A stretch of 64,000 nucleotides of DNA, from contig OZ242012.1 of the NCBI GenBank assembly GCA_965204795.1, positions 595,639 to 659,638 of the forward strand, given 5' to 3'. The notes under the pieces are model-generated. The model did not search any database, was not told the origin of the DNA, and was given only the letters and a program-made list of their open reading frames with translations. This document shows, piece by piece, positions 1 to 64,000 of the stretch (its first letter is position 1; every line of letters begins with the position of its first letter). The translations under genes and the position numbers were made by a program. The DNA comes from Thermodesulfobacteriota bacterium. GTDB taxonomy: Bacteria; Desulfobacterota_D; UBA1144; Nemesobacterales; Nemesobacteraceae.

Positions 1-3000
1 TTCCTTGTCTCCGTTGAACTCGTTGCGGTAGAGGGTTCCCAGTGCTTCGGCTGTACTTCGGGGAGCTGAGTTCATGCGCATCAAAACGGCGTCTTCGGAC
101 CGGACGCCATGGTATACCATTGCCGGAAGAACATTGATCTTGAAACGCTCCTGCTCCGACATCTGGTCGAAATTTATCCCTGAAACCTGTCTTAACGCGG
201 ACAGGCCCCAAGTGCCGTTGTTGACGATCGCGCGATAGATCGCCATGCAGGTTTTTGTCAGAGCATCGGTGTCAAGCTGGTTTTCGCTTTGGGTGAAATA
301 TTCTTTCGCAATATCTCCCAGACGTTTTCCCTCCACCCAGTCAAGAGTAATCTCGGATATGCGCTTGTTACCGAATCCACTCCCGGCGATTTTTTCTAGG
401 GGTTGTCCAATTTGTTTTATGTTGAGCATTACGCCGAACAAGTCCGCGATCTTGCCGCCGTCGCCGAACAGTTTGTCCGGCATCCAGTCCGAGGACGAGA
501 GTCCCTTTTCAAGGTTGCCGAGATCTTTCATGGCCTGCCTGACGCTTTCCGGGGAAAATCCCGTTGAATCGGCAAGCTCTGCTACTCCGTGCGGCATTTT
601 CGCCAGTTCATGTACATATATTTTCGTTGCTTTCAGCAGGGCTTCCGCCTTTTCGATACGGGAGTCCCTGCGAAGACACCTATAGCCGTAAGTCTGGCGA
701 AGGATGTTTTCCGAGTCGGACAGAACAGCCTCAAGGTTTTTCTTTTCCGCCCAGAGATGGGCTATGTAGCAACGGAAGTCCTCCCATTGATCTTGCCAGA
801 AGACCTCAGACAGGTTGTCTAGAGAACCTTGCTCCGCGAGATTGTCGATCAGGGTTACGAGGCGCGAAACCAGCTCCCCGGTGTTGCGTTTCACAAACTC
901 TACGATTTCCTCCCGGCTGTTTCCTTGAGCTATTCCTACAACGCCGACGGTATCGTGGTCAATGCGCCCGGCTCTTCCCGCGAGGTTCCAGAACTCGCGC
1001 GGTTCCATGGGAACCGGACGACTGCGATTCTTGGGTATTAGATGAGATGCGAGAAAGACCGAAGAAACCGGAAAATTTATTCCTTGGGAAATCGTTGAAG
1101 TGGCGCAGAGAACCCTAATATCTCCCGACTCGGCGAGCCACTCGATCAGGGAACGTACTTCGTCGGAAAGTCCGGCGTGGTGAACTCCGACGCCATGACT
1201 CAGCATGGAAACCAGTTCAAAATCGGGACTGATTTCTGTTTTCAGGAAATCCTGAACGAGGCGCACGTTATCAGGGACCGTTTCATACTGGGGAAGAGCT
1301 TGCACCACGTCTCTGGCCATCTTCCAGGCCAGGTCGCGACGGTTGGTCACGGCGACGCTGGTTGCGTTGCTGGACTTGCGACCGGAAAGCACTGCCGCCA
1401 TTGCCGCCGTCTGCGTAGTAAAACCCTTCTGGTCTCCTTTTGCATCAATGACCTTACTGCGAGCGACAGACGGGATGGGACGAACATCTCCAACGAAATG
1501 GTTTCCGCATAGTGGCATGGCTTTTTCTGTGGCAGTGAGGGTTTCATATTCAAGACGCCAGCCTGCGCGCTCGTCGTCGTCCTTAACGGCTCTGTAAATT
1601 CCAATGATCCGCTCGTTGGGTTTCCAGGTCGTGGTGCCCAGGCTGATCGCCCTGCCTGCGTTGATGTCTTGGGCCAGCCAGCGGGCTATCGGTTCTATGT
1701 CGTCTACATAGGGCATCAGAAGCAGGAAGTTAGCCTGCGAGCAGTCTTGTTTAACAGTCGCCAATAGAAGTTCAATCCGAAGCCCGCGACCTTCCGCTTC
1801 AAGATTGTGCGCTTCGTCCATGACGACCAGTGCTAGCGTTCGCTCGACTTTTTTATTTCGTATTACCAGAGAGAGTTTTTCGGGCGTGGCGACAAGCACG
1901 TCGAAGGATTTCCCGTCGGTTAGGATTTGCTCTTCAAACGCATCCACTTCAACCGCGGCCGTAAGTTGTTCTACCTTGATGTTGATCGGTTCGAAATCGC
2001 GGCGCAGACGACGGGTGATCTGAGATGAGAGTGCGCGGGTGGGGGCGACGTAAGCCACCCATCCTCTGTCCGCGAACTGGTTCAGGGCCTGGAGGATGCG
2101 GAATTGCGCCAGAAGGGTTTTCCCTCCGGAAGTGGGAAGTTCTACCACGATGGCCGTCTTGGCCTGATCCAAGAGTCCCTGCTCGAGAAGGGCGGCGCGC
2201 TGTGGTGGCAGAAGTTCAAACAAAGACCGGTGGCTTTCCCGCTTTGTTAGGGATCTTACGAAGTCTGTCGTTCTTGAGTTGACTGTGCGGGTCGCCCACC
2301 AAAGCGAGTTGGTCACCATTATTCTGCTGGAGGCGTGCAACCAGCGAAGAACAATCTCGTGTTGGATATCTCCCGACTCCGCGGCTGCCCTGATGCCAGC
2401 CTCAAAGTGTTTTTCGACTTGGCTGAATATATCTGCCGGTTCTCCCTGCAACATGTAGTGTGCCAGTGTTTCCGATGCCTTGGCCCAGTGATACATCGCC
2501 ACAAGGCGCAAAGCTGTTGAGTGGGCACCGTTCTCGGAGCCATTTACTAGGCAAGACTTTTCGTAAGTTTTCTGATCGTTGCGCAGACCTGCGACAATCT
2601 CTCTGATGCGGTCGAGGTCGTCCCAGCCCTCTTTTCTGAACAGTCTTGTCCAGCAGTCGAACAGGCGATACAGAAGACGAAAGTCCCATGGTGCTTTCGC
2701 CGCACTAGGTACCTTCAGCGCTTCATGATTTTCGTTGTACCATCGGCGCAGGTCGGACCAGCGGTCGCCGCAATACGCGAGAGCCGAAAGCCGAAACACG
2801 AAGAACATGCGTTCGTGCGTTTCTTCAGGTACCTGAAGAGTACGATATATGTTAAAGGCTTTGTACGATGCGGCGACTGCCTGCTTGCGAAGTTGGTCGT
2901 CGCCGCCGGATGCGGTGCTGATTTCCTCAAGACCTTCGACCGCGGCCATCTCGTGGGCCAAAGCGACTCTTTCAAGCAGGGTATCGTCGCCTTCTGCCGG

Positions 3001-3150
3001 ACCGAAAGAAAACTCAATCTGATTTCCAACTGCTTTCTGCGCTAGACGTTGATTTACGAGGTCGTCGGCACGGCCCAAGTCTTCCTTCTTAATTGAGGAC
3101 ACGGCCCAGTGGGCGTTGAGAAGATTGAAGTCTTCTTGGGAAAGGCTCAT
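1..3150 (-). CDS. Large SF2 DExH-box helicase (HamB-like candidate). C-terminal part lies beyond the left window edge, with over 1045 aa in the window.
   Basis: Reverse-strand translation from ATG (plus-strand cat at 3148-3150) is open to position 1. Motifs seen: ELPTSGGKT (Walker A), VVMDEAHNLE (DEAH), ATSTISQGINFP, AGRAGR (motif VI). The ORF track lists no minus ORF here because no stop occurs inside the window. Start overlaps the upstream gene's stop (ATGA). Confidence 0.8.
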   Translation of the reverse strand, partial: MSLSQEDFNLLNAHWAVSSIKKEDLGRADDLVNQRLAQKAVGNQIEFSFGPAEGDDTLLERVALAHEMAAVEGLEEISTASGGDDQLRKQAVAASYKAFNIYRTLQVPEETHERMFFVFRLSALAYCGDRWSDLRRWYNENHEALKVPSAAKAPWDFRLLYRLFDCWTRLFRKEGWDDLDRIREIVAGLRNDQKTYEKSCLVNGSENGAHSTALRLVAMYHWAKASETLAHYMLQGEPADIFSQVEKHFEAGIRAAAESGDIQHEIVLRWLHASSRIMVTNSLWWATRTVNSRTTDFVRSLTKRESHRSLFELLPPQRAALLEQGLLDQAKTAIVVELPTSGGKTLLAQFRILQALNQFADRGWVAYVAPTRALSSQITRRLRRDFEPINIKVEQLTAAVEVDAFEEQILTDGKSFDVLVATPEKLSLVIRNKKVERTLALVVMDEAHNLEAEGRGLRIELLLATVKQDCSQANFLLLMPYVDDIEPIARWLAQDINAGRAISLGTTTWKPNERIIGIYRAVKDDDERAGWRLEYETLTATEKAMPLCGNHFVGDVRPIPSVARSKVIDAKGDQKGFTTQTAAMAAVLSGRKSSNATSVAVTNRRDLAWKMARDVVQALPQYETVPDNVRLVQDFLKTEISPDFELVSMLSHGVGVHHAGLSDEVRSLIEWLAESGDIRVLCATSTISQGINFPVSSVFLASHLIPKNRSRPVPMEPREFWNLAGRAGRIDHDTVGVVGIAQGNSREEIVEFVKRNTGELVSRLVTLIDNLAEQGSLDNLSEVFWQDQWEDFRCYIAHLWAEKKNLEAVLSDSENILRQTYGYRCLRRDSRIEKAEALLKATKIYVHELAKMPHGVAELADSTGFSPESVRQAMKDLGNLEKGLSSSDWMPDKLFGDGGKIADLFGVMLNIKQIGQPLEKIAGSGFGNKRISEITLDWVEGKRLGDIAKEYFTQSENQLDTDALTKTCMAIYRAIVNNGTWGLSALRQVSGINFDQMSEQERFKINVLPAMVYHGVRSEDAVLMRMNSAPRSTAEALGTLYRNEFNGDKE

Positions 3151-4034
3151 CGCTTACTCTCCGACCGTTGGGAAACCGTTTTGTTGCCAAGGTTAGCGAT
3201 CTCGCCACACGGTATATAGACCGCAAGAAATTCTATGCGGGTTTCCTCTGGACAGTCGTCCACCAGTTCGTCCACTCCCTTTTGTATATCCCTGACGTCG
3301 GGCTTAACATCGCGGACCAGAACACCGTAAATTTGTACATCGGAGTTGTTTTTTAGAAACCGTTTGCCTGCGGATTGGAATCTCGGTTTCCACTCGGCGT
3401 GCTTGGCCCGGACTCCCAGATACTTGAAAAGGTCTTTGCGTATGGAATCCCCGTCGCGCAGGTTTGTCAGTTGTCGATTCAAGCCGCCCGCGTCGTCGTA
3501 CATAACTTTTGGCGGATATCTTTTCTCGTTTGATGTCTTTACCTCGCCGAAAGCTAGACAATCGCCGTTGTCGTCAATTCCAAGACCCACGAGGTCCGTG
3601 CCCGGAAGGCTTGATCCGCTTTTTCTTTTGTCGCGGTCCGAAGGCCAAGGAAACGTGCAGGAGCGATAGTGTGTCAGATAAGTGTCGGCGATAGCTTCCC
3701 CGACTCTCCAGCCATCAACTTCGTTAGGGTCGCGGAGGGCATCTTCAATTCCAGCGGTTTCGAATTCGGTTTCACCGAGTGTTTCCCTGATGCCAGACTT
3801 GCCCTCTTCGTCAAACAGGATGGAGGCAACCGGTCCTTTGATGGCTTCATCAAGTTCTTCACGCGTCCAGACAACTCCTGTTCCGTGACAGGGTGGCCGC
3901 CCGTGAGTATAAACTTCTTTTCCGGCAGGCAAGCTCACGTCGGCGACTCCGTCCGGTTTCCCGCGTGCGCAGGATGGTTTTTGCCAGAGACAAATCCGGG
4001 TCTGGGTGAGTGCATGTTGTCCGTTGCGGCGCAA
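3147..4034 (-). CDS. HamA-like small protein (DUF1837-like by recollection), a putative PD-(D/E)xK nuclease-fold effector partner of the helicase.
   Basis: 295-aa ORF whose TGA overlaps the helicase ATG (ATGA coupling). Contains D...FGEVK (D-x(n)-ExK-like) and an AT-rich promoter region upstream at 4035-4448. The family call is from architecture (small ORF plus DExH helicase), not from alignment. Confidence 0.45.
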   Translation of the reverse strand: MRRNGQHALTQTRICLWQKPSCARGKPDGVADVSLPAGKEVYTHGRPPCHGTGVVWTREELDEAIKGPVASILFDEEGKSGIRETLGETEFETAGIEDALRDPNEVDGWRVGEAIADTYLTHYRSCTFPWPSDRDKRKSGSSLPGTDLVGLGIDDNGDCLAFGEVKTSNEKRYPPKVMYDDAGGLNRQLTNLRDGDSIRKDLFKYLGVRAKHAEWKPRFQSAGKRFLKNNSDVQIYGVLVRDVKPDVRDIQKGVDELVDDCPEETRIEFLAVYIPCGEIANLGNKTVSQRSESKR

Positions 4035-4448
4035 CGACTGACTTCGTGGACATCGGAGACGACAACTTTCGTCGTTATAAGCTCCGTATTCACGGAAAGT
4101 CGTGCAATGGACTCTGAAGCAATCCTAATTTTGTGGCAGTTCATCGTGTTCCGATTGCAAGCCTTCAGGCAAAGAAGCTGTTTCCCGCCCGGTTTTTATC
4201 GAAGGTATGTCAATATCCCGCTGGCTGTAGTGTTTGTGAAGGACGAAAGATTTTTCAGGTACAAAAGGTTGGATTCCTTTCATCAAGTTCTTGAAACTCT
4301 TTTTCGCTCTGGACAGTTTTTTAGATGCTTTCTTGATTGATCGAGGTTTTCTTTCTGCTTCCCTCTTTGCGAATCTATAAAATGATAATACCAATGTGCT
4401 TGGAATTCAAACGAGTATCTTCAAAGTCCCTTCCCCCATCGGATCAAC

Positions 4449-5987
4449 TCATTTCTCGTCTTCCTTTATTCTGGAAAAAAGATTTTCTCCCTTTTTTACT
4501 CCTGTACCGGCCTTGGTGTATCCCCAATCGGTACTCGCGGGACCCGCCTCCGAAGAAAGACCGAGCTTGGTACGGATTTCCCGGGAAGTCTCCGGAAGGA
4601 AGGGATAGATGAGAAGGGAGATTCCCCTTACGCTCTCGGCGAGCGTCCAGAGCACCGTCCCGAGCCGTTCGCGCTGTTTTTCCTCTTTTGCGAGTTTCCA
4701 CGGAGCGGCGTTGTCCACGTACCTGTTTACGAGCCCTATGAATTCCCATATAGCCGAAAGCGCCCTGCTGAACGCCAGTTCTTCGAGATGCCCGGCGACC
4801 CGCTCCGCCGTTTCGCCGTAAGCCTTCTCTATTTCCCTTTCGCCCTCCGACGGCTCTCCGGGTCTCGGAACGGCTCCCCCGAAGTATCTCTCTATCATTC
4901 CCAGGGAGCGGCTCACCAGGTTTCCGAGATCGTTCGCGAGATCTCCGTTTACCCTTCCCACGAGCGATTTCCTCGAGTAGTCCCCGTCCTGTCCGAAAGG
5001 TATTTCCCGAAACAGGAAGTAGCGGAATATCTCGGAACCGAATTCCTCCACCACCCTGTACGGGTCCACCACGTTTCCGAGCGACTTGGACATCTTCTCC
5101 CCCTCGACCGTCCACCATCCGTGGGCGAACACCGTTTTCGGAAGCGGGAGTCCCGCCGACATCAGAAAAGCTGGCCAGTAGACGGCGTGGAACCTCAGTA
5201 TGTCCTTTCCCACGAGGTGCATGTCCGCGGGCCAGAACTTCCCGAAGTTCCCGTCTTTTTCCGGAAAACCCAGGGACGTGAGGTAGTTTGTGAGGGCGTC
5301 GAACCACACGTAGATCACGTGATCTTCCGATCCCGGAACCGGGATCCCCCACGAGAAATCGGTCCGGCTCACGCTGAGGTCCCGAAGACCTCCCTCGACG
5401 AAGCTCACCACCTCGTTTCTCCTGTAGTCCGGCTTTACGAACTCGGGATGCTCCGCGTAGTGGCGGAGAAGCGGTTCCTGGTATCTTGAGAGGCGAAAGA
5501 AGTAGCTTTCCTCCTTTATCTTTTCGAGCTTCGGGCGGCTTTGCTCGGGAAGCTTCATCAGTTCTTCGACCTGGGTCTCGGTTACGAACGACTCGTTTCT
5601 GACGTCGTACCAGCCCTCGTATTCGTCGAGGTATATGTCCCCGCTTTTTTCCACCAGCCTCCATATTTCGCGGACCGCTTCCCTGTGGCGGGGCTCCGTG
5701 GTCCTTATGAAGTCGGTGTTCGATATTCCCAGGAGTTTCCAGAGGTCTTCAAACTTTCGAACGACCCTGTCGGCAAGCTCTGCGGGAGCCTCTCCGCTGG
5801 CTTCGGCGGTCTGCTCTATCTTTCTTCCGTGCTCGTCCGTCCCCGTCAGAAAATAGACTTCGTGTCCCGAGGCGGACCTGTGTCTCGCGATCGCGTCGGC
5901 CGCTATGGTGGTGTAGGCGTGGCCTATGTGCGGCACGTCGTTCACGTAGTATATGGGGGTCGTGACGTAGAAGCGTTTTTCATCCAT
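4449..5987 (-). CDS. metG: Methionyl-tRNA synthetase (short form, no C-terminal tRNA-binding extension)
   Basis: HIGH motif (PHIGHAYT), KMSKS, class I core; 512 aa. Confidence 0.95.
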   Translation of the reverse strand: MDEKRFYVTTPIYYVNDVPHIGHAYTTIAADAIARHRSASGHEVYFLTGTDEHGRKIEQTAEASGEAPAELADRVVRKFEDLWKLLGISNTDFIRTTEPRHREAVREIWRLVEKSGDIYLDEYEGWYDVRNESFVTETQVEELMKLPEQSRPKLEKIKEESYFFRLSRYQEPLLRHYAEHPEFVKPDYRRNEVVSFVEGGLRDLSVSRTDFSWGIPVPGSEDHVIYVWFDALTNYLTSLGFPEKDGNFGKFWPADMHLVGKDILRFHAVYWPAFLMSAGLPLPKTVFAHGWWTVEGEKMSKSLGNVVDPYRVVEEFGSEIFRYFLFREIPFGQDGDYSRKSLVGRVNGDLANDLGNLVSRSLGMIERYFGGAVPRPGEPSEGEREIEKAYGETAERVAGHLEELAFSRALSAIWEFIGLVNRYVDNAAPWKLAKEEKQRERLGTVLWTLAESVRGISLLIYPFLPETSREIRTKLGLSSEAGPASTDWGYTKAGTGVKKGENLFSRIKEDEK

Positions 5988-6145
5988 GGTTTCTCCCTTC
6001 TGGTCGGAAGGCCGCAGCTGCGATTAATAAAACACAATCGCCCCGTATTTCAATCACCGGCCGGTTCGGCTCCGAATGTACGTGCCTTTGATTTTTCAAC
6101 AATTAAAGCTATAATAATAACTGTTAAACAGGTAAAAATAAGATA

Positions 6146-6457
6146 ATGGATACTAAAATATCTTTTAATATGCTGTCGTCGCAGGAAATCCTGAAGGAGA
6201 TCTCTTCCCGCCTCAGAAGCCGCCGCCTCGCCCGCAACCTGACCCAGAAGGGGCTTGCGCGAAGAAGCGGGGTGGCGCTGGGCACTCTCAAGAAGTTTGA
6301 AAGCACCGGGCGCATCTCCCTGGCTTCCTTTGTCCGTCTGGCGGTCGCCCTGAAGGACGAAGCCGCCCTGGAAGGGCTTTTGCTCGAAGAAGAGTTCAGA
6401 ACTCTCGAAGACGTTATGAGGGCGGAAAGAAAACCCAGAAGGGGACGCATCACGTGA
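6146..6457 (+). CDS. hipB: HTH XRE-family regulator, HipB-like antitoxin
   Basis: 103 aa with helix-turn-helix (RNLTQKGLARRSGVALGTLKKFE). Its stop overlaps the downstream hipA start. Confidence 0.75.
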   Translation: MDTKISFNMLSSQEILKEISSRLRSRRLARNLTQKGLARRSGVALGTLKKFESTGRISLASFVRLAVALKDEAALEGLLLEEEFRTLEDVMRAERKPRRGRIT

Positions 6458-7698
6458 AAATCGCTCCGGGAACCCCGCTTGATGTATTCCTGCGCTGGGA
6501 CGCGGACGACGTTCAGCAGGTCGGCAGGCTCGCCTACAGGGACCGGGTCGCCTACCTTGAGTACGACGAGGATTTCATCAGGTCCGGACTTGAGATTTCG
6601 CCCGTCCGCCACGAACCCGAAGCGGGACTTTCGCGGCCGTACGTGGCGGACGTTTTCGAGGGTCTCCACGGAGCGTTCAACGACAGTCTTCCGGACGGCT
6701 GGGGGCGGCTGCTCGCGGACCGGCGGGCCCGCCAGCTCGGAACAGAACCGGAAACGCTCACGCCGCTTGACCGCCTCGCGTGCGTCGGAAGCGACGGAAT
6801 AGGGGCGTTGTGCTATTCGCCTTCCGTCGAGGCGTGGGAGGAGGGTGAAAACCTGGTTGACCTGGACCGGCTGGCCGCCGGTTCGAGACTGGTTCTCGAA
6901 GGGGAAGTCGGCGAAGTGCTCTCGGTTCTCGGGCGTGCCGGAGGTTCTCCCGCGGGGGCGCGCCCCAAGGCCCTTGTGGCTCTCGGAGACGACGGCCGCG
7001 CGGTCCACGGAACGGACGAAGCGCCCTTGTCGTACGAGCACTACCTGGTCAAGTTTCGGGGACGGGGAGACCCGTGGGACACGGCCGCGGTGGAAAAGGC
7101 GTACTCCGCGATGGCCGAATGTTCGGGAGTCGAGGTTCCCGAGACGAGACTGCTTGAGGGTCGCGACGGAAATCTTTTCTTCGCGAGTCGCCGGTTCGAC
7201 AGGGAAGGGAGCCGTCGCCTTCACGTTCATTCCGCGAGCGGGCTGCTGTATTCGGACATTCGATTTCCCGCGCTCGATTACGGGGACCTTGTTCTGCTTA
7301 CCCGAATCGTGACGGGCGACCATCGTGAATGCAGGAAAATGTTCGCGCTGGCCGTCTTCAACGTCCTGTCGCACAACCGCGACGACCACGCCCGGCAGTT
7401 CAGTTTCATTATGACGCGCGACGGCGCATGGAGACTCGCTCCGGCCTACGACCTTACGTGTTCGCCGGGTCCCGGCGGGCAGCACTCGACTTCCGTTCTC
7501 GGGCGTGGCGGGGACGTTACGCGACAGTGCCTCGTCGAGCTTGGACTGAAGGCGGATATGGAACGTGCGGAAGTCTCCCGGGTCATCAAGCGGGTTGAAT
7601 ACGGCGTTTCAAAATGGCCGGCGTTTGCCCGGGAGTGCGGGGTCGGCGGCGACTCGACGCGCGAAACAGCCCGCTTTCTCGACGAAGCGAGACTTTGA
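6454..7698 (+). CDS. hipA: HipA-family serine/threonine kinase toxin
   Basis: 414 aa. N-terminal HipA coupling domain with LPDGWGRLL. C-terminal kinase-like motif NVLSHNRDDHARQFSF. Four-nt overlap with hipB. Confidence 0.85.
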   Translation: MKIAPGTPLDVFLRWDADDVQQVGRLAYRDRVAYLEYDEDFIRSGLEISPVRHEPEAGLSRPYVADVFEGLHGAFNDSLPDGWGRLLADRRARQLGTEPETLTPLDRLACVGSDGIGALCYSPSVEAWEEGENLVDLDRLAAGSRLVLEGEVGEVLSVLGRAGGSPAGARPKALVALGDDGRAVHGTDEAPLSYEHYLVKFRGRGDPWDTAAVEKAYSAMAECSGVEVPETRLLEGRDGNLFFASRRFDREGSRRLHVHSASGLLYSDIRFPALDYGDLVLLTRIVTGDHRECRKMFALAVFNVLSHNRDDHARQFSFIMTRDGAWRLAPAYDLTCSPGPGGQHSTSVLGRGGDVTRQCLVELGLKADMERAEVSRVIKRVEYGVSKWPAFARECGVGGDSTRETARFLDEARL

Positions 7699-7748
7699 GG
7701 TGATTCCGGCCGCCCGGTTCGACCGGGAACCGGACCCGCCCGGGCTTT

Positions 7749-7922
7749 CTAGGAATTCGTCCCGCTTTCCCGTTTTTCGGTTTCTCTCTCGAACCATTCT
7801 ATCGCCCGAAGCACCTGTTCGGCTTCCTCGTGCTCGGAAGATTCGCGAAGCGCGCGGCGCTTTTCATGAAGAATGTCGTAAATCGTGTCGTAAATGTCCG
7901 CGGGGACGCTCTTTTTGCTCAT
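7749..7922 (-). CDS. Small hypothetical protein (57 aa)
   Basis: ORF MSKKSVPADIYDTIYDILHEKRRALRESSEHEEAEQVL... with GGAG Shine-Dalgarno 7 nt upstream. It falls below the ORF-track size cutoff. Confidence 0.3.
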   Translation of the reverse strand: MSKKSVPADIYDTIYDILHEKRRALRESSEHEEAEQVLRAIEWFERETEKRESGTNS

Positions 7923-7967
7923 GCCGTCTCTCCTTTAACCTGTTTTCAAGTTCCCATGCGTTTTATC

Positions 7968-8963
7968 CTAACGGGAAAACCGCAGAAGAAGATTCTCGAG
8001 GGAGACTTCGACGTTCGCGTTGTTGCCGGAAATCCTCTCCATGGTCTCCTCGAGGGCGCGGAACTTCTCGAGAAGCTCCCCCACGTCCCTTTTCTCCGCG
8101 TATTCCCCGATCTGCTCGAACATGTCGGCGTTCGTCATCTTCTCCCTGTCGCCGGAAGTCTTTAGAACTATCGAGTCCCGTATCCACGAGGAGAGAACGT
8201 CGAAAACGGTTCCGAGTTCCCCGGGACCTCCTCCCTTTATCTCCTTCCGGATTCTCTCCACCGAGTCGAAAAGCGTGAGCGGCTTTTTCGCGTCCACCCG
8301 CGCGGCGCAGCGAAGGTACTCGGTTCTTTTCCTCATGTAGTCCTCGTCCGTGCCCAGGGCCTTGCCGATGCTTCCTCCCGATATCCTGGAAACGAGGCCG
8401 GGATTTTCCTCTTCCGGTTTTTCGCTTTCGAGAAACTCCCTCACTTCTTCTTCCGCAAGCGGCTGGAACACGACCGCCTGGCATCTGGACCTTATGGTCG
8501 GGATGAGCGCGTCCGCCAGGGCGGTTATCAGGATTATCACGGAATTTTTCGGCGGTTCCTCGAGCGTTTTCAGAAAAGCGTTCTGGGCGTTGAAGTTCAT
8601 CCTCTCCGCGCCGTCCACTATGAAGACCTTGTACGGGTTCTCGTAGGGGGAGAGATGCACCACGTTCTCTATGTCTTCTCTCACGTGGCCTACCTTTATG
8701 GTCTTTTCGTCGGGATACTCGAAGAGGTGAACGTCGGGATTGAGTCCCCTTTCGGTTTTCGAGCAGGAAAGGCACCCGCAGTCTCCGCCTTTTCCGCCGG
8801 GCTCCGCGCAGTTCACAAGCTTCGCGAACCCGAGAGCCACGCGCTTTTTCCCCACCCCTTCCGGTCCGCAGAAAAGGTAGGCGTGAGCGACGCGGTTTTT
8901 CGCTACGCAGCTAGCGAGAAACTCCTTCTGGGAGTCGTGTCCTCTTACGGCGCAAAAGCCCAT
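7968..8963 (-). CDS. holB: DNA polymerase III delta-prime subunit
   Basis: AAA+ clamp-loader signature HAYLFCGPEGVGKK, zinc module CGCLSC, SRC-like TIRSRCQ. Confidence 0.85.
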   Translation of the reverse strand: MGFCAVRGHDSQKEFLASCVAKNRVAHAYLFCGPEGVGKKRVALGFAKLVNCAEPGGKGGDCGCLSCSKTERGLNPDVHLFEYPDEKTIKVGHVREDIENVVHLSPYENPYKVFIVDGAERMNFNAQNAFLKTLEEPPKNSVIILITALADALIPTIRSRCQAVVFQPLAEEEVREFLESEKPEEENPGLVSRISGGSIGKALGTDEDYMRKRTEYLRCAARVDAKKPLTLFDSVERIRKEIKGGGPGELGTVFDVLSSWIRDSIVLKTSGDREKMTNADMFEQIGEYAEKRDVGELLEKFRALEETMERISGNNANVEVSLENLLLRFSR

Positions 8964-9005
8964 GAACCTCTATCTTACCGGCAAGGCTTCAGGTTCTCCA
9001 CAGTT

Positions 9006-11867
9006 TTATTCCGCTTCGCCGTCCGCCAGGGATTCTTCTAGAAGCAGCGCCACGTGAACCGGGGTCCTCTCCGTGAAATGGGATACCTGCTCCATGCAGG
9101 AGACTCCCGTCACGCACACCCTCTGCCCTTCGTCCAGGTTTCTTATCCTCGGAAAAAGCCCCTTCTCTCCCATCGTTCTGGAAATCTCGTAGTGCTCCTT
9201 CTCGTAGCCGAACCCGCCGGCCATCCCGCAGCACCCCGCGTTGCTCTGCCTCGCGTCGTAGCCCAGGCGCCGAAGAAGCGAGAGGGTATGTCCGAAACCG
9301 CCCCCGGACCTCTCGTGGCAGTGCCCGTGAACGAGCAGTTTTTTCCCCTCGGGCGCCGCCGCGGCTTTTTCCGGCGCTTCCCCCGTCCGGGCGAGTACGA
9401 ATTCGCATACGGAACGGGCGTTCGAGACCACGGCTTCGAGGGCTTCGTCGCGGGGAAGCAGGTCTCTGTATTCGTCGCGAAACGCGGAAAGACAGCTCGG
9501 CTCGGAGAAAACCACCGGCACGCCTTTTTCGGCGTACTCCGAGAGAACGGCCACGTTGTGAGCCGCGTTTTCCCTGGCTTGTTCCACCATGCCGCGCGAG
9601 AGCATCGGCCGCCCGCAGCATTTCCTCCGGCTCTCCAGGGTCACCCGAAATCCCAGGCTCTCGAGCGTTCTCGTGACGGCCTCTCCGATCTCGGGGTAGA
9701 AAAACTCGGACCAGGTGTCGTGGAAATAGACCACTTCCTCTCCCCCCGCGGGCACGCCTCTTTTTGCGGACCACGCGCTGAAAGCCTCTTTCGCCATGCG
9801 GGGCAGGGGCCTTTTCGGCTCGATTCCCGCAAGCGACAGTATCCCGGACGAGAGAAACGTCTCGAACGCCCGGTTGACGACCCGGGGCAGGGCGCTTCGC
9901 CGCAGGCTCGCTTCGTGCACCCCGCCAAGCAGCCTGTCTCTCAGCGTGAATCCCCTGCGCGCCTTGTAGCCCGCAAGAAACTCCGTCTTCATCTTCGCCA
10001 CGTCCACTCCCGAGGGACATTCGCTGGCGCACGCCTTGCATCCGACGCAGAGGTCGAAAACGTCGTGGAAGTCTTTTTCGTACAGGGCGCCCGGCGCGAG
10101 GTTTCCCGCCAGGACCTCCCGCAGAACGTTCGCCCTGGCCCTCGTGGTGTCGCCCTCGTCGAGAGTCGCCCTGTAGGACGGGCACATGATTCCCTCGGCG
10201 GTCTTCCTGCACACTCCCTGTCCGTTGCACATGACCGCGGCCGCGGCGAGACCTCCCTCGCGCGACCAGTCGAGCGCCGCGGGAAAGTCCCCGGGAGCCT
10301 CCCTCAGCCTGAGGTTGGAGTCGGGGGGCGCGCCGTCCACCACCTTTTCGGGATTCAGGATTCCCGCGGGGTCGAACGCGTGCTTTAGCTTCTTCATCAC
10401 CGAGTAGACGTTTTCCCCGAAAAGCCTGCGGTTAAGGTGGCTTCTCTGCAGGCCGTCGCCGTGCTCCCCGCTCATCACCCCCGCGTGGCGAAGCGCGAGC
10501 TCCAGCGCGCCTTCGCAGAGAGCCGTCATCTCGCCCACTCCCCCCGGGGTCGCGAGGTCTATAAGCGGTCTTACGTGCACGCACCCGGCGCTCGCGTGTC
10601 CGTAAAAGGCCGCTCTCAGTCCGAACCCTTCGAGAAGCGAGGTCACGTCCCTGGAGTAGCTGGCCAGGTTCTCGGGGGGAACCGAAACGTCCTCTATGCA
10701 GGGAACGGGCTTTCGCCGCTCCTTTCCGCTCATCAGGATCCCGAGCCCCGCCCGCCTGGCGTCCCATACGTTTTTCTGATCGCCCGGCGAAGTCACCAGC
10801 AGCGCTCCCGCGCCGGGGAAACAGGACCGGGCCGACCGGAGAAATTCCTCCGCCTCGCGCGACGCCGCCCGCCCGTCGTCTCCCTGGAATTCCACCATCA
10901 GAACCGCCTCGGGGCTTCCCTCGACGAACGACACCAGGTGGGCGAATCCCCTGCTTTTTCTCGCGAGCTCGACGAGCGTTCCGTCCATGAGCTCGACGGC
11001 CGAGGGGCCACTGGAGAGAATTTCGGGAACCGCCTCCATCGCCTCGGGGATTTCCCGGAACTGAAGGACGCAGAGGGCGCTTGCGGCGGGCTTTTCGACG
11101 AGATCGAGCTCGAAGTCCGTCGAGACCGCCAGGGTTCCTTCCGAGGAGCCGAGAAGTCTCGCGGGATTGAAATCCTCGTCCAGGAAACGGTCGAGCGAGT
11201 ACCCCGAGGCCCTTCTCCAGTGCTTCGGAAACTCCGCGGCCACCGTCTCCCTGCTTTCTTCCACCAGCGCCGCGAGCTTTGCGAACAGTCCGCCCGCCTC
11301 TTTTCTCCGCCCCTCGTAGTCCTCGCGGGAGAGCCGAAGCGCCGTTCCGTCAGAAAGCGCGACTTTCGAGGAGACGACGTGGTCGCCCGCCATGCCGTAC
11401 AGTATGGAATGGGCCCCGGTGGCGTTGTTCGCGACGGCGCCTCCGACGGTCGCCACGTTCGCGCTTGACGGGTCGGGTCCGAACATGAGTCCGTAGGGCG
11501 AGAGTCTCCTGTTGAGGGCGTCGATGGATATTCCCGGTTCGACCCTGGCTCTTTTCGCCTCCCGGTCCACCTCTATCACCCCGTTCATGTACTTGGAGAG
11601 GTCGAGGATTATTCCTTCTCCCACGGCCTGGCCGGCGAGGCTGGTTCCCGCCCCGCGCGCCGTGACGGACACGCCCCGGGCGCGGGCCTGCGCCAGGGTG
11701 GCGGCCACGTCCCGTTCCGTTCTGGGGATTACCACGGCCTGGGGAAGGATTCTGTAGTTGCTGGCGTCGGTGCTGTAGATGGAGCGGTCGACCGGCGTGT
11801 TTCTTATCTCTCCGGCGATTTTCCCGCGAAGCGCGTCGACGAGGTCCTGTGCCGCGGATTTTTTCAT
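9006..11867 (-). CDS. FAD-linked oxidase fused to Fe-S (4Fe-4S ferredoxin plus CCG-type cysteine-rich) domain. GlcD/GlcF-like fusion, YdiJ/D-2-hydroxyacid dehydrogenase-like.
   Basis: 953 aa. FAD-binding PCMH-type N-terminus (RGAGTSLAGQAV), CVGCKACASECPSG ferredoxin motif, C-terminal KCCG cysteine-rich repeats. Confidence 0.85.
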   Translation of the reverse strand: MKKSAAQDLVDALRGKIAGEIRNTPVDRSIYSTDASNYRILPQAVVIPRTERDVAATLAQARARGVSVTARGAGTSLAGQAVGEGIILDLSKYMNGVIEVDREAKRARVEPGISIDALNRRLSPYGLMFGPDPSSANVATVGGAVANNATGAHSILYGMAGDHVVSSKVALSDGTALRLSREDYEGRRKEAGGLFAKLAALVEESRETVAAEFPKHWRRASGYSLDRFLDEDFNPARLLGSSEGTLAVSTDFELDLVEKPAASALCVLQFREIPEAMEAVPEILSSGPSAVELMDGTLVELARKSRGFAHLVSFVEGSPEAVLMVEFQGDDGRAASREAEEFLRSARSCFPGAGALLVTSPGDQKNVWDARRAGLGILMSGKERRKPVPCIEDVSVPPENLASYSRDVTSLLEGFGLRAAFYGHASAGCVHVRPLIDLATPGGVGEMTALCEGALELALRHAGVMSGEHGDGLQRSHLNRRLFGENVYSVMKKLKHAFDPAGILNPEKVVDGAPPDSNLRLREAPGDFPAALDWSREGGLAAAAVMCNGQGVCRKTAEGIMCPSYRATLDEGDTTRARANVLREVLAGNLAPGALYEKDFHDVFDLCVGCKACASECPSGVDVAKMKTEFLAGYKARRGFTLRDRLLGGVHEASLRRSALPRVVNRAFETFLSSGILSLAGIEPKRPLPRMAKEAFSAWSAKRGVPAGGEEVVYFHDTWSEFFYPEIGEAVTRTLESLGFRVTLESRRKCCGRPMLSRGMVEQARENAAHNVAVLSEYAEKGVPVVFSEPSCLSAFRDEYRDLLPRDEALEAVVSNARSVCEFVLARTGEAPEKAAAAPEGKKLLVHGHCHERSGGGFGHTLSLLRRLGYDARQSNAGCCGMAGGFGYEKEHYEISRTMGEKGLFPRIRNLDEGQRVCVTGVSCMEQVSHFTERTPVHVALLLEESLADGEAE

Positions 11868-11918
11868 CCGGATTCCCGTCCGCCCGAACGTTTCGGGGGA
11901 GAAGGCGAGGGCGGGACT

Positions 11919-13118
11919 TCAGGCTTCACCGTTTTCGAACGTCTTCAGGATTCCGTAGGTGGTGTCCCTCTCGGCGGGTATTCTGCCTATCTCACGTGTG
12001 AGCTTTCGGAATTCCTCGGGAGGAAAGTACTGCCCGTAGCTAGCCCCGGCGAAGCGGGATATCTGCTCCTCCATGAGAGTTCCCCCGAAGTCGTTGGCTC
12101 CCGCGGTGAGGGAGAACTGGGCGAACTCGGGGCCCTGCTTCACCCACGAGACCTGTATGTTGTTTATCCATCCCCGAAGCATCATGCGGGAGACGGCGTA
12201 CATCTTGAGCTGGTCGAGGTCGGTGGGACCCTTTCGCACCTTTCCCTTCGAGTGGGTGAAAAGCCTCGTGTTCCAGGGGATGAACCTGAGGGGAACGAAC
12301 TCCGTGAATCCACCCGTCTCCTTCTGTATGTCTCTCAGGATTCCCAGGTGTATGGCCCAGTGGTGGCGCTTGTCCAGGTGTCCGTACATTATGGTGGAGG
12401 TGGTTCTCATTCCCTCCCTGTGGGCCTTTTTCACCACCCTTATCCACACCTCGGTGGGAATCTTGCGGGGAGCGATGACCTTTCTCACCTCCTCGACCAG
12501 CACCTCGGCCGCGGTGCCGGGAAAGGTGTTGTGTCCCGCGTCTTTGAGCTTTCTTATGAACTCCTCCTCCTCGATTCCCAGGGTCTTGGCCCCGTAGTAG
12601 ATCTCGTAGGGGGAAAAGGCGTGGGTGTGCATGTCGGGAACGGCGCGCTTTACGGTCTTTATGAGCTCCACGTAGAAGTCGCCGTCGATTTCGGGATGCA
12701 TGCCTCCCTGCATGCACACCTCCGTGGCTCCTATCTCCCGCGCTTCCACTGTCCGCTCCGCCACCTCGTCCATGGAGAGAAAGTACGCGCGGTCGTCTCC
12801 CTCGTCGGCCATGAAGTTGCAGAACCCGCAGTACACGTCGCAGATGTTGGTGAAGTTGATGTTCCTGTTGACGACGTAGGTTACGACGTCGCCCACGTCC
12901 TGCTCTCTTATGCGGTCGGCGGCCAGCGCAAGGGCCGCTATCTCGTCGGTGTCCTCGAGGGAGAAAAGATGGACGCCGTCTTCGACCGAGATCTCCTCTC
13001 CGCGAAGCGCGTCGTCTATTATCCTTCCCGCGGCGCCGTTTATCCTGGACATCGCGCCGTCCAGACCGAGCGCCCGCCTCTCCTCTATCGAGTCGATTAT
13101 CCGTTCTATGTCTTCCAT
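11919..13118 (-). CDS. cofH: Radical SAM enzyme, CofH-like (FO synthase subunit 2). The MqnC/MqnE family is the alternative assignment.
   Basis: NRNINFTNICDVYCGFCNF (CxxxCxFC radical-SAM cluster motif); 399 aa. Adjacent to a CofG-like paralog. Confidence 0.55.
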   Translation of the reverse strand: MEDIERIIDSIEERRALGLDGAMSRINGAAGRIIDDALRGEEISVEDGVHLFSLEDTDEIAALALAADRIREQDVGDVVTYVVNRNINFTNICDVYCGFCNFMADEGDDRAYFLSMDEVAERTVEAREIGATEVCMQGGMHPEIDGDFYVELIKTVKRAVPDMHTHAFSPYEIYYGAKTLGIEEEEFIRKLKDAGHNTFPGTAAEVLVEEVRKVIAPRKIPTEVWIRVVKKAHREGMRTTSTIMYGHLDKRHHWAIHLGILRDIQKETGGFTEFVPLRFIPWNTRLFTHSKGKVRKGPTDLDQLKMYAVSRMMLRGWINNIQVSWVKQGPEFAQFSLTAGANDFGGTLMEEQISRFAGASYGQYFPPEEFRKLTREIGRIPAERDTTYGILKTFENGEA

Positions 13119-13126
13119 TCTCTCGG

Positions 13127-14386
13127 TCAGCCGAGGGCGACGTATCCGTCGCCGTCCGTTCTCTCCCTAGCCATGGCGAGCACGCCGGGGTCCATCCACT
13201 CCTCGTCCATGTACTCGGGATACACGGGAAGCCTTTCGCGAAGCTCGTAGCCGAGCGCCCCGACCTCCCTCTCCATTCTCTCCACCTGCGGCCACGGGGC
13301 CTCGGGGTTCACGTAGTCCACGGTGAGCGGCGACACTCCGCCGAGGTCGTTCACTCCCGCCAGCAGGTAGAAGGCGAAGTTCCTGTTGTTCAGGTTCGGG
13401 GGTATCTGCACGTTCATCTCCCCTCCGAACACGAGTCTCGATATCGCGACGGTCTTCATCATCTCGAAAAAGTCCGCCGGGGGATGTCCCTCCATCCTTA
13501 TTCCTTCCTTCGGACTGAAGTTCTGGATTATTATCTCCTGCAGGTGGCCGTACCTCCGCGAGAGCCCGCGCAGGGCGAAAAGCGAGTCTATCCTCTCCTC
13601 CCGCGTCTCGCCTATTCCGACCAGTATGCCGCTCGTCCAGGGAATGCGAAGCTCCCCGGCGCGCTCCATCGTCTCCATGCGGAGCCTCGGAACCTTGTCC
13701 GCGCAGCCGTGGTGGGCGTTTCCCTTCCGAAGAAGCCTGTCGCTTATGTTCTCGAGCATGAGTCCCATGCTGGGATTGCTTTCCCTGAATCCGCGAAGCT
13801 CCTCGGTGGTCGAAAGCCCGAGGTTGGTGTGGGGGAATATCCCGTGGCGAAGTCCCGCCTTTCCCATGTCCATCAGGTACTCGGCCGTGGTCCCGTAGCC
13901 GATTTCCCCGAGCGCGTCGCGGTAGACCCCGTAGACGAGCTCCGGCTTGTCGCCCGTGACGAAAAGAAGCTCCGTGCATCCCGCCCCGGCTCCCTTTCTC
14001 GCCACTTCCTCCACCTCGGCGGGGGTCATGAACAGCTTTCCCTCCCCGGGCTCCGTCTTGAAGGTGCAGTACCCGCAGCGGTCGCGGCAGAGCTGGGTCA
14101 GGGGGACGAACACGTTTTTCGAGTACGTGACCGTTTTTCCCTTCGAGCGGTTGCGCACGGCCGCCGCCGCGAGAAGCAGAAACGGTATTTCCCCGGGAGA
14201 CAGCCGCGCGAGGTACAGGGCGTCTTCGCGTTCGAGAGGCTCGCCGTCCATGGCGTTCGATATCGTCTCCCGGAGCCTCTGCCCGGCTTCGAGGCGCCGG
14301 AGGTCTCCCGCGCCGAAGCCTTCGGCCAGCAGGGCGGCTTCTGACCGCCCGAATGTTTCTTCCCATCTGTCGGAAAACGGCGCCAT
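13127..14386 (-). CDS. cofG: Radical SAM enzyme, CofG-like (FO synthase subunit 1)
   Basis: [24 protein letters not shown] (CxxxCxYC). 419 aa with an N-terminal extension of about 60 aa. Paired with the CofH-like gene. Confidence 0.55.
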
Positions 14387-14524
14387 GGCCCGAACTTACC
14401 CTCTGCGCGGAAAAACGCGGAACTTGAAGACAAAAATCTCTGGGTTAAGTATCTTATACGGGAAGCGTTCTTGTCAAGAGAAGCGCCCCCGCGCGGGCGC
14501 GGCGCGAACGGAGGAGACGACATC

Positions 14525-16477
14525 ATGGCGAAGCCCGAAGAAGGCGTTTTTCCGGTTCCCGAGGCCATGGCCCGGGAAGCCCTGGTCGACAGGGAGGGCT
14601 ACGAGCGCATGTACCGGGAGTCCGTCGACGACCCCGAGGCGTTCTGGGAAGCCCAGGGAAAGAGAATCGACTGGATCAAACCCTACGCGAAGGTAAAGGA
14701 CGTGAGCTTCGGTCCGGGGGACGTGCGAATAAGGTGGTTTTACGACGGCACGCTCAACGTGGCGGCGAACTGCGTCGACCGCCACGCGGAGGCGACTCCC
14801 GACAGGGTGGCGATCATCTGGGAGGGGGACGACCCCGCCGAGGACAGGAAGTTCACCTACGCGGAGCTAAGAACCGAGGTCTGCCGCATGGCCAACGTGC
14901 TTCGGTCGCTGGGAGTAAGAAAGGGCGACAGGGTGACGATCTACATGCCCATGATTCCCGAGGTGGCGTTCGCGATGCTCGCCTGCGCGCGCATAGGGGC
15001 GGTTCACTCGGTCGTGTTCGGCGGCTTTTCTCCCGAAGCCCTGGCGGGAAGGATAGAAGACTGCGGCTCGGCCGTCGTCGTGACGGCCGACGAGGGGCTT
15101 CGCGGCTCCCGGAAGGTTCCTCTCAAGCGAAACGCGGACGACGCCCTTTCGGCCGGGGCGGGGGAAATAGTGAAGAAGGTTCTGGTGGTCCGCCGCACCG
15201 GCGCCGAAGTGCCGTGGGACGCAGGGCGCGACGTTTGGTATCACGAGGCGGCCGCCGGGGTTTCGGACGACTGTCCGGCGGAAGAGATGGGAGCGGAGGA
15301 CCCGCTTTTCATTCTCTACACCTCGGGTTCCACGGGAAAGCCCAAGGGGGTTTTGCACACAAGCGGCGGATACCTCGTCTACGCGTCCATGACCCACCGG
15401 TACGTGTTCGACTACAGGGAAGGAGATGTCTACTGGTGCACGGCCGATGTGGGATGGGTCACCGGGCACAGCTACATAGTCTACGGGCCGCTCGCCAACG
15501 GAGCCACCACGGTGATGTTCGAGGGCGTGCCGAACTATCCCGACGTTTCGCGTTTCTGGCGGGTGTGCGACAAGCACGATGTCGCTGTGTTCTACACGGC
15601 GCCCACGGCCATACGGGCGATAATGAGGGAGGGAAACGAACCGGTCGAGCGTACCTCGCGGGCTTCGCTTCGCGTTCTGGGCACCGTCGGGGAGCCCATA
15701 AATCCCGAGGCGTGGACGTGGTACCACGAGGTGGTGGGGGATGGCCGCTGCCCGATAGTCGACACCTGGTGGCAGACGGAAACGGGGGGAATTCTCATAA
15801 CTCCCCTTCCCGGGGCCACCGACCTCAAGCCGGGTTCCGCCACGCTTCCCTTTTTCGGCGTCCGGCCGGAACTTGTCGATTCCGAAGGCCGGGTTCTCTC
15901 CGGCGCGGCGGAAGGGAACCTGTGTCTGGCCGATTCGTGGCCGGGGCAGATGCGGACGGTCTACGGGGACCACGAGCGTTTCGTCGAGACCTATTTCTCC
16001 GCGTACCCGGGAAAGTACTTCACCGGCGACGGCTGCCGTCGCGACGAGGACGGCTACTACTGGATCACGGGCAGGGTGGACGACGTGATAAACGTGTCGG
16101 GCCACCGCATGGGAACGGCGGAGGTGGAAAGCGCCCTCGTATCACACCCGGGCGTGGCCGAGGCCGCCGTGGTGGGCTACCCGCACGAGATAAAGGGCCA
16201 GGGCATCTACGCCTACGTCACCCTGAACGCCGGCCGGGAGCCTTCCGAGGAGCTTCGGGGCGAACTGGTGAAATGGGTCAGAAAGGAAATCGGGCCCATC
16301 GCGTCGCCCGACCTGATCCAGTGGGCCCCGGGACTTCCGAAAACGCGCTCGGGCAAGATCATGCGCCGCATACTGCGCAGGATCGCGGCCGACGAGTACT
16401 CCGACCTGGGAGATACCTCGACGCTCGCCGACCCGTCGGTGGTGGACGACCTCATAGACAACCGAATGAACAGGTGA
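14525..16477 (+). CDS. acs: Acetyl-CoA synthetase (AMP-forming)
   Basis: Typical ACS N-terminus ([15 protein letters not shown]), AMP-binding motifs [12 protein letters not shown]-terminal [11 protein letters not shown]. Start chosen at MAKPEEG. Confidence 0.95.
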
Positions 16478-16621
16478 GGTTTTGCCCGTTACTTCTCCGA
16501 TTCGCGAGTTCGAGCTTGCGGGCCGCTCCCGCGTCTTCATTTGCCTTGGTTGAACTTCCGCCTCGAGAAAGTCGGGGAAAACTTTACAAATTTGCATTTA
16601 TGTTCTATAATTGCAAACAAC

Positions 16622-17752
16622 ATGATAAAACGGACGGTTGAAAGCAGGCTTCTCCGCCTGGCGGGACAGTATCCCGTCGTTACGGTCACGGGGCCCAGGC
16701 AGTCGGGCAAGACGGTTTTATCCAGAAAATGCTTTCCGGAACATCTCTATCTCAATCTGGAGAAACCGGATACGCGCGAATACGCCAGGAAAGATCCCGT
16801 GGGCTTTCTCGCCCAGTCGGAGAAAATGGTTATAGACGAGGTTCAGCGCGTGCCCGACCTTGTTTCCTACGTTCAGGCCGCGGTCGATGAAAGCGGCGAA
16901 GCGGGACGGTTTATTCTGACCGGCAGTCATCAGTTCGGGCTGACCGAAGTGGTCTCCCAGTCGCTGGCGGGACGCACGGTGCTGATAACCCTGCTTCCGT
17001 TTTCACTGAGGGAGCTGGGAGATACATCTCCGTATGAAAACCTGATTTACAGGGGATTCTACCCTAGGATAATAGACAGGAAGCTGAACCCCACCGAGGC
17101 GCTTTCGTTCTACGTCGATACGTATGTCCGGAGAGATTTGAGAGAGATAAAGGAAATCAGGAACCTGAGCCGGTTCGAAGATTTTCTTCGGCTTTGCGCC
17201 GCCAGCGTGGGACAGATGCTCAACATGTCCCGCATGGCGAACGATGTCGGCGTCGCCGTAAATACCGTAAAGGCGTGGATTTCCGTTCTGGAAGCGAGCT
17301 ATGTTGTATATCTGCTCCGGCCGCATTACAGGAATTTCAGAAAAAGAATCGTGAAAACTCCCAAGCTTTACTTCTGCGACGTGGGACTTGCTTCTTATCT
17401 TCTGGACATAAAGAAGGTCGAGCACGTGAAGTCGCACCCGCTTCGGGGAATGCTTTTTGAAAATCTTGTCGTCGTGGAAAAAATCAAGCGGAAGTTCAAC
17501 AACGTCGAACGGCCTTCCCTGTATTTTTTCAGGGACAACACGGGCAACGAGGTCGATCTTCTGGAAGAAGAGGGAAGTCATGTTGTTTCCTACGAGATAA
17601 AAATGGCGAAGACCCTGGACTCGAACCAGTTCAGGGGGCTTAACTTCTACAGGAAGCTCAATCCCGAAAACAGCAGATCGGTTCTTGTTTACACGGGTTC
17701 CGAGAAGACAACCCGGTACGGGCACGAATGCCTGCCTTTCCGGCATGTCTGA
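16622..17752 (+). CDS. AAA+ ATPase of the COG1373 family (AAA_14 plus DUF4143-like C-terminus)
   Basis: Walker A TGPRQSGKT, Walker B MVIDEVQ, C-terminal YFFRDNTGNEVDLL motif. TATAAT-like element upstream. It sits on the left flank of a low-GC islet. Confidence 0.75.
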   Translation: MIKRTVESRLLRLAGQYPVVTVTGPRQSGKTVLSRKCFPEHLYLNLEKPDTREYARKDPVGFLAQSEKMVIDEVQRVPDLVSYVQAAVDESGEAGRFILTGSHQFGLTEVVSQSLAGRTVLITLLPFSLRELGDTSPYENLIYRGFYPRIIDRKLNPTEALSFYVDTYVRRDLREIKEIRNLSRFEDFLRLCAASVGQMLNMSRMANDVGVAVNTVKAWISVLEASYVVYLLRPHYRNFRKRIVKTPKLYFCDVGLASYLLDIKKVEHVKSHPLRGMLFENLVVVEKIKRKFNNVERPSLYFFRDNTGNEVDLLEEEGSHVVSYEIKMAKTLDSNQFRGLNFYRKLNPENSRSVLVYTGSEKTTRYGHECLPFRHV

Positions 17753-17909
17753 TATATACTAATCGGTTGAACCCAAGGTGCTTGAGACCCTGCTACGGTC
17801 TTTGTTTCTTGGCGGATCGCCCGCAGGCCCGGTATACGGGTTGTTCGGAAGAATAACGGCCTGAACGGTTTCTGGCCGAAGCCGTCGAGAATAACGAGGA
17901 GGATATGAG

Positions 17910-18281
17910 ATGGAAATGCCGGAGAAGTTTTCCTTTAGGGTTCTCGAAGAGAAAATTATCAGAAAGCTGTTTTACAAAAAGGATGTTATTAGGAAGCTGC
18001 TTTACAGGGAAGAAGGAGAATATGTAGCCCACTGCCTGGAGTTTGATCTGGTTAACACTTCAACGAGGTCGTTTGAAGAGGCTTCCGCGGAGTTGAATGA
18101 ATTGCTGGAAGACTATGTGAGTTACGCGTGCGAGTACAACGAGTTCCAAAATCTCTACAGGTTCGCTCCCGTTAAATACTGGATAATGCTTCAGTTCGGG
18201 ACGCGTCGCGAAGATTCCTCCGAACAAGAACATGTCAACGTCTGCGACATGACCTACAGAATTGAAACATCCGCCGTGTAG
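17910..18281 (+). CDS. HicB-like / UPF0150-like small protein (RNase H-like antitoxin-type fold); function uncertain
   Basis: 123 aa with EGEYVAHCLEFDLVNTSTRSFEEASAELNELLEDYV, resembling the HicB N-domain pattern. AGGAGGA SD 7 nt upstream. Low-GC DNA. Confidence 0.45.
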   Translation: MEMPEKFSFRVLEEKIIRKLFYKKDVIRKLLYREEGEYVAHCLEFDLVNTSTRSFEEASAELNELLEDYVSYACEYNEFQNLYRFAPVKYWIMLQFGTRREDSSEQEHVNVCDMTYRIETSAV

Positions 18282-18473
18282 ATGCGTCGGGCCGGAGGAC
18301 TCCGCCCGAAACGGAGTTTTCCGCATGTGTTGAGAGAAGCGGCGAGGCTCGGAAAAGATTTACTACGGGGGAAGGTAGAGTTAGAATAATCCAGAGTCTG
18401 TCTTTGCGGAACTTGACGGAACTGTCCAATTTCTGTCAGGGCTGCGGATTGCCGGAGAAGCGGCGGGGGAATT

Positions 18474-19625
18474 GTGAAAAAACACTTTTTCAGATCTCTT
18501 GAGATAGAGAATTTTCGCGGTATCAGAACCTCCAGAATCGACAACTTTGCGAGGGTCAATCTTTTTGTGGGCGAGAACAGCTGCGGAAAGACAACCATTC
18601 TGGAATCGCTGTTCCTTCTGGCGGCCATCCGGGACCCTAGCAGGATGGTTAACATTCAGAATTCCAGAGGAATATATCTTACGGAGCCCAGAGACTTGGC
18701 AGATTTCTTTTTCGAACAGAAGCATGAAAACAATCTGCGTTTAACCGGAACTCATGAATCCGGGAAGAGAGAACTGACAATCAACGCTTTATACAGAGAC
18801 TCGCGTGCTTCTCGAACAGACAGTCAGCAGGAAAATGGAAGCGGAAACAACCATATTCTCAAAGTAAACAACATGGATTCCAAAACGGATGACTGCCTGC
18901 TTGGATTGGGATACACATTCTCGGTTTCCTGCAACGGGGACGGGGGCCCCGACCAGCATAATTCCAAAGTTGTTGCGACTTGGAGCGGTTCTCCTGTCGA
19001 GAGGGCGAGATTCGAAACATATATTGACGAGAAATATAAAGAGAAATCTTTGAACAGCGTTGCCGTGATTAGAGGGTCAAAGGATTCATACGAACACCTT
19101 CCCGTTGACGGCATTGGTAAAATGCTTCAGGAAAAACGTAAAGATATTCTACTGGAAAGTCTTCAGAAGATTGATCCCAGAATCCAGGACATACAGGTCA
19201 GCACTGCAGGAGTTGTTCTCGCGGATATTGGAGTTAAAAGCTTCATTCCTTTGAATCTCCTGGGAGACGGATTGCTTCATATGGTCAATCTTGTTTCTCA
19301 TGTTGACGATACCAGGGGTGGAATTCTGATGATTGATGAATTCGGTTCGGGTTTTCATGTCTCCTGCGTTGAATACATCTGGAAAGTTCTCATAGAGCAG
19401 TCGGGAAAATACGACACACAGGTATTCATGACTACTCACAGCAAGGATGTGGTGGAAGGTCTGGCGGGCTTGCATGAACGGGAACCCGATCTTTTTTCCG
19501 AAGATGGGGACGACGTCGCGTGTTTTTATCTGGGGAAAAACAGCGAGGGTCGAGTGAAAGGATACAGATATTCTCCTGAGGATATAAAGCAAGTTCTGAA
19601 ATCAGACACAGATATTCGCCACTAA
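18474..19625 (+). CDS. OLD/PARIS-AriA-like ABC-type ATPase (AAA_15/AAA_21 family)
   Basis: GTG start. N-terminal LEIENFRGI, Walker A GENSCGKTT, Walker B ILMIDEFGSGFH, H-loop TTHS. 383 aa, low GC. Confidence 0.85.
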   Translation: MKKHFFRSLEIENFRGIRTSRIDNFARVNLFVGENSCGKTTILESLFLLAAIRDPSRMVNIQNSRGIYLTEPRDLADFFFEQKHENNLRLTGTHESGKRELTINALYRDSRASRTDSQQENGSGNNHILKVNNMDSKTDDCLLGLGYTFSVSCNGDGGPDQHNSKVVATWSGSPVERARFETYIDEKYKEKSLNSVAVIRGSKDSYEHLPVDGIGKMLQEKRKDILLESLQKIDPRIQDIQVSTAGVVLADIGVKSFIPLNLLGDGLLHMVNLVSHVDDTRGGILMIDEFGSGFHVSCVEYIWKVLIEQSGKYDTQVFMTTHSKDVVEGLAGLHEREPDLFSEDGDDVACFYLGKNSEGRVKGYRYSPEDIKQVLKSDTDIRH

Positions 19626-19626
19626 A

Positions 19627-20226
19627 ATGTCTCAGAAAGTGTGTATTTTTGTTGAAGGGAAGGAGGATTCTAATTTCCTGGAATCCTACGTTGGTTATCT
19701 GGGCTATGAACTGCCGGAAATAAGACCCATAGGCGGGAAAGACAATCTTAAAGGGAATCGTCTGGAGATTGCCAAAAAATTAGATGAAGAAGACGCAAGG
19801 GTGCTGATTGTATTTGACGCCGATGATGATTATGGGAAGACGAAAGATGAGGCAAAGAGAACTATCCAAGACAAGGTGCAGGTAAACGACGGAAATTCCC
19901 GTCTGGATTTTTTTCTTTTCCCCAACAATCAGGACTCGGGAAACCTGGAAGACCTGCTCGAAAAAATCATAAAGTCCGAACACAAGGGTATCTTTGATTG
20001 TTTTGAAGCCTACAAGGAATGTCTGACGGAGCGGGACCCTTCTTACCTCCATCCGGACAAGAAGGCTAAAATTTATACATACAAGCAATCTCTGGGAGCA
20101 GTGAGAGAAGGGAGAGAATATCATTTCAGTCCGAAATACTGGGAATTCGAGAACAGTTCTCTCGACCCGCTGAAAAGTTTTCTTTGCGAGAATTTTCGCA
20201 AGAGCGGTCTGGAAAAAGTACGATAG
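19627..20226 (+). CDS. Small Toprim-like protein (DUF4276/DUF4435-like by recollection), putative nuclease partner of the ATPase
   Basis: 199 aa. ATG is 1 nt after the ATPase TAA. Toprim-like acidic motifs CIFVEGKEDSNFL (conserved E) and LIVFDADDD (DxD). Confidence 0.6.
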   Translation: MSQKVCIFVEGKEDSNFLESYVGYLGYELPEIRPIGGKDNLKGNRLEIAKKLDEEDARVLIVFDADDDYGKTKDEAKRTIQDKVQVNDGNSRLDFFLFPNNQDSGNLEDLLEKIIKSEHKGIFDCFEAYKECLTERDPSYLHPDKKAKIYTYKQSLGAVREGREYHFSPKYWEFENSSLDPLKSFLCENFRKSGLEKVR

Positions 20227-20284
20227 AACTAAAAATTCATCTTCAAAGTCTCCGGCGGAGAGTCCCACTCTGCGAGGCGGGAAA

Positions 20285-20635
20285 ATGATACGGGTAACAG
20301 ACGAGATGCTTCGAGACATGGTGAAAGTCATAGTGGATGAAGTCGACCCCGAGCAGGTGATACTCTTCGGTTCACATGCCCGCGGCGACGCGTCCGCGGA
20401 CTCGGACGTGGATTTTGTCGTTATTGAATCGTCTCCGTTCGGAGCGGGCAGGGACCGGCGTCTTGAAGCTGCGCGTCTGTGGCGCGCGCTGGCGGATTTT
20501 GACGTTCCAAAGGACATTCTGCTGTACAGCGGCGACGAAGCTGAGTACTGGCGCGACTCTATCAACCATGTCCTCGCGCGCGCACTTCGCGAGGGGAAAA
20601 TTCTCTACGAGAGACCTTCAACCGATGAGGCTTAA
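20285..20635 (+). CDS. Nucleotidyltransferase (MNT/Pol-beta superfamily) domain protein
   Basis: GSHARGDASADSDVDFVVI motif, 116 aa. Its 3' end overlaps the rluB-like start by 12 nt. Confidence 0.8.
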   Translation: MIRVTDEMLRDMVKVIVDEVDPEQVILFGSHARGDASADSDVDFVVIESSPFGAGRDRRLEAARLWRALADFDVPKDILLYSGDEAEYWRDSINHVLARALREGKILYERPSTDEA

Positions 20636-21380
20636 CAGATTTCTTTCCGCCTGCGGCGTGACGTCGAGAAGAAAGGCCGACAACCTGATAAACGCGGGGC
20701 GGATTACCGTAAACGGCGAGGTAATCCGTACTCTGGGACATACCGTGGACGAGTCTTCGGACACCGTGCTTCTCGACGGAAAGCCCGTGCGTCCCGAAGA
20801 AAAAAGATACGTGATGCTGAACAAACCTCCCTTTTACCTCACTTCGCTGAAATCCATGGAAGACGGGAAGGAAACGATAACGTCTTTTCTCAAGGGCATA
20901 AGACAGAGGGTCTATCCGGTGGGCAGGCTGGACTACGACTCGGAAGGGCTTCTGCTTCTAACAAACGACGGCGAGCTCGCGAACAGGATACATCACCCGA
21001 AGTACATGGTCGTGAAAACCTACCTTGCGGAAGTCTCGGTAAAGCCCGCGGCCGGGCTTGAAGAAAAGCTGAAAAGGGGAACCGAGATCGAAGGCCGGTT
21101 CACCGAGCCCGACGCTCTTGAAATTCTCGACCGCTCCCCCCGGGGCGCGCGGATAAGCGTCTCCTTTCACGAGGGGAGAAAGCACCTCGTGAAGAAATAC
21201 TTCGAGGCGTTCGGTCTCAGGGTGACCAGACTCATGAGAATTTCCTGCGGCGACATAAGCCTGGGAGAGCTTCCGAAGGGAAAGTGGCGCGACCTCAGTC
21301 CCGCGGAACTTCGCGGGATACGGAAAATGACGGGACTTCTGTCCGTAACCGGAAACGGGACGCGGGAGGACGCGCCGTGA
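20624..21380 (+). CDS. rluB: RsuA/RluB-family pseudouridine synthase (S4 domain plus PseudoU_synth_2)
   Basis: MRLNRFLSACGVTSRRKADNLI S4 N-terminus, catalytic GRLDYDSEGLLLLTNDG. The longer listed ORF (from 20376) overlaps the MNT gene, so an internal start was chosen. Confidence 0.8.
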
Positions 21381-21991
21381 GATTCTTTACGCTGGAGGGC
21401 ATGGACGGGAGCGGCAAGTCGACCCAGGCGGAGCTTCTGGTGCGGTATCTTCGCGGAAAAGGACGCGGGGTGGTTCTCACTAGGGAACCCGGCTGCGGGA
21501 AGCTCGGAGAAGTCATAAGGGATGCGATTCTGGAGCGAAGGGACATCGAGCTTGAGCCCTACGCGGAGCTTTGCCTTTTCTGCGCCGACAGGGCACAGCA
21601 CGTGAGGGACTTCATAATGCCGAAGCTCGAAGAGGGCGTTACTGTCGTCTGCGACAGGTACTACGATTCGACCGTGGCTTACCAGGGATTCGGAAGGGGC
21701 CTCGATCTGGATCTCGTCTCCCGCATGGCCGAAGCCTCGACGCTCGGGATAAAACCCGACATGACGTTTTTTCTCTCGCTTCCGCCCGAAAAGGCGCTTT
21801 TGAGACTCAGGGAAAGGGAGAAGAATTCTGAAAAGAGCGACAAGATAGACGAGGAACCGCTCGAGGTTCACGGCAGGATAGCCGAGGGATACGCGAAAAT
21901 CTCCGAGCGGAACCCCTCCAGGATAAAGCTCATAGACGCGGCCGCCGCTCCCGAAGACGTCCACCGCCGGATAGTGAGCCACCTCGGCTGA
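21377..21991 (+). CDS. tmk: Thymidylate kinase
   Basis: GTG start overlapping the rluB TGA (GTGA). P-loop EGMDGSGKST, DRY motif, LID. Confidence 0.9.
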   Translation: MRFFTLEGMDGSGKSTQAELLVRYLRGKGRGVVLTREPGCGKLGEVIRDAILERRDIELEPYAELCLFCADRAQHVRDFIMPKLEEGVTVVCDRYYDSTVAYQGFGRGLDLDLVSRMAEASTLGIKPDMTFFLSLPPEKALLRLREREKNSEKSDKIDEEPLEVHGRIAEGYAKISERNPSRIKLIDAAAAPEDVHRRIVSHLG

Positions 21992-21998
21992 CCGCCGT

Positions 21999-22481
21999 TC
22001 AGTCGAAGTCCTTCGTTTTCTCCAGAAGCTCCTCCGCTCTTGGATACATGTAGACCTGCAGTATGACGCCGATTGCGGAAAACGGCGCTATCGCCCAGGG
22101 GTCCTTGCTTATGAACGCGAGCACGAACCCCAGCAGCAGCACGCATTCGTTCATTCCCCAGGGAACCACGTGGGGCAGAAGGAGGCCGTCGGAGAACTCC
22201 TCGAGTCTTTTTTCGGGCGAAAGTCCCCGGGTCGCGGCGAACTTCTTTCGAAGCGATTTTTCCGAAAGAGAAAACCTGTATACGAAAAGGGAGCCCGCGC
22301 CCAGCAGGATTCCGCCCGCGAGAAGGGCGGTTTTCACGGTTTCGCCGAGGGCGGGACGGTCCGCCTCGAACAGAAACACGGTCGCCGTGTACGCGAACAT
22401 GGCCAGCAGAAGCGCGAGCCAGACTATCACGAGGGCGCGCTGGTTTTTTTGCGCGAACGGCCTTCGGTTCTTGCGGTCCAT
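21999..22481 (-). CDS. Hypothetical integral membrane protein (4 predicted TM helices)
   Basis: 160 aa, hydrophobic segments; convergent with tmk. Confidence 0.5.
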   Translation of the reverse strand: MDRKNRRPFAQKNQRALVIVWLALLLAMFAYTATVFLFEADRPALGETVKTALLAGGILLGAGSLFVYRFSLSEKSLRKKFAATRGLSPEKRLEEFSDGLLLPHVVPWGMNECVLLLGFVLAFISKDPWAIAPFSAIGVILQVYMYPRAEELLEKTKDFD

Positions 22482-22510
22482 GGTCCGGGGCGGGGGGACG
22501 GGTACCGTTG

Positions 22511-22843
22511 TCAGGAAGTGATCTTCGCGAAAATAACGCTCAGCACTATGAGCGCCGCGAAAATCCCCATCATGTAGAAAGGAACGGTGGGGTCGTATCC
22601 TTTCTTTATGTTGGGAACCCTTTTCTGGGACCAGATCACGGGAGACTTTTCCGGTTCCCCGGGTGCTTCGGCCTCCCGCGAGGAGACCTGCTCCCGCGGC
22701 TGTTCCGCGGTTTCCGCCTCCCGGGCGGACGCTTCCTCCGCGACCGTCTCCTGCGTTTTCTCTTCTTCGGTCTCCGCCATCTCGGTGGTCTCCTCGGCGA
22801 TGCTTCGGTAGGAAATTATCACGCAGGGAGAGGAGAAAATCAA
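22511..22843 (-). CDS. Small acidic protein with C-terminal TM anchor; hypothetical (start uncertain)
   Basis: Glu/Ala-rich N-terminal region, C-terminal MMGIFAALIVLSVIFAKI. Confidence 0.4.
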   Translation of the reverse strand: MIFSSPCVIISYRSIAEETTEMAETEEEKTQETVAEEASAREAETAEQPREQVSSREAEAPGEPEKSPVIWSQKRVPNIKKGYDPTVPFYMMGIFAALIVLSVIFAKITS

Positions 22844-22881
22844 GCTTTCTCCGCGACCCGCACTTCGCGGGTCCGCGTTTC

Positions 22882-22910
22882 TTGAAAAGCCGGGGGCGTG
22901 TATTTATAAT
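22882..22910 (+). promoter_or_regulatory. Sigma70-like promoter for the rhodanese/Suf cluster
   Basis: TTGAAA, 17-nt spacer, TATAAT, located 57 nt upstream of the sseA-like ATG. Confidence 0.5.
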
Positions 22911-22966
22911 TACTCCACACTAAAGAGGCCGCCCGTGCATCGCGGCCGAACGGAGGTTTCATACCT

Positions 22967-23809
22967 ATGGCGGATTACGCTAACCCGGATGTTCTTGTGA
23001 GCACCGACTGGGTGGAGAAGCATATCGACGACCCCGGCGTCGTCATCGTCGAGTCCGACGAGGACATACTTCTCTACGAGATAGGACACATAAGGAATTC
23101 TGTGAAATTCGACTGGCAGACGGAACTTCAGGACCAGCTCGTTAGGGATTACGTGAGCAGGGAGAACTTCGAGGAGCTGCTTTCCGAAAAGGGAATATCC
23201 AACGACCACACCGTCGTCTTCTACGGGGACAGGAGCAACTGGTGGGCGTGCTACGCCTTCTGGACGTTCAAGGTCCTGGGACACGAAAAGTGCCTCGTAA
23301 TGAACGGAGGCAGGCAGAAATGGATCGACGAGGGAAGGGAGCTTGTGAAGGACGTTCCGAAAAGACCGAGAACCGATTACAGGGTCTCCGCGATCGACGA
23401 GTCCATAAGGGCGTTTCGCGACGACGTCATGGAGCACATGAAATCGAAAAGACCTCTCGTCGACGTGCGCTCCCCCAAGGAGTACTCGGGAGAGCTTCTC
23501 CACATGGAGGCCTATCCCCAGGAGGGCGCCCTCCGCGGGGGGCACATCCCGGGAGCGGTCAACGTTCCCTGGGCCACCGCGGCCAACGAGGACGGAACGT
23601 TCAAGTCCGCCGACGAGCTCTCCGAAATATACGAAAAGGGCCAGGGGCTCGGCAGAGACGACGACGTGATAGCCTACTGCAGGATAGGGGAGCGCTCTTC
23701 CCACACGTGGTTCGTTCTCACCTATCTTCTGGGATTCGAAAACGTCAGGAACTACGACGGTTCGTGGACGGAGTGGGGAAACATGGTGAGAGCTCCAGTG
23801 GAGAGGTAG
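22967..23809 (+). CDS. sseA: Thiosulfate/3-mercaptopyruvate sulfurtransferase (tandem rhodanese domains)
   Basis: Two rhodanese domains, active-site loop CRIGERS, 280 aa. Confidence 0.85.
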
Positions 23810-23845
23810 GGAGGAGGCGCGTTTTTCATGCGGAAAAGAAGGATG

Positions 23846-23874
23846 CGGTCTTTCGGGGCGCGTCCTTTTTTTTT
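23846..23874 (+). terminator. Possible intrinsic terminator after the rhodanese gene
   Basis: Imperfect 9-bp stem (aaggatgcg / cgcgtcctt) followed by T9. Confidence 0.35.
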
Positions 23875-23888
23875 GAGACCGGGGCGAC

Positions 23889-24317
23889 ATGACCAGGCTT
23901 GAGAAAATAGTCGGGGAATTTCGGGAAGCGGACCGCCAGGGGATGATCGAGCTTCTGCGGGACTACTCCGAGGACCTGCCCGAGGTTCCGGGGAGGATTC
24001 TCGAGCGGATGGACCGCGACTCGAGCAGGGTGCACGAGTGCGAGACTCCCGTTTTCATATGGGTCGAGACCGAAAACGGTGCCGTCCGGATATTCGCCGA
24101 CGTTCCCGGGCCAGATTTTCCCACCGTGAAGGGACTCGTTTCGATTCTCGTAAACGCGTTCGACGGTCTTTCTCCCGGGGAGATCGAGGCCGCCCCCGCC
24201 GACTTCATCTCCAGCATGGGGCTCGTCGAGCTGCTCGGAATGAGAAGGATATGGGGAATTTCCGCCGTCTACTCGAGGATAAGGGACGAGGTGAAGAGGA
24301 TAAGGAAAGAGCCGTGA
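23889..24317 (+). CDS. sufE: SufE-like sulfur acceptor protein
   Basis: 142 aa with VHECETPVFIW (conserved Cys loop of the SufE/CsdE family). Confidence 0.65.
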   Translation: MTRLEKIVGEFREADRQGMIELLRDYSEDLPEVPGRILERMDRDSSRVHECETPVFIWVETENGAVRIFADVPGPDFPTVKGLVSILVNAFDGLSPGEIEAAPADFISSMGLVELLGMRRIWGISAVYSRIRDEVKRIRKEP

Positions 24318-24331
24318 TCGAGGAAGAGAGG

Positions 24332-24700
24332 ATGAACGTGATCATGGACCACTACGACAACCCGAGGAACTTCGGGGCGATGGACGACCCCACGGTTACG
24401 CTTCGGGGAGGCAACCCCAACTGCGGCGACAGCATAAACATCTACATGAGGGTGGCGGGCGGCGTGATAGAAGACATAAGTTTCGACGGAAAGGGATGCA
24501 TCATAAGCCAGGCGACGACGTCGCTTCTCTCGGAGTTCGTCAAGGGAAAGACGGTGGAGCGCGTGGGGGAGCTCGATTCGGACTACCTGAGGGAGCTTGT
24601 GGGAAAGGAGGTTCTGGTCACGAGGCCCAGGTGCAGCCGCCTCGCGCTTGAAACGCTCCTGTCGTGGACAAGGGAATTTTTCGCGGGAAAACCCGTCTGA
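24332..24700 (+). CDS. NifU/IscU/SufU-family Fe-S scaffold protein
   Basis: HYDNPRNFG...NPNCGD...DGKGCIISQA, three conserved Cys. ATG start with GGAAGAGAGG SD. The longer listed ORF (from 24038) overlaps sufE. Confidence 0.7.
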   Translation: MNVIMDHYDNPRNFGAMDDPTVTLRGGNPNCGDSINIYMRVAGGVIEDISFDGKGCIISQATTSLLSEFVKGKTVERVGELDSDYLRELVGKEVLVTRPRCSRLALETLLSWTREFFAGKPV

Positions 24701-24751
24701 TTTTGGTTATACTTAAGGCATCTGTTTAACGAAGACAAAGGAGACTCAAGG

Positions 24752-26086
24752 ATGAAAAACGGCAGACCCGACGAACTGGTTCTCGGCGAAAGGCTCGAGG
24801 AAGCGCTCAAGTACCCTCTTTTCGATTCCATATTCAACAGGCGTTCGAGAAGATTCGGACTGGGAATGGAGCTCAAGGACAGCACCCTCGAATTCAAGTC
24901 GGACTACGACCCCGTGCCGCTGAGCGAAATCGAGGAAGCGCTTCTGGTGTGGGCGGGCACGGGACTCACCGGAATGTGCCTCGCCGACCTTCCTCCCGAA
25001 AACGGAATAGACCTTCTCTGCCAGTGGACGGGAAGAACGTGGCCGTCCGCGTGCAACAACCACGGCACGGAGCTTTTCTTCACGAACGACGAGGGTCTGT
25101 ACCACGTGGACGTTAAGAACATGCTTCCGAAGGAAAGCGAGCTCGACATGTTCTTCAGCCTCTCGCGCGAGGAGAAGATCGCCAGGGTCCTTGAGCTCTA
25201 CAGGGAGAGTCTCAACAAGCTCGAGGACGGAAGGGCGGACATGCCCGACAAGATGCCGGGACTTTTCGAGTTCAACCAGTGGAACACCAACAAGCCCGGA
25301 ACCACGCTTTTCGTTCCCGTCACGGACGTAACCGAGGAGTATCTTAACCTTCTCACCCTCTACTGCTCCCACAGCTACGGGTTCACGATCATAGACGACC
25401 TCACGGGCAAGCCCGCGGGAGTGGGGAAATGGGTGGAGAAGGGAAGGCTAAAGGACGAGATCAAGCTCTCGCTCTTCGACCTCGAGGTGAGAATACTCAC
25501 GGGACTGAACGTCGAGCAGGCGTTCATAACGCAGAACATGGCCCTGGCCCTCCAGCCCCTGGGACTGGCCGGATGGGCGTTTACGGGCTTCATACCGAGG
25601 TTCGCGATGGGAGCGGCCCCGAACCTTTTCAAGGGACTCGGATTCCGTTTCATCCAGCCGAAAAAGGGCAGCATAGATCCTCCCACCACGGTTCCCGTCG
25701 GCAAGGACGGGGTGTTCGAGGCGTACTGTCCTCCCTACTACGAGAACATGGACTCGGCCATCGACCATTTCCTGGCCCACAAGTGGAAGGCGTGGGAATC
25801 CGACAAGCCTTTTCCGTACACCGAGCCCGACAGGCATCTCATGAAGGCCCCGAGACCGACGGACACCACCATACAGATCGTGAAGGACGTGGCAAACTAC
25901 ATCTACGACACCTACGGCAGGTTCCCCGCCTTCGTGGACCCCATGTACATGAGGCTCGTGTTCCAGGCCATGCACATAGACCTCGACTTCTACGACAAGT
26001 ACTATCCGAAGGGTTCGTATTCGGACAGGCACGTGAGAACCTTTCTTGAGAATCACCCGGACCAGGCGGAGCGGTTCGGAGAATAG
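24752..26086 (+). CDS. Uncharacterised 444-aa protein with nitroreductase-superfamily-like N-terminal signature
   Basis: Strong AGGAG SD. FNRRSRRFGLG and LVWAGTGLTG resemble the nitroreductase/SagB-like RRSxRxF and dimer-helix motifs. No other recognisable domain. Confidence 0.5.
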   Translation: MKNGRPDELVLGERLEEALKYPLFDSIFNRRSRRFGLGMELKDSTLEFKSDYDPVPLSEIEEALLVWAGTGLTGMCLADLPPENGIDLLCQWTGRTWPSACNNHGTELFFTNDEGLYHVDVKNMLPKESELDMFFSLSREEKIARVLELYRESLNKLEDGRADMPDKMPGLFEFNQWNTNKPGTTLFVPVTDVTEEYLNLLTLYCSHSYGFTIIDDLTGKPAGVGKWVEKGRLKDEIKLSLFDLEVRILTGLNVEQAFITQNMALALQPLGLAGWAFTGFIPRFAMGAAPNLFKGLGFRFIQPKKGSIDPPTTVPVGKDGVFEAYCPPYYENMDSAIDHFLAHKWKAWESDKPFPYTEPDRHLMKAPRPTDTTIQIVKDVANYIYDTYGRFPAFVDPMYMRLVFQAMHIDLDFYDKYYPKGSYSDRHVRTFLENHPDQAERFGE

Positions 26087-26141
26087 AGACCCTCGGGACG
26101 GGAAACCGAAAGCGTCTTCCGCGGTCGGGGGCGGAACTGCC

Positions 26142-27416
26142 ATGCGGGTAGCGATCATAGGAAACGGCGTAACCGGGGTTTCGGCGGCCCTCGGCGTCCG
26201 CAGGCTGCGTCCCGACTGGGAAATCGTCATGATTTCCGGAGAATCCGCCTTCCACTACTCTCGCCCCGCGCTCATGTACATATTCATGGGCCACATGAGC
26301 TACCGCGACACCAAGCCCTACGAAGACGGTTTCTGGCGAAAGAACCGCATCGGCCTCGTGCGGGGATGGGTCGAGAGAATAGACGCGGCCGCGAAGAAAC
26401 TCGTCATGCATAAAGGCGAGCCCGTTTCCTTCGACAGGCTGCTCATCGCCACGGGCTCGAAGCCCAACATGTTCGGCTGGCCCGGCCAGGACCTGGGGGG
26501 CGTGCAGGGTTTCTACGGCCTGATGGACCTCAGGCTTCTTTACGAAAACGTGAAGGGCGCCCGAAGCGCAGTGGTGGTTGGCGGGGGACTGATAGGAATC
26601 GAGCTTGCCGAGATGCTGCATTCGCGAAACATCCGCGTCACGTTCCTGGTGAGGGAAAAGTCCTACTGGTCGAACGTCCTTCCTCCCGAGGAATCGCGGA
26701 TGATAAACAACGTGATACGGGAGCAGGGAATAGACCTCAGGCTCCAAACCGAGCTTTCCGAAATAGTCGACGACGGTTCGGGAAGGGCGAAGGGGGTGGT
26801 CACCGGCTCGGGCGAGTTTGTCGAATGCCAGGTGGTCGGACTCACCGCCGGGGTCAGTCCCAACGTGTCCCTGGCCAGGGACGCGGGCGTGGGAACCGCC
26901 AGGGGAATTCTGGTCGACCGGAGTTTCAGGACGGACGTTCCCGACGTGTTCGCCGCCGGGGACTGCGCGGAGATAGTCTCGGAAGGAGAGGGCGGAAATC
27001 TCATTCAGCAGGTGTGGTACACGGGAAAGGCCCAGGGCGCGGTCGCCGGAGAGGCGATCGCCGGAGAGAAGGTGGTCTACGACCCGGGCGTATGGTACAA
27101 CTCGGCCAAGTTTTTCGATCTCGAGTACCAGACCTACGGAACGGTCCCGAGCTCGCCCTCGGAAGGGGAAAGCGTCTTTTACTGGGAGCATCCCGACGGG
27201 CGGCGCTCTATAAGGATGGTGACCAGGGAAGGGGCTCTTTCGGGCGTAAACGTCATGGGTCTTCGCTACAGGCACAGGGTGTGCGAGAGCTGGGTGGCCG
27301 AGGGACGGTCCCTCGACTACGTGCTCGGCAATCTCTCGGAGGCCAATTTCGATCCCGAGTTCTACGAGAGATGCGAAGAGGAAATGGTAAGGGAGATAAG
27401 GAGACAGGCCGCGTGA
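26142..27416 (+). CDS. FAD/NAD(P)-dependent pyridine nucleotide-disulfide-family oxidoreductase
   Basis: N-terminal Rossmann fold VAIIGNGVTGVSAA and second dinucleotide fold AVVVGGGLIGIELAE; FAAGDCAE near the C-terminus. Confidence 0.8.
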   Translation: MRVAIIGNGVTGVSAALGVRRLRPDWEIVMISGESAFHYSRPALMYIFMGHMSYRDTKPYEDGFWRKNRIGLVRGWVERIDAAAKKLVMHKGEPVSFDRLLIATGSKPNMFGWPGQDLGGVQGFYGLMDLRLLYENVKGARSAVVVGGGLIGIELAEMLHSRNIRVTFLVREKSYWSNVLPPEESRMINNVIREQGIDLRLQTELSEIVDDGSGRAKGVVTGSGEFVECQVVGLTAGVSPNVSLARDAGVGTARGILVDRSFRTDVPDVFAAGDCAEIVSEGEGGNLIQQVWYTGKAQGAVAGEAIAGEKVVYDPGVWYNSAKFFDLEYQTYGTVPSSPSEGESVFYWEHPDGRRSIRMVTREGALSGVNVMGLRYRHRVCESWVAEGRSLDYVLGNLSEANFDPEFYERCEEEMVREIRRQAA

Positions 27417-28807
27417 TGGAAGCGGACGCGCCGACTTACGACTTCGACGAGGAAGGTCTTGGATTCGGCGAGCCCGAAAAGGCTCCCGCCCCCGCCCTGG
27501 GGACGGGCGAGAAGCTTTCCCTGGCGTTCGTGGGACTCGGGACGCTCATGTTCGCGCTTCAGACCCTGGGAGCCCCGATCGGGGGCTGGACGGGGTTTCT
27601 GGCGGTGGTGGTTCCGGTCTTTGCGGGCGCCTCGGCCTACTTCTACCTTAGCTTCAGGGACACCGTCCCCGGGATAAAGCACGACGGCGTGTATTTCAGG
27701 GGGATAACTTCGCGGGGAGCCCTAGGCTGGATCGTGGGCGTCGTGTTCACGGGCTTCTACATTGCCATCTACTGGTTTCCCGAGTACCTGGCGGGGGGCA
27801 TAGAGATGGTGAACCCGCTTTCCATGGCCCTTTCGGGCTCTCCGGCCACGAACTGGTTTTTCTACGGCTTTCTCTACACCGTCGCCGTGTTCGTCTTCGG
27901 CGTCAGGATGTTCATGAAGTACAGGCACAACGGGTACCAGAAGATAAGAACGGCTTCGGTGATGTTCTTCCAGCTGGGCTTCGCCTTTCTCATTCCCAAC
28001 GTCCTCATGATGTTCAACCAGCCGGAGTTCTACCTGAGCTACTTCTGGCCGCTCAAGTACGACTATCTTTTCCCCGGCACCTTCGGGTATTTCGTGAATC
28101 ATCCCGGCGGTCTCGGCGTGTTTCTCATCTTCTGGGGAGCCGTCATGTCTTTTGTGGGAACGCCGCTTCTCACCTATTATTTCGGCAAGAGGTGGTACTG
28201 CTCCTGGGTGTGCGGCTGCGGGGGCCTCGCGGAAACGATGGGGGACCCCTGGAGACATCTCTCGGACAAGTCGAAAAAGGCGTGGCGGGTCGAACGCTGG
28301 ATGGTGCACTCGGTGCTGGTTTTCGTGGTCGTCACGACCGTTCTTCTGTGGATCAATTCGGCCAGCTCGGGCGCGGTGTTCGGCGAGGCGTCCATGTCCC
28401 TCAAGAAATGGTACGGTTTCTACATCGGGGCGATTTTTTCGGGAGTCATAGGCGTCGGTTTCTACCCGATAATGGGAAGCAGGGTGTGGTGCCGGTTCGG
28501 CTGTCCGATGGCCGCCGTGCTGGGAATCTTCCAGAGGTATCTCTCGAGGTTTCGCATTACGACGAACGGCGGACAGTGCATGTCCTGCGGGAACTGCTCG
28601 ACCTACTGCGAGATGGGCATAGACGTGAGGGCCTACGCCCAGAAGGGGGAAAACATAATCCGCGCGTCCTGCGTGGGGTGCGGGGTCTGTTCGGCCGTGT
28701 GTCCTAGGGGAGTGCTCAAGCTTGAAAACGGGGGAACCTTCAAGGACAGGTTCGCGGGGTCGGACAGGCCGCTGGGCGCCCTGATAGAATCGTTAAGACA
28801 CGTTTAG
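27416..28807 (+). CDS. Integral membrane polyferredoxin (NapH/RdxA/FixG-like 4Fe-4S protein)
   Basis: ATGA overlap with the upstream gene. Multiple TM helices. CSWVCGCGG, CRFGCPMAAV, CMSCGNCSTYCE, CVGCGVCSAVCP ferredoxin-type motifs. Confidence 0.75.
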   Translation: MEADAPTYDFDEEGLGFGEPEKAPAPALGTGEKLSLAFVGLGTLMFALQTLGAPIGGWTGFLAVVVPVFAGASAYFYLSFRDTVPGIKHDGVYFRGITSRGALGWIVGVVFTGFYIAIYWFPEYLAGGIEMVNPLSMALSGSPATNWFFYGFLYTVAVFVFGVRMFMKYRHNGYQKIRTASVMFFQLGFAFLIPNVLMMFNQPEFYLSYFWPLKYDYLFPGTFGYFVNHPGGLGVFLIFWGAVMSFVGTPLLTYYFGKRWYCSWVCGCGGLAETMGDPWRHLSDKSKKAWRVERWMVHSVLVFVVVTTVLLWINSASSGAVFGEASMSLKKWYGFYIGAIFSGVIGVGFYPIMGSRVWCRFGCPMAAVLGIFQRYLSRFRITTNGGQCMSCGNCSTYCEMGIDVRAYAQKGENIIRASCVGCGVCSAVCPRGVLKLENGGTFKDRFAGSDRPLGALIESLRHV

Positions 28808-28859
28808 TTCAAAAACAGACGCTTTCCGCATTTTAACGTATGGAGCGACGCTGGAAACC

Positions 28860-29309
28860 TCAGATGTTCAAAAACTCCACGCACTCCAGGCTTTCTTTTT
28901 TCCCCTTGTCCGTTCTTTCGAGTATCTCTCCGTTTTTTATGTCGAAGATGAAGGCCGATATTCCCGAAATTATCTCGAGATTGAACTCCATGAAGTTGTT
29001 CACGTATATCCTGGAATCCTCGAGTACTTCCTTCGGGTCCGCGTCCTCGGGGTCCTTCACCAGTATGAAATAGGCGCAGAGAAAGTCGGGCAGGTCGGGA
29101 TTGTGGGCGAACACCGCCTTGGAGTCGTACTTGAGAATCACGTTCTGGTTGAAGTAGCGCTGGTATCCCGCTATGAGCGGCTGGTTGAGATGAGACAGCG
29201 CGTAGACGATCGCGCACGTTATCCTGTTCTGGTTCTCGAGCATGAAATCCAGGGCTTCCTTGTTGAACTGCTCAAGGCTCTTTTTCATTTCGTCGCTGCT
29301 TCGCGGCAT
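28860..29309 (-). CDS. Hypothetical protein (149 aa) in a local low-GC patch
   Basis: Perfect GAAGGAGG SD 6 nt upstream of the ATG. No recognisable motifs. Confidence 0.6.
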   Translation of the reverse strand: MPRSSDEMKKSLEQFNKEALDFMLENQNRITCAIVYALSHLNQPLIAGYQRYFNQNVILKYDSKAVFAHNPDLPDFLCAYFILVKDPEDADPKEVLEDSRIYVNNFMEFNLEIISGISAFIFDIKNGEILERTDKGKKESLECVEFLNI

Positions 29310-29400
29310 GACAATCCTCCTTCGTGAATTTTTCCGTTAGTCGGACAGCGCCCGCCCGGGATTCGGGATGTAATATACCACAACCCGCCCGCCGGGCGTC

Positions 29401-30948
29401 CTAGGACGCGTAGGCCGTAGCCCTGCTTTCCCTTATGACCATCACCTTTATCTGTCCGGGGTAGACGACTTCCTTCTCTATCTTCTTCGCTATTTCGTGC
29501 GAGAGAACCGCTCCCTCCTCGTCGCTTACCTGGTCGCTTTCCACTATCACCCTGACTTCCCTGCCGGCCTGGATGGCGTAGCATCTCTCGACGCCGGGAA
29601 AAGAGCTCGCGACGCCTTCTATGCTCTCGATTCTCTTGATGTAGTTTTCGTACGTCTCTCGCCTTGCCCCGGGCCTGGCGGCCGAGATGGCGTCGGATGC
29701 CTGCACGAGCAGCGGCAGCACTCCCTGGGGCTGCGGGTCGTGGGTCTTTTCCAGGGCGTCCACGACCTCCGGCGGCTCGCCGTATTTTTTCACGATGTTC
29801 GCCCCTATGTCCACATGGGAGCCTTCCACTTCGTGGTCCACGGCCTTTCCTATGTCGTGGAGAAGCCCGGCCCTCTTGGCCAGCTTTTCGTCGTAGCCGA
29901 TTTCCGCGGCCAGCATTCCGCAGATGAACCCGACCTCGATGGAGTGGTTGAGGATGTTCTGCGAGTAACTGGTCCTGTACTTCAGCATTCCGAGCATGTT
30001 CGTCAGTTCGGGGTGCATTCCTCCTATGCCCAGGTCGAAAAGGGCGTTTTCCCCCTCTTTCTGGATCTCCTTTTCTATCTCCTTCTCGACTTCGCCCACC
30101 ACTTCCTCTATCCTCGCGGGATGTATCCTGCCGTCGGCTATCAGCCTTTCTAGGGAGATTCTCGCCACCTCGCGCCTGATGGGGTTGAAGCACGAGATCA
30201 CCACCGTCTCGGGCGTGTCGTCTATGATGACGTCCACCCCGGTCCTGAGCTCTATGGACCTTATGTTCCTTCCCTCCCGCCCGATGATCCGCCCCTTCAC
30301 GTCGTCGCTCGGAAGGTTGACCACAGACACGGTCTTTTCGCTGGTGTAGCTGCCGGAGTATCTCTGTATGGCGAGAGAGATGATGTCCTTGGCCTTCTGC
30401 TCGGCCGAGGCGTTGCAGTCTTCCTCTATCTGCTTGAGCCTTCTGGCCGCCTCGTGCTTCGCCTCGTCCTCGACCAGGCTCACGAGCTCGGCTTTGGCCT
30501 GCTCCCTCGTGAGACCCGCCACGTTCTCTATCTTTCCCTTTATCTCCTCCACGCTTTCGTCGAGCTCCGCCCGCTTTTTCTCGAGAGCGGATTCCTTTTC
30601 CTCGAACGCGGCCTCCGTCTTCACGACCTCCGCCTCTTTTCTTTCGGCGGCCTCGACCTTTTTCCGAAGGGCGTCTTCCCTAGACTTGAGCTTCTGCTCC
30701 GCGGCGGAAAATTCTCTTTTCCTCTCGCTGGCCGTCTTCTGCATCTGGGAGTTTTTGTCCTTGACGAGCTTTCTCGCCTTCTGCTCGGCCCTGTTTCTTA
30801 TCTCTTCGGCCTTTTTCTCCGCCTCCTCCATTATGAGACGCGAGCGGCTCTCGCTCTTTCGGACGGCGTTTTTTTCCATGATCATCCTGTATGCCAGACA
30901 GGCCCCGAATCCCAGCACAAACAGCAGTATGAATAGAAGTATTTGCAT
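29401..30948 (-). CDS. rny: Ribonuclease Y
   Basis: N-terminal TM helix, long coiled-coil, KH domain (IIGREGRNIR), HD domain (HSIEV...LLHDIGK). AAGGAG SD. Start chosen at MQILLF. Confidence 0.9.
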   Translation of the reverse strand: MQILLFILLFVLGFGACLAYRMIMEKNAVRKSESRSRLIMEEAEKKAEEIRNRAEQKARKLVKDKNSQMQKTASERKREFSAAEQKLKSREDALRKKVEAAERKEAEVVKTEAAFEEKESALEKKRAELDESVEEIKGKIENVAGLTREQAKAELVSLVEDEAKHEAARRLKQIEEDCNASAEQKAKDIISLAIQRYSGSYTSEKTVSVVNLPSDDVKGRIIGREGRNIRSIELRTGVDVIIDDTPETVVISCFNPIRREVARISLERLIADGRIHPARIEEVVGEVEKEIEKEIQKEGENALFDLGIGGMHPELTNMLGMLKYRTSYSQNILNHSIEVGFICGMLAAEIGYDEKLAKRAGLLHDIGKAVDHEVEGSHVDIGANIVKKYGEPPEVVDALEKTHDPQPQGVLPLLVQASDAISAARPGARRETYENYIKRIESIEGVASSFPGVERCYAIQAGREVRVIVESDQVSDEEGAVLSHEIAKKIEKEVVYPGQIKVMVIRESRATAYAS

Positions 30949-30949
30949 G

Positions 30950-31711
30950 TCAGTCTCCTTGATTTTCAAAACAGTCCGTCACCCCGGTTTCGGTGACTAT
31001 GCTTCCTACCCTGACGTCCGTTTCGAGAGAAGGGACGCTTTCGAGCACCTGGAACCGGTAGGCCAGGGCAATACGGTCGCGCCTCGGAACGTCTTTGAGA
31101 AATCTGTCGTAGAAGCCTTTTCCGTAGCCGACCCTGTTTCCCGACGCGTCGAAGGCCACTCCCGGCACCAGCACGAGGTCCGGCCCCCGGGCGTCCGCGG
31201 GCTCGGCGTCCTCGGGAGGTTCGGGAATGCCGAACGCTCCGGGTATTAGTTCGTCCAGGCTTCGGGTTCTTAGGAAAACCAGCCCGGAGCCCTTCGTTCT
31301 GGGAAAGAAAACCCTTTTTCCCAGCTCGGCGCATTTTTCGAATATTTCGCGGGTATCGACTTCGCCGTTCGCGGGAAAGTACAGGGCGACGCTCGAAGAG
31401 CGCGCAAAATCCTCCCGGGAGAAAAGAAACTCGCAGGCGCGGCGCGACAGGGAGAGGCGAAGGGAGGGAGAGAGGTTTTTTCTTTTCTCCAGAAGTTCTT
31501 TTCTGACAAGCGCCTTTCGCTCCGTTGCGGAGCCGTTCCCTCGCGGTTTCGGAAACGCTTCGGCGGGACCCGCGGCGCGGGGGGCGTCAGATTCCGCTTT
31601 CTCTCGTCCCGAAAGGCTCCGGGGCGGGCGGGGTTTCGCTGCCGGCTCCGGGGGCCTCGAGCATCCTGACCATGTTTCTTGTCTTCTCGTCGGCGGTTCT
31701 TTTAAATTCAT
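30950..31711 (-). CDS. 5-formyltetrahydrofolate cyclo-ligase, with an unusual N-terminal extension/overlap
   Basis: GNRVGYGKGFYDRFL signature. The only canonical in-frame start is at 31711, which would overlap zapA by 125 nt. The conserved core begins near 31525. Confidence 0.7.
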   Translation of the reverse strand: MNLKEPPTRRQETWSGCSRPPEPAAKPRPPRSLSGREKAESDAPRAAGPAEAFPKPRGNGSATERKALVRKELLEKRKNLSPSLRLSLSRRACEFLFSREDFARSSSVALYFPANGEVDTREIFEKCAELGKRVFFPRTKGSGLVFLRTRSLDELIPGAFGIPEPPEDAEPADARGPDLVLVPGVAFDASGNRVGYGKGFYDRFLKDVPRRDRIALAYRFQVLESVPSLETDVRVGSIVTETGVTDCFENQGD

Positions 31712-31922
31712 CGAATTCCCTCTGCAAAGAGAAGAAATCGTCGATGATCTCGAGAGAAGCCATCAGAATGGGGGGCGAGATGGACACCGCGGCGTCGTCC
31801 GCTGTCACCTCTTTTACTTTCCGTTCAAGATAGTTCGCGACTTTCAGCACGTAACCTTCATCCGCGTCGGTGACAACCGAGTATTCCTTTCCGAAAAAAA
31901 CCACCTTCACCGTGTCTTTCAT
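31587..31922 (-). CDS. zapA: Cell division protein ZapA
   Basis: MKDTVKVVFFGKEYSVVTDADEGYVLKVANYLERKVKEV matches the ZapA pattern. Confidence 0.75.
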   Translation of the reverse strand: MKDTVKVVFFGKEYSVVTDADEGYVLKVANYLERKVKEVTADDAAVSISPPILMASLEIIDDFFSLQREFDEFKRTADEKTRNMVRMLEAPGAGSETPPAPEPFGTRESGI

Positions 31923-32128
31923 GCCGTTTCTTCGCCCAGATGCTGTTCGATCGTTCCTATCATGCCGTCGACGCGCTCCACGAGGCTCTCCTTCTCGCTC
32001 TCGAGCGCGGCCACCTTCTCCCTGAGAACCCTTACCTCCTCGAGAAGGGTGCGGTTCTGCTCGGCGGTCTTGGCGTTTTTGTCTACGTACTCTCTGATTC
32101 TTCTCTCAAGAATCTCCAGCGATTCCAT
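31919..32128 (-). CDS. zapB: ZapB-like coiled-coil protein
   Basis: 69-aa all-helical heptad pattern, immediately upstream of zapA and translationally coupled to it. Confidence 0.45.
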   Translation of the reverse strand: MESLEILERRIREYVDKNAKTAEQNRTLLEEVRVLREKVAALESEKESLVERVDGMIGTIEQHLGEETA

Positions 32129-32274
32129 GAATGAAATTGTATACCGTGGCGGGATTATTGCAAGGACTTCGGTTTCGGAGTGGCAAATCAGGTATTTTTT
32201 AACTGTCGGTTTCTAGTCTGCGTTTCAAAGCCGAAAACGCGACGGATAAGGACTGTTCGGATGTCCGTACTTGT

Positions 32275-33183
32275 ATGTGGCGATCTGGCGGGAAAATGGA
32301 ATTCGGAAAACTTAAGACATTGATTCGCAAAGAATCAAAAAGCGATGACAAGACCTTTGATGAATCTTCAGCCCGTATTCAGGAGAAGATATTTGCCTTG
32401 TCAAAGAAGCAGACAGTTCCGCTGTTGAAAAATATAGGAATTATTCCGGAATCGATTCATCATGATTCATCTGAGGAAAAATTGTTTGCCAAAGTTGCCG
32501 ATATTCTTTTAGCCAAGGCATTTCAGGAACTTGGACTTTCCGCGAATGTAAACGACGAACGTGCGAATTGCGCGGATGTGGTCGCGAAGAGTAAAATTCA
32601 TAAATATTCACTGGTCGCCGACGCCAAGGCGTTCCGCCTCAGCAGGACTGCGAAGAATCAGAAAGATTTTAAGGTTAAGTCTATGGTAGACTGGAAAGGC
32701 AGGCACGATTATTCGGTCTTGGTCTGTCCCTTCTATCAATATCCCAGGAATAGAAGCCAGATTTACGGTCAAGCCCTTGATGGAAACGTATGTCTTCTCA
32801 GCTGGGAACATCTGGTTCTTTTTCTGGAAAACAACATCAAAGAAACAAAAAGGCTCTCTCTTCGAAAATTGTGGAACATCAGCGACGAATTGTCGTCAAA
32901 AGTCACCGTGAAAAACAAGGACAGGAATACAAACTTTCATCAGGATGGTAACTTGCTGATACAAAAACATGTTGGATTAAAGGAAGATATTTTCGGCAGC
33001 GTGTTTGAATTATGTAGAAAAGTAACAGTTGCGCGAGGCAGGTCCGAGATTAAATTCTGGAAAAGCGAAATAGACAGAATAAATGGATTCACCAGGAAAC
33101 AAGCCATAACGGAACTATTGGACTCTATGAAAATCGGGAAAAAGATTTCCACTATTCAGAAATATATTGACTCACTAGCATAG
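32275..33183 (+). CDS. Candidate Type II restriction endonuclease (PD-(D/E)xK-like)
   Basis: 302 aa in a low-GC islet, immediately upstream of a DNA MTase. D-x(15)-VADAK arrangement (D...(D/E)xK). Confidence 0.5.
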   Translation: MWRSGGKMEFGKLKTLIRKESKSDDKTFDESSARIQEKIFALSKKQTVPLLKNIGIIPESIHHDSSEEKLFAKVADILLAKAFQELGLSANVNDERANCADVVAKSKIHKYSLVADAKAFRLSRTAKNQKDFKVKSMVDWKGRHDYSVLVCPFYQYPRNRSQIYGQALDGNVCLLSWEHLVLFLENNIKETKRLSLRKLWNISDELSSKVTVKNKDRNTNFHQDGNLLIQKHVGLKEDIFGSVFELCRKVTVARGRSEIKFWKSEIDRINGFTRKQAITELLDSMKIGKKISTIQKYIDSLA

Positions 33184-33192
33184 GAATCAAGC

Positions 33193-34149
33193 GTGAAATT
33201 CAAAGACAAGATAAACACCGTGATAAATGCCGACAGCATAGAAGAACTGGACTTGTTTCCCGATGAAAGCGTACACCTTATCCTGAGCGACATCCCCTAC
33301 GGTATTGGAGTTGATGAATGGGACGTGCTTCACGAAAACACAAATTCGGCATACCTGGGCAACAGTCCCGCCCAGCAGAAAGCGGGACCCGTATTCAAAA
33401 AGAGAGGCAAACCATTAAACGGATGGTCGGAAGCGGACAGACAGATACCGAGGCAATATTACGACTGGTGCATGAAATGGACGGCAAAATGGCTTCGCGT
33501 GCTGAAGCCCGGGGGCAGCGCGGTTGTATTTGCGGGAAGAAGGTTTGTCCATCGTTGCATCTGCGCTTTTGAGGACGCGGGTTTCACTTACAAAGACATG
33601 ATTGCGTGGCACAAGGAAAAAGCTCCGCACAGGGCACAGAGGATTTCCGTTGTTTACGAGAAAAGAGGCGACGAGTTTAACAGGGAAAGATGGGAAGGCT
33701 GGAGAGTCGGGAACCTGAGGCCGGTTTTCGAACCAATACTCTGGTTTTCCAAGCCGTACGCCATTGGCGGAACGATCGCTGATAACATGCTGGAACACGA
33801 AACAGGCGCGTTTAACGAAAAGGGTTTCCTGAAATATACGCATGCTCCCGACAACTGCATCTCCGTTGCCGCTGCAAAAAACGATACGGGTTTGCATCCA
33901 ACGCAGAAACCCCTGAAACTGATGAACGCGCTGATTGAGCTGACGACGAACGAAGACCACGTTGTACTCGACCCTTTCTGTGGAAGTGGTTCAACACTGG
34001 TTTCCGCTTACAATCTCGGGCGAAAGTTCATTGGAATTGAATCGGAGAAAACTTATTACGAGATTGCTTTTGAAAGAATTCGTTCAGTTGCCGACAACTT
34101 TGAACGCTCCCTCTTTAGCGAGATGCAGTTGCACGACCATGATTTCTGA
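33193..34149 (+). CDS. Beta-class DNA amino-methyltransferase (N6-adenine or N4-cytosine)
   Basis: Motif IV SDIPYG near the N-terminus and motif I VLDPFCGSGST near the C-terminus (circularly permuted beta order). 318 aa, low GC. Confidence 0.85.
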   Translation: MKFKDKINTVINADSIEELDLFPDESVHLILSDIPYGIGVDEWDVLHENTNSAYLGNSPAQQKAGPVFKKRGKPLNGWSEADRQIPRQYYDWCMKWTAKWLRVLKPGGSAVVFAGRRFVHRCICAFEDAGFTYKDMIAWHKEKAPHRAQRISVVYEKRGDEFNRERWEGWRVGNLRPVFEPILWFSKPYAIGGTIADNMLEHETGAFNEKGFLKYTHAPDNCISVAAAKNDTGLHPTQKPLKLMNALIELTTNEDHVVLDPFCGSGSTLVSAYNLGRKFIGIESEKTYYEIAFERIRSVADNFERSLFSEMQLHDHDF

Positions 34150-34235
34150 CCGGATCATATAAGATGAAGACCGGAGAAACGGTTTTGCATGTTTCGGCCG
34201 CGTTCTCGGTTTTTAAAACTTCGGAATTTCCTGCC

Positions 34236-35324
34236 ATGCCGCTTAACCCGATAGAAGACGAGGCCCTTTTCGAGAAGCTGGAGACGCTCGAGAAAAGGTT
34301 TTTCGAGCTCGAGGAAAACCTGGGCGACCCCGACATCTCTCCCGCGGACATAATCAGGTATTCGAAGGAGCGTTCGGAACTCGAGGACGTGACTTCGGTC
34401 TACGGGGAACTGAAGGACGTCGCCCGGGACGTGGAAGAGAACCGCGCCCTGCTTGACGACGGGGAACTCGCGCCGCTTGCGCGCGAGGAGATCGAGGGAC
34501 TCGAGCGGCGCAGGGGCGAACTCGAAGCGGAACTCAGGACTCTTCTTCTCCCGAGGGATCCGAACCTCGGAAAAAACGTCTTTCTCGAGATCCGCGCCGG
34601 GGCGGGAGGGGACGAGGCGGCTCTTTTCGCGGCCGACCTTCTCAGGATGTATTCGAGGTACTGCGAGAGCCGCCGCTGGAAGCTCGAGGTGATAACGGTC
34701 AGCGAAACGGGCATCGGGGGGATAAAGGAGCTCGTGGCGAAGATAGAGGGCGGAGAGGCCTACGGGGCCCTCCGGTACGAAAGCGGGGTTCACAGGGTGC
34801 AGCGCGTTCCTTCGACCGAGGCGGGCGGAAGGATACACACCTCGACCGCCACCGTGGCCGTGCTGCCCGAGGCCGACGAGGTGGACGTCGCGGTGGACGA
34901 AAAGGACCTCAAGGTCGACACGTTCCGCTCCTCGGGACCCGGCGGCCAGCACGTGAACAAGACCGACTCCGCCATAAGGATAACCCACGCTCCCACGGGC
35001 ATCGTCGTGCAGTGCCAGGACGACCGCTCGCAGCAGAAAAACAGGGCGCACGCCATGGCGATGCTTCGGGCGAAGCTCTACGAGATCGAGGAGCGCAGGA
35101 GGGCGAGCGAAATCTCCCGGGAGAGAAGGACCCAGGTGGGAAGCGGGGACAGAAGCGAGAAGATAAGGACCTACAATTTTCCCCAGGGAAGAATAACCGA
35201 CCACAGAATCGGACTTACCGTCCACAAGATGGAGGCCGTCTTGGGAGGGGGACTCGACTCCCTGCTCGAGCCTCTCGCGGCCCATTTCCAGGCCGAAAGC
35301 CTAAAAAACCCGCCCGGCGGCTGA
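34236..35324 (+). CDS. prfA: Peptide chain release factor 1
   Basis: GGQ motif (SSGPGGQHVNKTDSA), PxT-type RF1 domain architecture. Confidence 0.9.
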   Translation: MPLNPIEDEALFEKLETLEKRFFELEENLGDPDISPADIIRYSKERSELEDVTSVYGELKDVARDVEENRALLDDGELAPLAREEIEGLERRRGELEAELRTLLLPRDPNLGKNVFLEIRAGAGGDEAALFAADLLRMYSRYCESRRWKLEVITVSETGIGGIKELVAKIEGGEAYGALRYESGVHRVQRVPSTEAGGRIHTSTATVAVLPEADEVDVAVDEKDLKVDTFRSSGPGGQHVNKTDSAIRITHAPTGIVVQCQDDRSQQKNRAHAMAMLRAKLYEIEERRRASEISRERRTQVGSGDRSEKIRTYNFPQGRITDHRIGLTVHKMEAVLGGGLDSLLEPLAAHFQAESLKNPPGG

Positions 35325-35372
35325 CGCGCGGCGGATTTGTATTTGCCGGGCCACGAAATAGAATATACGGCG

Positions 35373-36176
35373 ATGAAGGTCATATACGCCATTTCCGCCC
35401 TTTACTTTCTCTCCTCCGTTCTCTACGGAACGTACCTGTGGTCGCAGAAGGCGAAAATCTCCAGGGCGGGACTCTGGCTCGCCGCGGCGGGCGCCCTCGC
35501 GCACACCGCCCTGCTGGCGGGTTTCCTCATGCGGGGAGAGGCGCTCGCCGGAAACACTTCGAGGCCACTTTTCATCTTCTCGTGGCTGATGGCGCTTGCG
35601 TTTCTCGCCTCGCAGACAAGGTTCAGAACCCCCGTGCTGGGGGCCTTCGCTCTCCCCGTGGCGTTCATAGGCACGGTTCCCTACCTTATCATTCCAAGCG
35701 GCGTCATCGCCGGGGACCCCACCCTAAGCAATCCCTGGATAGTCGCCCACATATTCTCCGTGTTCCTGGGGGAGGCGTTTTTCGCCATGTCCTTCATAGC
35801 GGGGCTGATCTACATGTTCCAGGAAAGCCGGCTCAAGTCCAAAAGGGTGGGAAGCCATCTCATGAAGCTTCCCTCGCTCACGACCCTCGACAGGATAAAC
35901 CACCTGAGTCTCCTGATCGGGTTTCCGCTTCTCACGGCGAGCCTCGTCATGGGATTTGTGCTCGCCAGGGAGATATGGAGCGACAGCTGGACGTGGGGGG
36001 CGAAGGAGACGTGGTCGACCGTCACCTGGATTCTCTACGCCTTTCTCATAAACGGCCGCCTTTCGCTGGGCTGGAGGGGAAGGAGGGCCGCGGCCTGGGC
36101 CGTGGCGGGATTCTGCATAGTCATGGTGACGTTCGCCGTGGGTTACGTGTTTCCCGGTCAGCACAGGTTCGGATAG
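35373..36176 (+). CDS. CcsA/HemX-like cytochrome c assembly family membrane protein
   Basis: Eight hydrophobic helices with Trp-rich segment; downstream of prfA as in hemA-hemX-type neighbourhoods. Confidence 0.55.
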   Translation: MKVIYAISALYFLSSVLYGTYLWSQKAKISRAGLWLAAAGALAHTALLAGFLMRGEALAGNTSRPLFIFSWLMALAFLASQTRFRTPVLGAFALPVAFIGTVPYLIIPSGVIAGDPTLSNPWIVAHIFSVFLGEAFFAMSFIAGLIYMFQESRLKSKRVGSHLMKLPSLTTLDRINHLSLLIGFPLLTASLVMGFVLAREIWSDSWTWGAKETWSTVTWILYAFLINGRLSLGWRGRRAAAWAVAGFCIVMVTFAVGYVFPGQHRFG

Positions 36177-36184
36177 CGGGGCGG

Positions 36185-36214
36185 TTTACAAAAAACGGCC
36201 GGTGAAGTTATAAT
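36185..36214 (+). promoter_or_regulatory. Sigma70-like promoter upstream of the dodecin gene
   Basis: TTTACA, 18-nt spacer, TATAAT, then an AGAGGAGG SD. Confidence 0.45.
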
Positions 36215-36259
36215 GTAGTGCCCCGAGCGGGACCAGAAACTGTTTAGAGGAGGAGTCAG

Positions 36260-36463
36260 ATGGCAGTAGCCAGAGTGACCGAAGTGGTAGGATCTTCGGA
36301 AAAGTCGTGGGACGACGCAGTGCAGGCGGCCCTGGATAGGGCGAACAAGACGATAAGGGGACTTACGGGAATCGAGGTTACGAAGATGAACGCTCACATA
36401 GAAGACGGGCGCATCGCCGAGTACAGGGCCCACGTGAGAATCACCTTCATTCTGGAGGACTAG
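36260..36463 (+). CDS. Dodecin-family flavin-binding protein
   Basis: 67 aa with VTEVVGSSEKSWDDAVQAALDRANKTIRGL...IAEYRAHVRITFILED matching the dodecin pattern. Confidence 0.75.
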   Translation: MAVARVTEVVGSSEKSWDDAVQAALDRANKTIRGLTGIEVTKMNAHIEDGRIAEYRAHVRITFILED

Positions 36464-36502
36464 GTCTCCGCGTCCGTCGGTTCTCCCGAAGGACAGGAAG
36501 CG

Positions 36503-37369
36503 ATGAACCGCTTTGTCAAGTCGCACGGGCTCGGGAACGACTACGTGGTTCTCGACGAGGCCGAAATAGACTTCGAGCTCGGCCCCGCCGCCGCGAGGCT
36601 CATATGCGACCGAAACTACGGCGTGGGCTCCGACGGGATACTTCTGCTGGTTCCTTCCGACGGGGGGGATTTCGGACTCAGGATACTGAACCCCGACGGA
36701 AGCGAGGCGGAGAAAAGCGGGAACGGGCTTCGGATTTTCGCGAAGTATCTCTACGAGAGGGGTCGCGCCTCCGGGAAGAAGTTTTCCATAGACACTCCGG
36801 GGGGACTCGTAGCGGCCGAAGTCGAGACCGAGGGCGGGAGCGTCCGCCGGGTCACGGTGGAAATGGGCCGCGCCACCTTCGCGTGCGCGGAGATACCCGT
36901 GGCCGTGGAAAAGAGCGAGGCCGTCGGGGAAAGGCTCGCCCTTTCCTCCGGCGAGATCGAGTTCACGGCGGTTTCCGTGGGCAATCCCCACTGCGTGGTA
37001 TTCACCGGGGAGCTCGAAGAGGAACTCGTGAGAAGGCTCGGTCCCGAGATAGAGAACCACCCGGTTTTTCCGAACAGGACTAACGTCCAGTTCGCCCGGG
37101 TGCTTTCGCCCGGGAGCGTGAGCATTCTCATCTGGGAGAGGGGGGCCGGCTACACGCTCGCCTCCGGAAGCAGCTCCTGCGCGGTGGCGGCCGCGTGCGT
37201 CAGGTCGGGTCTCACGGACAGAAGCGTCGGGGTCTCGATGCCGGGCGGACGGCTCGACATAACCGTCGGGGACGACTGGTCGATCGCCATGCGCGGCGAA
37301 GTGGAGGAGGTTTTCTCGGGGACTCTAAGCGGGGACGTTCTCCGAAGGATTGGGGAGCTTTCTTCGTAG
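36503..37369 (+). CDS. dapF: Diaminopimelate epimerase
   Basis: FVKSHGLGNDYVV, catalytic GNPHCVVF and second Cys SGSSSCAV. Confidence 0.9.
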   Translation: MNRFVKSHGLGNDYVVLDEAEIDFELGPAAARLICDRNYGVGSDGILLLVPSDGGDFGLRILNPDGSEAEKSGNGLRIFAKYLYERGRASGKKFSIDTPGGLVAAEVETEGGSVRRVTVEMGRATFACAEIPVAVEKSEAVGERLALSSGEIEFTAVSVGNPHCVVFTGELEEELVRRLGPEIENHPVFPNRTNVQFARVLSPGSVSILIWERGAGYTLASGSSSCAVAAACVRSGLTDRSVGVSMPGGRLDITVGDDWSIAMRGEVEEVFSGTLSGDVLRRIGELSS

Positions 37370-37411
37370 CGCCGCTGTGCGGGCGCGTCGCGCGTTTCCC
37401 GCGGGGCGGGT

Positions 37412-38674
37412 ATGGACCGACTTCTCATTAAAGCCGATGTCGTTTGTCCGGTAAGCTCCGAGCCCCTTCGGGGCGGCGCGGTGGCCGTTTCGGGCGGGCG
37501 CATAGCGGCCGTCGGGGACGCGCGGAGTCTCGAGACGGCCTACCCGGGTTTTCGGAAGATAGACGCGCCCGGTTCGGTGATCCTTCCCGGATTCGTAAAC
37601 GCCCACACACACCTGGAACTCGGCTGGACGGGAGACAGAATCGGGACCTTCGACGGTTTCACGGGGTGGCTTGAACGCATGATCGCCGTAAAGTCCGCCC
37701 CGCCGGACGACGGTCTGCTGCGGGAGTCAGTCGCGTCGGGGCTTCGCGAGACGATTTCGTGCGGAGTCACGACCGTCGGGGACATATGCACCCCCGGTTC
37801 CCCGGGCAAGGAGATTCTGAGAGACTCCGGCGTGAGGGCAGTGGCGTTCGTCGAGCTTTTCGACCGCCACTTGGGGGACGTGCCCTCCCTTGAGCTCGCA
37901 GCCGAAGACCTTTACGAGGAAAGGTTCTTTCCCCACGCTCCCTATTCCTGCAGTCCCGGGCTTTTCGATGCCGCGTTCGCTTACGCGGAGAGAACCGGAG
38001 TTCCCCTAGGCACGCACCTGGGCGAGAGCCCCGACGAGGCGCTCTTTATCAGAAACGCCCCCAACGGCTTCGAGCGCAGGATATTCCCCCTTATCGGAAA
38101 GGAAAGCTTCGCGCGGCCCGCCCGCCAGACGCCCGCGGGATACGCGGACGGATTGATGGGAGACCGCGAAGCGAAGCTCACGGCCGTCCACATGGTGCAG
38201 ACGGACCCGGCCGACGCCGAGACGATCCGCGGCAGGGACATGGGAGTGGTTCTTTGTCCAAGGAGCAACGTCTTCATCGGGGTGGGGGAACCCGACATGC
38301 GAATGATGGCGGACTTGGGGAGGGTGGGTCTTGGAACCGACGGGCTTTCCAGCAACGCCGACCTCGACTTTTTCGCGGAAATGAGAGCCGCCCGCGACAT
38401 GATGGAGAAGCAGGGAGTCGGGCGAAGCGAGCGACTGGCGGTCCGTTTCGCCACGCTGGGCGGAGCGGGGGCTCTTTTCATCGAGGAGAGGACGGGCAGT
38501 CTCGAGGTCGGAAAGGACGCGGACATCGTCTGCGTCGGGTGTGGCGAGGCCGCCGCTTCCGACCCGTACCGGGCGGTTTTGAACTCCGGGCCGCAAGACG
38601 TCGTTTTTTCCATGGTTAAGGGAAATTTTCTCCAAGGGGAGGAATCCGTCGGGGGCGGCCCGGGCCGGCCGTGA
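37412..38674 (+). CDS. Amidohydrolase-superfamily metal-dependent hydrolase (chlorohydrolase / MtaD / aminofutalosine-deaminase-like)
   Basis: PGFVNAHTHLELGW metal-binding HxH motif, 420 aa. Confidence 0.8.
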   Translation: MDRLLIKADVVCPVSSEPLRGGAVAVSGGRIAAVGDARSLETAYPGFRKIDAPGSVILPGFVNAHTHLELGWTGDRIGTFDGFTGWLERMIAVKSAPPDDGLLRESVASGLRETISCGVTTVGDICTPGSPGKEILRDSGVRAVAFVELFDRHLGDVPSLELAAEDLYEERFFPHAPYSCSPGLFDAAFAYAERTGVPLGTHLGESPDEALFIRNAPNGFERRIFPLIGKESFARPARQTPAGYADGLMGDREAKLTAVHMVQTDPADAETIRGRDMGVVLCPRSNVFIGVGEPDMRMMADLGRVGLGTDGLSSNADLDFFAEMRAARDMMEKQGVGRSERLAVRFATLGGAGALFIEERTGSLEVGKDADIVCVGCGEAAASDPYRAVLNSGPQDVVFSMVKGNFLQGEESVGGGPGRP

Positions 38675-39744
38675 GCGGGCCGCGGCCGAAAAAGCTTTTC
38701 GTCTACGGAACCCTTCGCAAGGGAGAGACGAGAAGCGGGTGCCTCAAGCCGTGCCGGCTTGCGAGGGTCGTGAAAATCTCGGGCGCTCTCTACCTCACCC
38801 GCTTCGGCTATCCGGCCTGCGTGCTGGGAGAACCTTCTTCCCCGGGAATCTGGGGAGAACTCTACGACCTTCCCGGGGATTCGGAGAGTTTCATGGAAGA
38901 GATCGACCGCGTCGAGGGCGTCGGCGAGGGGCTTTTTTCAAGGGCGTCGGCGCGCCACGGCGGGGATTTTTTCTACGTTTACGAGGCGGGTCCGAAGATC
39001 AGGGGGAAAATCCGCGGGGAAGATCTTCTGGAAAGCGGCAACTGGCTTTTCGGTCCGAGTCTTTCGAGAAAGGACCCTTTTTCCTTCGCCCTGGGTTTCG
39101 AGAGCGTTCACGAGCGCTACTACAGGATGGAGCCCGAAGGCGGCCGCGGGGAGACGGTTTATCTCGAGGGGGAATCCCCTGTTCTGGTCACCTGTCCGCA
39201 TTCCGCCGTCCACGTGAGAATGGGGAAACCGAAGCGTCACGAATTCTACACGGCGGCGCTCGGGACGATACTGCATTCCGCCCTGGGCTGCCACTGTCTT
39301 TACGCCGACAGGCGGCAGGAAACGGATCCGAACTACAGCGACGACTGCGGTTTCAAGGACGCCGTCGGGAAAATTCTTTCGGAAAGGAAAATAGAACTCG
39401 TCGTGGACCTCCACGGCACGGGCAACGAAAGGCCGGAGGATCTTTTTCCCGGTGCGGGCGGAGACGGAGAGTTTCTTCTGGGAAACGCGGGCATTCTCCG
39501 CGGGTTCTATTCGTGCGCGGAAAAGCGCGGGATCCCGGCCGGAAGCCCCGACGTGTTTCCGGCCGCGAGACAGATGACCGTGGCGAAGTTCGCCGCCAGG
39601 CGGTTTTCGGTTCCCTCAATACAGGTCGAGATAAGCGACAGGCTCAGAATGCCCAAGGTTCGGGAAGAGGAATTTCGAAACCTTGTAGGTTTTCTGCTGG
39701 AGTTCGTCGGGAATGCCTGCGGAGAAAGGATTCTCCGTCCATGA
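38671..39744 (+). CDS. Fusion protein: N-terminal gamma-glutamylcyclotransferase-like (AIG2/GGACT) domain plus C-terminal N-formylglutamate-amidohydrolase-like domain
   Basis: LFVYGTLRKGE (GGCT-like) at the N-terminus; VLVTCPHSAVH ... VVDLHGTG (FGase-like) in the C-terminal half. ATGA overlap with the upstream amidohydrolase. Confidence 0.5.
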   Translation: MSGPRPKKLFVYGTLRKGETRSGCLKPCRLARVVKISGALYLTRFGYPACVLGEPSSPGIWGELYDLPGDSESFMEEIDRVEGVGEGLFSRASARHGGDFFYVYEAGPKIRGKIRGEDLLESGNWLFGPSLSRKDPFSFALGFESVHERYYRMEPEGGRGETVYLEGESPVLVTCPHSAVHVRMGKPKRHEFYTAALGTILHSALGCHCLYADRRQETDPNYSDDCGFKDAVGKILSERKIELVVDLHGTGNERPEDLFPGAGGDGEFLLGNAGILRGFYSCAEKRGIPAGSPDVFPAARQMTVAKFAARRFSVPSIQVEISDRLRMPKVREEEFRNLVGFLLEFVGNACGERILRP

Positions 39745-39790
39745 AAAAAACCCCGAACCGGCGTTGCGGAAAACGCCGTTCGGGGTTTTG
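39744..39790. terminator. Bidirectional intrinsic terminator between convergent genes
   Basis: A7 - CCCCGAACCGGCGTT - loop - AACGCCGTTCGGGG - TTTT. Confidence 0.7.
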
Positions 39791-39825
39791 ATGTCGTGGG
39801 GCGGCGCGACGGCCGCTCCTTTGAT

Positions 39826-42396
39826 TCAGAAGTACATGCGCGTGACCAGACCGAACGTGCGAGGCTGGATCACACGGTACGAGAGCCGGGCCCGTCCGCC
39901 TCGCTCGCGGTCAAACGAAAGCCGCGCGTTTTTGTCCGTGAGATTTTTCACGTAGAGCATGAACTCCAGGTTCCTGTAAACCAGACCCGTGCTCAGGTTG
40001 ATCAGGTGATACGGGTCGAGTATCAGGTCCAGGGTCGTGGTCTCATCTCCCGTCAGGCCGCCGAATCCCGGCAACCTGTCGTTGGGGTCTGGAGTGCTGT
40101 GGTTGGGTCGGTGGAGGCTGTGTGTGAATGTTCCGGCGCCTTCCACCTGGTCGCCCGGCTGCGTGATCTGGCTGCCCACGTACTGCCAGGCGGCCGTCAG
40201 GTATCCCTCGTCGGCCTTCAGAATGCCAGGGAAGGTGTAAGTGGCGGAAGCCGAGAGCTGCCAGTCGGGCACCGAAGGCAGGCGGTTGCCCTTCTTGATT
40301 CCCAGCAGCGCGTTGTCTCCCGTGGTGTCTGTTATCGTTGAATCGAATCTCCCCCGCACGTAGCTTCCGGCGAACGTGAACAGAAGGGAATCGACTGGCT
40401 GCGTTGAAAGCTCAACCTCCGACCCCACCGTGTGAGCCTCGGGAACGCTGATGGTGACGCGCGAGGAACAGGAGCCCGCGTCCACGTTCACGCCCAGGTT
40501 CTTGATGTCGGTGTAGAAGACCGAGGCGTTGAGCGTTACCGGTTCGAACTGTGATTTGAAACCGAACTCGTAGTTCCAGAGGGTTTCGTCTTCAAACTCT
40601 TGGAACCTGCGGAAAGTGTCGTAGCTTTCTTGGCAGAGAAGCTGGTTCAGGGGATCGTTCACGCCGCCGAGACGAAATCCCCTTGAAACCTGTGCGTTTA
40701 CGGCGACCTGATCCGCGACCTTGTAGTTAGCCATGAAACGCGGCGCGAATCCGTTGGAACTCGTGGTGACCTCCTGATTCTGCGCGGCCGAATTCGAGAA
40801 TACTCCGCCGGACTTGAAAGTCTTGTCCTCCTTCCAGTCGTACCACCGAAGTCCCGCCGTCAGGTCCAGGCGGTCGAGAAGCGTAAGCGTCGACTCGCCG
40901 AACAGCGCGACCTGCCTCAGGTCGTACGTAAGGTCTGACACGTATGGAGAATCCGTGTCGGGAAAACCGTTTCGCGACCTGTCGTGCGCTTCTTTTCCCA
41001 CAAGAGGACTTGCGTCTACAAAAACATCGTACCCGGGCGTGGGAAGCCTCTGTCCGTAGTCTCGGTCCGTCTTCGAGTAGAACACGCCGCCCAGCCACTG
41101 AAGTATGCTTTCGTTGTTGGAGGCGAAGTGCACTTCGTGGGTCATCTGCTTGAGGTCTGTCGTGTCGCGCAGGTTGGAAGGCAGAAGTACCGCCTCGTCC
41201 GCAAACGCGAGAGGATTTACGCTTACGCTTCCAGAAAGCGCGCTCGCGTCGCGGCTGACCAGTATGTCGCGCTTGGTATAGCTGAACATGTATTTTACGC
41301 TGAGCAGGTTTTCCAGCGCCATTTCCGCCACGGTGTCCGTAATCAGGGTCTTGTCCTCGAATCCCTCGTCGCGCAGCAGGTACTGCTGGCGCTTGCCCAG
41401 AGTGACAGGGGTGCGGGTGGTCGTGTAGGGATTGGCGTAAAGGTTGAAGACCTCGTCTCGGTTAAAGCCGTTCATGTCTATGTTCTGGTAGACGATGCGC
41501 GGGGTGACGGAGATATTGTCCGTGGGCTGAAACAGCAGGGACAGGCGGCCGCCGAAGCGTCTGCCGTTGTTCACGTTCTCTTTCGTTCCTCCCGTTTCGC
41601 GAAGCGCGTCGATGAAGCCCGCGTATTTCGTCCCGTAGGCGACCATGCGCACGGCCGCCGTCTCTCCCAGGGGAACGTTGAAGGCCGTTTTGAGATGACC
41701 TCCAAACGAGTCTTTGCCGACGAGGTTCATGTCGACTTCGGACTTGGTTTCGACGACGCCCAGCTGCGGCTGGTTGGTTATGTAGCGCACGGTGCCGCCG
41801 ATGGAGCCGGAACCGAAAAGCGTGCCCTGAGGTCCTCTCAGGGTCTCGACGCGGTTCAGGTCGAACAGGTCGAGGTCGGGCGTGAAAAGCGAAAGCGAGA
41901 TCGGAGTTTCGTCCAGGTAGACTCCCACCTGCTCCTTCACTCCCGGCTGGTCGCGCACTATCTGTCCCGAGGAAACGCCGCGGATGTTCACGACGCTCTG
42001 TCCGGGTCCGAGATTCTGTATGGAAAGTCCCGCAACGTTGTTCGCAAGCTCTTCGATGTTGGCGGTGTTGAGGCGCTGAAGTTCTTCTTCGGACTGCACG
42101 TTAACGGAAAAACCGACGTCCTGCACGTCCGACTCCCTCCTGGTGGCAGTCACTATCATCTTCTCCAGGCCGTAGCCTCCGGACATCCGCGGGTCCGCGT
42201 CGTCGCTCGAATAATCTTGGCCGGTCGAAGAGCTCTGGCCGTCCGAGGCTTTTTCGGCCTGCGAAACGACGGTTGAATCCGCGTCGTCCATACCGCCGGC
42301 GACGGCGCTCGAAGTCATGGTAAGCAGAATAAAAAACGAAACGACCGCGAAAATCCCCGCGGCCGCGTAAAAGCGAGCGTGTTCCTTCATCTCCAA
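39826..42396 (-). CDS. TonB-dependent outer-membrane receptor
   Basis: Signal peptide, plug and 22-strand barrel-length protein (856 aa), C-terminal ...RMYF terminal Phe. An extended -10 TGTTATAAT lies upstream. Confidence 0.9.
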   Translation of the reverse strand: MEMKEHARFYAAAGIFAVVSFFILLTMTSSAVAGGMDDADSTVVSQAEKASDGQSSSTGQDYSSDDADPRMSGGYGLEKMIVTATRRESDVQDVGFSVNVQSEEELQRLNTANIEELANNVAGLSIQNLGPGQSVVNIRGVSSGQIVRDQPGVKEQVGVYLDETPISLSLFTPDLDLFDLNRVETLRGPQGTLFGSGSIGGTVRYITNQPQLGVVETKSEVDMNLVGKDSFGGHLKTAFNVPLGETAAVRMVAYGTKYAGFIDALRETGGTKENVNNGRRFGGRLSLLFQPTDNISVTPRIVYQNIDMNGFNRDEVFNLYANPYTTTRTPVTLGKRQQYLLRDEGFEDKTLITDTVAEMALENLLSVKYMFSYTKRDILVSRDASALSGSVSVNPLAFADEAVLLPSNLRDTTDLKQMTHEVHFASNNESILQWLGGVFYSKTDRDYGQRLPTPGYDVFVDASPLVGKEAHDRSRNGFPDTDSPYVSDLTYDLRQVALFGESTLTLLDRLDLTAGLRWYDWKEDKTFKSGGVFSNSAAQNQEVTTSSNGFAPRFMANYKVADQVAVNAQVSRGFRLGGVNDPLNQLLCQESYDTFRRFQEFEDETLWNYEFGFKSQFEPVTLNASVFYTDIKNLGVNVDAGSCSSRVTISVPEAHTVGSEVELSTQPVDSLLFTFAGSYVRGRFDSTITDTTGDNALLGIKKGNRLPSVPDWQLSASATYTFPGILKADEGYLTAAWQYVGSQITQPGDQVEGAGTFTHSLHRPNHSTPDPNDRLPGFGGLTGDETTTLDLILDPYHLINLSTGLVYRNLEFMLYVKNLTDKNARLSFDRERGGRARLSYRVIQPRTFGLVTRMYF

Positions 42397-42543
42397 TGTA
42401 CTCCTCCCTCGTAAATGTTTCCCGTCGGGACCTTCGGTAGTCGCGACGGCTCAACCTGAAAACCCATTATAACAGAAAAACTCCCCGTAATCCACAACGG
42501 AAATAGCGCCCTGCGGCGTCGGGGGGAAACGCGGGCGGAATTT

Positions 42544-43377
42544 TCAGTCCCGAAGAACGTCCAGTTTTCCTTTCTCCGGTATGACTCCCTTCTTCCACGC
42601 CTTCTCGAAAAGAAGCTCGAGAGCCGCGGTTCCGCTCTCTCCCATGTCCCTCGTCCATTCGTTGACGTACATGAGAACGAACTTCTCTCCGGTGTCCTCG
42701 GCCATCCCCCTTCCGAAGCGCATCGCGTAGCCCAGAGCCTCCTTCCTGTTTGAAAGCGCGTACTCTATGCTCTCCCTGTGAACGCACAGGACTTCGGAGT
42801 CGAGTCCGTCGCCTATGTCCCTTCGCAGTACGTTCAGTCCGAGCGGCATGGGAAGGTCGGTCTCTTTCGCCCACTCGGCCCCCAGGTCCAGCAGAAGCTC
42901 GAGACCGAGATCCCCGTACGTGAGCTGTCCCTCGTGTATCAAAAGCCCGGCGTCCGTCTCTCCCGCGAGCACCTTGTCCATGATCCGGTCGAAGGGAACC
43001 TCCACGGGAACGAAGCCGTCGGCGTGGAGCAGCAGCAGGAGGTAGGCTGTGGTGAGCTTTCCCGGCACCGCGACGGTCTTTCCCCGAAGACCTGTGAGCT
43101 TTTTCTTCGAGACCACCACGGGGCCGCAGCCGTCTCCCATGCTGGCTCCGCAGGAGAGAATCCTGTAGCGGTCCTGGACGCCCAGGTACGCGTGGGCGGA
43201 AATCGCCGTGACCTCGAGCTCTCCTCCGAGCGCCCTGCGGTTAAGCGACTGTATGTCCTCTATCACGTGTTCGAAATTGATTCTTTCGCAGGACACCTTC
43301 CCGCTGGCTATCGCGTAGAACATGAAGGCGTCGTCGGCGTCCGGGCTGTGTCCGAGCCTCATCTTTCGTTTTTCCAT
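42544..43377 (-). CDS. mqnD: 1,4-dihydroxy-6-naphthoate synthase-like (MqnD family)
   Basis: LGHSPDADDAFMFYA resembles the MqnD SPCPNDTF motif. GGGAGA SD. The longer listed ORF (to 43551) overlaps mqnA. Confidence 0.65.
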   Translation of the reverse strand: MEKRKMRLGHSPDADDAFMFYAIASGKVSCERINFEHVIEDIQSLNRRALGGELEVTAISAHAYLGVQDRYRILSCGASMGDGCGPVVVSKKKLTGLRGKTVAVPGKLTTAYLLLLLHADGFVPVEVPFDRIMDKVLAGETDAGLLIHEGQLTYGDLGLELLLDLGAEWAKETDLPMPLGLNVLRRDIGDGLDSEVLCVHRESIEYALSNRKEALGYAMRFGRGMAEDTGEKFVLMYVNEWTRDMGESGTAALELLFEKAWKKGVIPEKGKLDVLRD

Positions 43378-44213
43378 TCTCGTCTCCCTTGCGGTCGTTT
43401 CCGCGCTTCTGCGGGTTCGGAGTAGAAATCCACTCCGCCTCCGCCTTCCATCTCTCCGAGACGGGCGAGAAGTTCGCGGTACTTCGAAAGCCCCTCGATC
43501 TCGGGACCTCCGAGACCGTACCTTATCCTCCGCCCCAGGTAGGTCTCGCACTGCTCCCTCCGGAGTCCGAGTCTTTGCGCCTCCGCCCCGGCTATCTCGG
43601 ATACCATCTCCACTCCCCTGTCCCTAGCCTCGAGAAGGCGCCGGTCGACGTCTCCGAGGCGGGCTCCCTTTCTGGCGGCGAAGAGGGCGTACACGAAGGG
43701 AAGGCCAGTCTCCCTGGTCCATATCTCCCCGAGGTCGTAGGCGAGGGGAAAGCCCTCGCGGCCCAGGTGAAGGGCCCTGAGGCCCCGGTCGCCTATGAGC
43801 ATTCCGGCGTCCACCCCGTCGAGAAAGCCGTTTCCCGGGTCCCGCCTCGCGTACTCGGGCGAGACGCCGAGGAAAAGCTCGAAGACGATCCTGAGAAGCG
43901 CCGCCGAGCTTCTGGATCCCCCGTCCACCGAGACCTTTCTCACGGCGGTCATCTCCCTCTTGGAGACCAGCACGACGCTGTCGACCTTTCCGAAAGACGA
44001 TATGGAGATGCCGGGCATCGCCGCCAGGTCGTCGCTTCGCAGAAGCTCAACGGAGGGAACGAGCCCCACGTCCACCGCTCCCCCGGCGAGCTTTTCGGTG
44101 AGGACCGAAGGCTCGAAGCGCATCACGTTGAAGCCGCCCGCGCCGCCTTTTTCGAGAGCGCGGACGAGGGGCGCGGCGTTTAGAAACGGCACTGTTCCCA
44201 GGTTTATCTGCAA
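43359..44213 (-). CDS. mqnA: Chorismate dehydratase (MqnA family), futalosine pathway
   Basis: MQINLGTVPFLNAAPL N-terminal signature. Confidence 0.75.
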   Translation of the reverse strand: MQINLGTVPFLNAAPLVRALEKGGAGGFNVMRFEPSVLTEKLAGGAVDVGLVPSVELLRSDDLAAMPGISISSFGKVDSVVLVSKREMTAVRKVSVDGGSRSSAALLRIVFELFLGVSPEYARRDPGNGFLDGVDAGMLIGDRGLRALHLGREGFPLAYDLGEIWTRETGLPFVYALFAARKGARLGDVDRRLLEARDRGVEMVSEIAGAEAQRLGLRREQCETYLGRRIRYGLGGPEIEGLSKYRELLARLGEMEGGGGVDFYSEPAEARKRPQGRREWKNER

Positions 44214-44232
44214 GCCGGGTCCTCGGTTTCCT

Positions 44233-45225
44233 TCAGTTTCTGTTCCACGGGGAGGGAAGGAATATCCTTTCGTAGAGAGAAAGCGCGTAGAGGTCGCTCA
44301 TTCCCGCTATGAAGTCGCACACCGACCTCTCGAGCGTGTCCTCCTCCCTCGCGGGCATCCCGCAGGTCTCCCGAAACGCCTTTTCGTTCGCGCAGAAGTA
44401 CCCGTAAAGCTCCTGCACCACCTTTTTCGACCTCTCGTGAAGCTCGAGAAGCCTCTCGCTCGCGTAGACGTTCTCGTAGAGATACATGCGAAGTCCCGAG
44501 AGGGCCTCGAACACCCCGTCGCTCATCGCCACCCGCCTCTCTCCGCTCATCGCCGTGCGCTCCACTATGTCCCCGACCATCGTGTTCACCCTCTGCGAGG
44601 CCGTGTTCCCGAGAACCGACACGTACTGGCGCGGGACGTCGCCCGCGGCGATTATTCCCGAGCGGACGGCGTCGTCGAGATCGTGGTTGGCGTAGGCGAC
44701 CAGGTCGGCGATCTTGGTCACCTGGCCCTCCATCGTCCCCGGCCTGTTCTCCTCGGTGTCTATTCCCTCCTTTCCCCATCCCTTGGAGTGCTTGGCGATT
44801 CCCTCCCTCACCTCGAGCGTGAGGTTAAGGCCCGCCCCTCCGCGCTCTAGCACCTCCACGACCCGCATGCTCTGGCGGACGTGCCTGAATCCCCCGGGAA
44901 CCACCTCGTCGAGTCCCTCCTCGCCCGAGTGGCCGAAGGGGGTGTGTCCTATGTCGTGGCCGAGGGCGACGGCCTCGGTCAGGTCCTCGTTCAGCAGAAG
45001 CGCCCTAGAGATCGTCCTGGCTATCTGGGAGACCTCGATCACGTGCGTGAGCCTCGTGCGGTAGTGGTCGTTTGTGGGGGAGATGAACACCTGGGTCTTG
45101 TGCTTCAGCCTGCGAAACGCCTTGGAATGCACTATCCTGTCGCGGTCCCTCTGGAAGCACGTTCTTATGGAGCACTCCTTTTCCGCGACGGCCCTTCCCG
45201 CCGATTCGCGGCTGAGGATCGCCAT
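44233..45225 (-). CDS. dGTPase-like HD-domain phosphohydrolase
   Basis: HSKAFRRL...RLTHVIEVSQIAR...HDIGHTPFGH HD motifs. Start chosen at MAILSRE. Confidence 0.85.
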   Translation of the reverse strand: MAILSRESAGRAVAEKECSIRTCFQRDRDRIVHSKAFRRLKHKTQVFISPTNDHYRTRLTHVIEVSQIARTISRALLLNEDLTEAVALGHDIGHTPFGHSGEEGLDEVVPGGFRHVRQSMRVVEVLERGGAGLNLTLEVREGIAKHSKGWGKEGIDTEENRPGTMEGQVTKIADLVAYANHDLDDAVRSGIIAAGDVPRQYVSVLGNTASQRVNTMVGDIVERTAMSGERRVAMSDGVFEALSGLRMYLYENVYASERLLELHERSKKVVQELYGYFCANEKAFRETCGMPAREEDTLERSVCDFIAGMSDLYALSLYERIFLPSPWNRN

Positions 45226-45292
45226 GGGGGAAAGCGTCCTTCTTTCGTTCTCTTCTGTCCGTCGCCGTACGAGCAAGGTTTCCGTACCTCTC

Positions 45293-46051
45293 CTAGTCCG
45301 TTCTCACCGCCACTCCCGCGCGGGAGAGAAACTCCTTGGCCTCGCCTATGGAGTGCTTGCCGTAGTGGAAAATGGACGCGCAGAGCACGGCGTCGGCCTT
45401 TCCCTTCTCCACGGCCTCGAGCAGGTGCGGGAGACGCCCCGCCCCTCCGGAGGCTATGACCGGGACGCCCACGGCCGAGGACACCCCGGCGGTGAGCTCG
45501 AGATCGTACCCGTCCTCGGTGCCGTCGCGGTCCATGCTGGTGAGAAGTATCTCCCCCGCGCCGAAACTTTCCATCTTCCGTGCCCACCCGAGCGCGTCAA
45601 TGCCCGTGGGTTTTCTCCCGCCGTGGGTGAACACCTCCCATCCGTCCCCGCTTCGCCTGGCGTCTATGGCCACCACCACGCACTGGCTTCCGAACTTGGC
45701 CGAGACCCGCCCGACGAAATCCGGGTCGGCGACCGCCGCGGTGTTCACGGCCACCTTGTCCGCCCCCGCCAGCAGAAGGGCCCTCACGTCCTCCACCGTC
45801 CTTATTCCCCCTCCCACCGTGAGGGGCACGAACACCTCTCCCGCCGCGCGCTCCACCACGTCTATCATCGTCTTTCTGTTCTCGTGGGAGGCCGTGATGT
45901 CGAGAAACGTTATCTCGTCGGCTCCCTCCTCGCCGTACCTTCGGGCCGCCTCCACGGGGTCGCCCGCGTCCCTGAGGTCGACGAAGCGCACGCCCTTCAC
46001 CACCCTTCCGTCCTTCACGTCGAGACACGGTATTATTCTCTTGCAGACCAT
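45293..46051 (-). CDS. hisF: Imidazole glycerol phosphate synthase cyclase subunit
   Basis: [17 protein letters not shown], canonical HisF (beta/alpha)8 motifs. Confidence 0.95.
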
Positions 46052-46774
46052 CTACCCGAACCTTCGTATGCTCTCGGCGAGATCTATCGAACCCGAGTAG
46101 AGGGATTTTCCGAGTATCGCGCCCGCGAGCCTCCCGCCGCCGATGGACGCCATCTCCTCGAGGTCCGAAACCGAGGCCACGCCGCCCGACGCGATCACCG
46201 GCAGGGGGCACTCGTCGAGAAAGCTCCTTATCGAATCCGCGTCCACTCCCTCCATCGTTCCGTCGCGGTCCACGTCGGTGCGTACGACGAGCGAGACGCC
46301 CATGTCGGCGAACTCGCGGGTAGTTTCCGCGACTCCCGCGTCGGTCACTTCCTTCCATCCGCGAAGGGCTATCTTTCCCCCCCTGGTGTCCACTCCCACC
46401 GCTATCTTTCCGGGAAACCTCCGGCACGCCTCCCTGAGAAACTTCCCGTCGGTAAACGCCGAGGTGCCCAGTATCACCCTCCGCGCGCCGGCCTCGAGGT
46501 ACCTTTCCACCGATGCCATGTTCCTTATTCCCCCTCCCACCTGGACGCTCGAGGAAACGGAGCGGACTATCTCCTCCACCGCGGCGGAATTGACGGGACT
46601 TCCGCGAAACGCACCGTCGAGGTCAACGACGTGAATCCACTCGGCCCCGCACGCCTCCCACCGCTTCGCCGTCCGGGGCGGGTCGTCGGAAAACACCGTC
46701 TCGGTGCCTTCCAGCCCCCTGACCAGCCGCACGCAGTTTCCGTCCTTTAGGTCTATGGCGGGTATGATCGTCAA
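46052..46774 (-). CDS. hisA: ProFAR isomerase
   Basis: IIPAIDLKDGNCVRL, GGGIR, SGGVAS motifs. Confidence 0.95.
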   Translation of the reverse strand: MTIIPAIDLKDGNCVRLVRGLEGTETVFSDDPPRTAKRWEACGAEWIHVVDLDGAFRGSPVNSAAVEEIVRSVSSSVQVGGGIRNMASVERYLEAGARRVILGTSAFTDGKFLREACRRFPGKIAVGVDTRGGKIALRGWKEVTDAGVAETTREFADMGVSLVVRTDVDRDGTMEGVDADSIRSFLDECPLPVIASGGVASVSDLEEMASIGGGRLAGAILGKSLYSGSIDLAESIRRFG

Positions 46775-46899
46775 CGCTGGGTCTCCTCGGGCGCCGGGGC
46801 CGCCTGCGGAACGCGGCCGGCAAGGGGTCTAAAATACCTGACCGCGCCGCCCGGTAAAACACGGCTTCGGGGAAATTTCCGCCCCGCCCGGCTCTGGCA

Positions 46900-47346
46900 A
46901 TGGTCCCGCGCGCCGTCTATAATTACGGGGCGGTGAACCACTGGCTCGTGAAATCCGAACCCTTCAAGTACTCGTGGGACGAGTTTCTGCGCGACGGGTG
47001 GACGTACTGGGACGGGGTGAGAAACTACCAGGCGAGAAACAACCTCATGAGCATGAGGAAGGGGGACCTCGTTCTTTTCTATCACAGCAACGAGGGACTG
47101 GAAGTCGTGGGAATATCGAGGGTGAGAAGGGAGCACTACCAGGACCCCACGACCGAAGATCCCAGGTGGGTCGTGGTGGACCTCGAGCCCGTGGAGACCC
47201 TGGCCGCCCCGGTGACGCTCGCGAGAATAAAGGCCGAGCCGGGGCTCGGCGACGTCGCCCTCGTCAGGCAGAGCAGGCTTTCGGTGATGCGGCTCGAAAA
47301 GGAGCATTACGACGCCATAGTGGAGATGGGAAGGCGGGGGGAATGA
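46900..47346 (+). CDS. EVE (PUA-like) domain protein
   Basis: NHWLVKSEPFKYSWDEF...GDLVLFYHS pattern typical of EVE domains. True start may be the GTG at VNHW. Confidence 0.65.
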   Translation: MVPRAVYNYGAVNHWLVKSEPFKYSWDEFLRDGWTYWDGVRNYQARNNLMSMRKGDLVLFYHSNEGLEVVGISRVRREHYQDPTTEDPRWVVVDLEPVETLAAPVTLARIKAEPGLGDVALVRQSRLSVMRLEKEHYDAIVEMGRRGE

Positions 47347-47452
47347 CCGCCCCCGCCGCCCGCTTCGCCTCCGCCCCCCGCGCCCGGCGTTTCCCGCCCC
47401 GCCCCGTTTGCGTTATACTTACGGCGGCGCGCGGTTTCCCGCCCTTCGCTCC

Positions 47453-48943
47453 ATGAACACTCAACTCGTAATCAATTCCCTCTCCGGCGAGACCAGGATA
47501 GCGGTGCTCGAAAAAAGCAGGCTCAGCGAGCTTTTCATCGAGAGAAAGTCCGGCTCCTCCATGTCGGGAAACATCTACAAGGGGAAGGTGGAGAAGATAG
47601 TTCCCGGCGTTCAGGCGGCGTTTGTGGACATAGGTACGGCGAAGTCGGGGTTTCTCTCCGCCGAGGACGTGTACGAGGAGTCTCCTAGCGAGCTTTTTCT
47701 CGAAGAGGGGGAAGGGGCCGGAACTTCGCGAAAAAACCGCCAGCCCATACAGGAGGCGCTTCGCGAGGGCCAGGAGGTCATGGTGCAGGCGGTCAAGGAG
47801 CCCACGGGAACCAAGGGACCCAAGCTCACCTGCCGCGTGGGAATACCGGGCAAGTATCTCGTTCTGCTTCCCGCGTCGGACGCGGTGAGCGTCTCGCGCA
47901 AGATAACCGACGCGGGGCAGAGAAAGAGGCTTTCCGGGATAATGGAGAAAAGGCCCCGCAACATGGGCGTCATACTCAGAACCGCTTGCGCCGGGGCGGA
48001 GGAGGGGGAGATAAGGGCCGAGATGAAGTCGCTAGCCGCCAAGTGGAGGAGGATAAGGAAAAAGTACGAGTCCTCCAGGTCCCCGCGCAGGCTTTACGAG
48101 GAATCGAGCGTCTCGGTGAGGGTCGTGCGGGACGTCATGGGAAACGGCCTGAAGAAGATCGTCGTGGATTCCCCCAGGACCCACGCCGAGATATCGAAGT
48201 ACTTTTCCGACGGGATAGAGAAGGGGAATTTCAGGGTCGACCTATACGGAAAGAGCGAGCCGATATTCGAGAGATACGGAATCGAAAGCCAGATAGAGAA
48301 GATGTACCGCAGGCAGGTGTGGATGAAGTCCGGCGGGTACCTGATCATAGACGAGGCCGAGGGGCTTACCGTGGTGGACGTGAATTCCGGCAGGTTCGTC
48401 GGCGAGGAGGCTCACGAGCAGACCATACTGAAGACCAACAGGGAAGCCGCCGTGGAGACCGCCAGGCAGATAAGGCTCAGAAACCTCGTGGGGATAATAG
48501 TGATCGACTTCATAGACATGCGGTCCCAGAAGTCTAGAAGGAAGATAGAGTCGCTTTTCTTCGAGGAGATGGCGAAGGACAAGGCGCGAAGCACCATCCA
48601 GAAGATGTCCTCTTTCGGCGTCGTGCAGCTCACCAGGCGCAGGGTGAGGGAAAGCGTGCTGTCGGACCTTACCGAACCCTGCGGGGAGTGCGGGGGAAGC
48701 GGCAGGGTGAAGTCCGTGATCACGCTCTGCTACGAGATACTCAGGGACATTGACCGCCGCGCGGGGGCGGGGGGCGCGGCGGAGCTTGCCGTGCGCGCCG
48801 ACGGCAAGGTGATAGACGCGCTCAGGAAAACGGAGGGAAAGGCGCTGAGGAAAATTCAGAAGGAAAGGAGCGTCAGGATAAGGTTCGTGGAGACGGAGGA
48901 TTCTCCCGAGGAGTTCAGCGTGACGGAGGAGCGGGTTTCCTGA
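47453..48943 (+). CDS. rng: Rne/Rng-family ribonuclease (RNase G-like)
   Basis: S1 domain plus RNase E/G catalytic core (DVNSGRFVG, C-terminal CGECGGSG zinc-link motif). Confidence 0.85.
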   Translation: MNTQLVINSLSGETRIAVLEKSRLSELFIERKSGSSMSGNIYKGKVEKIVPGVQAAFVDIGTAKSGFLSAEDVYEESPSELFLEEGEGAGTSRKNRQPIQEALREGQEVMVQAVKEPTGTKGPKLTCRVGIPGKYLVLLPASDAVSVSRKITDAGQRKRLSGIMEKRPRNMGVILRTACAGAEEGEIRAEMKSLAAKWRRIRKKYESSRSPRRLYEESSVSVRVVRDVMGNGLKKIVVDSPRTHAEISKYFSDGIEKGNFRVDLYGKSEPIFERYGIESQIEKMYRRQVWMKSGGYLIIDEAEGLTVVDVNSGRFVGEEAHEQTILKTNREAAVETARQIRLRNLVGIIVIDFIDMRSQKSRRKIESLFFEEMAKDKARSTIQKMSSFGVVQLTRRRVRESVLSDLTEPCGECGGSGRVKSVITLCYEILRDIDRRAGAGGAAELAVRADGKVIDALRKTEGKALRKIQKERSVRIRFVETEDSPEEFSVTEERVS

Positions 48944-48971
48944 CCGGTTCGGGGGAGCGCGGAGAGCGGAA

Positions 48972-49397
48972 ATGGAAAAAAACGGTTCTCTTCATCACGT
49001 GGCCTTGGCGGTGAGGGACATCGCCGCGGCCGAGGAGCTTTACTCGGAACTGCTGGGTCTTCGGGTCGCGCACAGGGAGGTCGTGGCCGACCAGGGGGTC
49101 AGGACGTCCATGCTTCTTCCCCCGGGCGGCGAGGGCGCGGCGGTGGAGCTTCTCGAACCTCTGGACGAAAACTCCCCGGTTTCGAAATTCCTGGAGAAAA
49201 GGGGAGAGGGAATTCACCACGTGTGCTTTCTGACCGAAGACGTCGAGGCGTCGCTTAGAAGGCTGGAAAAAAAGGGAGTCAAACTCATAGACGAGCATCC
49301 GAGACCCGGGTCCTGCGGCACGGAAGTCGCCTTCATACACCCGAGGTCGATGAACGGAGTGCTCGTGGAACTCGCGCGGAAGACGGAGGGGCGGTAG
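48972..49397 (+). CDS. mce: Methylmalonyl-CoA epimerase (VOC/glyoxalase family)
   Basis: LHHVALAVRDI ... GEGIHHVCF paired VOC modules, 141 aa. Confidence 0.8.
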   Translation: MEKNGSLHHVALAVRDIAAAEELYSELLGLRVAHREVVADQGVRTSMLLPPGGEGAAVELLEPLDENSPVSKFLEKRGEGIHHVCFLTEDVEASLRRLEKKGVKLIDEHPRPGSCGTEVAFIHPRSMNGVLVELARKTEGR

Positions 49398-49431
49398 GTC
49401 CGCGCCAGCTTTTGCCGTCGGCCCCGCTTTT
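49386..49431. repeat. Left copy of an imperfect 45-58 bp direct repeat flanking the inserted cassette (contains mce stop codon plus a degenerate tatA 3' end)
   Basis: ggcggtaggtccgcgcCagcttttgccgtcggccccgctttt. Identical to 51776-51818 except one C/T; upstream of both copies there is a weaker gaag(a/g)... similarity. Confidence 0.8.
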
Positions 49432-49546
49432 CCCGAGTTCGGCGGTCTGGAAAAGTAACATACCGACATCACGCGATTTCATTTTTCGCGAGACGCTGCG
49501 AAACGCCGTTTCCGGATTTTTCAGGCGGTCTAATCCGCCGAACTCG
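49431..49546. repeat. 14-bp perfect inverted repeat enclosing about 88 bp at the left inner end of the cassette
   Basis: cccgagttcggcgg (49431-49444) and ccgccgaactcggg (49533-49546). Confidence 0.6.
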
Positions 49547-49579
49547 GGAGACGAGTAAAGCGCGGCATTGCCAAGGTCT

Positions 49580-50089
49580 TTACGCCAGCTTCAGTCTGCC
49601 TCCGCATTTGATCAATCTGATGGCTTCGGCTTTCCCGTGAAAACCCACCTTGCCGATACTCTTCAGTCTTGTCCTTTCCGCCTTGTTCGGCGACCTGCCG
49701 AAAACCAGGACGGGAAGGAATCTCGCTTTTATGTTCTCCGAAACGATCGTTTCCGCGAAACGGGCCCCGGCTTCAAGCTGCTTGACGACCTCGCCGGCTT
49801 TGTACCTGCCGCTTTTCAGTTCCAACGGCACTATCCAGCCCTTGTTCCCGGCACGGCCCGCCACGAAAAGATAATCGCAGCGGGGCCGGCCCTCGGGAAG
49901 CGGCGAACCCCGCTTGTCGAAATCGATAATCAATTGCGGGGTCGGCGTACTTTCGATCAGCAAACCGCAACCGTCTTTTTCGCACTTTCCACGCCTGCGC
50001 TCGATACACTTGCCGTCGACCTGCCGGCGAAACATCTCCGCGAGTTCCGTCACCGTTTTTGCTCCATTCCGCTGGAGATGTCGGCCCAC
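49580..50089 (-). CDS. Small Cys-rich protein, possible PD-(D/E)xK-like nuclease effector (second gene of cassette)
   Basis: 169 aa. Cys cluster (C-x7-C-x4-C), D(CDYLF) ... IVPLELKSG (D...ExK-like). Overlaps or immediately follows the ATPase gene. Confidence 0.45.
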   Translation of the reverse strand: MGRHLQRNGAKTVTELAEMFRRQVDGKCIERRRGKCEKDGCGLLIESTPTPQLIIDFDKRGSPLPEGRPRCDYLFVAGRAGNKGWIVPLELKSGRYKAGEVVKQLEAGARFAETIVSENIKARFLPVLVFGRSPNKAERTRLKSIGKVGFHGKAEAIRLIKCGGRLKLA

Positions 50090-51552
50090 TTGTTGTGCAG
50101 GGCGACGGCAACGTCGTCAAAATCCGTCGGAAACAGGCCGGATTCTTCGTCGAGAGGAATTTCCTTCACGACCGACCCTTTGGGCCGGCGCTTCCGCTCA
50201 AACAGCCACGCGCCCACCTGGTCGGGTCGCAGTGCTACGTCGTCCTTGTCTATTTTCTTTCTGGCAGACTTGGAAAGTTTGGACAAACGCACCAGGTTGG
50301 CGAGCTCTTCGAGCAGCCATTCGCTGTGAGTGGTGATCATTACCCTGACGCCGGAATTCACCACCGCCGCGATCTGCCGGGCGAACTCCACCTGCATGGC
50401 GGGGTGCAGGTGAGATTCCGGTTCTTCGACGATCAGGACATTTCCCGGAAGGACGATATGCCGAAGGTACAGCGCCACCGGGGCGAGTTCCGATACCATG
50501 GACGAGGCGTTCGTCAGAGGCATGTCCGCCTTCCATCCTTCCGGTCTGTAGGTGAAAACCGGAAAACCGGCCGCCGACCTGCCGACGCGCACCGACCCTC
50601 CGAGAACTCGGTTCTCGATCCGCTCGACCAGGTCGCTTCGGGATGCGCCCCGCCGCTTGCCGTTGGGTTCAATGCTGAAAAGCTGTCGAAGAAAATCCGT
50701 TATGACGCCCGAGGTCACCGGGTCCGGCCGCTGTCCCGTCGACGCGGAACTGATCAGTCCTTGTATGAAAGCCTTGTGCGTGGACATCACGCCGCCGCGG
50801 TCCGCCGGGAGATAGAACGCGGGAAGGTGCAAGGGACCGAATACTTCGGGCAGGTGGACGGCCGCCAGGTCAATGACAAGTTTCAAACACTCTTTCTCGC
50901 TCAGGTCGGTCATTGAAGACGCGGGGAACATCGCCAGGTCGGGCAGCTTTCCGACGCTGCCTGAATCGAGCCGCATCGGAGCGTTCTCGTCCAGGTCGAC
51001 GTCAAGTCCGGTTCCCCGCGAATCGATCGTCAGGACATGCGAAAGCTTTTCCGAATCGTCGGGAAGAGGCTTTCGGAAGACGACGCGCGCTTCGCCGCTC
51101 CCTTTACGGACCAGTTTTCCGGTCTCGCCGCCAAGTTCAAAACACCTGTCAAGTTCGTTGCCAATAGAGTCGCCGAGCTTGTTAAATCCTCTGAATACGG
51201 AACGGACCGTATCCGCGACCCGGGAGGGGACCGAAACATTCCGTTCGTCCGGCGAGCCCGGTCCTCCCGCAGCTATCAGTTCCGCCCATTTGACAAGATC
51301 GTCCCTAGCCTCCCCGCTTAACTTCGATGTTACTCCCTCCGTCGACGACAGAGCGGCGCCCTGAATCGCAGTGTGCGCGTCCAGGCCGAAAAACCTGTGC
51401 AACGCGTAGAGCAGAATCGCCAGATACGACTTGCCCGTGTTGCTCGGTCCCACGAATACGGTCAGGGGACGAAGGTCTATCTTCGCCCTGACAATGGGCC
51501 CGAAATCGTTCACTTCGAGCTCGGAGAAACTTTGGGGTGACGAGTTCTTCAT
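50050..51552 (-). CDS. AAA_15/AAA_21-type ABC ATPase (first gene of cassette)
   Basis: LEVNDFGPI N-terminus, Walker A GPSNTGKSY, Walker B LIVEEPESHLHP, H-loop TTHS. 500 aa from the internal ATG with GAGGAAG SD. The listed ORF extends to 51624. Confidence 0.8.
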   Translation of the reverse strand: MKNSSPQSFSELEVNDFGPIVRAKIDLRPLTVFVGPSNTGKSYLAILLYALHRFFGLDAHTAIQGAALSSTEGVTSKLSGEARDDLVKWAELIAAGGPGSPDERNVSVPSRVADTVRSVFRGFNKLGDSIGNELDRCFELGGETGKLVRKGSGEARVVFRKPLPDDSEKLSHVLTIDSRGTGLDVDLDENAPMRLDSGSVGKLPDLAMFPASSMTDLSEKECLKLVIDLAAVHLPEVFGPLHLPAFYLPADRGGVMSTHKAFIQGLISSASTGQRPDPVTSGVITDFLRQLFSIEPNGKRRGASRSDLVERIENRVLGGSVRVGRSAAGFPVFTYRPEGWKADMPLTNASSMVSELAPVALYLRHIVLPGNVLIVEEPESHLHPAMQVEFARQIAAVVNSGVRVMITTHSEWLLEELANLVRLSKLSKSARKKIDKDDVALRPDQVGAWLFERKRRPKGSVVKEIPLDEESGLFPTDFDDVAVALHNKWADISSGMEQKR

Positions 51553-51775
51553 GTCTTCACTTCCTCGTCCCGACATGCGTCGACCGGACCGACAACGACA
51601 CGAGTCGTTGGGCACTCTCGGCAAACGACGTCAATAGTTTAAACGGCTTCGCCTGATTACCAACAGTCTGCCGTTCCGGCCATGACGTTTCCTTGTTGCC
51701 CCGCGCTTCGCTCGCACTTTGCCATGACTGCTTGCTCCCGGCCTTCCGGCGAGCGGGCGAACCGAAGAAGGAAGA

Positions 51776-51818
51776 AGGCGGTAGGTCCGCGCTAGCTTTT
51801 GCCGTCGGCCCCGCTTTT
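51776..51818. repeat. Right copy of the direct repeat (contains the intact tatA 3' end on the minus strand plus a degenerate mce 3' end)
   Basis: ggcggtaggtccgcgcTagcttttgccgtcggccccgctttt. The reverse strand encodes ...GADGKS-stop of tatA. Confidence 0.8.
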
Positions 51819-51983
51819 TTCCCCGGCGCTCTCGGCCGGGTCGTCTTCCCTGAGAGACTTCCTGAATCCCCTTATTCCCCTGCCGAGGGAGGAGCCGATG
51901 TCCCCGAGCCTGCTGGGGCCGAAGATGACCAGCAGGATGGCCAGTATTATGGCCAGTTCCCATATGCCGAATTGTCCGAACAT
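51792..51983 (-). CDS. tatA: Sec-independent protein translocase TatA
   Basis: MFGQFGIWELAIILAILLVIFGPSRL, 63 aa. Confidence 0.85.
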   Translation of the reverse strand: MFGQFGIWELAIILAILLVIFGPSRLGDIGSSLGRGIRGFRKSLREDDPAESAGEKSGADGKS

Positions 51984-52038
51984 GATCGGACAATACGATA
52001 CCCTAACCGGGGCTTATCTCAAATCCCGCCCGCGCCGG

Positions 52039-54126
52039 TCATATCTTCGAGAAGTCGGCCACGGAGAAAAACAGGTCCTTTACGTCGCCCAGAAGGGCGA
52101 GGCGGTTGTTCCTGGTCCTTTCGTTTTCGTCCATGACCATCACCGCGTCGAAAAAACGGTCTATGGGACCGGAAAGCGTCCCCAGGTGCCCGAGGCAGGC
52201 GAGGTAGTCCCTCTCGCCGGGAGTCTTCGAGGGAGCGGAGAGCCTCGCGTCGACGGCCTTACGGGCCCTCTCAAGGGCTTTCGCGAGATCCTTTTCCTCC
52301 TTCTCGACCAGGAGCCCTCGGCTGAGCTTCGCCGGGGGTCTTTTCTTCGCTATGTTGAAAACCCTCTTGAAGCCCGTGGAGAGTTTTCCGAAGTCCCCGC
52401 CGCCGGCGAATTTCGAAAGCGCCGCGGTTCTCCTGTACGCGTCCAGCGGACTGTCGAAGCCGGCCGAGACCACCGCTTCCACGACGTTTCTGCCGAAGCC
52501 CGATTCCGTCATCAGGTTCCTGAACCTCTCGGAGAAAAATCCTAGGACGTCCTTTTGGAGGTCGGCCACCGCCGCGCCCTTCGGTTTCTTTTTCCCGTTC
52601 ATGGAGCCGGCGACCAGGCGCATGCTTTTCGCGAAGGCGTCGGAGAGGGAGAGGTCGAGCTTTTTCTCGACGCATATTCTTATTATTCCCAGGGCGCTTC
52701 GCCTGACCGCGTAGGGGTCGGAAGATCCCGTGGGCGCGAGCCCCGCGGCGAAGCAGGAGGATACGTTGTCGATCTTGTCGACCAGGCCCAGAAGCGCTCC
52801 GGTTTTCGTTCTAGGAAGCGGACCGTTTCTCGAAAGGGGCATGTACTGCTCCTCTATCGCGGCCGCCACGGCTTTTTTCTCCCCGCCGCGCAGGGCGTAG
52901 TGCCTGCCCATCACTCCCTGGAGTTCGGGAAACTCGAACACCATCTGGGTGGCGAGATCGCATTTCGAAAGTTCCGCGGCGCGCTGCAGGTCGGGGTCCG
53001 CGAACAGCGCGCGCGCAAGCGCCTTCATGCGCCCGACCTTGGCCCCGTAGCTTCCCACGTCGGAGAGAAACACCATGGCGTCGAGGTCTTTGGAGTAGCT
53101 TGCGAGATCTTTTCCCGCGTCTTCGGAGAAAAAGAATTCCGCGTCGCTGAGCCTTGCCCTTATCACCCTCTCGTTTCCCCTAACGACCGTCTTTTTGTTC
53201 CTGACCGGGGTTCCGCAGACGAACACGAAGTTCGAAAGCAGCTTGCCGGTTTTCTCCGAGCGTACGGGAAAGTACTTCTGGTGGGTCTTCATGACGCTTT
53301 CGAGCACCTCTTCGGGAAGGCGAAGGTACTTCTTCTCGAATTCTCCGACGAGCACCGTGGGATGCTCGACCAGGTTCACCACGGTTTCGAGCAGCCCGGG
53401 ATCCTCCTCCACCGTTCCCCCGATTCTTTTCGCCGCCGTCGCCGTGCGCCTCGTCACGATCCGCTTTCTTTTCCGCGGGTCGAGCATCACGTCGTTTTTC
53501 CCGAGGGTCTCGACGTACTCCGTCCAGCTTCTCACGCGAAACGGCCCGGGGGAGGTGAACCTGTGTCCGAAACTCACGTCGGAACTGCCGACGTCCCCGA
53601 CGGCGAACCTCACCGTCTTTCCCTCGTAGACGGCCGCTATCCACCTCACGGGTCTGGCGAAGACGGTCTTGCCGCCGCCCCATCTCATGGATTTTCTGAA
53701 GGGAATCGACGAAACGGCCCGGGGAAGGATCTCCCTGAGCGCGGACGAGGTCTTTTTCCCCCTGGAGGTTTTTCTCACGCAGAGAAACTCCCCGTTGTCC
53801 CTCCTGGCGACGACGAGGTCGTCGACGCCGACTTTGCGGGACCTCGCGAATCCCAGGGCCGCCGCCGTGGGTTTTCCGTCCTCGTCGAAGGCCGCCCGCA
53901 CGGGCGGTCCGAAGCTCTCGGAGACGCGGTCCTTCTGCTTTCTCTCGAGGCCGCTTACCCGCGCCGCGAGTCTTCTAGGGGTGTAGAGCACCTCTATCTC
54001 CCCGAACTCGATGCCGTTGTCCCGAAACTCCCCCCCGAGCAGGGAGCGCAGGTCCGCGCCCGCCTTTTCGAGAAACAGCGCGGGTATCTCCTCCGTTCCG
54101 ATTTCCAGTATCAGCTCTTTTTCCAT
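52039..54126 (-). CDS. glyS: Glycyl-tRNA synthetase beta subunit
   Basis: Start at [15 protein letters not shown]. The longer listed ORF (to 54612) has an arginine-rich nonsense N-terminus and overlaps glyQ. Confidence 0.9.
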
Positions 54127-54998
54127 GGGTTGTTCCCGAGAAGGGGAAATCCCAGGCTCTCCCTCGTGCGCAGGTAGGCCGACGCGCAGAGATTGGCAAG
54201 CGCCCTCACGCGGGCTATGTACGACGCCCTCTCGGCCACCCCGATGGCTCCTCTCGCGTCCAGGAGGTTGAACGTGTGGGAGGTCTTCAGGCAGTACTCG
54301 TAGGCGGGAAGGGGAAGGTCCTTTTCCACCAGCGAGCGGCATTCCTTTTCGTACATGCCGAAAAGCTCCATGAGCATCGCGGGGTCGGACTCCTCGAAGT
54401 TGTACCTCGAGGACTGCACCTCGTTCTGGTGATGCATCTCTCCGTAGGTTATCCCCCTGGTCCACTCGAGGTCGTAGACGCTTTCGGCCTCCTGGAGGTA
54501 CATCGCTATTCTTTCCGTTCCGTAGGTGATCTCCGCCGACACCGGGTCGAGGTCTATTCCGCCCGCCTGCTGGAAGTATGTGAACTGGGTTATCTCCATG
54601 CCGTCGAGCCACACCTCCCAGCCGAGTCCCCAGGCTCCCAGGGTGGGAGACTCCCAGTCGTCCTCAACGAACCTTATGTCGTGCTCCAGCGGGTCTATTC
54701 CGAACGATTTCAGGCTGTCGAGATAGAGCTGCTGTATGTCGTCGGGAGAAGGTTTTATGAGCACCTGGAACTGGTAGTAGTGCTGGAGCCTGTTGGGATT
54801 GTCCCCGTATCTTCCGTCCGCGGGTCTTCTGGAAGGCTCAACGTACGCCGCGTGCCAGGGCTCGGGGCCGAGGCACCTGAGAAAGGTGGCGGGATGAAAG
54901 GTTCCGGCTCCTTTCTCCGTGTCGTAGGGCTGCACCACGAGGCAGCCCCTGGATGACCAGTAGTCCTGGAGGGCCAGGATGAGTTCCTGATAGGTCAT
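54111..54998 (-). CDS. glyQ: Glycyl-tRNA synthetase alpha subunit
   Basis: [19 protein letters not shown] canonical N-terminus. Confidence 0.9.
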
Positions 54999-55032
54999 GA
55001 CGGGCAAAGATACTACCATCAAAACGCGATAA

Positions 55033-56373
55033 TCAAACACCGCCGGGGGCGCGCGCCGCGCGGGCGTATTCGCGTATGCCCTCAAGCGACCTGCGCGCCA
55101 CCAGTTCGCGTCGCCGCCGCCTGGACATCTTCCCCCCGACCCTCGGAAAGAGGCCGAAGTTTATGTTCATCGGCTGAAATTCCGCCCCGCCGCCCGAGCG
55201 GACGTATTCCAGCAGGGAGCCTATGGCGGTTTCCCTGGCGGGAAAGACGGGCGGAAGCCCCAGGGCCTTTCTCGCGGCGTTCGTTCCGCACACGATCCCC
55301 GTCGCCGCCGACTCCGCGTAGCCTTCGACCCCCGTTATCTGTCCCGCGAAAAACACGTTCCTTCGGGAGCGAAGCGAAAGATCCCCCTCGAGCAGCCGCG
55401 GGGAGTCCATGTAGGTGTTTCTGTGCACGCTTCCGTACCTGAGAAACTCCGCCTCCTCCAGTCCCGGAATCTTTCTGAACGCCTCTCTCTGGTGGGGATA
55501 GCGAAGCCTGGTCTGGAAACCGACCATGTTGTACATGGTTCCCGCGGCGTTTTCCGTCCGCAGCTGGACCGCCGCGAAGGGAATCTTTCCCGTCTTCGGG
55601 TCGACGAGCCCGACTGGCCTTAGGGGACCGAAGCGAAGCGTCTCCCGCCCGCGCTCGCACATGGTCTCCACGGGCATGCAGCCCTCGAAGTAGACGGCCT
55701 TCTCGAAATCCCTCGGCTCGACCTTCTCTGCCCGCAGCAGGTCGTCGACGAGCCCGTGGTACCCCTCCCGCGAAAGCGGGCAGTTCAGATAGTCTCCCTC
55801 TCCCGCCTCGCCGTACCTCGATCCCCGAAAGACCTTCGAGGTGTCTATGCTCTCGGCGTCGATTATCGGGGAGATGGCGTCGTAGAAATACAGGCGCCGG
55901 GCCCCGGCGAGCGAGGAGATCTCCCCGCAGAGCGCCTCGGAGGTGAGCGGGCCCGTGGCCACTATCGCGATTTCCCGCCCTTCGGCGGGCAGGCTGTCGG
56001 CCTCCCGCCTTATCACGTCCACGAGCGGGTTTCGCTCCGTTTCGCGCGTCACGTAGTCGGAAAACGCCTTCCTGTCCACCGCGAGCGCCTTTCCCGCCGG
56101 AACCCTCGACGCCTCGGCCGCCTCGATCACCAGGGATCCGAGCTCCCTCATCTCCCTTTTCAGTATTCCCGAGGCGTTCTCCACGGAGGACGACTTGAGC
56201 GAATTGCTGCACACAAGCTCGGCGAGTCCCGGGGTCGTGTGCGCCGCGGTGGTCTTCGCGGGCCTCATCTCGTAGAGCCTCGCGCGGATTCCGAACCCGG
56301 CGATCCGACGCGCCGCCTCGACTCCCGCGAGTCCCCCGCCGATTACCGTTATGGAAAGGTTTCTGGCGTTCAT
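55033..56373 (-). CDS. trmFO: Methylenetetrahydrofolate--tRNA-(uracil54-C5)-methyltransferase
   Basis: [17 protein letters not shown] fold, GidA-like small-form architecture (446 aa). Confidence 0.9.
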
Positions 56374-56523
56374 GGCGAAAACCCCGAATCCCGGGTCCTC
56401 CGCCCCGGCTCCGGCGGGGCGACGTCCAAGATTCTACCCGTTTTCGGAGCGCGGGGTTTTCGCCGGGAGCGGGGGATAATTGTTTTCTTTTTTCATATTG
56501 GTTATTTAATTCTGCTTGGGACG

Positions 56524-57177
56524 ATGAGCTACGGAGCGGTTGTATTCGATCTTGACGGAACCCTGATAGACTCTCTCGACGACCTTGCCGACGCCGTCAA
56601 CCGCGCGCTCGGCATGAACGGTTTTCCCGCGCGCGGCGTCGGGTGCTTTCGCTACTTCATAGGCGGGGGCACGGAGAACATGGTGCGCAGGGCGCTTCCG
56701 GAGAGCGGAAGGGACGAGAAGACGGTAAGGAAGTGCCTAGGCGACTTCAACCGCGTCTACGGCGAGAGGTTCAACGTGAAGACCAGGCTCTACGAGGGCA
56801 TACCGGAACTTCTGGACGAGATTTCGGCCAGGGGAATGAAAAAGGCCATTCTCACCAACAAGCCCCACGGGTTCGCCGAAAAGTACGTGGAGGCGCTGCT
56901 TTCGGACTGGAGCTTCGAGGCGGTCGTGGGCCAGAGGGAGGAGCTGCCGAGAAAGCCCGACCCTTCGGGAGCCCTGGGCATATCGAGGGAACTCGGAGTG
57001 AGCTCCTCGGAGACGGTCTACCTCGGCGATTCCGGCGTGGACATGATGACGGCCGTGGGGGCGGGGATGCTTCCCGTGGGCGTTCTCTGGGGATTTCGCA
57101 CGGGGGAGGAGCTTCGGGAAAACGGGGCGAAGCACCTCATAGAGAGTCCCATGGAGCTTTTTTCCGTGATCGGCTGA
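56524..57177 (+). CDS. gph: HAD-superfamily hydrolase (phosphoglycolate phosphatase-like)
   Basis: VVFDLDGTLIDS motif I, TNKP motif II, GDSGVDM motif III/IV. Confidence 0.8.
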   Translation: MSYGAVVFDLDGTLIDSLDDLADAVNRALGMNGFPARGVGCFRYFIGGGTENMVRRALPESGRDEKTVRKCLGDFNRVYGERFNVKTRLYEGIPELLDEISARGMKKAILTNKPHGFAEKYVEALLSDWSFEAVVGQREELPRKPDPSGALGISRELGVSSSETVYLGDSGVDMMTAVGAGMLPVGVLWGFRTGEELRENGAKHLIESPMELFSVIG

Positions 57178-57193
57178 AAGGACGGACGACGCT

Positions 57194-58345
57194 ATGGCTT
57201 GCGACCTTGGAGAGGTGAGACTCGGGATTCTGGGAGGAGGGCAGCTGGGAAAGATGCTCTGCCTCGAGGCGAGCAGGTGGAACCTTCGCACCCACGTGCT
57301 CGACCCTTCCCCCGACTGTCCCGCGGCGACCGTCTGCACGAGGTTTTTCCGGGGCGATTTCAGGGACTTCGAGGACGTCTGCGCTTTCGGCGAAAACGTC
57401 GACGTCCTGACCATAGAGATAGAGAACGTGAACCTCGAGGCGCTTTTCCGGCTGCGGGAGCGGGGAGTGGCCGTGAGGCCCGAACCCGGCGCCGTGGAAC
57501 TCATACAGGACAAGGCGAAGCAGAAAGGGTTCTACGTCTCCCGGGGTCTTCCGACGGCGGATTTTTCGGTTTTTCCGGGAAGGGACGAGATAGCCGCGGC
57601 CGCGGCGCGGGGAGAGGTTAAGGTTCCCTTCGTCCAGAAGCTATCGAGAACCGGCTACGACGGAAGGGGAGTGCGGGTGGTGAGGGACGAGGCCGACCTG
57701 GGGGACCTTCTCGACGGGGAGTCTGTCGTCGAGGACCTGGTCGACGTGGAGAAGGAGATTTCCGTTATAGCGTCGCGAAATCCGGCTGGGCGGACCATGT
57801 GCTTTCCCCCGGTCGAGATGATGTTCGACGGCCGCGCGAACATAGTGGAGTTTCTGGTGAGTCCCTGCGATATTTCCCCGCGGCTCGGCGAGGAGGCCCG
57901 CCGTCTCGCCGAGCGCGCGATAGAGGCGTTCGACATGTGCGGCCTGCTGGCCGTCGAGATGTTTCTCCGCGCCGACGGGAAGCTGCTGATAAACGAGTCC
58001 GCCCCCAGGCCGCACAACAGCGGCCACCATACGATCGACGCGTCGCGCACCTCGCAGTACGAGCAGTGCCTTCGGGCGGTTCTCGATCTTCCTCCCGGAA
58101 GCACCGAGACCGGAACCCCCGCGGTCATGATAAACATACTGGGCCAGCCGGGTTTCGAGGGAGACGTCAGGTACGAGGGTCTTTGCGACTGCATGGAGAT
58201 CGAGGGAGCGAAGTTTCACATCTACGGCAAGACCCGCACGAAACCCTACAGGAAGATGGGACACGTGACTGTGCTTGAAAGCGACGTCTCGCAAGCTCTG
58301 GAGAAGGCGAGGTTCATAAAGAAAAACCTGAGGGCGATAGCGTGA
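57194..58345 (+). CDS. purK: N5-carboxyaminoimidazole ribonucleotide synthase
   Basis: ATP-grasp fold, [14 protein letters not shown]-terminus. Confidence 0.9.
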
Positions 58346-58872
58346 AGCCTCCCGAAGTGAGCGTCATCATGGGTTCGGATTCCGACCTCGAGGTCATGGC
58401 CCAAGCGTGCGAGGCGCTCGAGGAGTTCGGCGTGGGCTACGAGGTGACGGTGGTCTCCGCCCACAGGACCCCCGGGCGGCTTTTCGATTTTTCCTCAAAC
58501 GCCCACCTGCGGGGAATCAGGGTGATAATAGCCGGGGCGGGAGGAGCCGCCCACCTGCCCGGGATGGTGGCTTCCGTCTCTCCCCTTCCGGTGATAGGAG
58601 TTCCGATAAGGTCCTCCAACTCGATCGACGGGTGGGATTCGGTGCTCTCCATACTGCAGATGCCGGACGGCGTTCCCGTTGCCACGGTCGCTCTGGGCGG
58701 CGCGAAAAACGCGGGAATCCTCGCCGTCGAGATTCTCTCCGCTGGCGACCCGACGCTTCTCGAAAAGCTGCTCGAGCGCAAAAAGAGGCTTTCTTCGGAA
58801 GTCGGAACAAAGGCCGCGGAGCTCGAACGTCTGGGCGCGCGTGCCTACCTCGAAAGAAAAAAGGCGGACTGA
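58342..58872 (+). CDS. purE: N5-CAIR mutase
   Basis: GTG start overlapping the purK stop; [14 protein letters not shown] ... [12 protein letters not shown]. Confidence 0.9.
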
Positions 58873-58937
58873 CCGGACGGTCTTCACTGCGGTCCCGCGT
58901 ACCCGTTTTCCGGCCCGCGGCGGGCTGCCACGCCGGC

Positions 58938-58967
58938 TTGCCAACATCCCACGAACAGAGTTATAAT
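58938..58967 (+). promoter_or_regulatory. Candidate sigma70-like promoter of the giant adhesin gene
   Basis: TTGCCA, 18-nt spacer, TATAAT, about 100 nt upstream of the ATG. Confidence 0.35.
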
Positions 58968-59027
58968 AAAAGCAGGTAGTTGGAGAGAGATTGTGGTTGT
59001 GGCTGAGGAAAGTTTTGCGGTTGCGGC

Positions 59028-59044
59028 GGGGGTAACCCCCCCCC
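59028..59044 (+). repeat. G5-TAA-C9 homopolymer tract in the leader of the adhesin gene (candidate slipped-strand phase-variation site)
   Basis: gggggtaaccccccccc ending 25 nt upstream of the ATG at 59070. Confidence 0.6.
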
Positions 59045-59069
59045 TTGTATGTTCCGCGGGAGTCGCCGG

Positions 59070-62000
59070 ATGAAATCCCGGCTCTCCCGCGTCGTTGCGA
59101 GCGTTCTGGTTGCGGCTCTCGCGCTTTTCTCGGTCGTCCTCGGTCCGGGCAGCCACGTCGCGGCCGCCGCCCAGCCGACCGTATCCATGTCGTCCCCCGC
59201 GGTCAGCGTGGGGGAGAGCGCGGGGACTGCGTCTGTCTCCGTTTCCCTTTCGGCGGCAAGCGGGCAGGCCGTGACGGTTCCCTACACGGTGTCTTCGGTC
59301 TCGGGCGACACTGCGACGGCTACCGACGACTACACCTCCGTGTCCGGCGGGAGTCTCACGATATCGGCGGGGGACACGGGCGGGACGATAACCGTGACGA
59401 TAGCCTCCGACCTGACCGACGAGCACGATGAAACGTTCACGGTGACGCTGGGCTCTTCTCCGACCAACGCGGCTCTGCACGCCACGGCGACCAAGACCGT
59501 CGTCACAATTACCGACGACGATGCCGCGCCTCGCATAACTTCAAACAGACCGGCCGTCAGGGAGGGGGCGTCGGGCACCACGACCACCATGACGTTCAAG
59601 GTGGGGCTCTCTCGTGCCAGCGGCAAGACGGTGACGATGAACTACTCCGATATTTCTGGGGGTGGTGGGTACGATTACACGCCGGTAACGGCCGGCACGC
59701 TTACTTTCAGACCGGGAGAAACCTCGAAGGACATAAATGTTTCCGTAATTGGCGACGGAACCGCCGAGACCGATGAGGATGTACTTCTCCTCTTGGATTC
59801 CCTGCAAAACGTCTTCTCACCCACCTTCAGAAGAGTCCTTGCTGGGAAGATATACGACGACGATAATGTGGGGAGAGTGCATTCAATCGAAATAGACCCT
59901 GATTCAGGAACACTAGGGGTAGAGACTACTCCAACCAGCGCTGAATTCACCCGTGCCGAAGACATTGATGTCGTTGTGAAATTCCGGGACGCTATCTCTA
60001 CTTCCTTCGATCAGATTATGACTGTCACCGGCAGGCCACAGTTGGCGCTGACCATCGGCAACGTCACCCGCTACGCAACGTATTCGGGTGTAGTGGATGG
60101 GGCAGCTTATAACGGAATTAGGTTTCGCTACACTGTGCAGGCCGCGGACAAGGACACCGACGGCATCTCCATTCCGGCCAACGCCATTAGGCTAAACGGC
60201 GGCACCATCCGTCTTCGCGACAGTACGTATGGCTCCGTCCAGCTGAACTCCCGCGCCGTTTCCTCCCGGCATACAGTGTCGGGCAGCACCCACAGTCAGG
60301 CCAGAATCTCCAGACTAGTGATTCTTTCTAATTCGTCGGGGCAGTATCGCCTCATCACTAGGCCGTCAGCTGCATTAGATGCAGAACCGTACTCTGAACA
60401 TATCATCCGTGTGATAGTCCATTTCAGCAAGAGAGTGCGATTGACCGTCGGCGCGAGTATAGCGCTGAACTTCGGCACTCACGGACAGAGGGGGCAGCGC
60501 AGGATGCGGGCGGGCGCCTCAAGTACATTTGTTAGATATATCATATTCTCATACAGGGTGACTGCGAGGGACCATTCCCCCGACGGCTTCGCCATCGGCG
60601 GCTCTCTGTACCTCGACCCGGGCGCCACCCTGCGCGACGCAAGCGGCGCGGACGCGTTGCTGCATTCTAGCGTATGGGCCCGAAAAAGTTCAAAAGTGAA
60701 CGCTGGTATCGGATTATTATGGAGGACTCTAGACTCCAACTGGCAGGATAATCAGGTCTACGTAAAAGACTCCCGAATTAGGCCTCTCGTTCTTCCCGGA
60801 GCGGGCGGCCACACCGGCACGCTGACCTACGAGCTGACGGGGCCGGGGGTACCGGGGGTACCGTGGGTAACCACCACGCTGACGCTGCCCGACGGTCTGA
60901 CCTACGACGCGAGCACCAACACCCTGTCCGGTACGCCCACCGAGACGGCGGCCCGGCAGCTCTACAAGTTGGAAGCTACAGATACCAGAGATGACGGTAC
61001 TACACCCGACATACCATACTACTTCACGATAGAGGTGAAAGACGACTCCACTCCGACCTTCGGCTCCGGCAGCATTCCGGCTCAGGAGTACACTCAGAAT
61101 TCTTCCCTCGGCACGTCCGCCGTTCCGGCGGTCATCTTCCCGGCGGCCACCGGCGGCGACGGCAGGCTGACCTACAAGCTGACGGGGCCGGGGACTACGG
61201 CCACCACGCTGACGCTGCCGTCCGGGATCACCTACACTCCTCCATTATCCACGAACACGACCAGCGGCGGCGCGCTCACCGGCGCGCCGACCACGTCCGC
61301 GTCGCAGGCGACCTACAAGCTGACCGCCACCGATGTCAACGGGTCCACGGCGACGCTTACGTTTACCATGGTCGTGGCGGAGGATTTTATGCCGTCGTTC
61401 GGCACCGCGACCATTGACGACCGGTCCTGGACACACCGCGTTGAAATCAGCCCGTTCACGCTGCCGGCAGCCACCGGCGGCAACGGGACCCTGACCTACT
61501 CCCTGTCGCCGAACCTGCCCGCCGGCGTAGTACGTAGCGCCGGCACCAGCAGGGTGAGCGGCACCCCGACCGGGGTCATGGCCGCCACGACCTACAAGTG
61601 GACGGCCACCGATGCGGACGGCGACAAGGCAGAGCTGACCTTTTCCGCCGGCGTGCTGCCCGTGGTGTCGCTGGCGTCCGGGACGGCGAGCGTGGGAGAA
61701 AGCGACGGGACCAAGGACGTGACGGTGTCTCTTTCCGCCGCGAGCGCCAGGGACGTGACGGTACCCTACACGGTGTCGTCCGAATCCACGGACACCGCGG
61801 GGACCGACGACTACACATCGGTTTCCGACGGGAGTCTCACGATATCGGCGGGAGACACGAGCGGGACGATAACGGTGACGGTGGCCTCCGACACCGCGGA
61901 CGAGACGGACGAGACCTTCACGGTGACCCTGGGATCTTCTCCGACAAACGCCGCACTCGGAACCACGACCAAGACGGTGGTGACGATAACCGACGACGAC

Positions 62001-64000
62001 GACCCTCCGACGGTGTCCATGTCGGCGGCCACGGCGAGCGTGGGGGAGAGCGCGGGCACCAAGGACGTGACGGTATCTCTGAGCGCCGCCAGCGGCAAGA
62101 CCGTGACGGTTCCCTACACGGTGTCGTCCGAATCCACGGACACCGCGGGGACCGACGACTACACTTCGGTTTCCAGCGGGAGTCTCCAGATAGCCGCGGG
62201 CAACGCGAGCGGGACGATAACGGTGACGGTGGCCTCCGACACCGTGGACGAGCCGGACGAGACGTTCACGGTGACCCTGGGATCTTCTCCGACAAACGCG
62301 GTTCTGCACGCCACGGCGACCAAGACGGTGGTAACGATAACGGACGACGACGCGGCTCCGACGGTGACGCTCTCCCTGGCCTCGAGCTCCATTTCGGAGA
62401 ACGGGGGCTCCACCACGGTCACGGCCGCTCTGAGCCACGCCTCCAGTCAGGACACCACGATAACGCTCCAGGCGGTTTCCGGTTTCTACACGCTGGGCTC
62501 GGACAAGACCATAGCGATTTCCGCGGGGCAGACGACCAACTCCTCCGACACGGCGACGATAAACGCCGTGGACGACAGCATAGACAACGTGACGGCGCGC
62601 ACGACGACGGTAACGGCCAGGGCGGCCAACTCCCAGGGAGCGGGGGCGGTGACGGGAGCCTCTCTCACGCTCACCGACGACGAGGCGACTCCGACGGTGA
62701 CGCTTTCGCTTTCCGATTCCTCGATTTCTGAGAACGGAGGCAGCGCGACGGTAACGGCCTCTCTTAGCGGAGAGTCGAGCGAGAAGGTTACGCTTACGGT
62801 GTCCGCGGCCGCGGTCTCTCCCGCCGTGGCGGGAGATTTTTCCCTGAGTTCGAACAAGACTCTCACCATAGCCGCGGGCGGCACTTCGAGTTCCGGGGCG
62901 GTGACGATAACGGCCAACGACAACACCACCGACGCCGCGGACAAGTCGGTCAGGGTATCGGCTTCGGTGAGCGGGGCGAGCGGGGCGGCGAATCCCTCGA
63001 ACGTCACTCTTACGATAACGGACGACGACGCGGCTCCGACCCTGTCGATTTCCTCGCCCAGCGTGACGGAGGGAGACAGCGGTTCGACCACCCTTACGTT
63101 CAAGGCGACGCTTTCGGCCGCCAGCGGCAAGACGGTAAAGGTGAACTACGCCGACGCCGGGACGGGGACGGCGACTTCGGGAACCGACTACACCGCCTTC
63201 ACTTCCGGAACTCTCACGTTCTCCGCGGGGGACACGTCGAAGGACATAGACGTCACTGTGACGGGGGACTCTCTCGACGAACCCGACGAGACTGTGGTCG
63301 TGACCTTGAGCTCGGCGACCAACGCGTCAATATCGGCCGCCACCGGAACGGGGACGATAACCGACGACGACTCCCCGCCCACGGTATCGATGTCGGCGGC
63401 CGCGGCGAGCGTGGGGGAGAGCGCGGGGACCAAGAACCTTACGGTGTCTCTTTCCGCCGCCAGCGGCAAGGCCGTGACGGTTCCCTACACGGTGTCTTCG
63501 GAGTCGGGCGACACGGCGACGGCGGGGACGGACTACACTTCGGTTTCCACAGGGAGTCTCCAGATAGCTGCGGGGAACACCAGCGGGACGATAACGGTGA
63601 CGGTGACATCAGACACCGTGGACGAAGACGACGAGACGTTCACGGTGACCCTGGGAACCCCGACGAACGCCGCCCTGGGAACCACGACCAAGACGGCGGT
63701 GACGATAACGGACGACGACGCGGCTCCGACGCTTTCCATCTCCTCTCCGAGCGTGACGGAGGGAGACAGCGGTTCGACCACCCTTACGTTCAAGGCGACT
63801 TTGAGCGCCGCCAGCGGCAAGACGGTGAAGGTGAACTACGCCGACGCCTCGACGGGGACGGCGACCTCCGGGACGGACTACGAGGCGATAACGGCCGGGA
63901 CTCTCACGTTCTCCGCGGGGGACACGTCGAAGGACGTAGCCGTGACGGTAAAGGGCGACGCTCTCGACGAACCCGACGAGACGGTCGCGGTGAAGCTGAG
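59070..64000 (+). CDS. Giant secreted repeat protein with Calx-beta and cadherin-like/putative-Ig (He_PIG-type) domains; adhesin-like. Runs past the right window edge, with over 1640 aa in the window.
   Basis: Signal peptide MKSRLSRVVASVLVAALALFSVVLGPGSHVAAAA. Many Calx-beta repeats (DDYTSVSGGSLTISAGDT..GTITVTIASD...DETFTVTLG). Three LTLP(D/S)G(L/I)TY...SGTPT Ig-like repeats around 60760-61650. By-eye translation found no stop to the window end; frame continuity not verified computationally. The ORF track lists none because no stop occurs. Confidence 0.8.
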   Translation, partial: MKSRLSRVVASVLVAALALFSVVLGPGSHVAAAAQPTVSMSSPAVSVGESAGTASVSVSLSAASGQAVTVPYTVSSVSGDTATATDDYTSVSGGSLTISAGDTGGTITVTIASDLTDEHDETFTVTLGSSPTNAALHATATKTVVTITDDDAAPRITSNRPAVREGASGTTTTMTFKVGLSRASGKTVTMNYSDISGGGGYDYTPVTAGTLTFRPGETSKDINVSVIGDGTAETDEDVLLLLDSLQNVFSPTFRRVLAGKIYDDDNVGRVHSIEIDPDSGTLGVETTPTSAEFTRAEDIDVVVKFRDAISTSFDQIMTVTGRPQLALTIGNVTRYATYSGVVDGAAYNGIRFRYTVQAADKDTDGISIPANAIRLNGGTIRLRDSTYGSVQLNSRAVSSRHTVSGSTHSQARISRLVILSNSSGQYRLITRPSAALDAEPYSEHIIRVIVHFSKRVRLTVGASIALNFGTHGQRGQRRMRAGASSTFVRYIIFSYRVTARDHSPDGFAIGGSLYLDPGATLRDASGADALLHSSVWARKSSKVNAGIGLLWRTLDSNWQDNQVYVKDSRIRPLVLPGAGGHTGTLTYELTGPGVPGVPWVTTTLTLPDGLTYDASTNTLSGTPTETAARQLYKLEATDTRDDGTTPDIPYYFTIEVKDDSTPTFGSGSIPAQEYTQNSSLGTSAVPAVIFPAATGGDGRLTYKLTGPGTTATTLTLPSGITYTPPLSTNTTSGGALTGAPTTSASQATYKLTATDVNGSTATLTFTMVVAEDFMPSFGTATIDDRSWTHRVEISPFTLPAATGGNGTLTYSLSPNLPAGVVRSAGTSRVSGTPTGVMAATTYKWTATDADGDKAELTFSAGVLPVVSLASGTASVGESDGTKDVTVSLSAASARDVTVPYTVSSESTDTAGTDDYTSVSDGSLTISAGDTSGTITVTVASDTADETDETFTVTLGSSPTNAALGTTTKTVVTITDDDDPPTVSMSAATASVGESAGTKDVTVSLSAASGKTVTVPYTVSSESTDTAGTDDYTSVSSGSLQIAAGNASGTITVTVASDTVDEPDETFTVTLGSSPTNAVLHATATKTVVTITDDDAAPTVTLSLASSSISENGGSTTVTAALSHASSQDTTITLQAVSGFYTLGSDKTIAISAGQTTNSSDTATINAVDDSIDNVTARTTTVTARAANSQGAGAVTGASLTLTDDEATPTVTLSLSDSSISENGGSATVTASLSGESSEKVTLTVSAAAVSPAVAGDFSLSSNKTLTIAAGGTSSSGAVTITANDNTTDAADKSVRVSASVSGASGAANPSNVTLTITDDDAAPTLSISSPSVTEGDSGSTTLTFKATLSAASGKTVKVNYADAGTGTATSGTDYTAFTSGTLTFSAGDTSKDIDVTVTGDSLDEPDETVVVTLSSATNASISAATGTGTITDDDSPPTVSMSAAAASVGESAGTKNLTVSLSAASGKAVTVPYTVSSESGDTATAGTDYTSVSTGSLQIAAGNTSGTITVTVTSDTVDEDDETFTVTLGTPTNAALGTTTKTAVTITDDDAAPTLSISSPSVTEGDSGSTTLTFKATLSAASGKTVKVNYADASTGTATSGTDYEAITAGTLTFSAGDTSKDVAVTVKGDALDEPDETVAVKL
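61650..64000 (+). repeat. Intragenic units of about 300-340 bp, up to about 90% identical to one another (Calx-beta modules) inside the adhesin gene
   Basis: For example, 63036-63330 versus 63708-64000 are nearly identical; 61650-61990, 61990-62330 and 63370-63700 are related. Confidence 0.75.

Follow-up and report, generated by a model that had tools for sequence, protein, structure and literature searches.

The left edge of the analysed DNA (a 64,000-nt stretch of contig OZ242012.1 from a Thermodesulfobacteriota bacterium, hereafter the window) holds a gene for a small protein (A) followed by a gene for a large helicase (B), raising the question of whether the two form a defence system and, if so, of which kind. 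The original prediction took them for a Hachiman-like pair, composed of a small PD-(D/E)xK-like protein and a Ski2-like helicase. The pair is real but is no new kind of system, as it is already catalogued as PDC-M23. Most probably, it is an intact, horizontally acquired anti-phage operon of this family, which would constitute a deeply divergent branch of Hachiman (HamAB), with a mechanism read by analogy to HamAB. As far as the window is concerned, the finding is an ordinary one, a small horizontally acquired defence cassette adjoining metG.

Both genes lie on the minus strand. Gene A (PDC-M23A, 3147..3938) runs from a GTG at 3936-3938 to a TGA at 3147-3149 and encodes a predicted HamA-like PD-(D/E)xK nuclease of 263 aa, while gene B (PDC-M23B, 1..3150), encoding a HamB-like Ski2-type SF2 helicase, begins with an ATG at 3148-3150 and is truncated by the window edge. 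The stop of A and the start of B share the tetranucleotide ATGA (3147..3150, minus strand), read directly from the sequence as the translational coupling that had been proposed. The open reading frame reported earlier for the small protein (3147..4034, minus strand) exists, but its 295 aa correspond only to the longest possible frame, opened by a TTG. The shorter length of 263 aa was retained because a GGAG stands 8 nt upstream of the GTG at 3938, homologues of A measure 263-265 aa, and an identical protein of 263 aa (P0245) is on record. As predicted, no stop interrupts the frame of B over its 1050 codons up to base 1 of the window, a length far beyond chance at about 53% GC. Its missing C-terminus, which was to be sought by extending the contig leftwards, was supplied by a 100% identical protein (P0121), giving a complete helicase of 1097 aa with 47 residues beyond the window. 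The pair had a GC content of about 0.53, lower than the 0.58-0.67 of the genes on its flanks.

The intergenic region between metG and A (3939..4448, minus strand; 510 nt) is AT-rich, displayed no codon-position bias, and carries a sigma-70-like promoter along with an SD-like GGAG at 3947-3950. GC content fell to 0.43 at 4001-4500, upstream of A, and the promoter scan returned two sigma-70-like sites where 0.5 +/- 0.7 were expected. One of them, TTGAAT-17-TATCAT (4410-4382, minus strand), was kept in two relatives (L001 and L002), in which the region was 87% conserved, both hexamers included. The AT-rich promoter region described ahead of the pair was thereby recovered.

Both proteins belong to PDC-M23, a PADLOC phage defence candidate (CAS_00096, FAM_02460>>FAM_00699) from a set of families found through 'guilt by embedding', in this case with type I restriction-modification (R-M) genes (Payne et al., bioRxiv 10.1101/2024.01.29.577857). 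The profile PDLC04529 (PDC-M23A) matched A with an E-value of 5.3e-91, its positions 3-260 (out of 265) aligning to residues 35-289 in the 295-codon frame, and PDLC04531 (PDC-M23B) matched B with an E-value of 0 and a score of 1328 bits over its positions 4-1014 (out of 1060). Both profiles were thus covered nearly end to end, gene order and the association with type I R-M were the same, and nothing set the window pair apart from the family. No fold or mechanism was assigned to PDC-M23 in the text searched of its description (Payne et al., bioRxiv 10.1101/2024.01.29.577857); hitherto a catalogue number only, the family gains here a predicted fold, a putative active site and a testable mechanism.

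The fold of A pointed to HamA. The AlphaFold2 (AF2) model of A, built as a single chain (as was that of B), reached a pLDDT of 86.5 and a pTM of 0.86, and HamA (8vx9_A and 8vxy_A) was the only PDB fold retrieved by Foldseek at E <= 1e-3; the alignment to 8vx9_A spanned 265 columns (E 8.9e-7, prob 1.0, TM 0.56-0.57). An unrelated housekeeping family, which had been named as a possible identity of the small protein, was not what the search returned. In the profile alignment, which ends at HamA K140, the GE, GxD(L/V)(V/I)G and E-x-K motifs of A fell on those of HamA. E81 (codon 3696..3698, minus strand), in the helix motif WRVGEAIA, aligned with HamA GDLGEIFA; D115 (3594..3596, minus strand), the D of PD-(D/E)xK within SLPGxDLVG, aligned with SMRGEDVIG; and E132-V133-K134 (3537..3545, minus strand), the E-x-K of the predicted nuclease active site, aligned with E138/K140, the GEVK of A facing HamA TEAK with K140 as last position. 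E81 and D115 were invariant in alignments A1 and A4, and E81, D115, K134 and Q156 were invariant even among members only 25-35% identical to one another; across 48 divergent members, K134 was invariant and E132 at least 90% conserved. The modelled fold and the D-E(x)K motif support the assignment of A as a HamA-fold PD-(D/E)xK nuclease, in line with the proposed small PD-(D/E)xK-like protein.

By contrast, the DUF1837 profile search suggested for the small protein failed: A had no match in Pfam even at E <= 10, HamA/DUF1837 (PF08878) included, and none among PADLOC HamA profiles at E <= 0.1. Among relatives of A, PF08878 was the commonest sub-threshold Pfam match (7/31 and 7/48, i.e. 14/79 scans; best E 3.6e-4). 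A profile built from diverse members of the A family retrieved only HamA from PDB sequences at E <= 10 (E 0.64), and hhalign against the PF08878 alignment gave the same register (pairwise P 6e-4, probability 28.5%); taken individually, these two sequence-level links are weak. The link between PDC-M23 and Hachiman would widen the sequence space of Hachiman past the reach of DUF1837/HamA models, and estimates of Hachiman prevalence built on these models would miss the PDC-M23 branch (about 570 clusters at 50% identity, and 339 species-level genomes).

The helicase displayed a more direct relationship to Hachiman. More than 20 PADLOC HamB1/HamB2 profiles matched B (best HamB1 PDLC00194, E 6.9e-57, residues 225-960), which answers the HamB profile search that had been proposed, and HamB (8vx9_B, E 1.4e-25) was its best bacterial PDB sequence match. 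HamB was also its top PDB fold (8vxa_A, 1.1e-16; 8vx9_B, 2.6e-16), ahead of Hel308, and the only fold to align over the full length (8vxa/8vx9, about 1200 columns). Together with the HamA fold of A, these matches uphold the Hachiman-like reading. However, the AF2 model of B was poor (pLDDT 60.5, pTM 0.36, TM to HamB just 0.2), and this low confidence puts a domain-level equivalence with HamB on shaky ground.

The N-terminal region of B (residues 1-303; 2242..3150, minus strand) was modelled as an all-alpha-helical domain with pLDDT mostly between 70 and 90. It had no Pfam match, and HamB profiles aligned to B only from about residue 204-225, leaving the first ~200 residues unaligned in PADLOC. 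By analogy, this domain is presumed to be the counterpart of the NAH/TPR domain of HamB, which binds HamA (Tuck et al. 2024, PMC12278908). The RecA1/RecA2 helicase core (residues 307-745; 916..2232, minus strand) was delineated by Pfam (DEAD 331-470, ResIII, Helicase_C 651-730) and by Ski2-like PDB sequence matches. The Walker A GGKT (residues 342-345; 2116-2127), the DEAH (residues 445-448; 1807-1818) and the GRAGR of motif VI (964-978), all on the minus strand, were invariant in alignment A2. As for the SF2 motifs listed by the original prediction, GGKT and DEAH are present, but motif VI reads NLAGRAGR rather than QxxGRAGR, and an invariant LLLMP occupies the motif III position instead of SAT. 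The C-terminal region (residues 746-1050; 1..915, minus strand), into which the HamB1 profile alignment reaches as far as residue 960, consisted of helices only in the AF2 model, with no OB-like barrel seen at a pLDDT of ~50-70.

The closest characterized likeness was the Hachiman HamAB of E. coli ECOR31 (PDB 8VX9/8VXA/8VXY; PMC12278908), a two-gene operon with, as in the window, the nuclease ahead of the helicase. HamA and A are both about 260 aa long, share a fold (that of A by model) and place E...D...E-x-K at equivalent positions, whereas their identity is only 12-15%. HamB and B are both Ski2/Hel308-like helicases of about 1100 aa, in which the RecA core starts at about residue 300 and is preceded by a helical extension (that of B by model). 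The helicase had been thought long for a HamB, which is not the case, as the ECOR31 HamB chain counts 1174 residues and PADLOC HamB1 profiles extend to 1163 positions. Apart from the unalignable first ~200 residues, B departs from the ECOR31 protein by its DEAH in place of DEGH and its LLLMP in place of SAT (PMC12278908), and no counterpart of HamB's OB-like C-terminal barrel is visible in the low-confidence model of B. The AbpAB heterodimer of E. coli K-12 (Hachiman type I-B; PDB 8ZUE), which responds to DNA damage, likewise couples a nuclease partner to a Ski2-like helicase (PMC11914072). In AbpA, a Cap4 nuclease domain is added and the DUF1837 domain is catalytically dead (PMC11914072), whereas A has a single domain with an intact predicted active site; AbpB matched B weakly (E 4.7e-4, PDB sequence search).

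Drawing on the mechanism described for Hachiman (PMC12278908, PMC11914072), the pair would most likely work through a helicase that detects DNA ends or damage and then sets a nuclease free. Coupled translation of A and B would lead to a 1:1 complex, with A kept inactive by the N-terminal helical domain of B while B surveys the DNA. A free 3' single-stranded end or a nick, arising from phage replication or DNA damage, would then enter the helicase, and ATP-driven ratcheting would activate or release A. Indiscriminate degradation of DNA by A would finally abort the infection.

Nearly all of the 80 genomes compared, which span many phyla, kept the succession of A then B, and about 70 of the 80 related loci had the 4-nt ATGA overlap (GTGA in a few). 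Type I R-M genes were the sole recurrent neighbours of the pair at these loci. In 31 loci (~39%) they were encoded within 3 kb of the pair and on its strand, an association that distinguishes PDC-M23 from Hachiman HamAB, and R-M genes occurred on both sides of the pair in 8 loci, as hsdM-hsdS-A-B-hsdR.

A housekeeping function in DNA repair or recombination, with a Hel308/Lhr-like helicase and nuclease set beside metG and holB, would agree with the homology of B to Hel308 and Ski2-type repair helicases and with its neighbours in the window (metG, holB and menaquinone-type radical SAM genes), but it is very improbable. Hel308/Hjm and Lhr share the SF2 Ski2-like RecA core with B but, unlike B, have neither the N-terminal helical domain nor a coupled nuclease gene. 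Lhr appeared only weakly in the PDB sequence search (E 8.9e-6), far below the HamB and PDC-M23B scores, and B remained far under the cut-offs of the NCBIfam equivalogs (Hel308 97.6 bits against 1200; the Lhr-type PRK13767 45.6 against 849 and PRK09751 18.1 against 1496). The metG neighbour was common to 2 of 81 loci only, the two closest relatives, and no conserved housekeeping synteny was found around the pair; the Lhr-type repair helicase in conserved non-defence synteny, raised beforehand as an objection, did not materialize. The context was variable, with defence genes as recurrent neighbours, and the GC content lies below that of the flanks. The patchy spread over many phyla combined with the high identity of B (~67%) points to horizontal transfer. 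Against the preferred reading as an anti-phage operon, no homologue of A was found on plasmids or phages. Least probable of all is a decayed, inactive remnant of a defence cassette. Early stops do interrupt A or B in several relatives (L019, L031, L048, L079), and ~1.9 kb separates a truncated A from B in another (L056), but neither frame is broken within the window and all family-invariant residues are present (the window is the reference row of alignment A1, and the identical P0121 that of A2), and an identical full-length helicase of 1097 aa exists.

A possible dependence of the pair on type I R-M deserves more weight. As a non-autonomous accessory module, it could be a PrrC-like fail-safe firing upon R-M inhibition, or it could amplify restriction by degrading DNA from HsdR-made ends. 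The 31 R-M-associated loci and the 8 flanked on both sides would fit this reading, as would the overlap of the hsdS stop with the start of A in at least 14 loci, the hsdM located ~200 nt 3' of B in the close relatives L001 and L002, and the discovery of PDC families via such embedding (Payne et al., bioRxiv 10.1101/2024.01.29.577857). Nevertheless, it appears unlikely: 49 of the 80 loci held no recognisable type I R-M gene in the fetched flanks, so that the pair evidently can persist alone, and unrelated autonomous defence systems are also commonly embedded in this way (Payne et al., bioRxiv 10.1101/2024.01.29.577857). The window, moreover, begins inside B and holds no DNA to its left.

Within the preferred reading of PDC-M23 as a divergent Hachiman branch, a functional wiring to type I R-M is conceivable, though rather doubtful, and would make of it a two-layer restriction and abortive-infection device. 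In many genomes, a single hsdM-hsdS-A-B-hsdR operon would then be at work, with HsdR-made DNA ends or stalled translocation as the activating signal; alternatively, the trigger might be an R-M complex blocked by anti-restriction proteins. Cooperation of restriction with a DNA-damage sensor could naturally be tested on the nesting of the pair between hsdS and hsdR, which is frequent and translationally coupled. While this nesting was the discovery context of PDC-M23, the pair in the lineage of the window (L001, L002) instead adjoins R-M genes in the order A-B-hsdM. The locus of L001 continues as A-B-hsdM-MNT/HEPN-hsdS-KAP NTPase, a defence island.

The nuclease-type gene (A) and the helicase gene (B) at the left edge of the window, both on the minus strand, are, by profile matches, a member of the PADLOC candidate family PDC-M23. 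A matched the PDC-M23A profile (E 5.3e-91) and B the PDC-M23B profile (E 0, 1328 bits), each almost end to end. PDC-M23, entered there as CAS_00096 with a table count of 161, belongs to a set of 145 candidates, all untested, that derive from genes lying inside BREX, DISARM or type I restriction-modification (R-M) systems (Payne et al., bioRxiv 10.1101/2024.01.29.577857). No paper came up for 'PDC-M23' in a full-text search of the literature, the name being found in a supplementary table only, so that a link between PDC-M23 and Hachiman seems undocumented in the literature searched; such a link would be an unsurprising extension.

The small minus-strand ORF of the original prediction was present at 3147-4034 as a maximal frame (4034 to 3147), and the claimed ATGA coupling could be read in the sequence, the TGA of A overlapping the ATG of the B frame at 3148-3150. 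The length of 295 aa initially proposed was merely that of the maximal ORF from a TTG. A was assigned 263 aa because the PADLOC profile alignment begins at codon 35, homologues are 263-265 aa long, and an identical 263-aa protein from a public collection (P0245) has the same start, a GTG at 3938 with GGAG 8 nt upstream. The B frame stayed open over all 1050 codons to base 1, in agreement with a helicase running off the window without an in-window stop. A public protein of 1097 aa (P0121) was 100% identical to window B across its 1050 residues, and B was about 1090 aa long in 80 related loci; B is truncated by the window edge alone. Both A and B are genuine genes and no ORFs arising by chance.

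The gap between metG and A (3939-4448, GC 0.43) corresponded to the AT-rich promoter region noted ahead of the pair, and a promoter scan placed a sigma-70-like site (TTGAAT-17-TATCAT) at 4410-4382 that was kept in two relatives. The distance from this promoter-like site to the A start, about 440 nt, points to a long AT-rich leader. The 510-nt leader (3939-4448) was 87% conserved in the loci of the two closest relatives (L001 and L002), and neither an Rfam nor a tRNA scan of this part found a match. A small ORF within the leader was rejected, as codon-position bias was absent and stop positions differed.

Profile scans gave no Pfam or NCBIfam match for A. Its family comprised 452 clusters at 90% and 570 at 50% identity, and was present in 339 species-level genomes, and the best 150 matches listed in an exhaustive family profile search were all clear members. 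Invariant positions in the family alignment were E81 (WRVGEAIA), D115 (SLPGxDLVG), E132-x-K134 (FGEVKTS) and Q156, and the signature residues were still present in members just 25-35% identical to window A (E132 at least 90% conserved there). Residues E81, D115 and E132-x-K134 form a classical PD-(D/E)xK signature.

The AlphaFold2 (AF2) model of A was confident (pLDDT 86.5, pTM 0.86) and matched only two PDB chains at E <= 1e-3, both of them HamA, the Hachiman nuclease, from E. coli ECOR31. The better match (8vx9_A) had an E value of 8.9e-7, a probability of 1.0 and a TM of 0.56-0.57 over 265 columns at 15% identity. When a diverse A-family profile was compared with PDB sequences, HamA alone reached E <= 10 (E about 0.64-0.65, non-significant), and these matches serve for motif register and are no proof by themselves. 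The alignment paired GE with GE, GaDlVG with GEDVIG and GEVK with TEAK, ending at HamA K140; E138 and K140 are the positions mutated in the nuclease-dead HamA structure 8VXY (PMC12278908). The same register was recovered by hhalign of the A family against an alignment of PF08878 (HamA/DUF1837) proteins, with a pairwise P of 6e-4 and a probability of just 28.5%, a comparison confined to the N-terminal 60% of the HamA domain because the homology search, started from 90 aa of HamA, gave short HamA fragments only. PF08878 was also the commonest sub-threshold Pfam match in family members (7/31 and 7/48, best E 3.6e-4). At the sequence level, the putative link between A and HamA is consistent and weak.

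B carried the Pfam domains DEAD, ResIII and Helicase_C and is, judging by sequence, a Ski2-like helicase. More than 20 PADLOC profiles for HamB, the Hachiman helicase, matched it (best 6.9e-57 across residues 225-960), and the best bacterial PDB structure by sequence was HamB 8vx9_B (1.4e-25); Lhr (8.9e-6) and AbpB, the helicase of E. coli K-12 AbpAB (4.7e-4), matched more weakly. The helicase had been credited with all SF2 motifs, and motifs I, Ia, II (DEAH), V and VI were indeed invariant, while motif III read LLLMP and no SAT was present. The AF2 model of B was poor overall (pLDDT 60.5) owing to a shallow alignment (66% identity or more), and domain assignments for the core and C-terminus are therefore tentative. 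Within this poor model, residues 1-303 were predicted to be all-helical (pLDDT about 70-90), which would put them at the same position as the N-terminal helical domain by which HamB binds HamA (PMC12278908). Foldseek placed HamB at the top (1.1e-16 and 2.6e-16), and only the HamB alignment was full-length (about 1200 columns vs about 800-880 for Hel308), a match of limited weight because its TM is just 0.2, a consequence of the poor global model. Across the same genomes, identity to the window proteins was about 67% for B and about 53% for A, and Hachiman profiles reached neither A nor the first ~200 residues of B. This divergence pattern fits a possible co-evolution of an A-B interface.

The Hachiman-like reading put forward for the pair was thus upheld by the fold of A, the active-site register and the HamB profile matches, and fell short where A fails the DUF1837/HamA sequence models. 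The pair has the same parts as Hachiman in the same gene order, with catalytic residues at equivalent places, whereas A lies outside the sequence-model definition of HamA and is related to it by predicted fold; it is for this reason classed as Hachiman-like and not as a Hachiman member. In E. coli, HamB scans intact DNA with the HamA nuclease kept inactive, until a free ssDNA end entering the helicase leads to ATP hydrolysis and HamA is activated or released, clearing phage and host DNA in abortive infection (PMC12278908, PMC11914072). A Hachiman-type system is the best-supported reading of the window pair. The analysis shows its family and fold, its motifs, the organisation of the operon and its defence surroundings; by analogy with E. 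coli, it would share complex formation, trigger and phenotype.

Gene coupling was widespread: in about 70 of the 80 loci, which come from many phyla, B started at the A stop with an ATGA overlap of 4 nt (GTGA in a few). Type I R-M genes, their identities confirmed by Pfam, were the sole recurrent neighbours, and 31 of the 80 loci had them on the same strand no more than 3 kb away. The hsdS stop overlapped the A start in at least 14 loci, and R-M genes flanked the pair on both sides (hsdM-hsdS-A-B-hsdR) in eight (L013, L026, L038, L040, L051, L075, L019, L064). Most of these nested loci had the hsdS/A overlap and in several the hsdR start coincided with the B stop or shortly preceded it, giving all five genes the look of one operon. 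The pair could accordingly be read as a dependent accessory of type I R-M, which is unlikely given that 49 of the 80 loci had no R-M neighbours. A housekeeping repair helicase, the Lhr-type alternative raised with the original prediction, was rejected as very improbable, since Lhr (E 8.9e-6) and Hel308 scores were weak, genomic context and synteny were variable, and signs of horizontal transfer were found. A dead remnant is the least credible reading, both frames being intact and all invariant residues present.

The left flank of the Hachiman-like pair was inferred from L001 and L002 alone (84-86% identical), the only loci sharing the metG synteny. In both, hsdM, an MNT/HEPN pair and hsdS came after B, with a KAP NTPase next in L001, for which a longer flank was fetched; the region around the pair in these relatives is a defence island. 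The closest relative of the window was Thermodesulfobacteriota MAG OZ251569.1 (86% identity). Between hsdM and hsdS, L001 (15930-17967), L002, L035, L060 and L066 carried a small HEPN-like gene (NTase_sub_bind) and an MNT domain (NTP_transf_2). The MNT domain and Methylase_S of L001 were called as a single product of 541 aa, perhaps through an MNT-HsdS fusion or an artefact of gene calling.

Other defence-type genes adjoining PDC-M23 in relatives were a PRTase-CE/wHTH (L013, 15192-16445), RhuM with Schlafen AlbA_2 (L045, 12097-13889) and an HTH and Peptidase_M78 (IrrE-like) regulator (L007, 12067-13215). Disrupted copies with an early stop in A or B occurred in L019, L031, L048 and L079, and in L056 (8001-10581) about 1.9 kb, possibly an insertion, separated a truncated A from the B start. 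No A homologue was found in the plasmid and phage collections searched. Among loci L002-L081, a large share of the PDC-M23 genomes were MAGs from groups characteristic of marine sponges and other symbioses (Poribacteria, Binatia, Caldilineaceae, Poriferisocius, Tethybacter, Aphanocapsa feldmannii, Latescibacterota).

In the window, metG (4449-5987) lies immediately upstream of the pair, with hipBA, holB and metabolic genes beyond metG; GC was about 0.53 in the pair vs 0.58-0.67 in those neighbours. The hipB/hipA-type toxin-antitoxin (HipA_C, Couple_hipA; 6146-6457 and 6454-7698, plus strand), between metG and holB, was also found in L001. An AAA_14 and DUF4143 ATPase (16541-17752, plus strand) matched PDC-S01, a single-gene candidate of PADLOC (E 6e-99), and a similar gene lay within the L001 defence island. 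An AbiL-like two-gene defence pair was encoded on the plus strand at 18474-19625 (AbiLi PDLC02336, E 6e-53; Pfam AAA_15/AAA_21) and 19627-20226 (AbiLii, E 7.8e-11).

Follow-up and report, generated by a model that had tools for sequence, protein, structure and literature searches.

The window analysed here comprises 64,000 nucleotides of contig OZ242012.1 from a Thermodesulfobacteriota metagenome-assembled genome. It contains a variable chromosomal slot bordered by acs, which ends at position 16477, and rluB, which starts at position 20625 (Table 1). The GC content of this slot is 0.489 versus 0.597 elsewhere in the window. It amounts to 0.462 in the segment 17753-20284 (0.59 for the window), the second lowest value among 615 overlapping segments of 2532 nt (minimum at 17801), and the GC3 of ORF2 (0.49) and ORF3 (0.48) is far below that of acs (0.82). 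The first-pass annotation had located the GC drop between a DUF4143 ATPase gene and an MNT gene. The dip itself is confirmed, but its left boundary is not, as the DUF4143 ATPase gene is also GC-poor (0.52) and the low-GC stretch already begins at ~16478. The three co-directional ORFs described in this segment are present with the expected lengths and the 1-nt spacer between ORF2 and ORF3, as are the motifs LEIENFRGI, GENSCGKTT and ILMIDEFGSGFH in the ATPase and FVEGKEDSNFL and VFDADDD in the small protein. No tRNA genes were found within the window, an Rfam scan of 16300-20800 gave no matches, and neither convincing flanking direct or inverted repeats nor an integration-site signature were detected.

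Table 1. Features of the acs–rluB region (positions within the window).
Feature	Position	Strand	Remark
Variable chromosomal slot acs–rluB	16478..20624	+	Four conflict-type units in the source genome
AAA_14/DUF4143 ATPase gene, 376 aa	16622..17752	+	Neighbour outside the module; PADLOC candidate PDC-S01
ORF1, divergent HicB/UPF0150-like antitoxin gene, 123 aa	17910..18281	+	Solo (without HicA partner)
Sigma-70-like promoter of the ATPase-nuclease operon, TTTACT-17 nt-TAGAAT	18359..18387	+	Predicted; conserved
ORF2, AbiLi-type ABC ATPase, 383 aa, OLD/AAA_15-AAA_21 class	18474..19625	+	Presumed sensor and regulator
Hypervariable ATPase insertion, ~aa 101-225	18774..19148	+	Candidate trigger-sensing domain; also aa 51-75 at 18624-18698
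Recombination patch: ATPase C-terminal ~40 aa and DUF3226 Toprim core (aa 1-~108)	19500..19950	+	Inherited as a unit
ORF3, DUF3226/AbiLii-type stand-alone Toprim nuclease, 199 aa	19627..20226	+	Presumed effector
Orphan MNT-type nucleotidyltransferase gene, 116 aa	20285..20635	+	Neighbour; 11-nt overlap with rluB start

ORF2 starts with GTG, at a position that aligns with the ATG or GTG starts of its homologs. The best of its 111 PADLOC matches is the AbiLi model PDLC02336 (6e-53, 178.6 bits), with residues 6-382 aligned to positions 2-340 of the 340-position model. A second AbiLi model (PDLC02335) is matched at 2e-15 only, PDC-M38A at 1e-43, and AriA in two partial stretches at 5e-17. The Pfam models AAA_15, AAA_21 and AAA_23 all exceed their cut-offs, and the Walker A, LGDG signature, Walker B, D-loop and H-loop motifs are conserved across 14 homologs. 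ORF2 is an intact ABC ATPase of the OLD/AAA_15 type. Its hypervariable insertion shares 24-44% aa identity (53-62% nucleotide identity) with the alleles of homologous loci L018 and L004, compared to 60-80% aa identity in the nucleotide-binding lobes. The predicted promoter motif is kept in the window and in loci L021, L018, L023 and L004, even amid unalignable flanking DNA. This promoter is located downstream of ORF1, and the operon would therefore be independent of ORF1 transcription.

The ATG of ORF3 directly follows the TAA stop of ORF2 and its spacer nucleotide. ORF3 matches Pfam DUF3226 (PF11536) over its full length (70.0 bits, GA 27; residues 7-190 on positions 4-207 of the 208-position model), and PF11536 is present in all but one of 114 ORF3 homolog clusters. 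The best PADLOC match is AbiLii (PDLC02338; 7.8e-11, 40.5 bits, positions 8-121 of the 125-position model), which is also matched by the DUF3226 allele of L004 (1.4e-9), and PDC-M38B scores 3e-9. The protein reaches DUF4435 with residues 4-73 only (E 0.004, 17.4 bits, under GA 27) and PADLOC AriB at E 0.0045; no significant match was obtained to the Pfam Toprim_OLD models, and none to Pfam DUF4276 at E≤1. The small protein shows a Toprim fold with a β-α core, a conserved Glu, a DxD motif and OLD-type second-metal and Lys residues. These putative catalytic residues (E10/D64/D66, D14/E108 and K146) are conserved and match the metal A, metal B and Lys scheme of OLD nucleases (PMC7049728). The initial impression of an unusually short Toprim partner proved incorrect, because DUF3226 homologs usually measure ~180-235 aa and ORF3 aligns full length with the ~200-aa catalytic region of Class 2 OLD.

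The earlier description as an OLD-type ABC ATPase with a separate small Toprim protein thus captures the architecture, here as a translationally coupled operon, but its attribution to PARIS or a DUF4276-type module does not stand. Since AbiLi is matched at 6e-53 over the full length and AriA at 5e-17, the module is assigned to the AbiL/PDC-M38 type. We consider it likely that 18359-20226 constitutes a self-contained two-gene operon of this type, with its own promoter, an AbiLi-like ATPase and a coupled DUF3226/AbiLii-like Toprim nuclease that would be equivalent to the whole C-terminal catalytic part of an OLD nuclease. In AbiL as defined by PADLOC, too, a gene for a Rad50/OLD-type ABC ATPase comes first and is followed by an adjacent, co-directional gene for a small predicted TOPRIM/OLD-type nuclease, and AbiLi and AbiLii are the best HMM matches of the two proteins. 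AbiL has been placed among the ABC ATPase and TOPRIM defence systems together with PARIS, OLD and MADS3-4 (PMC11464382, PMC13064643). The window pair differs from AbiL in that it is chromosomal and resides in a Thermodesulfobacteriota genome, whereas the prototype lies on a lactococcal plasmid, and in that a strong match is limited to one AbiLi model out of two. The label 'AbiL' ties the pair to this prototype through PADLOC HMM labels only, and no Lactococcus homologs of either protein were found at E≤1e-3 (tblastn, 72,556 plasmids).

The pair likewise matches both PDC-M38 models. PDC-M38 is a PADLOC guilt-by-embedding candidate, defined from genes inside BREX, DISARM or type I RM loci, and the window pair is not embedded in any of these; no known defence system lies directly next to it, the adjoining genes being candidate or TA-type. 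In a pair encoded on Klebsiella plasmids, the ATPase matches AbiLi and the DUF3226 protein matches PDC-M38B instead of AbiLii, which indicates that the AbiL and PDC-M38 labels cover one ATPase and DUF3226 continuum. The same family labels are returned for the divergent alleles described below and for the plasmid homolog. PADLOC or DefenseFinder would already label the module AbiL/PDC-M38, so that its contribution is a further member from a phylum with sparse sampling and not a new kind of system. Neither 'DUF3226' nor 'PDC-M38' turns up as a term in the searchable literature, and no phage records encoding a DUF3226 relative were found.

Of 14 genomic loci spread over several phyla, 12 carry a clear ATPase match directly 5' of the DUF3226 gene. 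ATPase and Toprim are two separate ORFs in all homologous loci. About 130 small ColE1-type Klebsiella plasmids carry the pair as their only cargo, and IS elements lie on both sides of it in L032. The pair also occupies the acs–rluB slot in all nine sampled genomes of the clade to which the window belongs, which are near-isogenic (Acs 93-99% identical), as divergent, reshuffled alleles. In the more distant relatives L024 and L025 the pair is absent and the slot holds a Fic/DOC gene. The comparison with relatives proposed by the first-pass annotation thus delimits the whole acs–rluB interval as the variable region. The genes are not core genes of all relatives, given the absence of the pair from L024 and L025 and of ORF1 from L004, L018 and L023. 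The presence in 9/9 clade genomes combined with the absence in two distant relatives identifies the pair as accessory and compositionally foreign, but as a long-time resident of the clade. The segment is thus no recent islet specific to one strain.

Across the nine genomes, at least five types of ATPase allele and three of nuclease allele make up seven combinations, and the breakpoints are sharp and recur. From acs to rluB, L021 shares 97-100% identity with the window, except for the recombination patch (58-69%). Towards L018, identity climbs from 53-73% to 97-99% at ~19450-19520. Variation in the ATPase tail (aa 351-383) goes along with the type of DUF3226 allele. The clade locus is a mosaic of ATPase and nuclease alleles that have been reassorted in the fixed acs–rluB slot. 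RluB of L004 shows 92% identity. The DUF4143 gene is missing from L025 and, in L023, either missing or no more than a remnant.

By analogy with PARIS, OLD and Gabija, an oligomer of the ATPase may keep the Toprim nuclease inactive while its hypervariable insertion domain watches for a phage-derived cue. Binding of the trigger, together with ATP binding or hydrolysis, would then free or open the Toprim active site. The nuclease could cut host or phage nucleic acid through two-metal catalysis involving E10/D64/D66, D14/E108 and K146, and cleavage would halt growth or phage replication (abortive infection). Its target might be tRNA if the enzyme resembles AriB or P2 OLD, or DNA if its activity follows that of GajA or of Class 1/2 OLD in vitro. 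More tentatively, ATPase and DUF3226 pairs may form a distinct class of split OLD-like systems, in which the nuclease stands alone as the counterpart of the Class 2 OLD catalytic region. The alleles would then expose a modular build with a swappable hypervariable insertion, as candidate trigger sensor, and a separately inherited unit of ATPase tail and Toprim core, as candidate docking interface. If this is true, the clade supplies ready-made chimeras with which one could map what governs specificity and how the nuclease is gated in ABC-ATPase/Toprim immunity. Concrete targets for mutation are offered by the conserved two-metal residues and by the alignment of the entire ORF3 protein with the OLD catalytic region. 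The nine-genome allele series is a clean natural case of segmental reshuffling within a predicted defence operon and could guide chimera work on sensor-effector coupling.

The pair might instead serve mainly as a selfish addiction or stabilisation module of the toxin-antitoxin kind, with the nuclease in the toxin role and the ATPase in that of antitoxin, a function suggested by its solitary occurrence on the Klebsiella plasmids, the bracketing IS elements in L032, the TA-type genes nearby (solo hicB and MNT, Fic in relatives) and the action of PARIS as a type II TA system (PMC13064643). We regard this as unlikely. Addiction and defence are compatible readings, and a hypervariable insertion with allele reassortment at a fixed locus is more typical of arms-race sensing; the lactococcal namesake also confers phage resistance (PMC13064643).

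ORF1 raises the question of a third component. The 123-aa ORF is preceded by GAGGAGG 8 nt upstream of its start, in agreement with the strong SD noted before, and its homologs begin at the second in-frame ATG (17916). Its match to Pfam UPF0150 remains below threshold (E 0.02, 15.2 bits, GA 27.3), its family profile matches the UPF0150/HicB-fold protein TTHA1756 (PDB 2yzt, E 0.003), and its AF2 model is of poor reliability (pLDDT 42.6). A recognisable DNA-binding domain is not present. Residues 29-96 form a nearly invariant core across homologs with an overall identity of 63-72%. In L019/L020, L027 and L029-L031, an ORF of 82-83 aa begins 2-3 nt after the homolog (78-100% identity to the L020 copy, tblastn), and this ORF matches Pfam HicA_toxin just above GA in L020 (27.7 bits, GA 27) and below it in L027 (20.8 bits, E 4e-4). 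No hicA was found in the window or in L021, and the 192-nt spacer between ORF1 and the ATPase gene contains no recognisable trace of HicA. Because hicA is missing here and present beside these homologs, ORF1 of the window is taken as a solo antitoxin-type gene. A hairpin downstream of ORF1 (18293-18323) is not claimed as a terminator, because it is no better than shuffled sequence (z = -0.77) and lacks a T-run.

A three-component system, in which ORF1 regulates the ATPase-Toprim pair or acts as its antitoxin, would agree with an adjacent, co-directional and intact gene with a conserved core that accompanies the pair in 6/9 clade loci. We judge it very improbable. ORF1 is missing from the remaining three clade loci and from 10/10 non-clade loci with the pair, its homologs in L019/L020 and L029-L031 have their own HicA partner and that in L027 occurs with HicA apart from any DUF3226 pair, the conserved predicted promoter lies downstream of it, and sliding identity assigns it to a separate recombination segment. 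Of the two roles proposed earlier for the HicB-like gene, that of third component is therefore abandoned and that of orphan antitoxin-type gene retained. The data support ORF1 as unrelated cargo, presumably the antitoxin part of a cassette of the hicB-hicA type that has no toxin gene in this lineage.

Membership in PARIS (AriA/AriB), with a truncated AriB, is effectively refuted. The layout agrees, in that an ABC ATPase precedes a stand-alone Toprim protein, weak matches exist to AriA, AriB, AriAB and DUF4435, and a scaffold formed by the ATPase, which detects a trigger and then frees the nuclease, is a plausible common logic. However, AbiLi and PDC-M38A surpass AriA by 26-36 orders of magnitude, and the nuclease belongs to DUF3226 and not to DUF4435, whose score falls short of the cut-off. 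The proteins of 383 and 199 aa are also far smaller than AriA and AriB (roughly 55 and 35 kDa; PMC11464382), and ORF3 is not truncated because 199 aa is normal for the DUF3226 family. A housekeeping DNA-repair pair of a RecF/Rad50-like ATPase and a RecR-like Toprim protein can be dismissed, as such matches are limited to the Walker A region and lie far under the family cut-offs, and the pair is GC-poor, mosaic, absent in related genomes, carried on plasmids and found beside IS elements.

Two further candidates were rejected. MADS is matched far more weakly than AbiL (mad3 4.6e-12, mad4 5e-5; NCBIfam MAD3 34 bits, cut-off 420), and the neighbours are DUF4143, MNT and rluB, without a methyltransferase. 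A DUF4276-type ATPase-associated module was discarded for want of a DUF4276 match in the partner. In the OLD nucleases (Class 1 P2/Ts OLD; Class 2 Bp/Xcc OLD and GajA), ATPase and Toprim are fused, whereas they are separate polypeptides here, and the UvrD-like helicase partner is absent. PDB sequence searches with the ATPase and with a DUF3226 profile yielded nothing meaningful, and fold comparison had to be used instead. DUF3226 has its structural prototype in PH0156 of Pyrococcus horikoshii (PDB 2p62), which structural genomics lists as a 'hypothetical protein'; the sequence identity is 15%.

Two further genes of the region are neighbours of the module. The 376-aa neighbour matches Pfam DUF4143 (2e-46) and AAA_14 (2e-26) and PADLOC PDC-S01 (6e-99), and a near-consensus promoter-like site is predicted 5' of its gene at 16583-16611. 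The MNT-type protein matches Pfam NTP_transf_2 (3e-9) and Polbeta (4e-9) and scores 34 bits against NCBIfam MntA, under the cut-off of 60; its allele in L023 is only 43% identical. The gene has no HEPN partner in the window, and in L024 an MNT and HEPN pair is located 3' of rluB.

The three co-directional ORFs proposed in the first-pass annotation are present at the coordinates it assigned to them, and every motif quoted for their products is found. They comprise a HicB-like gene (ORF1), an ABC ATPase gene (ORF2) and a gene for a small Toprim protein (ORF3). The GC trough is equally real: 17753-20284 has a GC content of 0.462 against 0.59 in the window (second from the bottom among 615 same-size windows), and the GC3 of ORF2 and ORF3 is 0.48-0.49 versus 0.82 for acs. 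Its onset had been placed too far downstream, as GC is already reduced (0.52) in the preceding DUF4143 gene and the anomaly thus starts at ~16478.

Features of the acs-rluB interval in the window and in two relatives
Feature	Position	Strand	Remarks
AAA_14/DUF4143 ATPase gene	16583-17752 with promoter site	+	PADLOC candidate PDC-S01, 6e-99
ORF1 (HicB-like)	17910-18281	+	123 aa
Predicted sigma-70-like promoter of the ORF2-ORF3 operon	18359-18387	+	TTTACT, 17 nt, TAGAAT
ORF2 (ATPase)	18474-19625	+	383 aa, GTG start
ORF3 (DUF3226 Toprim protein)	19627-20226	+	199 aa, ATG 1 nt past ORF2 stop
Orphan MNT-type nucleotidyltransferase gene	20285-20635	+	Overlaps rluB start codon region by 11 nt
Fic/DOC-family gene (414-417 aa), replacing the pair	L024 5317-6570; L025 5003-6247		acs-rluB slot

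ORF2 encodes an ABC ATPase of the OLD/AAA_15-AAA_21 class (Pfam). The top PADLOC model by a wide margin is AbiLi (PDLC02336, 6e-53, entire model covered), followed by the PDC-M38A models (1e-43); AriA matches in two partial stretches only (5e-17), GajA, PtuA and mad3 score below AriA, and a second AbiLi model reaches only 2e-15. The NCBIfam models RecF, MAD3, PtuA and Rad50 match the Walker A end only, far under their cut-offs. Across an alignment of 14 ATPase homologs, Walker A (G-x-N-x-C-G-K-T), Walker B (L-x-I-D-E), an LGDG signature-like motif, the D-loop and the H-loop (T-H-S) are kept. Between the alleles of related genomes, most divergence falls in an insertion region: identity is 24-44% at aa 51-75 and 101-225, compared with 60-80% in the nucleotide-binding lobes. 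The ATPase of one compared locus (L013, 4873-5994) reads NNYCKT in place of NxCGKT and may be inactive because of this altered Walker A.

ORF3 is a predicted Toprim nuclease of the DUF3226 family. The match to Pfam DUF3226 is full-length (70 bits, GA 27), and PADLOC AbiLii (8e-11) and PDC-M38B (3e-9) match as well. The first ~75 residues also align, weakly but in register, with the beginnings of the DUF4435, AriB, mad4 and OLD-like_TOPRIM_1 models. The AF2 model, built with 76 homologs, is confident (pLDDT 92.5, pTM 0.89) and places a helical C-terminal half after a four-strand beta-alpha core. Its best four Foldseek matches are OLD catalytic regions (6nk8, 6njx, 6njv and 6p74; prob 0.99-1.0), with an alignment that covers the entire ~200-aa Class 2 OLD region. 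Among the 76 homologs, E10 and an acidic residue at position 14 are conserved in 74/74, D64, E108 and K146 in 76/76, and D66 is D in 66 and N in 10. In OLD, metal A is bound by a Glu and a DxD motif, metal B by an acidic residue four positions past that Glu and a later Glu, and the helical part supplies a Lys or Arg (PMC7049728). The conserved ORF3 residues appear to mirror this scheme, with a one-to-one equivalence that we infer from sequence order. The family match, the OLD matches and the conserved catalytic residues together uphold the Toprim homology of the small protein. Its supposedly unusual shortness does not hold, since the 114 homolog clusters found in the database search, all but one annotated with PF11536, typically span ~180-235 aa.

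The earlier interpretation was therefore right on superfamily and architecture (an OLD-type ATPase with a separate Toprim protein), and the family needs revision. PARIS was rejected on the partial AriA match (5e-17) versus the whole-model AbiLi match (6e-53). Since AbiLi and AbiLii are the best PADLOC assignments and the literature already counts AbiL, together with PARIS, OLD, Gabija and MADS3-4, among the defence systems that combine an ABC ATPase with TOPRIM (Burman et al. 2024, PMC11464382; FEMS Microbiol Rev 2026, PMC13064643), the ORF2-ORF3 pair is predicted to be AbiL-type in PADLOC's definition. The module thus belongs to a kind already known and catalogued, for which the same literature describes the mode of action as still undetermined. 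The tie to the lactococcal AbiL prototype appears to run via the PADLOC label only, with no direct link found: no Lactococcus match to the module proteins was present among 72,556 plasmids. By their profile matches, the labels AbiL and PDC-M38 overlap: in a Klebsiella plasmid pair the ATPase is AbiLi (2e-58) and the DUF3226 protein is PDC-M38B, not AbiLii. PDC systems are untested candidates based on guilt-by-embedding, and neither 'DUF3226' nor 'PDC-M38' is mentioned in the searchable full-text literature.

ORF2 and ORF3 form a self-contained unit whose pairing is conserved. At 12 of 14 genomic loci retrieved via DUF3226, a clear AbiLi-like ATPase match (tblastn) ends directly 5' of the DUF3226 gene, in Thermodesulfobacteriota, Latescibacterota, a gammaproteobacterium and a Rikenellaceae MAG; L016 has just a weaker ATPase match nearby, and no tblastn match was found near the gene in L017. 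One of the 12, L014 (Latescibacteria), has matches split between frames at 5526-6548 and is apparently frameshifted or degraded. The pair also occurs on ~130 small enterobacterial plasmids, mostly of Klebsiella. In the one plasmid whose cargo was looked at in detail, the 4.2-kb ColE1-type L028 (NZ_CP024435.1), it lies at 437-2184 and, rop and an HTH gene apart, is essentially the sole cargo; its genes bear just the annotations 'ATP-binding protein' and 'DUF3226 domain-containing protein'. At L032 (3628-8073) an IS30-type (rve) transposase gene lies on each side of it and genes of the IS21 and IS4 types are near, which looks like a possible composite-transposon context; this pair is ~52% identical to that of the window. 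The operon promoter motif is kept even between alleles that cannot otherwise be aligned in the DNA around it.

In nine related genomes with Acs 93-99% and RluB 86-98% identical, the pair is located between acs and rluB in 9/9, in a variable slot (16478-20624 in the window). It is not a strain-specific islet: all nine carry it, as mosaic alleles far more diverged than Acs and RluB. AbiLi is 53-99% identical (at least five allele types) and DUF3226 53-89% (three types); the types occur in seven combinations, and grouping the genomes by AbiLi, by DUF3226 or by Acs gives mutually discordant results. Sliding nucleotide identity against the window reveals sharp breakpoints within a 95-100% identical background. 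L021 differs at 19500-19950 only (58-69% identity), a stretch made up of the ATPase tail and the Toprim core. In L018 the ORF1 segment is missing and the ATPase body is of another type (53-73%), but identity is 97-99% from ~19520 on. L020 departs from the window in two places, the ORF1 region and the C-terminal part of DUF3226. Among the by-products of the analysis, this series of mosaic alleles is the most useful. As all nine loci were located via the module's own genes and such a sample is blind to empty sites, sampling via rluB was added. Two more distant relatives, L024 and L025 (Acs ~85% identical), lack the pair, which is therefore accessory and not core in all relatives. It was acquired before the diversification of this clade, and its low GC, which has persisted and recurs in L004, fits ongoing exchange with a foreign allele pool. 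A further small variable segment at the slot edge is the acs-DUF4143 intergenic region (16400-16620), where identity falls to 67-80% between genomes that share 97-99% on either side of it.

ORF1 is a real gene, given its nearly invariant core (residues 29-96), with close homologs in six clusters only. Its family profile recovers 300 remote relatives of ~100-130 aa and matches the UPF0150/HicB-fold protein TTHA1756 (2yzt) with E 0.003; Pfam UPF0150 stays under threshold, and the AF2 model is unusable. In L019/L020, L029-L031 and L027, an 82-83-aa ORF starts 2-3 nt 3' of the ORF1 homolog. The L020 copy passes Pfam HicA_toxin (27.7 bits, threshold 27), the L027 copy matches more weakly (E 4e-4), and the remaining copies are 95-100% identical to that of L020 (tblastn). 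ORF1 of the window and L021 is a different type, 61-64% identical to the hicA-linked type, and no hicA was found beside it in either locus. DNA similarity between the window and L027 ends ~15 nt past the ORF1 stop, and ORF1 is missing from L004, L018, L023 and all non-clade loci. Between a third module component and an orphan antitoxin-type gene, the hicA-linked homologs elsewhere, the lack of hicA here and the frequent absence of ORF1 argue for the latter: ORF1 is probably a solo HicB-like antitoxin-type gene from a separate cassette, and unrelated cargo. L027 (1-12372) is a separate, unrelated defence island in a related metagenome, with two tandem, Septu-like AAA_15/21 ATPase and HNH-nuclease pairs and a hicB-hicA-like pair to which the ORF1 homolog belongs. 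It also has two genes for AbiEi and one for AbiEii. Directly 3' of the ORF1 stop lies a 12-bp hairpin, CGGAGGACUCCG ... CGGAGUUUUCCG (18293-18323). It is no stabler than shuffled controls (z = -0.77) and has no T-run, so that a terminator role is doubtful.

By analogy with PARIS and OLD, the ATPase assembly would hold the nuclease inactive and sense an infection cue, plausibly via its hypervariable insertion domain. On activation, the two-metal Toprim site would be exposed and the nuclease would cut tRNA or DNA, aborting the infection. What the sequences themselves show are intact motifs, conserved pairing, translational coupling and the variability pattern. In three independent comparisons, the C-terminal ~35 residues of the ATPase are co-inherited with the Toprim core, which suggests that both may form a docking unit.

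Among the neighbouring genes, DUF4143 is preceded by a near-consensus promoter-like site (11/12 matches). As this site ends ~10 nt 5' of the ATG, it points to an mRNA with a very short leader or none; L025 lacks the gene, and L023 has only a remnant of it. The MNT gene of the window has no HEPN partner, a complete MNT and HEPN pair lies 3' of rluB in L024, and the L023 MNT allele is just 43% identical to that of the window.

Follow-up and report, generated by a model that had tools for sequence, protein, structure and literature searches.

A six-gene sulfur-relay and redox locus in Dadabacteria as a possible mosaic of three individually conserved units

Six plus-strand open reading frames, each with strong homologues, lie side by side in the window analysed here, the whole stretch of 64 kb, from a Candidatus Dadabacteria-like genome; the co-directional arrangement and the gene identities given by the first-pass annotation were both correct. 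Housekeeping genes of unrelated function (tmk, rluB-like, RNase Y) border the cluster. The genes and the signals found around them are, in order:

22882..22910, + strand: sigma-70-type promoter-like site 5' of rhd, TTGAAA-17-TATAAT, 11/12 positions matching
22927..22947, + strand: 5'-UTR hairpin directly 5' of the rhd Shine-Dalgarno, stem GGCCGC/GCGGCC
22967..23809, + strand: rhd, SseA/CysA-type tandem-rhodanese sulfurtransferase, 280 aa (Pfam Rhodanese, two matched stretches)
23834..23874, + strand: intrinsic terminator or attenuator in the rhd-sufE gap, with A-tract, GC hairpin (23841-23865) and T9 run
23889..24317, + strand: sufE, stand-alone SufE-family sulfur acceptor, 142 aa (Pfam SufE, 70 bits)
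24314..24700, + strand: sufU-like, short SufU/NifU_N protein, 128 aa (NifU_N, 85 bits)
24708..24713, + strand: -10-like box TATACT, candidate promoter of X, 39 nt 5' of its start codon
24752..26086, + strand: X, uncharacterised family, 444 aa (nitroreductase-like fold, predicted)
26090..26131, + strand: hairpin without T-run between X and FADox, MFE -18.2 kcal/mol
26142..27416, + strand: FADox, FAD/NAD(P)-binding oxidoreductase of the ferredoxin/rubredoxin-reductase type, 424 aa (Pyr_redox_2, 167 bits)
27416..28807, + strand: PolyFd, membrane iron-sulfur protein, 463 aa (Fer4_5 and dicluster Pfam matches)

The intergenic gaps from rhd to PolyFd are 79, -4, 51, 55 and -1 nt. The start of sufU-like is likely GTG 24314 and not ATG 24332, because its homologues are 128-129 aa long; this GTG overlaps the sufE stop codon as GTGA, indicating translational coupling. 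The last two genes overlap by a single nucleotide as TGATG, or as GTGA if a GTG start is used, and not by the ATGA previously described.

Rhd contains two rhodanese domains, with the catalytic C238 in the motif CRIGERS, and matched T. thermophilus rhodanese (1uar) with 398 bits and the SseA structure 3hzu with 360 bits. It shares 56% identity with a Tsukamurella (Mycobacteriales) sulfurtransferase whose gene adjoins a SufE family gene, and a 15-residue segment aligned gap-free with this protein and with 1uar and 8k55, the tandem-rhodanese structures that matched best. SufE of the cluster is 35% identical to the adjoining Tsukamurella SufE family protein; it has a single cysteine, Cys51 in HECETP, among PDB structures it matched T. 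thermophilus SufE (1wlo) best, and it scored below the cut-off of all SufE/CsdE equivalog models. In the SufU-like protein C37, D39, C62 and C107 are present, the score against TIGR01994 (SufU) is 91.0 for a cut-off of 92.5, and homologues above ~50% identity occur only in Dadabacteria/Thermodesulfobacteriota. No SufS or IscS homologue was detected within the whole window, and among the neighbours of the cluster neither of the two nor another suf gene was seen, as had been claimed for SufS. The persulfide relay proposed for Rhd, SufE and SufU is plausible, with no adjacent cysteine desulfurase.

Compared with the SufS-SufE relay of E. coli and the SufS-SufU relay of B. subtilis, Cys51 of SufE and the SufU ligand set (three Cys and one Asp) are kept, and the sequences suggest that both proteins likely act as persulfide acceptors or carriers. 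Unlike those relays, SufE and SufU are both present here while SufS/IscS is absent from the window, both proteins fall under the cut-off of their equivalog models, and SufU is ~20 residues shorter than canonical SufU. A closer counterpart is M. tuberculosis SseA (Rv3283)-SufE_Mtb (Rv3284), in which a tandem rhodanese likewise lies directly 5' of a stand-alone SufE-like protein with a conserved cysteine, apart from any suf operon. This is a biochemically studied rhodanese-activator pair, in which SufE_Mtb binds and activates SseA and accepts sulfur, and the study regarded the pairing as unique to Mycobacteria (PMC12375888). Judged by sequence, Rhd-SufE is homologous to this characterised pair, the GTGA-coupled short SufU being an addition, so that the claim of an undescribed pathway was only partly right. 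The two loci differ in that the mycobacterial genes overlap by 4 nt, whereas a conserved terminator separates rhd from sufE here; SufE is here translationally coupled with a short SufU; and marine Dadabacteria carry Rhd-SufU without SufE.

The consensus-like sigma70 promoter reported in front of rhd agrees with 11/12 consensus positions and is conserved, the arrangement CTTGAAAA...TATAAT/TATACT being kept in ~24 relatives. Just 5' of it, a terminator-like hairpin (22855-22873) closes off the preceding region. The 5'-UTR stem next to the Shine-Dalgarno (GGAGG, 22952-22956) persists in 18 relatives, some changes affecting both of its sides, and the marine-clade loci have a hairpin at the same place. 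We found also that the rhd-sufE terminator, a strong hairpin followed by T9 that had been overlooked, has an MFE of -30.7 kcal/mol (z = -2.4); hairpin and T8-13 run are present in 24 aligned sequences, with compensatory changes at 3/12 pairs. It ends 15 nt before the sufE ATG within the 79-nt gap, and no room for a promoter was seen between T-run and sufE. If the terminator works as a regulated attenuator, which it could, a single transcript may under certain conditions still cover all six genes. Upstream of X, almost every Dadabacteria locus, those of the marine Rhd-SufU-X clade included, has TATAAT or TATACT at the same distance, often with a preceding TGn; a -35 box could not be recognised and the consensus scan did not pick up the -10 box, and it is from this conservation that X appears to have its own promoter. 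The conserved terminator and the conserved -10 box, and likewise the limited co-conservation described below, are the outcomes that the first-pass annotation had itself named as refuting the single operon it proposed.

X matched no Pfam or NCBIfam model, PF00881 included, and no PDB chain at the sequence level. At E <= 0.001 it has 2318 homologues, and in a set clustered at 50% identity 1712 representatives were counted; it is a member of a large family without Pfam or curated model. The AlphaFold2 model (pLDDT 74, pTM 0.80, with pLDDT below 50 at residues 74-103) had as best Foldseek PDB matches the FMN nitroreductases 3hoi, 3hj9 and 8cqs (E = 3e-3 to 1e-2), with target-normalised TM of 0.47-0.59 and query-normalised TM of only ~0.26. 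The model thus weakly suggests a nitroreductase-like fold; the earlier assignment holds at the fold level only (Foldseek E = 3e-3). Like the NfsB-like FMN-dependent nitroreductases, X has an N-terminal Arg/Ser-rich motif, RRSRR, within an invariant RRSRRFG (residues 30-36), presumably placed where nitroreductases bind the FMN phosphate; unlike them, it is twice as long and has no PF00881 match. C101 does not vary within the Dadabacteria group or within the paralogue group, and is Asp, Ala or Gly in most of the distant family members. Directly upstream of a 55% identical paralogue, a PerR-like gene (144 bits, below the curated cut-off of 180) was found in 13 of the ~28 loci with enough upstream DNA, and an OsmC-like gene lies nearby in paralogue loci. 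Homologues in Firmicutes-like contigs have two DUF2148 genes directly upstream.

The best NCBIfam matches of FADox (HcaD, AndAa, NirB, NorW) are all far under their cut-offs, and its best PDB matches are 8c0z_E (AorC) and 1xhc. Its only invariant cysteines are C229, C275 and C381 of the 424-aa protein (C230, C276 and C382 in alignment A3, which counts one extra leading residue), and no CoADR/NOX-type or CxxxxC redox cysteine was found among the aligned sequences. FADox resembles ferredoxin/rubredoxin reductases and AorC rather than disulfide or persulfide reductases, and the action on a persulfide or thiol attributed to this soluble flavoprotein is unlikely. PolyFd has, as reported before, several predicted TM segments (8 by hydropathy) and four ferredoxin-type cysteine motifs (CSWVCGC, WCRFGCP and two CxxCxxCxxxC), with a C-terminal 2x[4Fe-4S] ferredoxin domain; 13 cysteines are shared by all of 12 sequences taken from different groups, and the match to the NapH/MauN model reached 53.9 bits for a cut-off of 213. 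The gene always has FADox directly upstream, with an overlap of 1-4 nt or, in one locus (L175), a 7-nt gap. FADox-PolyFd is an autonomous, translationally coupled electron-transfer pair; the membrane-flavoprotein partnership suggested earlier is genuine, the persulfide/thiol substrate being the unlikely part.

FADox is most similar to the FAD subunits of the tungsten aldehyde oxidoreductase AorABC (AorC, 8c0z) and of NADH:rubredoxin/ferredoxin reductases (1xhc, 3fg2, 3lxd), at family-level identity only (130 bits). Such subunits connect NAD(P)H with iron-sulfur or rubredoxin partners by carrying electrons from one to the other. As in AorC-AorA, the partner is a multi-cluster ferredoxin-type protein, but here an 8-TM membrane protein, and no catalytic third subunit is conserved beside the pair. 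PolyFd shares with NapH/MauN/NosR-type membrane ferredoxins (NapGH) the cytoplasmic CX3C-type motifs after TM helices and the C-terminal 2x[4Fe-4S]; it differs by 8 TM segments instead of 4, by an NAD(P)H flavoprotein as partner, and by the absence here of NapG, NapAB and a flavin-binding periplasmic domain.

The full six-gene order was found only in close relatives (L001-L025, L027, L031, L142), with X 84-96% identical, and elsewhere the units come apart freely. In L029 and L030 Rhd-SufE-SufU-X has no FADox-PolyFd with it; X-FADox-PolyFd occurs without Rhd/Suf in L010, L057, L067, L068, L072 and L168, and X alone among housekeeping genes in ~30 loci; in L027, L029 and L031 minus-strand genes are inserted between sufU and X. 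Six further genomic contexts have FADox-PolyFd while X, Rhd and Suf genes are missing from the vicinity. In one, a 3.1-Mb relative, the order is FADox-PolyFd-PriA-GlnE; in the other five, all outside Dadabacteria, the pair stands isolated, and three of these loci carry the labels Krumholzibacteriia, Planctomycetota and Acidobacteriota. The one adjacency that recurs in more than one arrangement is Rhd-SufU-X, within Dadabacteria. It is present in the basal marine clade (L073-L080, L153-L165), in the crown clade and, at 1-3 kb distance, in L044, L047, L127 and L131; X is divergent from sufU-sufS in L071. That this adjacency has been retained within a single phylum-level lineage could reflect inherited synteny and not function.

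Three separately conserved units that meet only in one small Dadabacteria group do not make one new pathway, and we consider it about an even chance (roughly 0.5) that the locus is a mosaic of three individually conserved redox/iron-sulfur maintenance units. What these units do chemically, which way sulfur and electrons move and whether the units cooperate we infer to be as follows. The rhd-terminator-sufE-sufU unit would be a sulfane-sulfur relay independent of cysteine desulfurase: the SseA-type rhodanese would draw on thiosulfate or a different sulfane donor to form a persulfide at C238, and SufE (C51), by analogy with SseA-Rv3284, would bind and activate it, take the sulfur and hand it to the coupled short SufU, which would probably supply sulfur for the repair of iron-sulfur clusters or for other trafficking. 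The terminator would make rhd the main transcript, with sufE-sufU reached by read-through. X, with its own -10 box, is probably an FMN oxidoreductase of nitroreductase fold; since a PerR-like repressor gene often precedes its paralogue, or OsmC lies nearby, and ferredoxin-domain proteins adjoin other relatives, X may be a stress-linked reductase fed by iron-sulfur partners. FADox-PolyFd would be self-contained, passing electrons from NAD(P)H via FAD to the [4Fe-4S] clusters of the membrane protein, from which PolyFd may pass them on to quinone.

Tight packing in a small, streamlined genome could instead have brought together units without functional relation (an SseA-SufE cyanide or sulfane-sulfur detoxification system, a flavoenzyme and a membrane redox pair), Rhd-SufU-X being inherited synteny only. 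The housekeeping flanks, the own punctuation of each unit, the quite different neighbours of distant X homologues and the ~30 related loci with X between anti-sigma/ECF sigma genes and IHF, def, pgk and tpi are all consistent with such coincidence. We nevertheless regard it as rather doubtful: the Rhd-SufU-X order is kept while the outer flanks differ completely between marine and crown clades, X beside sufU-sufS is an independent arrangement, and an iron-sulfur, redox or stress theme is common to all units. At the other extreme, in a refined version of the integrated pathway first proposed, X would reductively process the sulfane sulfur from Rhd, SufE and SufU with electrons passing from NAD(P)H over FADox and PolyFd, so that thiosulfate would be turned into sulfide or iron-sulfur clusters with no need for a cysteine desulfurase. 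Six co-directional genes with short gaps behind one strong promoter, the coupling of sufE/sufU and FADox/PolyFd, the adjoining of X to SufU-type genes in three different arrangements and to iron-sulfur proteins in two unrelated lineages (PolyFd here, DUF2148 in Firmicutes-like contigs), and the invariance of C101 in Dadabacteria and paralogue groups would fit such a scheme. It seems to us improbable, given the internal terminator, the -10 box before X and the lack of co-conservation beyond close relatives; moreover FADox-PolyFd is autonomous in six other contexts, FADox lacks a thiol-active cysteine, C101 is replaced in most distant family members, and X paralogue loci, for example behind perR or in a catabolic cluster, have no adjacent sulfur-relay genes.

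The X-FADox hairpin was no better in MFE than shuffled sequence; stems of differing sequence occur at the same position in relatives.

All six plus-strand genes of the cluster (22967-28807) were recovered as the first-pass annotation had called them; by Pfam and NCBIfam domains they encode a two-domain rhodanese (Rhd), a SufE domain protein, a NifU_N/SufU-like protein, an uncharacterised 444-aa protein (hereafter X), a FAD/NAD(P) oxidoreductase of 424 aa (FADox) and a membrane iron-sulfur protein (PolyFd). The consensus-like sigma70 promoter proposed ahead of rhd was also found, with TTGAAA-17-TATAAT at 22882-22910 matching 11 of 12 positions and kept in relatives. The ATGA overlap ascribed to the last two genes was incorrect, the FADox/PolyFd junction being TGATG or GTGA. 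In the closest genome locus, from a Thermodesulfobacteriota / Candidatus Dadabacteria MAG, X shows 96% identity. The proposal that the genes form one uncharacterised sulfur/redox operon survived only in part: the genes are there, but they are not co-conserved, a terminator and a candidate promoter lie within the cluster, and the chemistry assigned to FADox is contradicted. With a probability of about 0.5, we read the locus as a mosaic of three units.

22967-23809, + strand: rhd
23834-23874, + strand: intrinsic terminator between rhd and sufE (A-tract, GC hairpin at 23841-23865 and T9, in the 79-nt gap)
23889-24317, + strand: sufE
24314-24700, + strand: sufU-like gene
24708-24713, + strand: -10-like box of X (TATACT in the window), conserved upstream of X
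24752-26086, + strand: X
26142-27416, + strand: FADox
27416-28807, + strand: PolyFd

The element in the rhd-sufE gap is a canonical intrinsic terminator, bidirectional in appearance. Its hairpin has a minimum free energy of -30.7 kcal/mol (z = -2.4), and in the alignment of the window with 23 relatives a hairpin followed by 8-13 T's was present in 24 of 24 sequences. The stems vary and still pair (GGATGCGG/CCGCATCC, GGACGCG/CGCGTCC, GGGTGCAA/TTGCACC), with two-sided changes at 3 of the 12 pairs. Only 15 nt separate the end of the terminator from the sufE ATG, and sufE-sufU would therefore be expressed only by read-through or from an overlapping promoter; possibly the terminator serves as an attenuator controlling the ratio of rhd to sufE-sufU. 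Further downstream, TATAAT or TATACT, often after TGn, was found 35-40 nt before the ATG of X in nearly all Dadabacteria loci, and this box is kept even in the marine clade (basal Dadabacteria loci) despite otherwise unrelated surrounding sequence. Both the conserved terminator and the -10 box of X argue against a single operon. The X-FADox gap holds a hairpin without a T-run. Inspection by eye upstream of X and of its paralogue found no Fur or PerR boxes.

The conservation of the gene order was examined in 160 X-containing loci, 80 from genomes (X 70-96% identical) and 80 from metagenomes, by tblastn with the proteins of the window and clustering of the ORFs. The following arrangements were observed (L-numbers designate the compared loci).

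L001-L025 (with exceptions such as L010), L027, L031, L142: full six-gene order
L027, L029, L031: minus-strand genes (Na+/solute symporter, ComEA-like) between sufU and X
L029, L030: Rhd-SufE-SufU-X without FADox-PolyFd
L010, L057, L067, L068, L072, L168: X-FADox-PolyFd without Rhd/Suf
L073-L080, L153-L165 (marine loci): Rhd-SufU-X without SufE, then a convergent acyl-CoA ligase
About 30 loci: X alone between anti-sigma/ECF sigma genes and IHF, def, pgk, tpi and secG

Among these 160 loci the six-gene order is limited to the crown clade (close relatives of the window), and the six genes are not co-conserved outside it. In a neighbour-joining tree of X, Rhd-SufU-X is present in the basal marine and the crown clades and absent from the clades between; in L044, L047, L127 and L131 it is spread to 1-3 kb. 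Within Dadabacteria it is therefore the Rhd-SufU-X association, and not the six-gene order, that recurs in several arrangements. That this linkage is ancestral within Dadabacteria is plausible, if unproven. At L071 (7852-11332), X is divergent from an adjoining sufU-sufS pair, the only such pair among the loci examined; this is a third, independent way for X to adjoin a SufU-type gene.

The first of the three units would be an SseA-SufE-SufU sulfane-sulfur relay. Rhd matches Pfam Rhodanese on two stretches, with the catalytic-type cysteine C238 in CRIGERS, a CRxGx[RT]-type loop of the C-terminal domain; read from the sequence, the equivalent loop of the N-terminal domain is YGDRSNWWA and holds no cysteine. 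Against PDB sequences it scored 398 bits with the Thermus thermophilus rhodanese 1uar, 360 with SseA (3hzu) and 339 with 3aax, and it fell below the NCBIfam 3-mercaptopyruvate sulfurtransferase equivalog (119 vs 250 bits). By domain layout and similarity, Rhd is predicted to be a tandem-rhodanese thiosulfate sulfurtransferase of the SseA/CysA type. SufE matches Pfam SufE with 70.2 bits (cut-off 27) and scored 21-26 bits, far under the cut-offs, on the SufE and CsdE equivalog models. Its single cysteine is residue 51, which corresponds to the persulfide-accepting C51 of E. coli. SufE aligns with its best PDB match, the T. thermophilus SufE 1wlo, and shares with it the motif around this cysteine, HEC(E/Q)TP; the best matches of both Rhd and SufE are from T. 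thermophilus.

The most likely sufU start is GTG at 24314, overlapping the sufE stop as GTGA, because the homologues have 128-129 aa. The product scores 91.0 bits on the SufU model TIGR01994, just under the cut-off of 92.5, and aligns over profile positions 7-89 of 137 only. A sequence reading found the ligand set C37, D39, C62 and C107, with RPRCS and no His before the last Cys. The protein has 128 aa compared to about 147 aa for canonical SufU, the canonical proteins of 147-151 aa being only 40-46% identical, and its closest relatives are confined to Dadabacteria/Thermodesulfobacteriota.

In M. tuberculosis, the neighbouring gene Rv3284 encodes a protein (SufE_Mtb) that binds SseA (Rv3283) 1:1 and activates it; Rv3284 lies outside the suf operon and keeps its persulfide cysteine, and the authors tied the pair to oxidative stress resistance and regarded the pairing as unique to Mycobacteria (2025, PMC12375888). 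The SufE-stimulated thiosulfate:cyanide sulfurtransferase activity was demonstrated for the M. tuberculosis proteins only (PMC12375888). We found also a sulfurtransferase-SufE pair with a 4-nt overlap on a Tsukamurella replicon, 56% and 35% identical to Rhd and SufE of the window, respectively. As for Rv3284, the neighbour of SufE is a rhodanese, and no SufS or IscS homologue occurs within the 64-kb window, the lack of SufS having been remarked already for these relay components. Given the similarity of Rhd and SufE to SseA-SufE pairs, rhd-sufE adds another case to a two-protein system that has already been described, and the claim that the arrangement belongs to no described pathway is only partly right; the short SufU is a lineage-specific addition to the pair. 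A system lately called a mycobacterial peculiarity is thus found in an uncultured phylum-level lineage. The coupled translation of SufU hints at a role of the rhodanese system in sulfur trafficking, beyond the detoxification of cyanide.

X, the second candidate unit, had no Pfam or NCBIfam match, and its family (2318 proteins at E <= 0.001 in a word-indexed search) has no Pfam domains, no informative names and no curated model. The X profile matched no PDB sequence, and hhalign against one bona fide nitroreductase sequence gave no match either; a Pfam scan of distant relatives returned one faint nitroreductase match (16.6 bits vs a cut-off of 23.5) and one MpaB/Lcp fusion. The AlphaFold2 model of X (pLDDT 74, pTM 0.80) had the FMN nitroreductases 3hoi, 3hj9 and 8cqs as best PDB matches in Foldseek, where the top 5 and most of the top 50 were nitroreductases, with E-values of only 3e-3 to 1e-2 and TM-scores of 0.47-0.59 normalised to the target and about 0.26 normalised to the query. 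The nitroreductase-like label earlier given to X is supported at fold level only. The family-wide conserved core includes RRSRR (30-34), G94-R95, D113, R161, N175, P182-G183, D215, N262 and G271-L272. C101, considered as a family-wide persulfide-accepting residue, was rejected: its conservation is limited to the Dadabacteria and paralogue groups, and among 77 distant representatives 32 have Asp at this position, 22 have Cys and 10 have Ala. In the distant member P0184 (863 aa), an N-terminal MpaB/Lcp-type oxygenase domain is fused to the X domain.

A paralogue of X, 55% identical, occurs in other Thermodesulfobacteriota.

L083, L094-L116 (e.g. L095, 7357-9299): X paralogue, in part of the loci with an upstream PerR-like gene

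Of the approximately 28 paralogue loci whose upstream DNA is long enough, 13 have a Fur-family gene on the same strand directly upstream of the paralogue, with PerR as its best NCBIfam match (144 bits vs a cut-off of 180), and two others have such a gene within 2 kb. An OsmC-like gene lies a few genes downstream in a further subset of paralogue loci. The intergenic region between the PerR-like gene and the paralogue carries a conserved TGTGTAAT(C/T)CTAT element. On Firmicutes-like contigs, two DUF2148 (ferredoxin-domain) genes precede X (L081, 4837-7952; L091, 6190-9317; L146) in a catabolic-looking cluster with two acetoacetate-decarboxylase-family genes, thiolase and DUF35, a MaoC dehydratase, an acyl-CoA ligase, a TRAP transporter, a sigma-54 MimR-like activator and an ETF with an Hdr-like membrane protein. 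Elsewhere two X genes stand in tandem, and genes for an AMP-binding enzyme and a solute symporter come after them. With the predicted fold, these contexts suggest that X could be a flavin oxidoreductase working with iron-sulfur electron donors and often linked to stress. The X family is a conserved unknown that comprises 1712 clusters at the 50% identity level and is linked to PerR and to iron-sulfur proteins; in the mosaic, X would be an autonomous stress-linked flavoenzyme.

FADox and PolyFd would form the third unit, an autonomous NAD(P)H/FAD/membrane iron-sulfur pair. FADox matches Pyr_redox_2 and Pyr_redox of Pfam, with FAD and NAD(P) Rossmann domains. Its top NCBIfam and PDB matches are all of the ferredoxin/rubredoxin-NAD(P)+ reductase type (HcaD, AndAa, NorW, AorC), every equivalog cut-off was missed, and the protein is assigned from these similarities, at family level only, to the putative ferredoxin/rubredoxin-NAD(P)+ reductase group. 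The best solved relatives are AorC (8c0z_E), the NADH oxidase/nitrite reductase 1xhc, and rubredoxin and ferredoxin reductases. AorC, which FADox resembles, is the FAD subunit of the AorABC aldehyde oxidoreductase and docks on the polyferredoxin subunit AorA. The flavoprotein had been proposed to act on a persulfide or thiol, which is not borne out, FADox being without any redox-active cysteine. In 7 orthologues from several phyla, about 60% identical, the position of the CoADR/NOX cysteine reads HYSRPALMY, and the only invariant cysteines are C230, C276 (GDCAE) and C382 (alignment numbering, one above that of the 424-aa protein). CoADR models gave 120-135 bits against cut-offs of 458-579. Identification as a thiol/persulfide reductase (CoADR, CoA-persulfide reductase, NOX/NPX or GR) was rejected, as neither an N-terminal redox Cys nor a CxxxxC pair is present. 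FADox is unlikely to act on a thiol or persulfide.

PolyFd agrees with its description as a multi-TM protein with four ferredoxin-type cysteine motifs: it has a Fer4_5 and a dicluster ferredoxin domain, eight hydrophobic segments, and 13 cysteines that all fall within CSWVCGC, WCRFGCP and two CxxCxxCxxxC motifs. The cysteine motifs and the dicluster domain are common to the NapH/MauN family, from which PolyFd differs by its score (53.9 bits vs a cut-off of 213), by eight hydrophobic segments instead of 4 TM helices, and by the lack of nap genes. PolyFd homologues are numerous, with at least 8000 candidates scored; the best 120 of these are >=57% identical and bear six or more different labels at phylum level, which include Dadabacteria, Krumholzibacteriia, Planctomycetota, Zixibacteria, Myxococcota, Acidobacteriota and Eisenbacteria. 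In each of six contexts outside the cluster, FADox is directly upstream of PolyFd with an overlap of 1-4 nt (a 7-nt gap in L175), the flanking genes are unrelated, and neither X nor a rhodanese or Suf gene occurs close by. A 3.1-Mb relative has FADox-PolyFd-PriA-GlnE without X, and PriA and GlnE also follow the pair in L027, L031 and L068. The pair (L087-L089, L092, L173-L175) is always bicistronic, about 60% identical and spread over many bacterial phyla. Unannotated genes upstream of it in Krumholzibacteriia and Planctomycetota were considered as X relatives, and profile comparison with the X alignment found no relationship. We infer that electrons would pass from NAD(P)H to FAD and then to the iron-sulfur clusters of the membrane protein; by analogy with NapH, PolyFd may hand them to quinone. 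FADox-PolyFd is a strongly conserved unit that may be worth its own study, as a possible NAD(P)H-linked membrane redox module.

An integrated pathway uniting all six genes would fit their common strand, the short gaps and the one strong promoter; with the internal terminator, the lack of co-conservation outside close relatives and FADox-PolyFd recurring without the other four genes, we consider it improbable. The opposite explanation, pure coincidence of adjacency, agrees with X standing alone in about 30 loci and is set against the recurrence of Rhd-SufU-X within Dadabacteria; we hold it to be unlikely, though less so than the single pathway. A tidy co-directional cluster in a streamlined genome should not be taken for one pathway before neighbourhoods and terminators have been checked.

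Beside the mosaic of three units, a more specific scheme can be drawn, in which Rhd, SufE and the short SufU of Dadabacteria would feed sulfane sulfur from thiosulfate to X, or cooperate with it, X itself would represent a new reductase, flavin-dependent and acting on persulfide or ferric iron, and in the clade of the window electrons would run from NAD(P)H through FADox and the polyferredoxin to X. We regard this scheme as a long shot. If true, it would supply or repair iron-sulfur clusters under oxidative stress by a previously unknown route that dispenses with a cysteine desulfurase. Literature searches on Dadabacteria with rhodanese, on NapH-like proteins with pyridine nucleotide-disulfide oxidoreductases and on DUF2148 found nothing relevant. 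Two conserved families of this locus, X and FADox-PolyFd, merit experiments.

Two minus-strand ORFs, 22910-23890 and 25839-27275, were rejected as high-GC artefacts, since the plus-strand genes there have strong homologues and the GC3 of X is 0.80. An Rfam scan of 22400-29400 at E <= 1 gave no credible RNA family. The 5'-UTR of rhd holds a hairpin at 22927-22947, directly before the Shine-Dalgarno sequence, which matches no Rfam family; its structure is kept in 18 relatives with a few compensatory changes, and the marine clade has a hairpin at the same place. A low-GC island (about 46%) at 16541-20635 encodes a DUF4143/AAA_14 ATPase, an AAA_15/AAA_21 ATPase, a DUF3226 protein, whose gene begins 1 nt after that of the AAA_15/AAA_21 ATPase, and a nucleotidyltransferase, and looks like mobile defence or toxin-antitoxin cargo. 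The type II restriction-modification system of a second low-GC island, at 32275-34149, consists of a HindIII-type restriction endonuclease (222 bits) and, after it, an N6/N4 DNA methylase. At each end of the window a very long ORF is cut off, one of >1050 aa on the minus strand (1-3150) and one of >1650 aa on the plus strand (59049-64000), the latter with a signal-peptide-like start.
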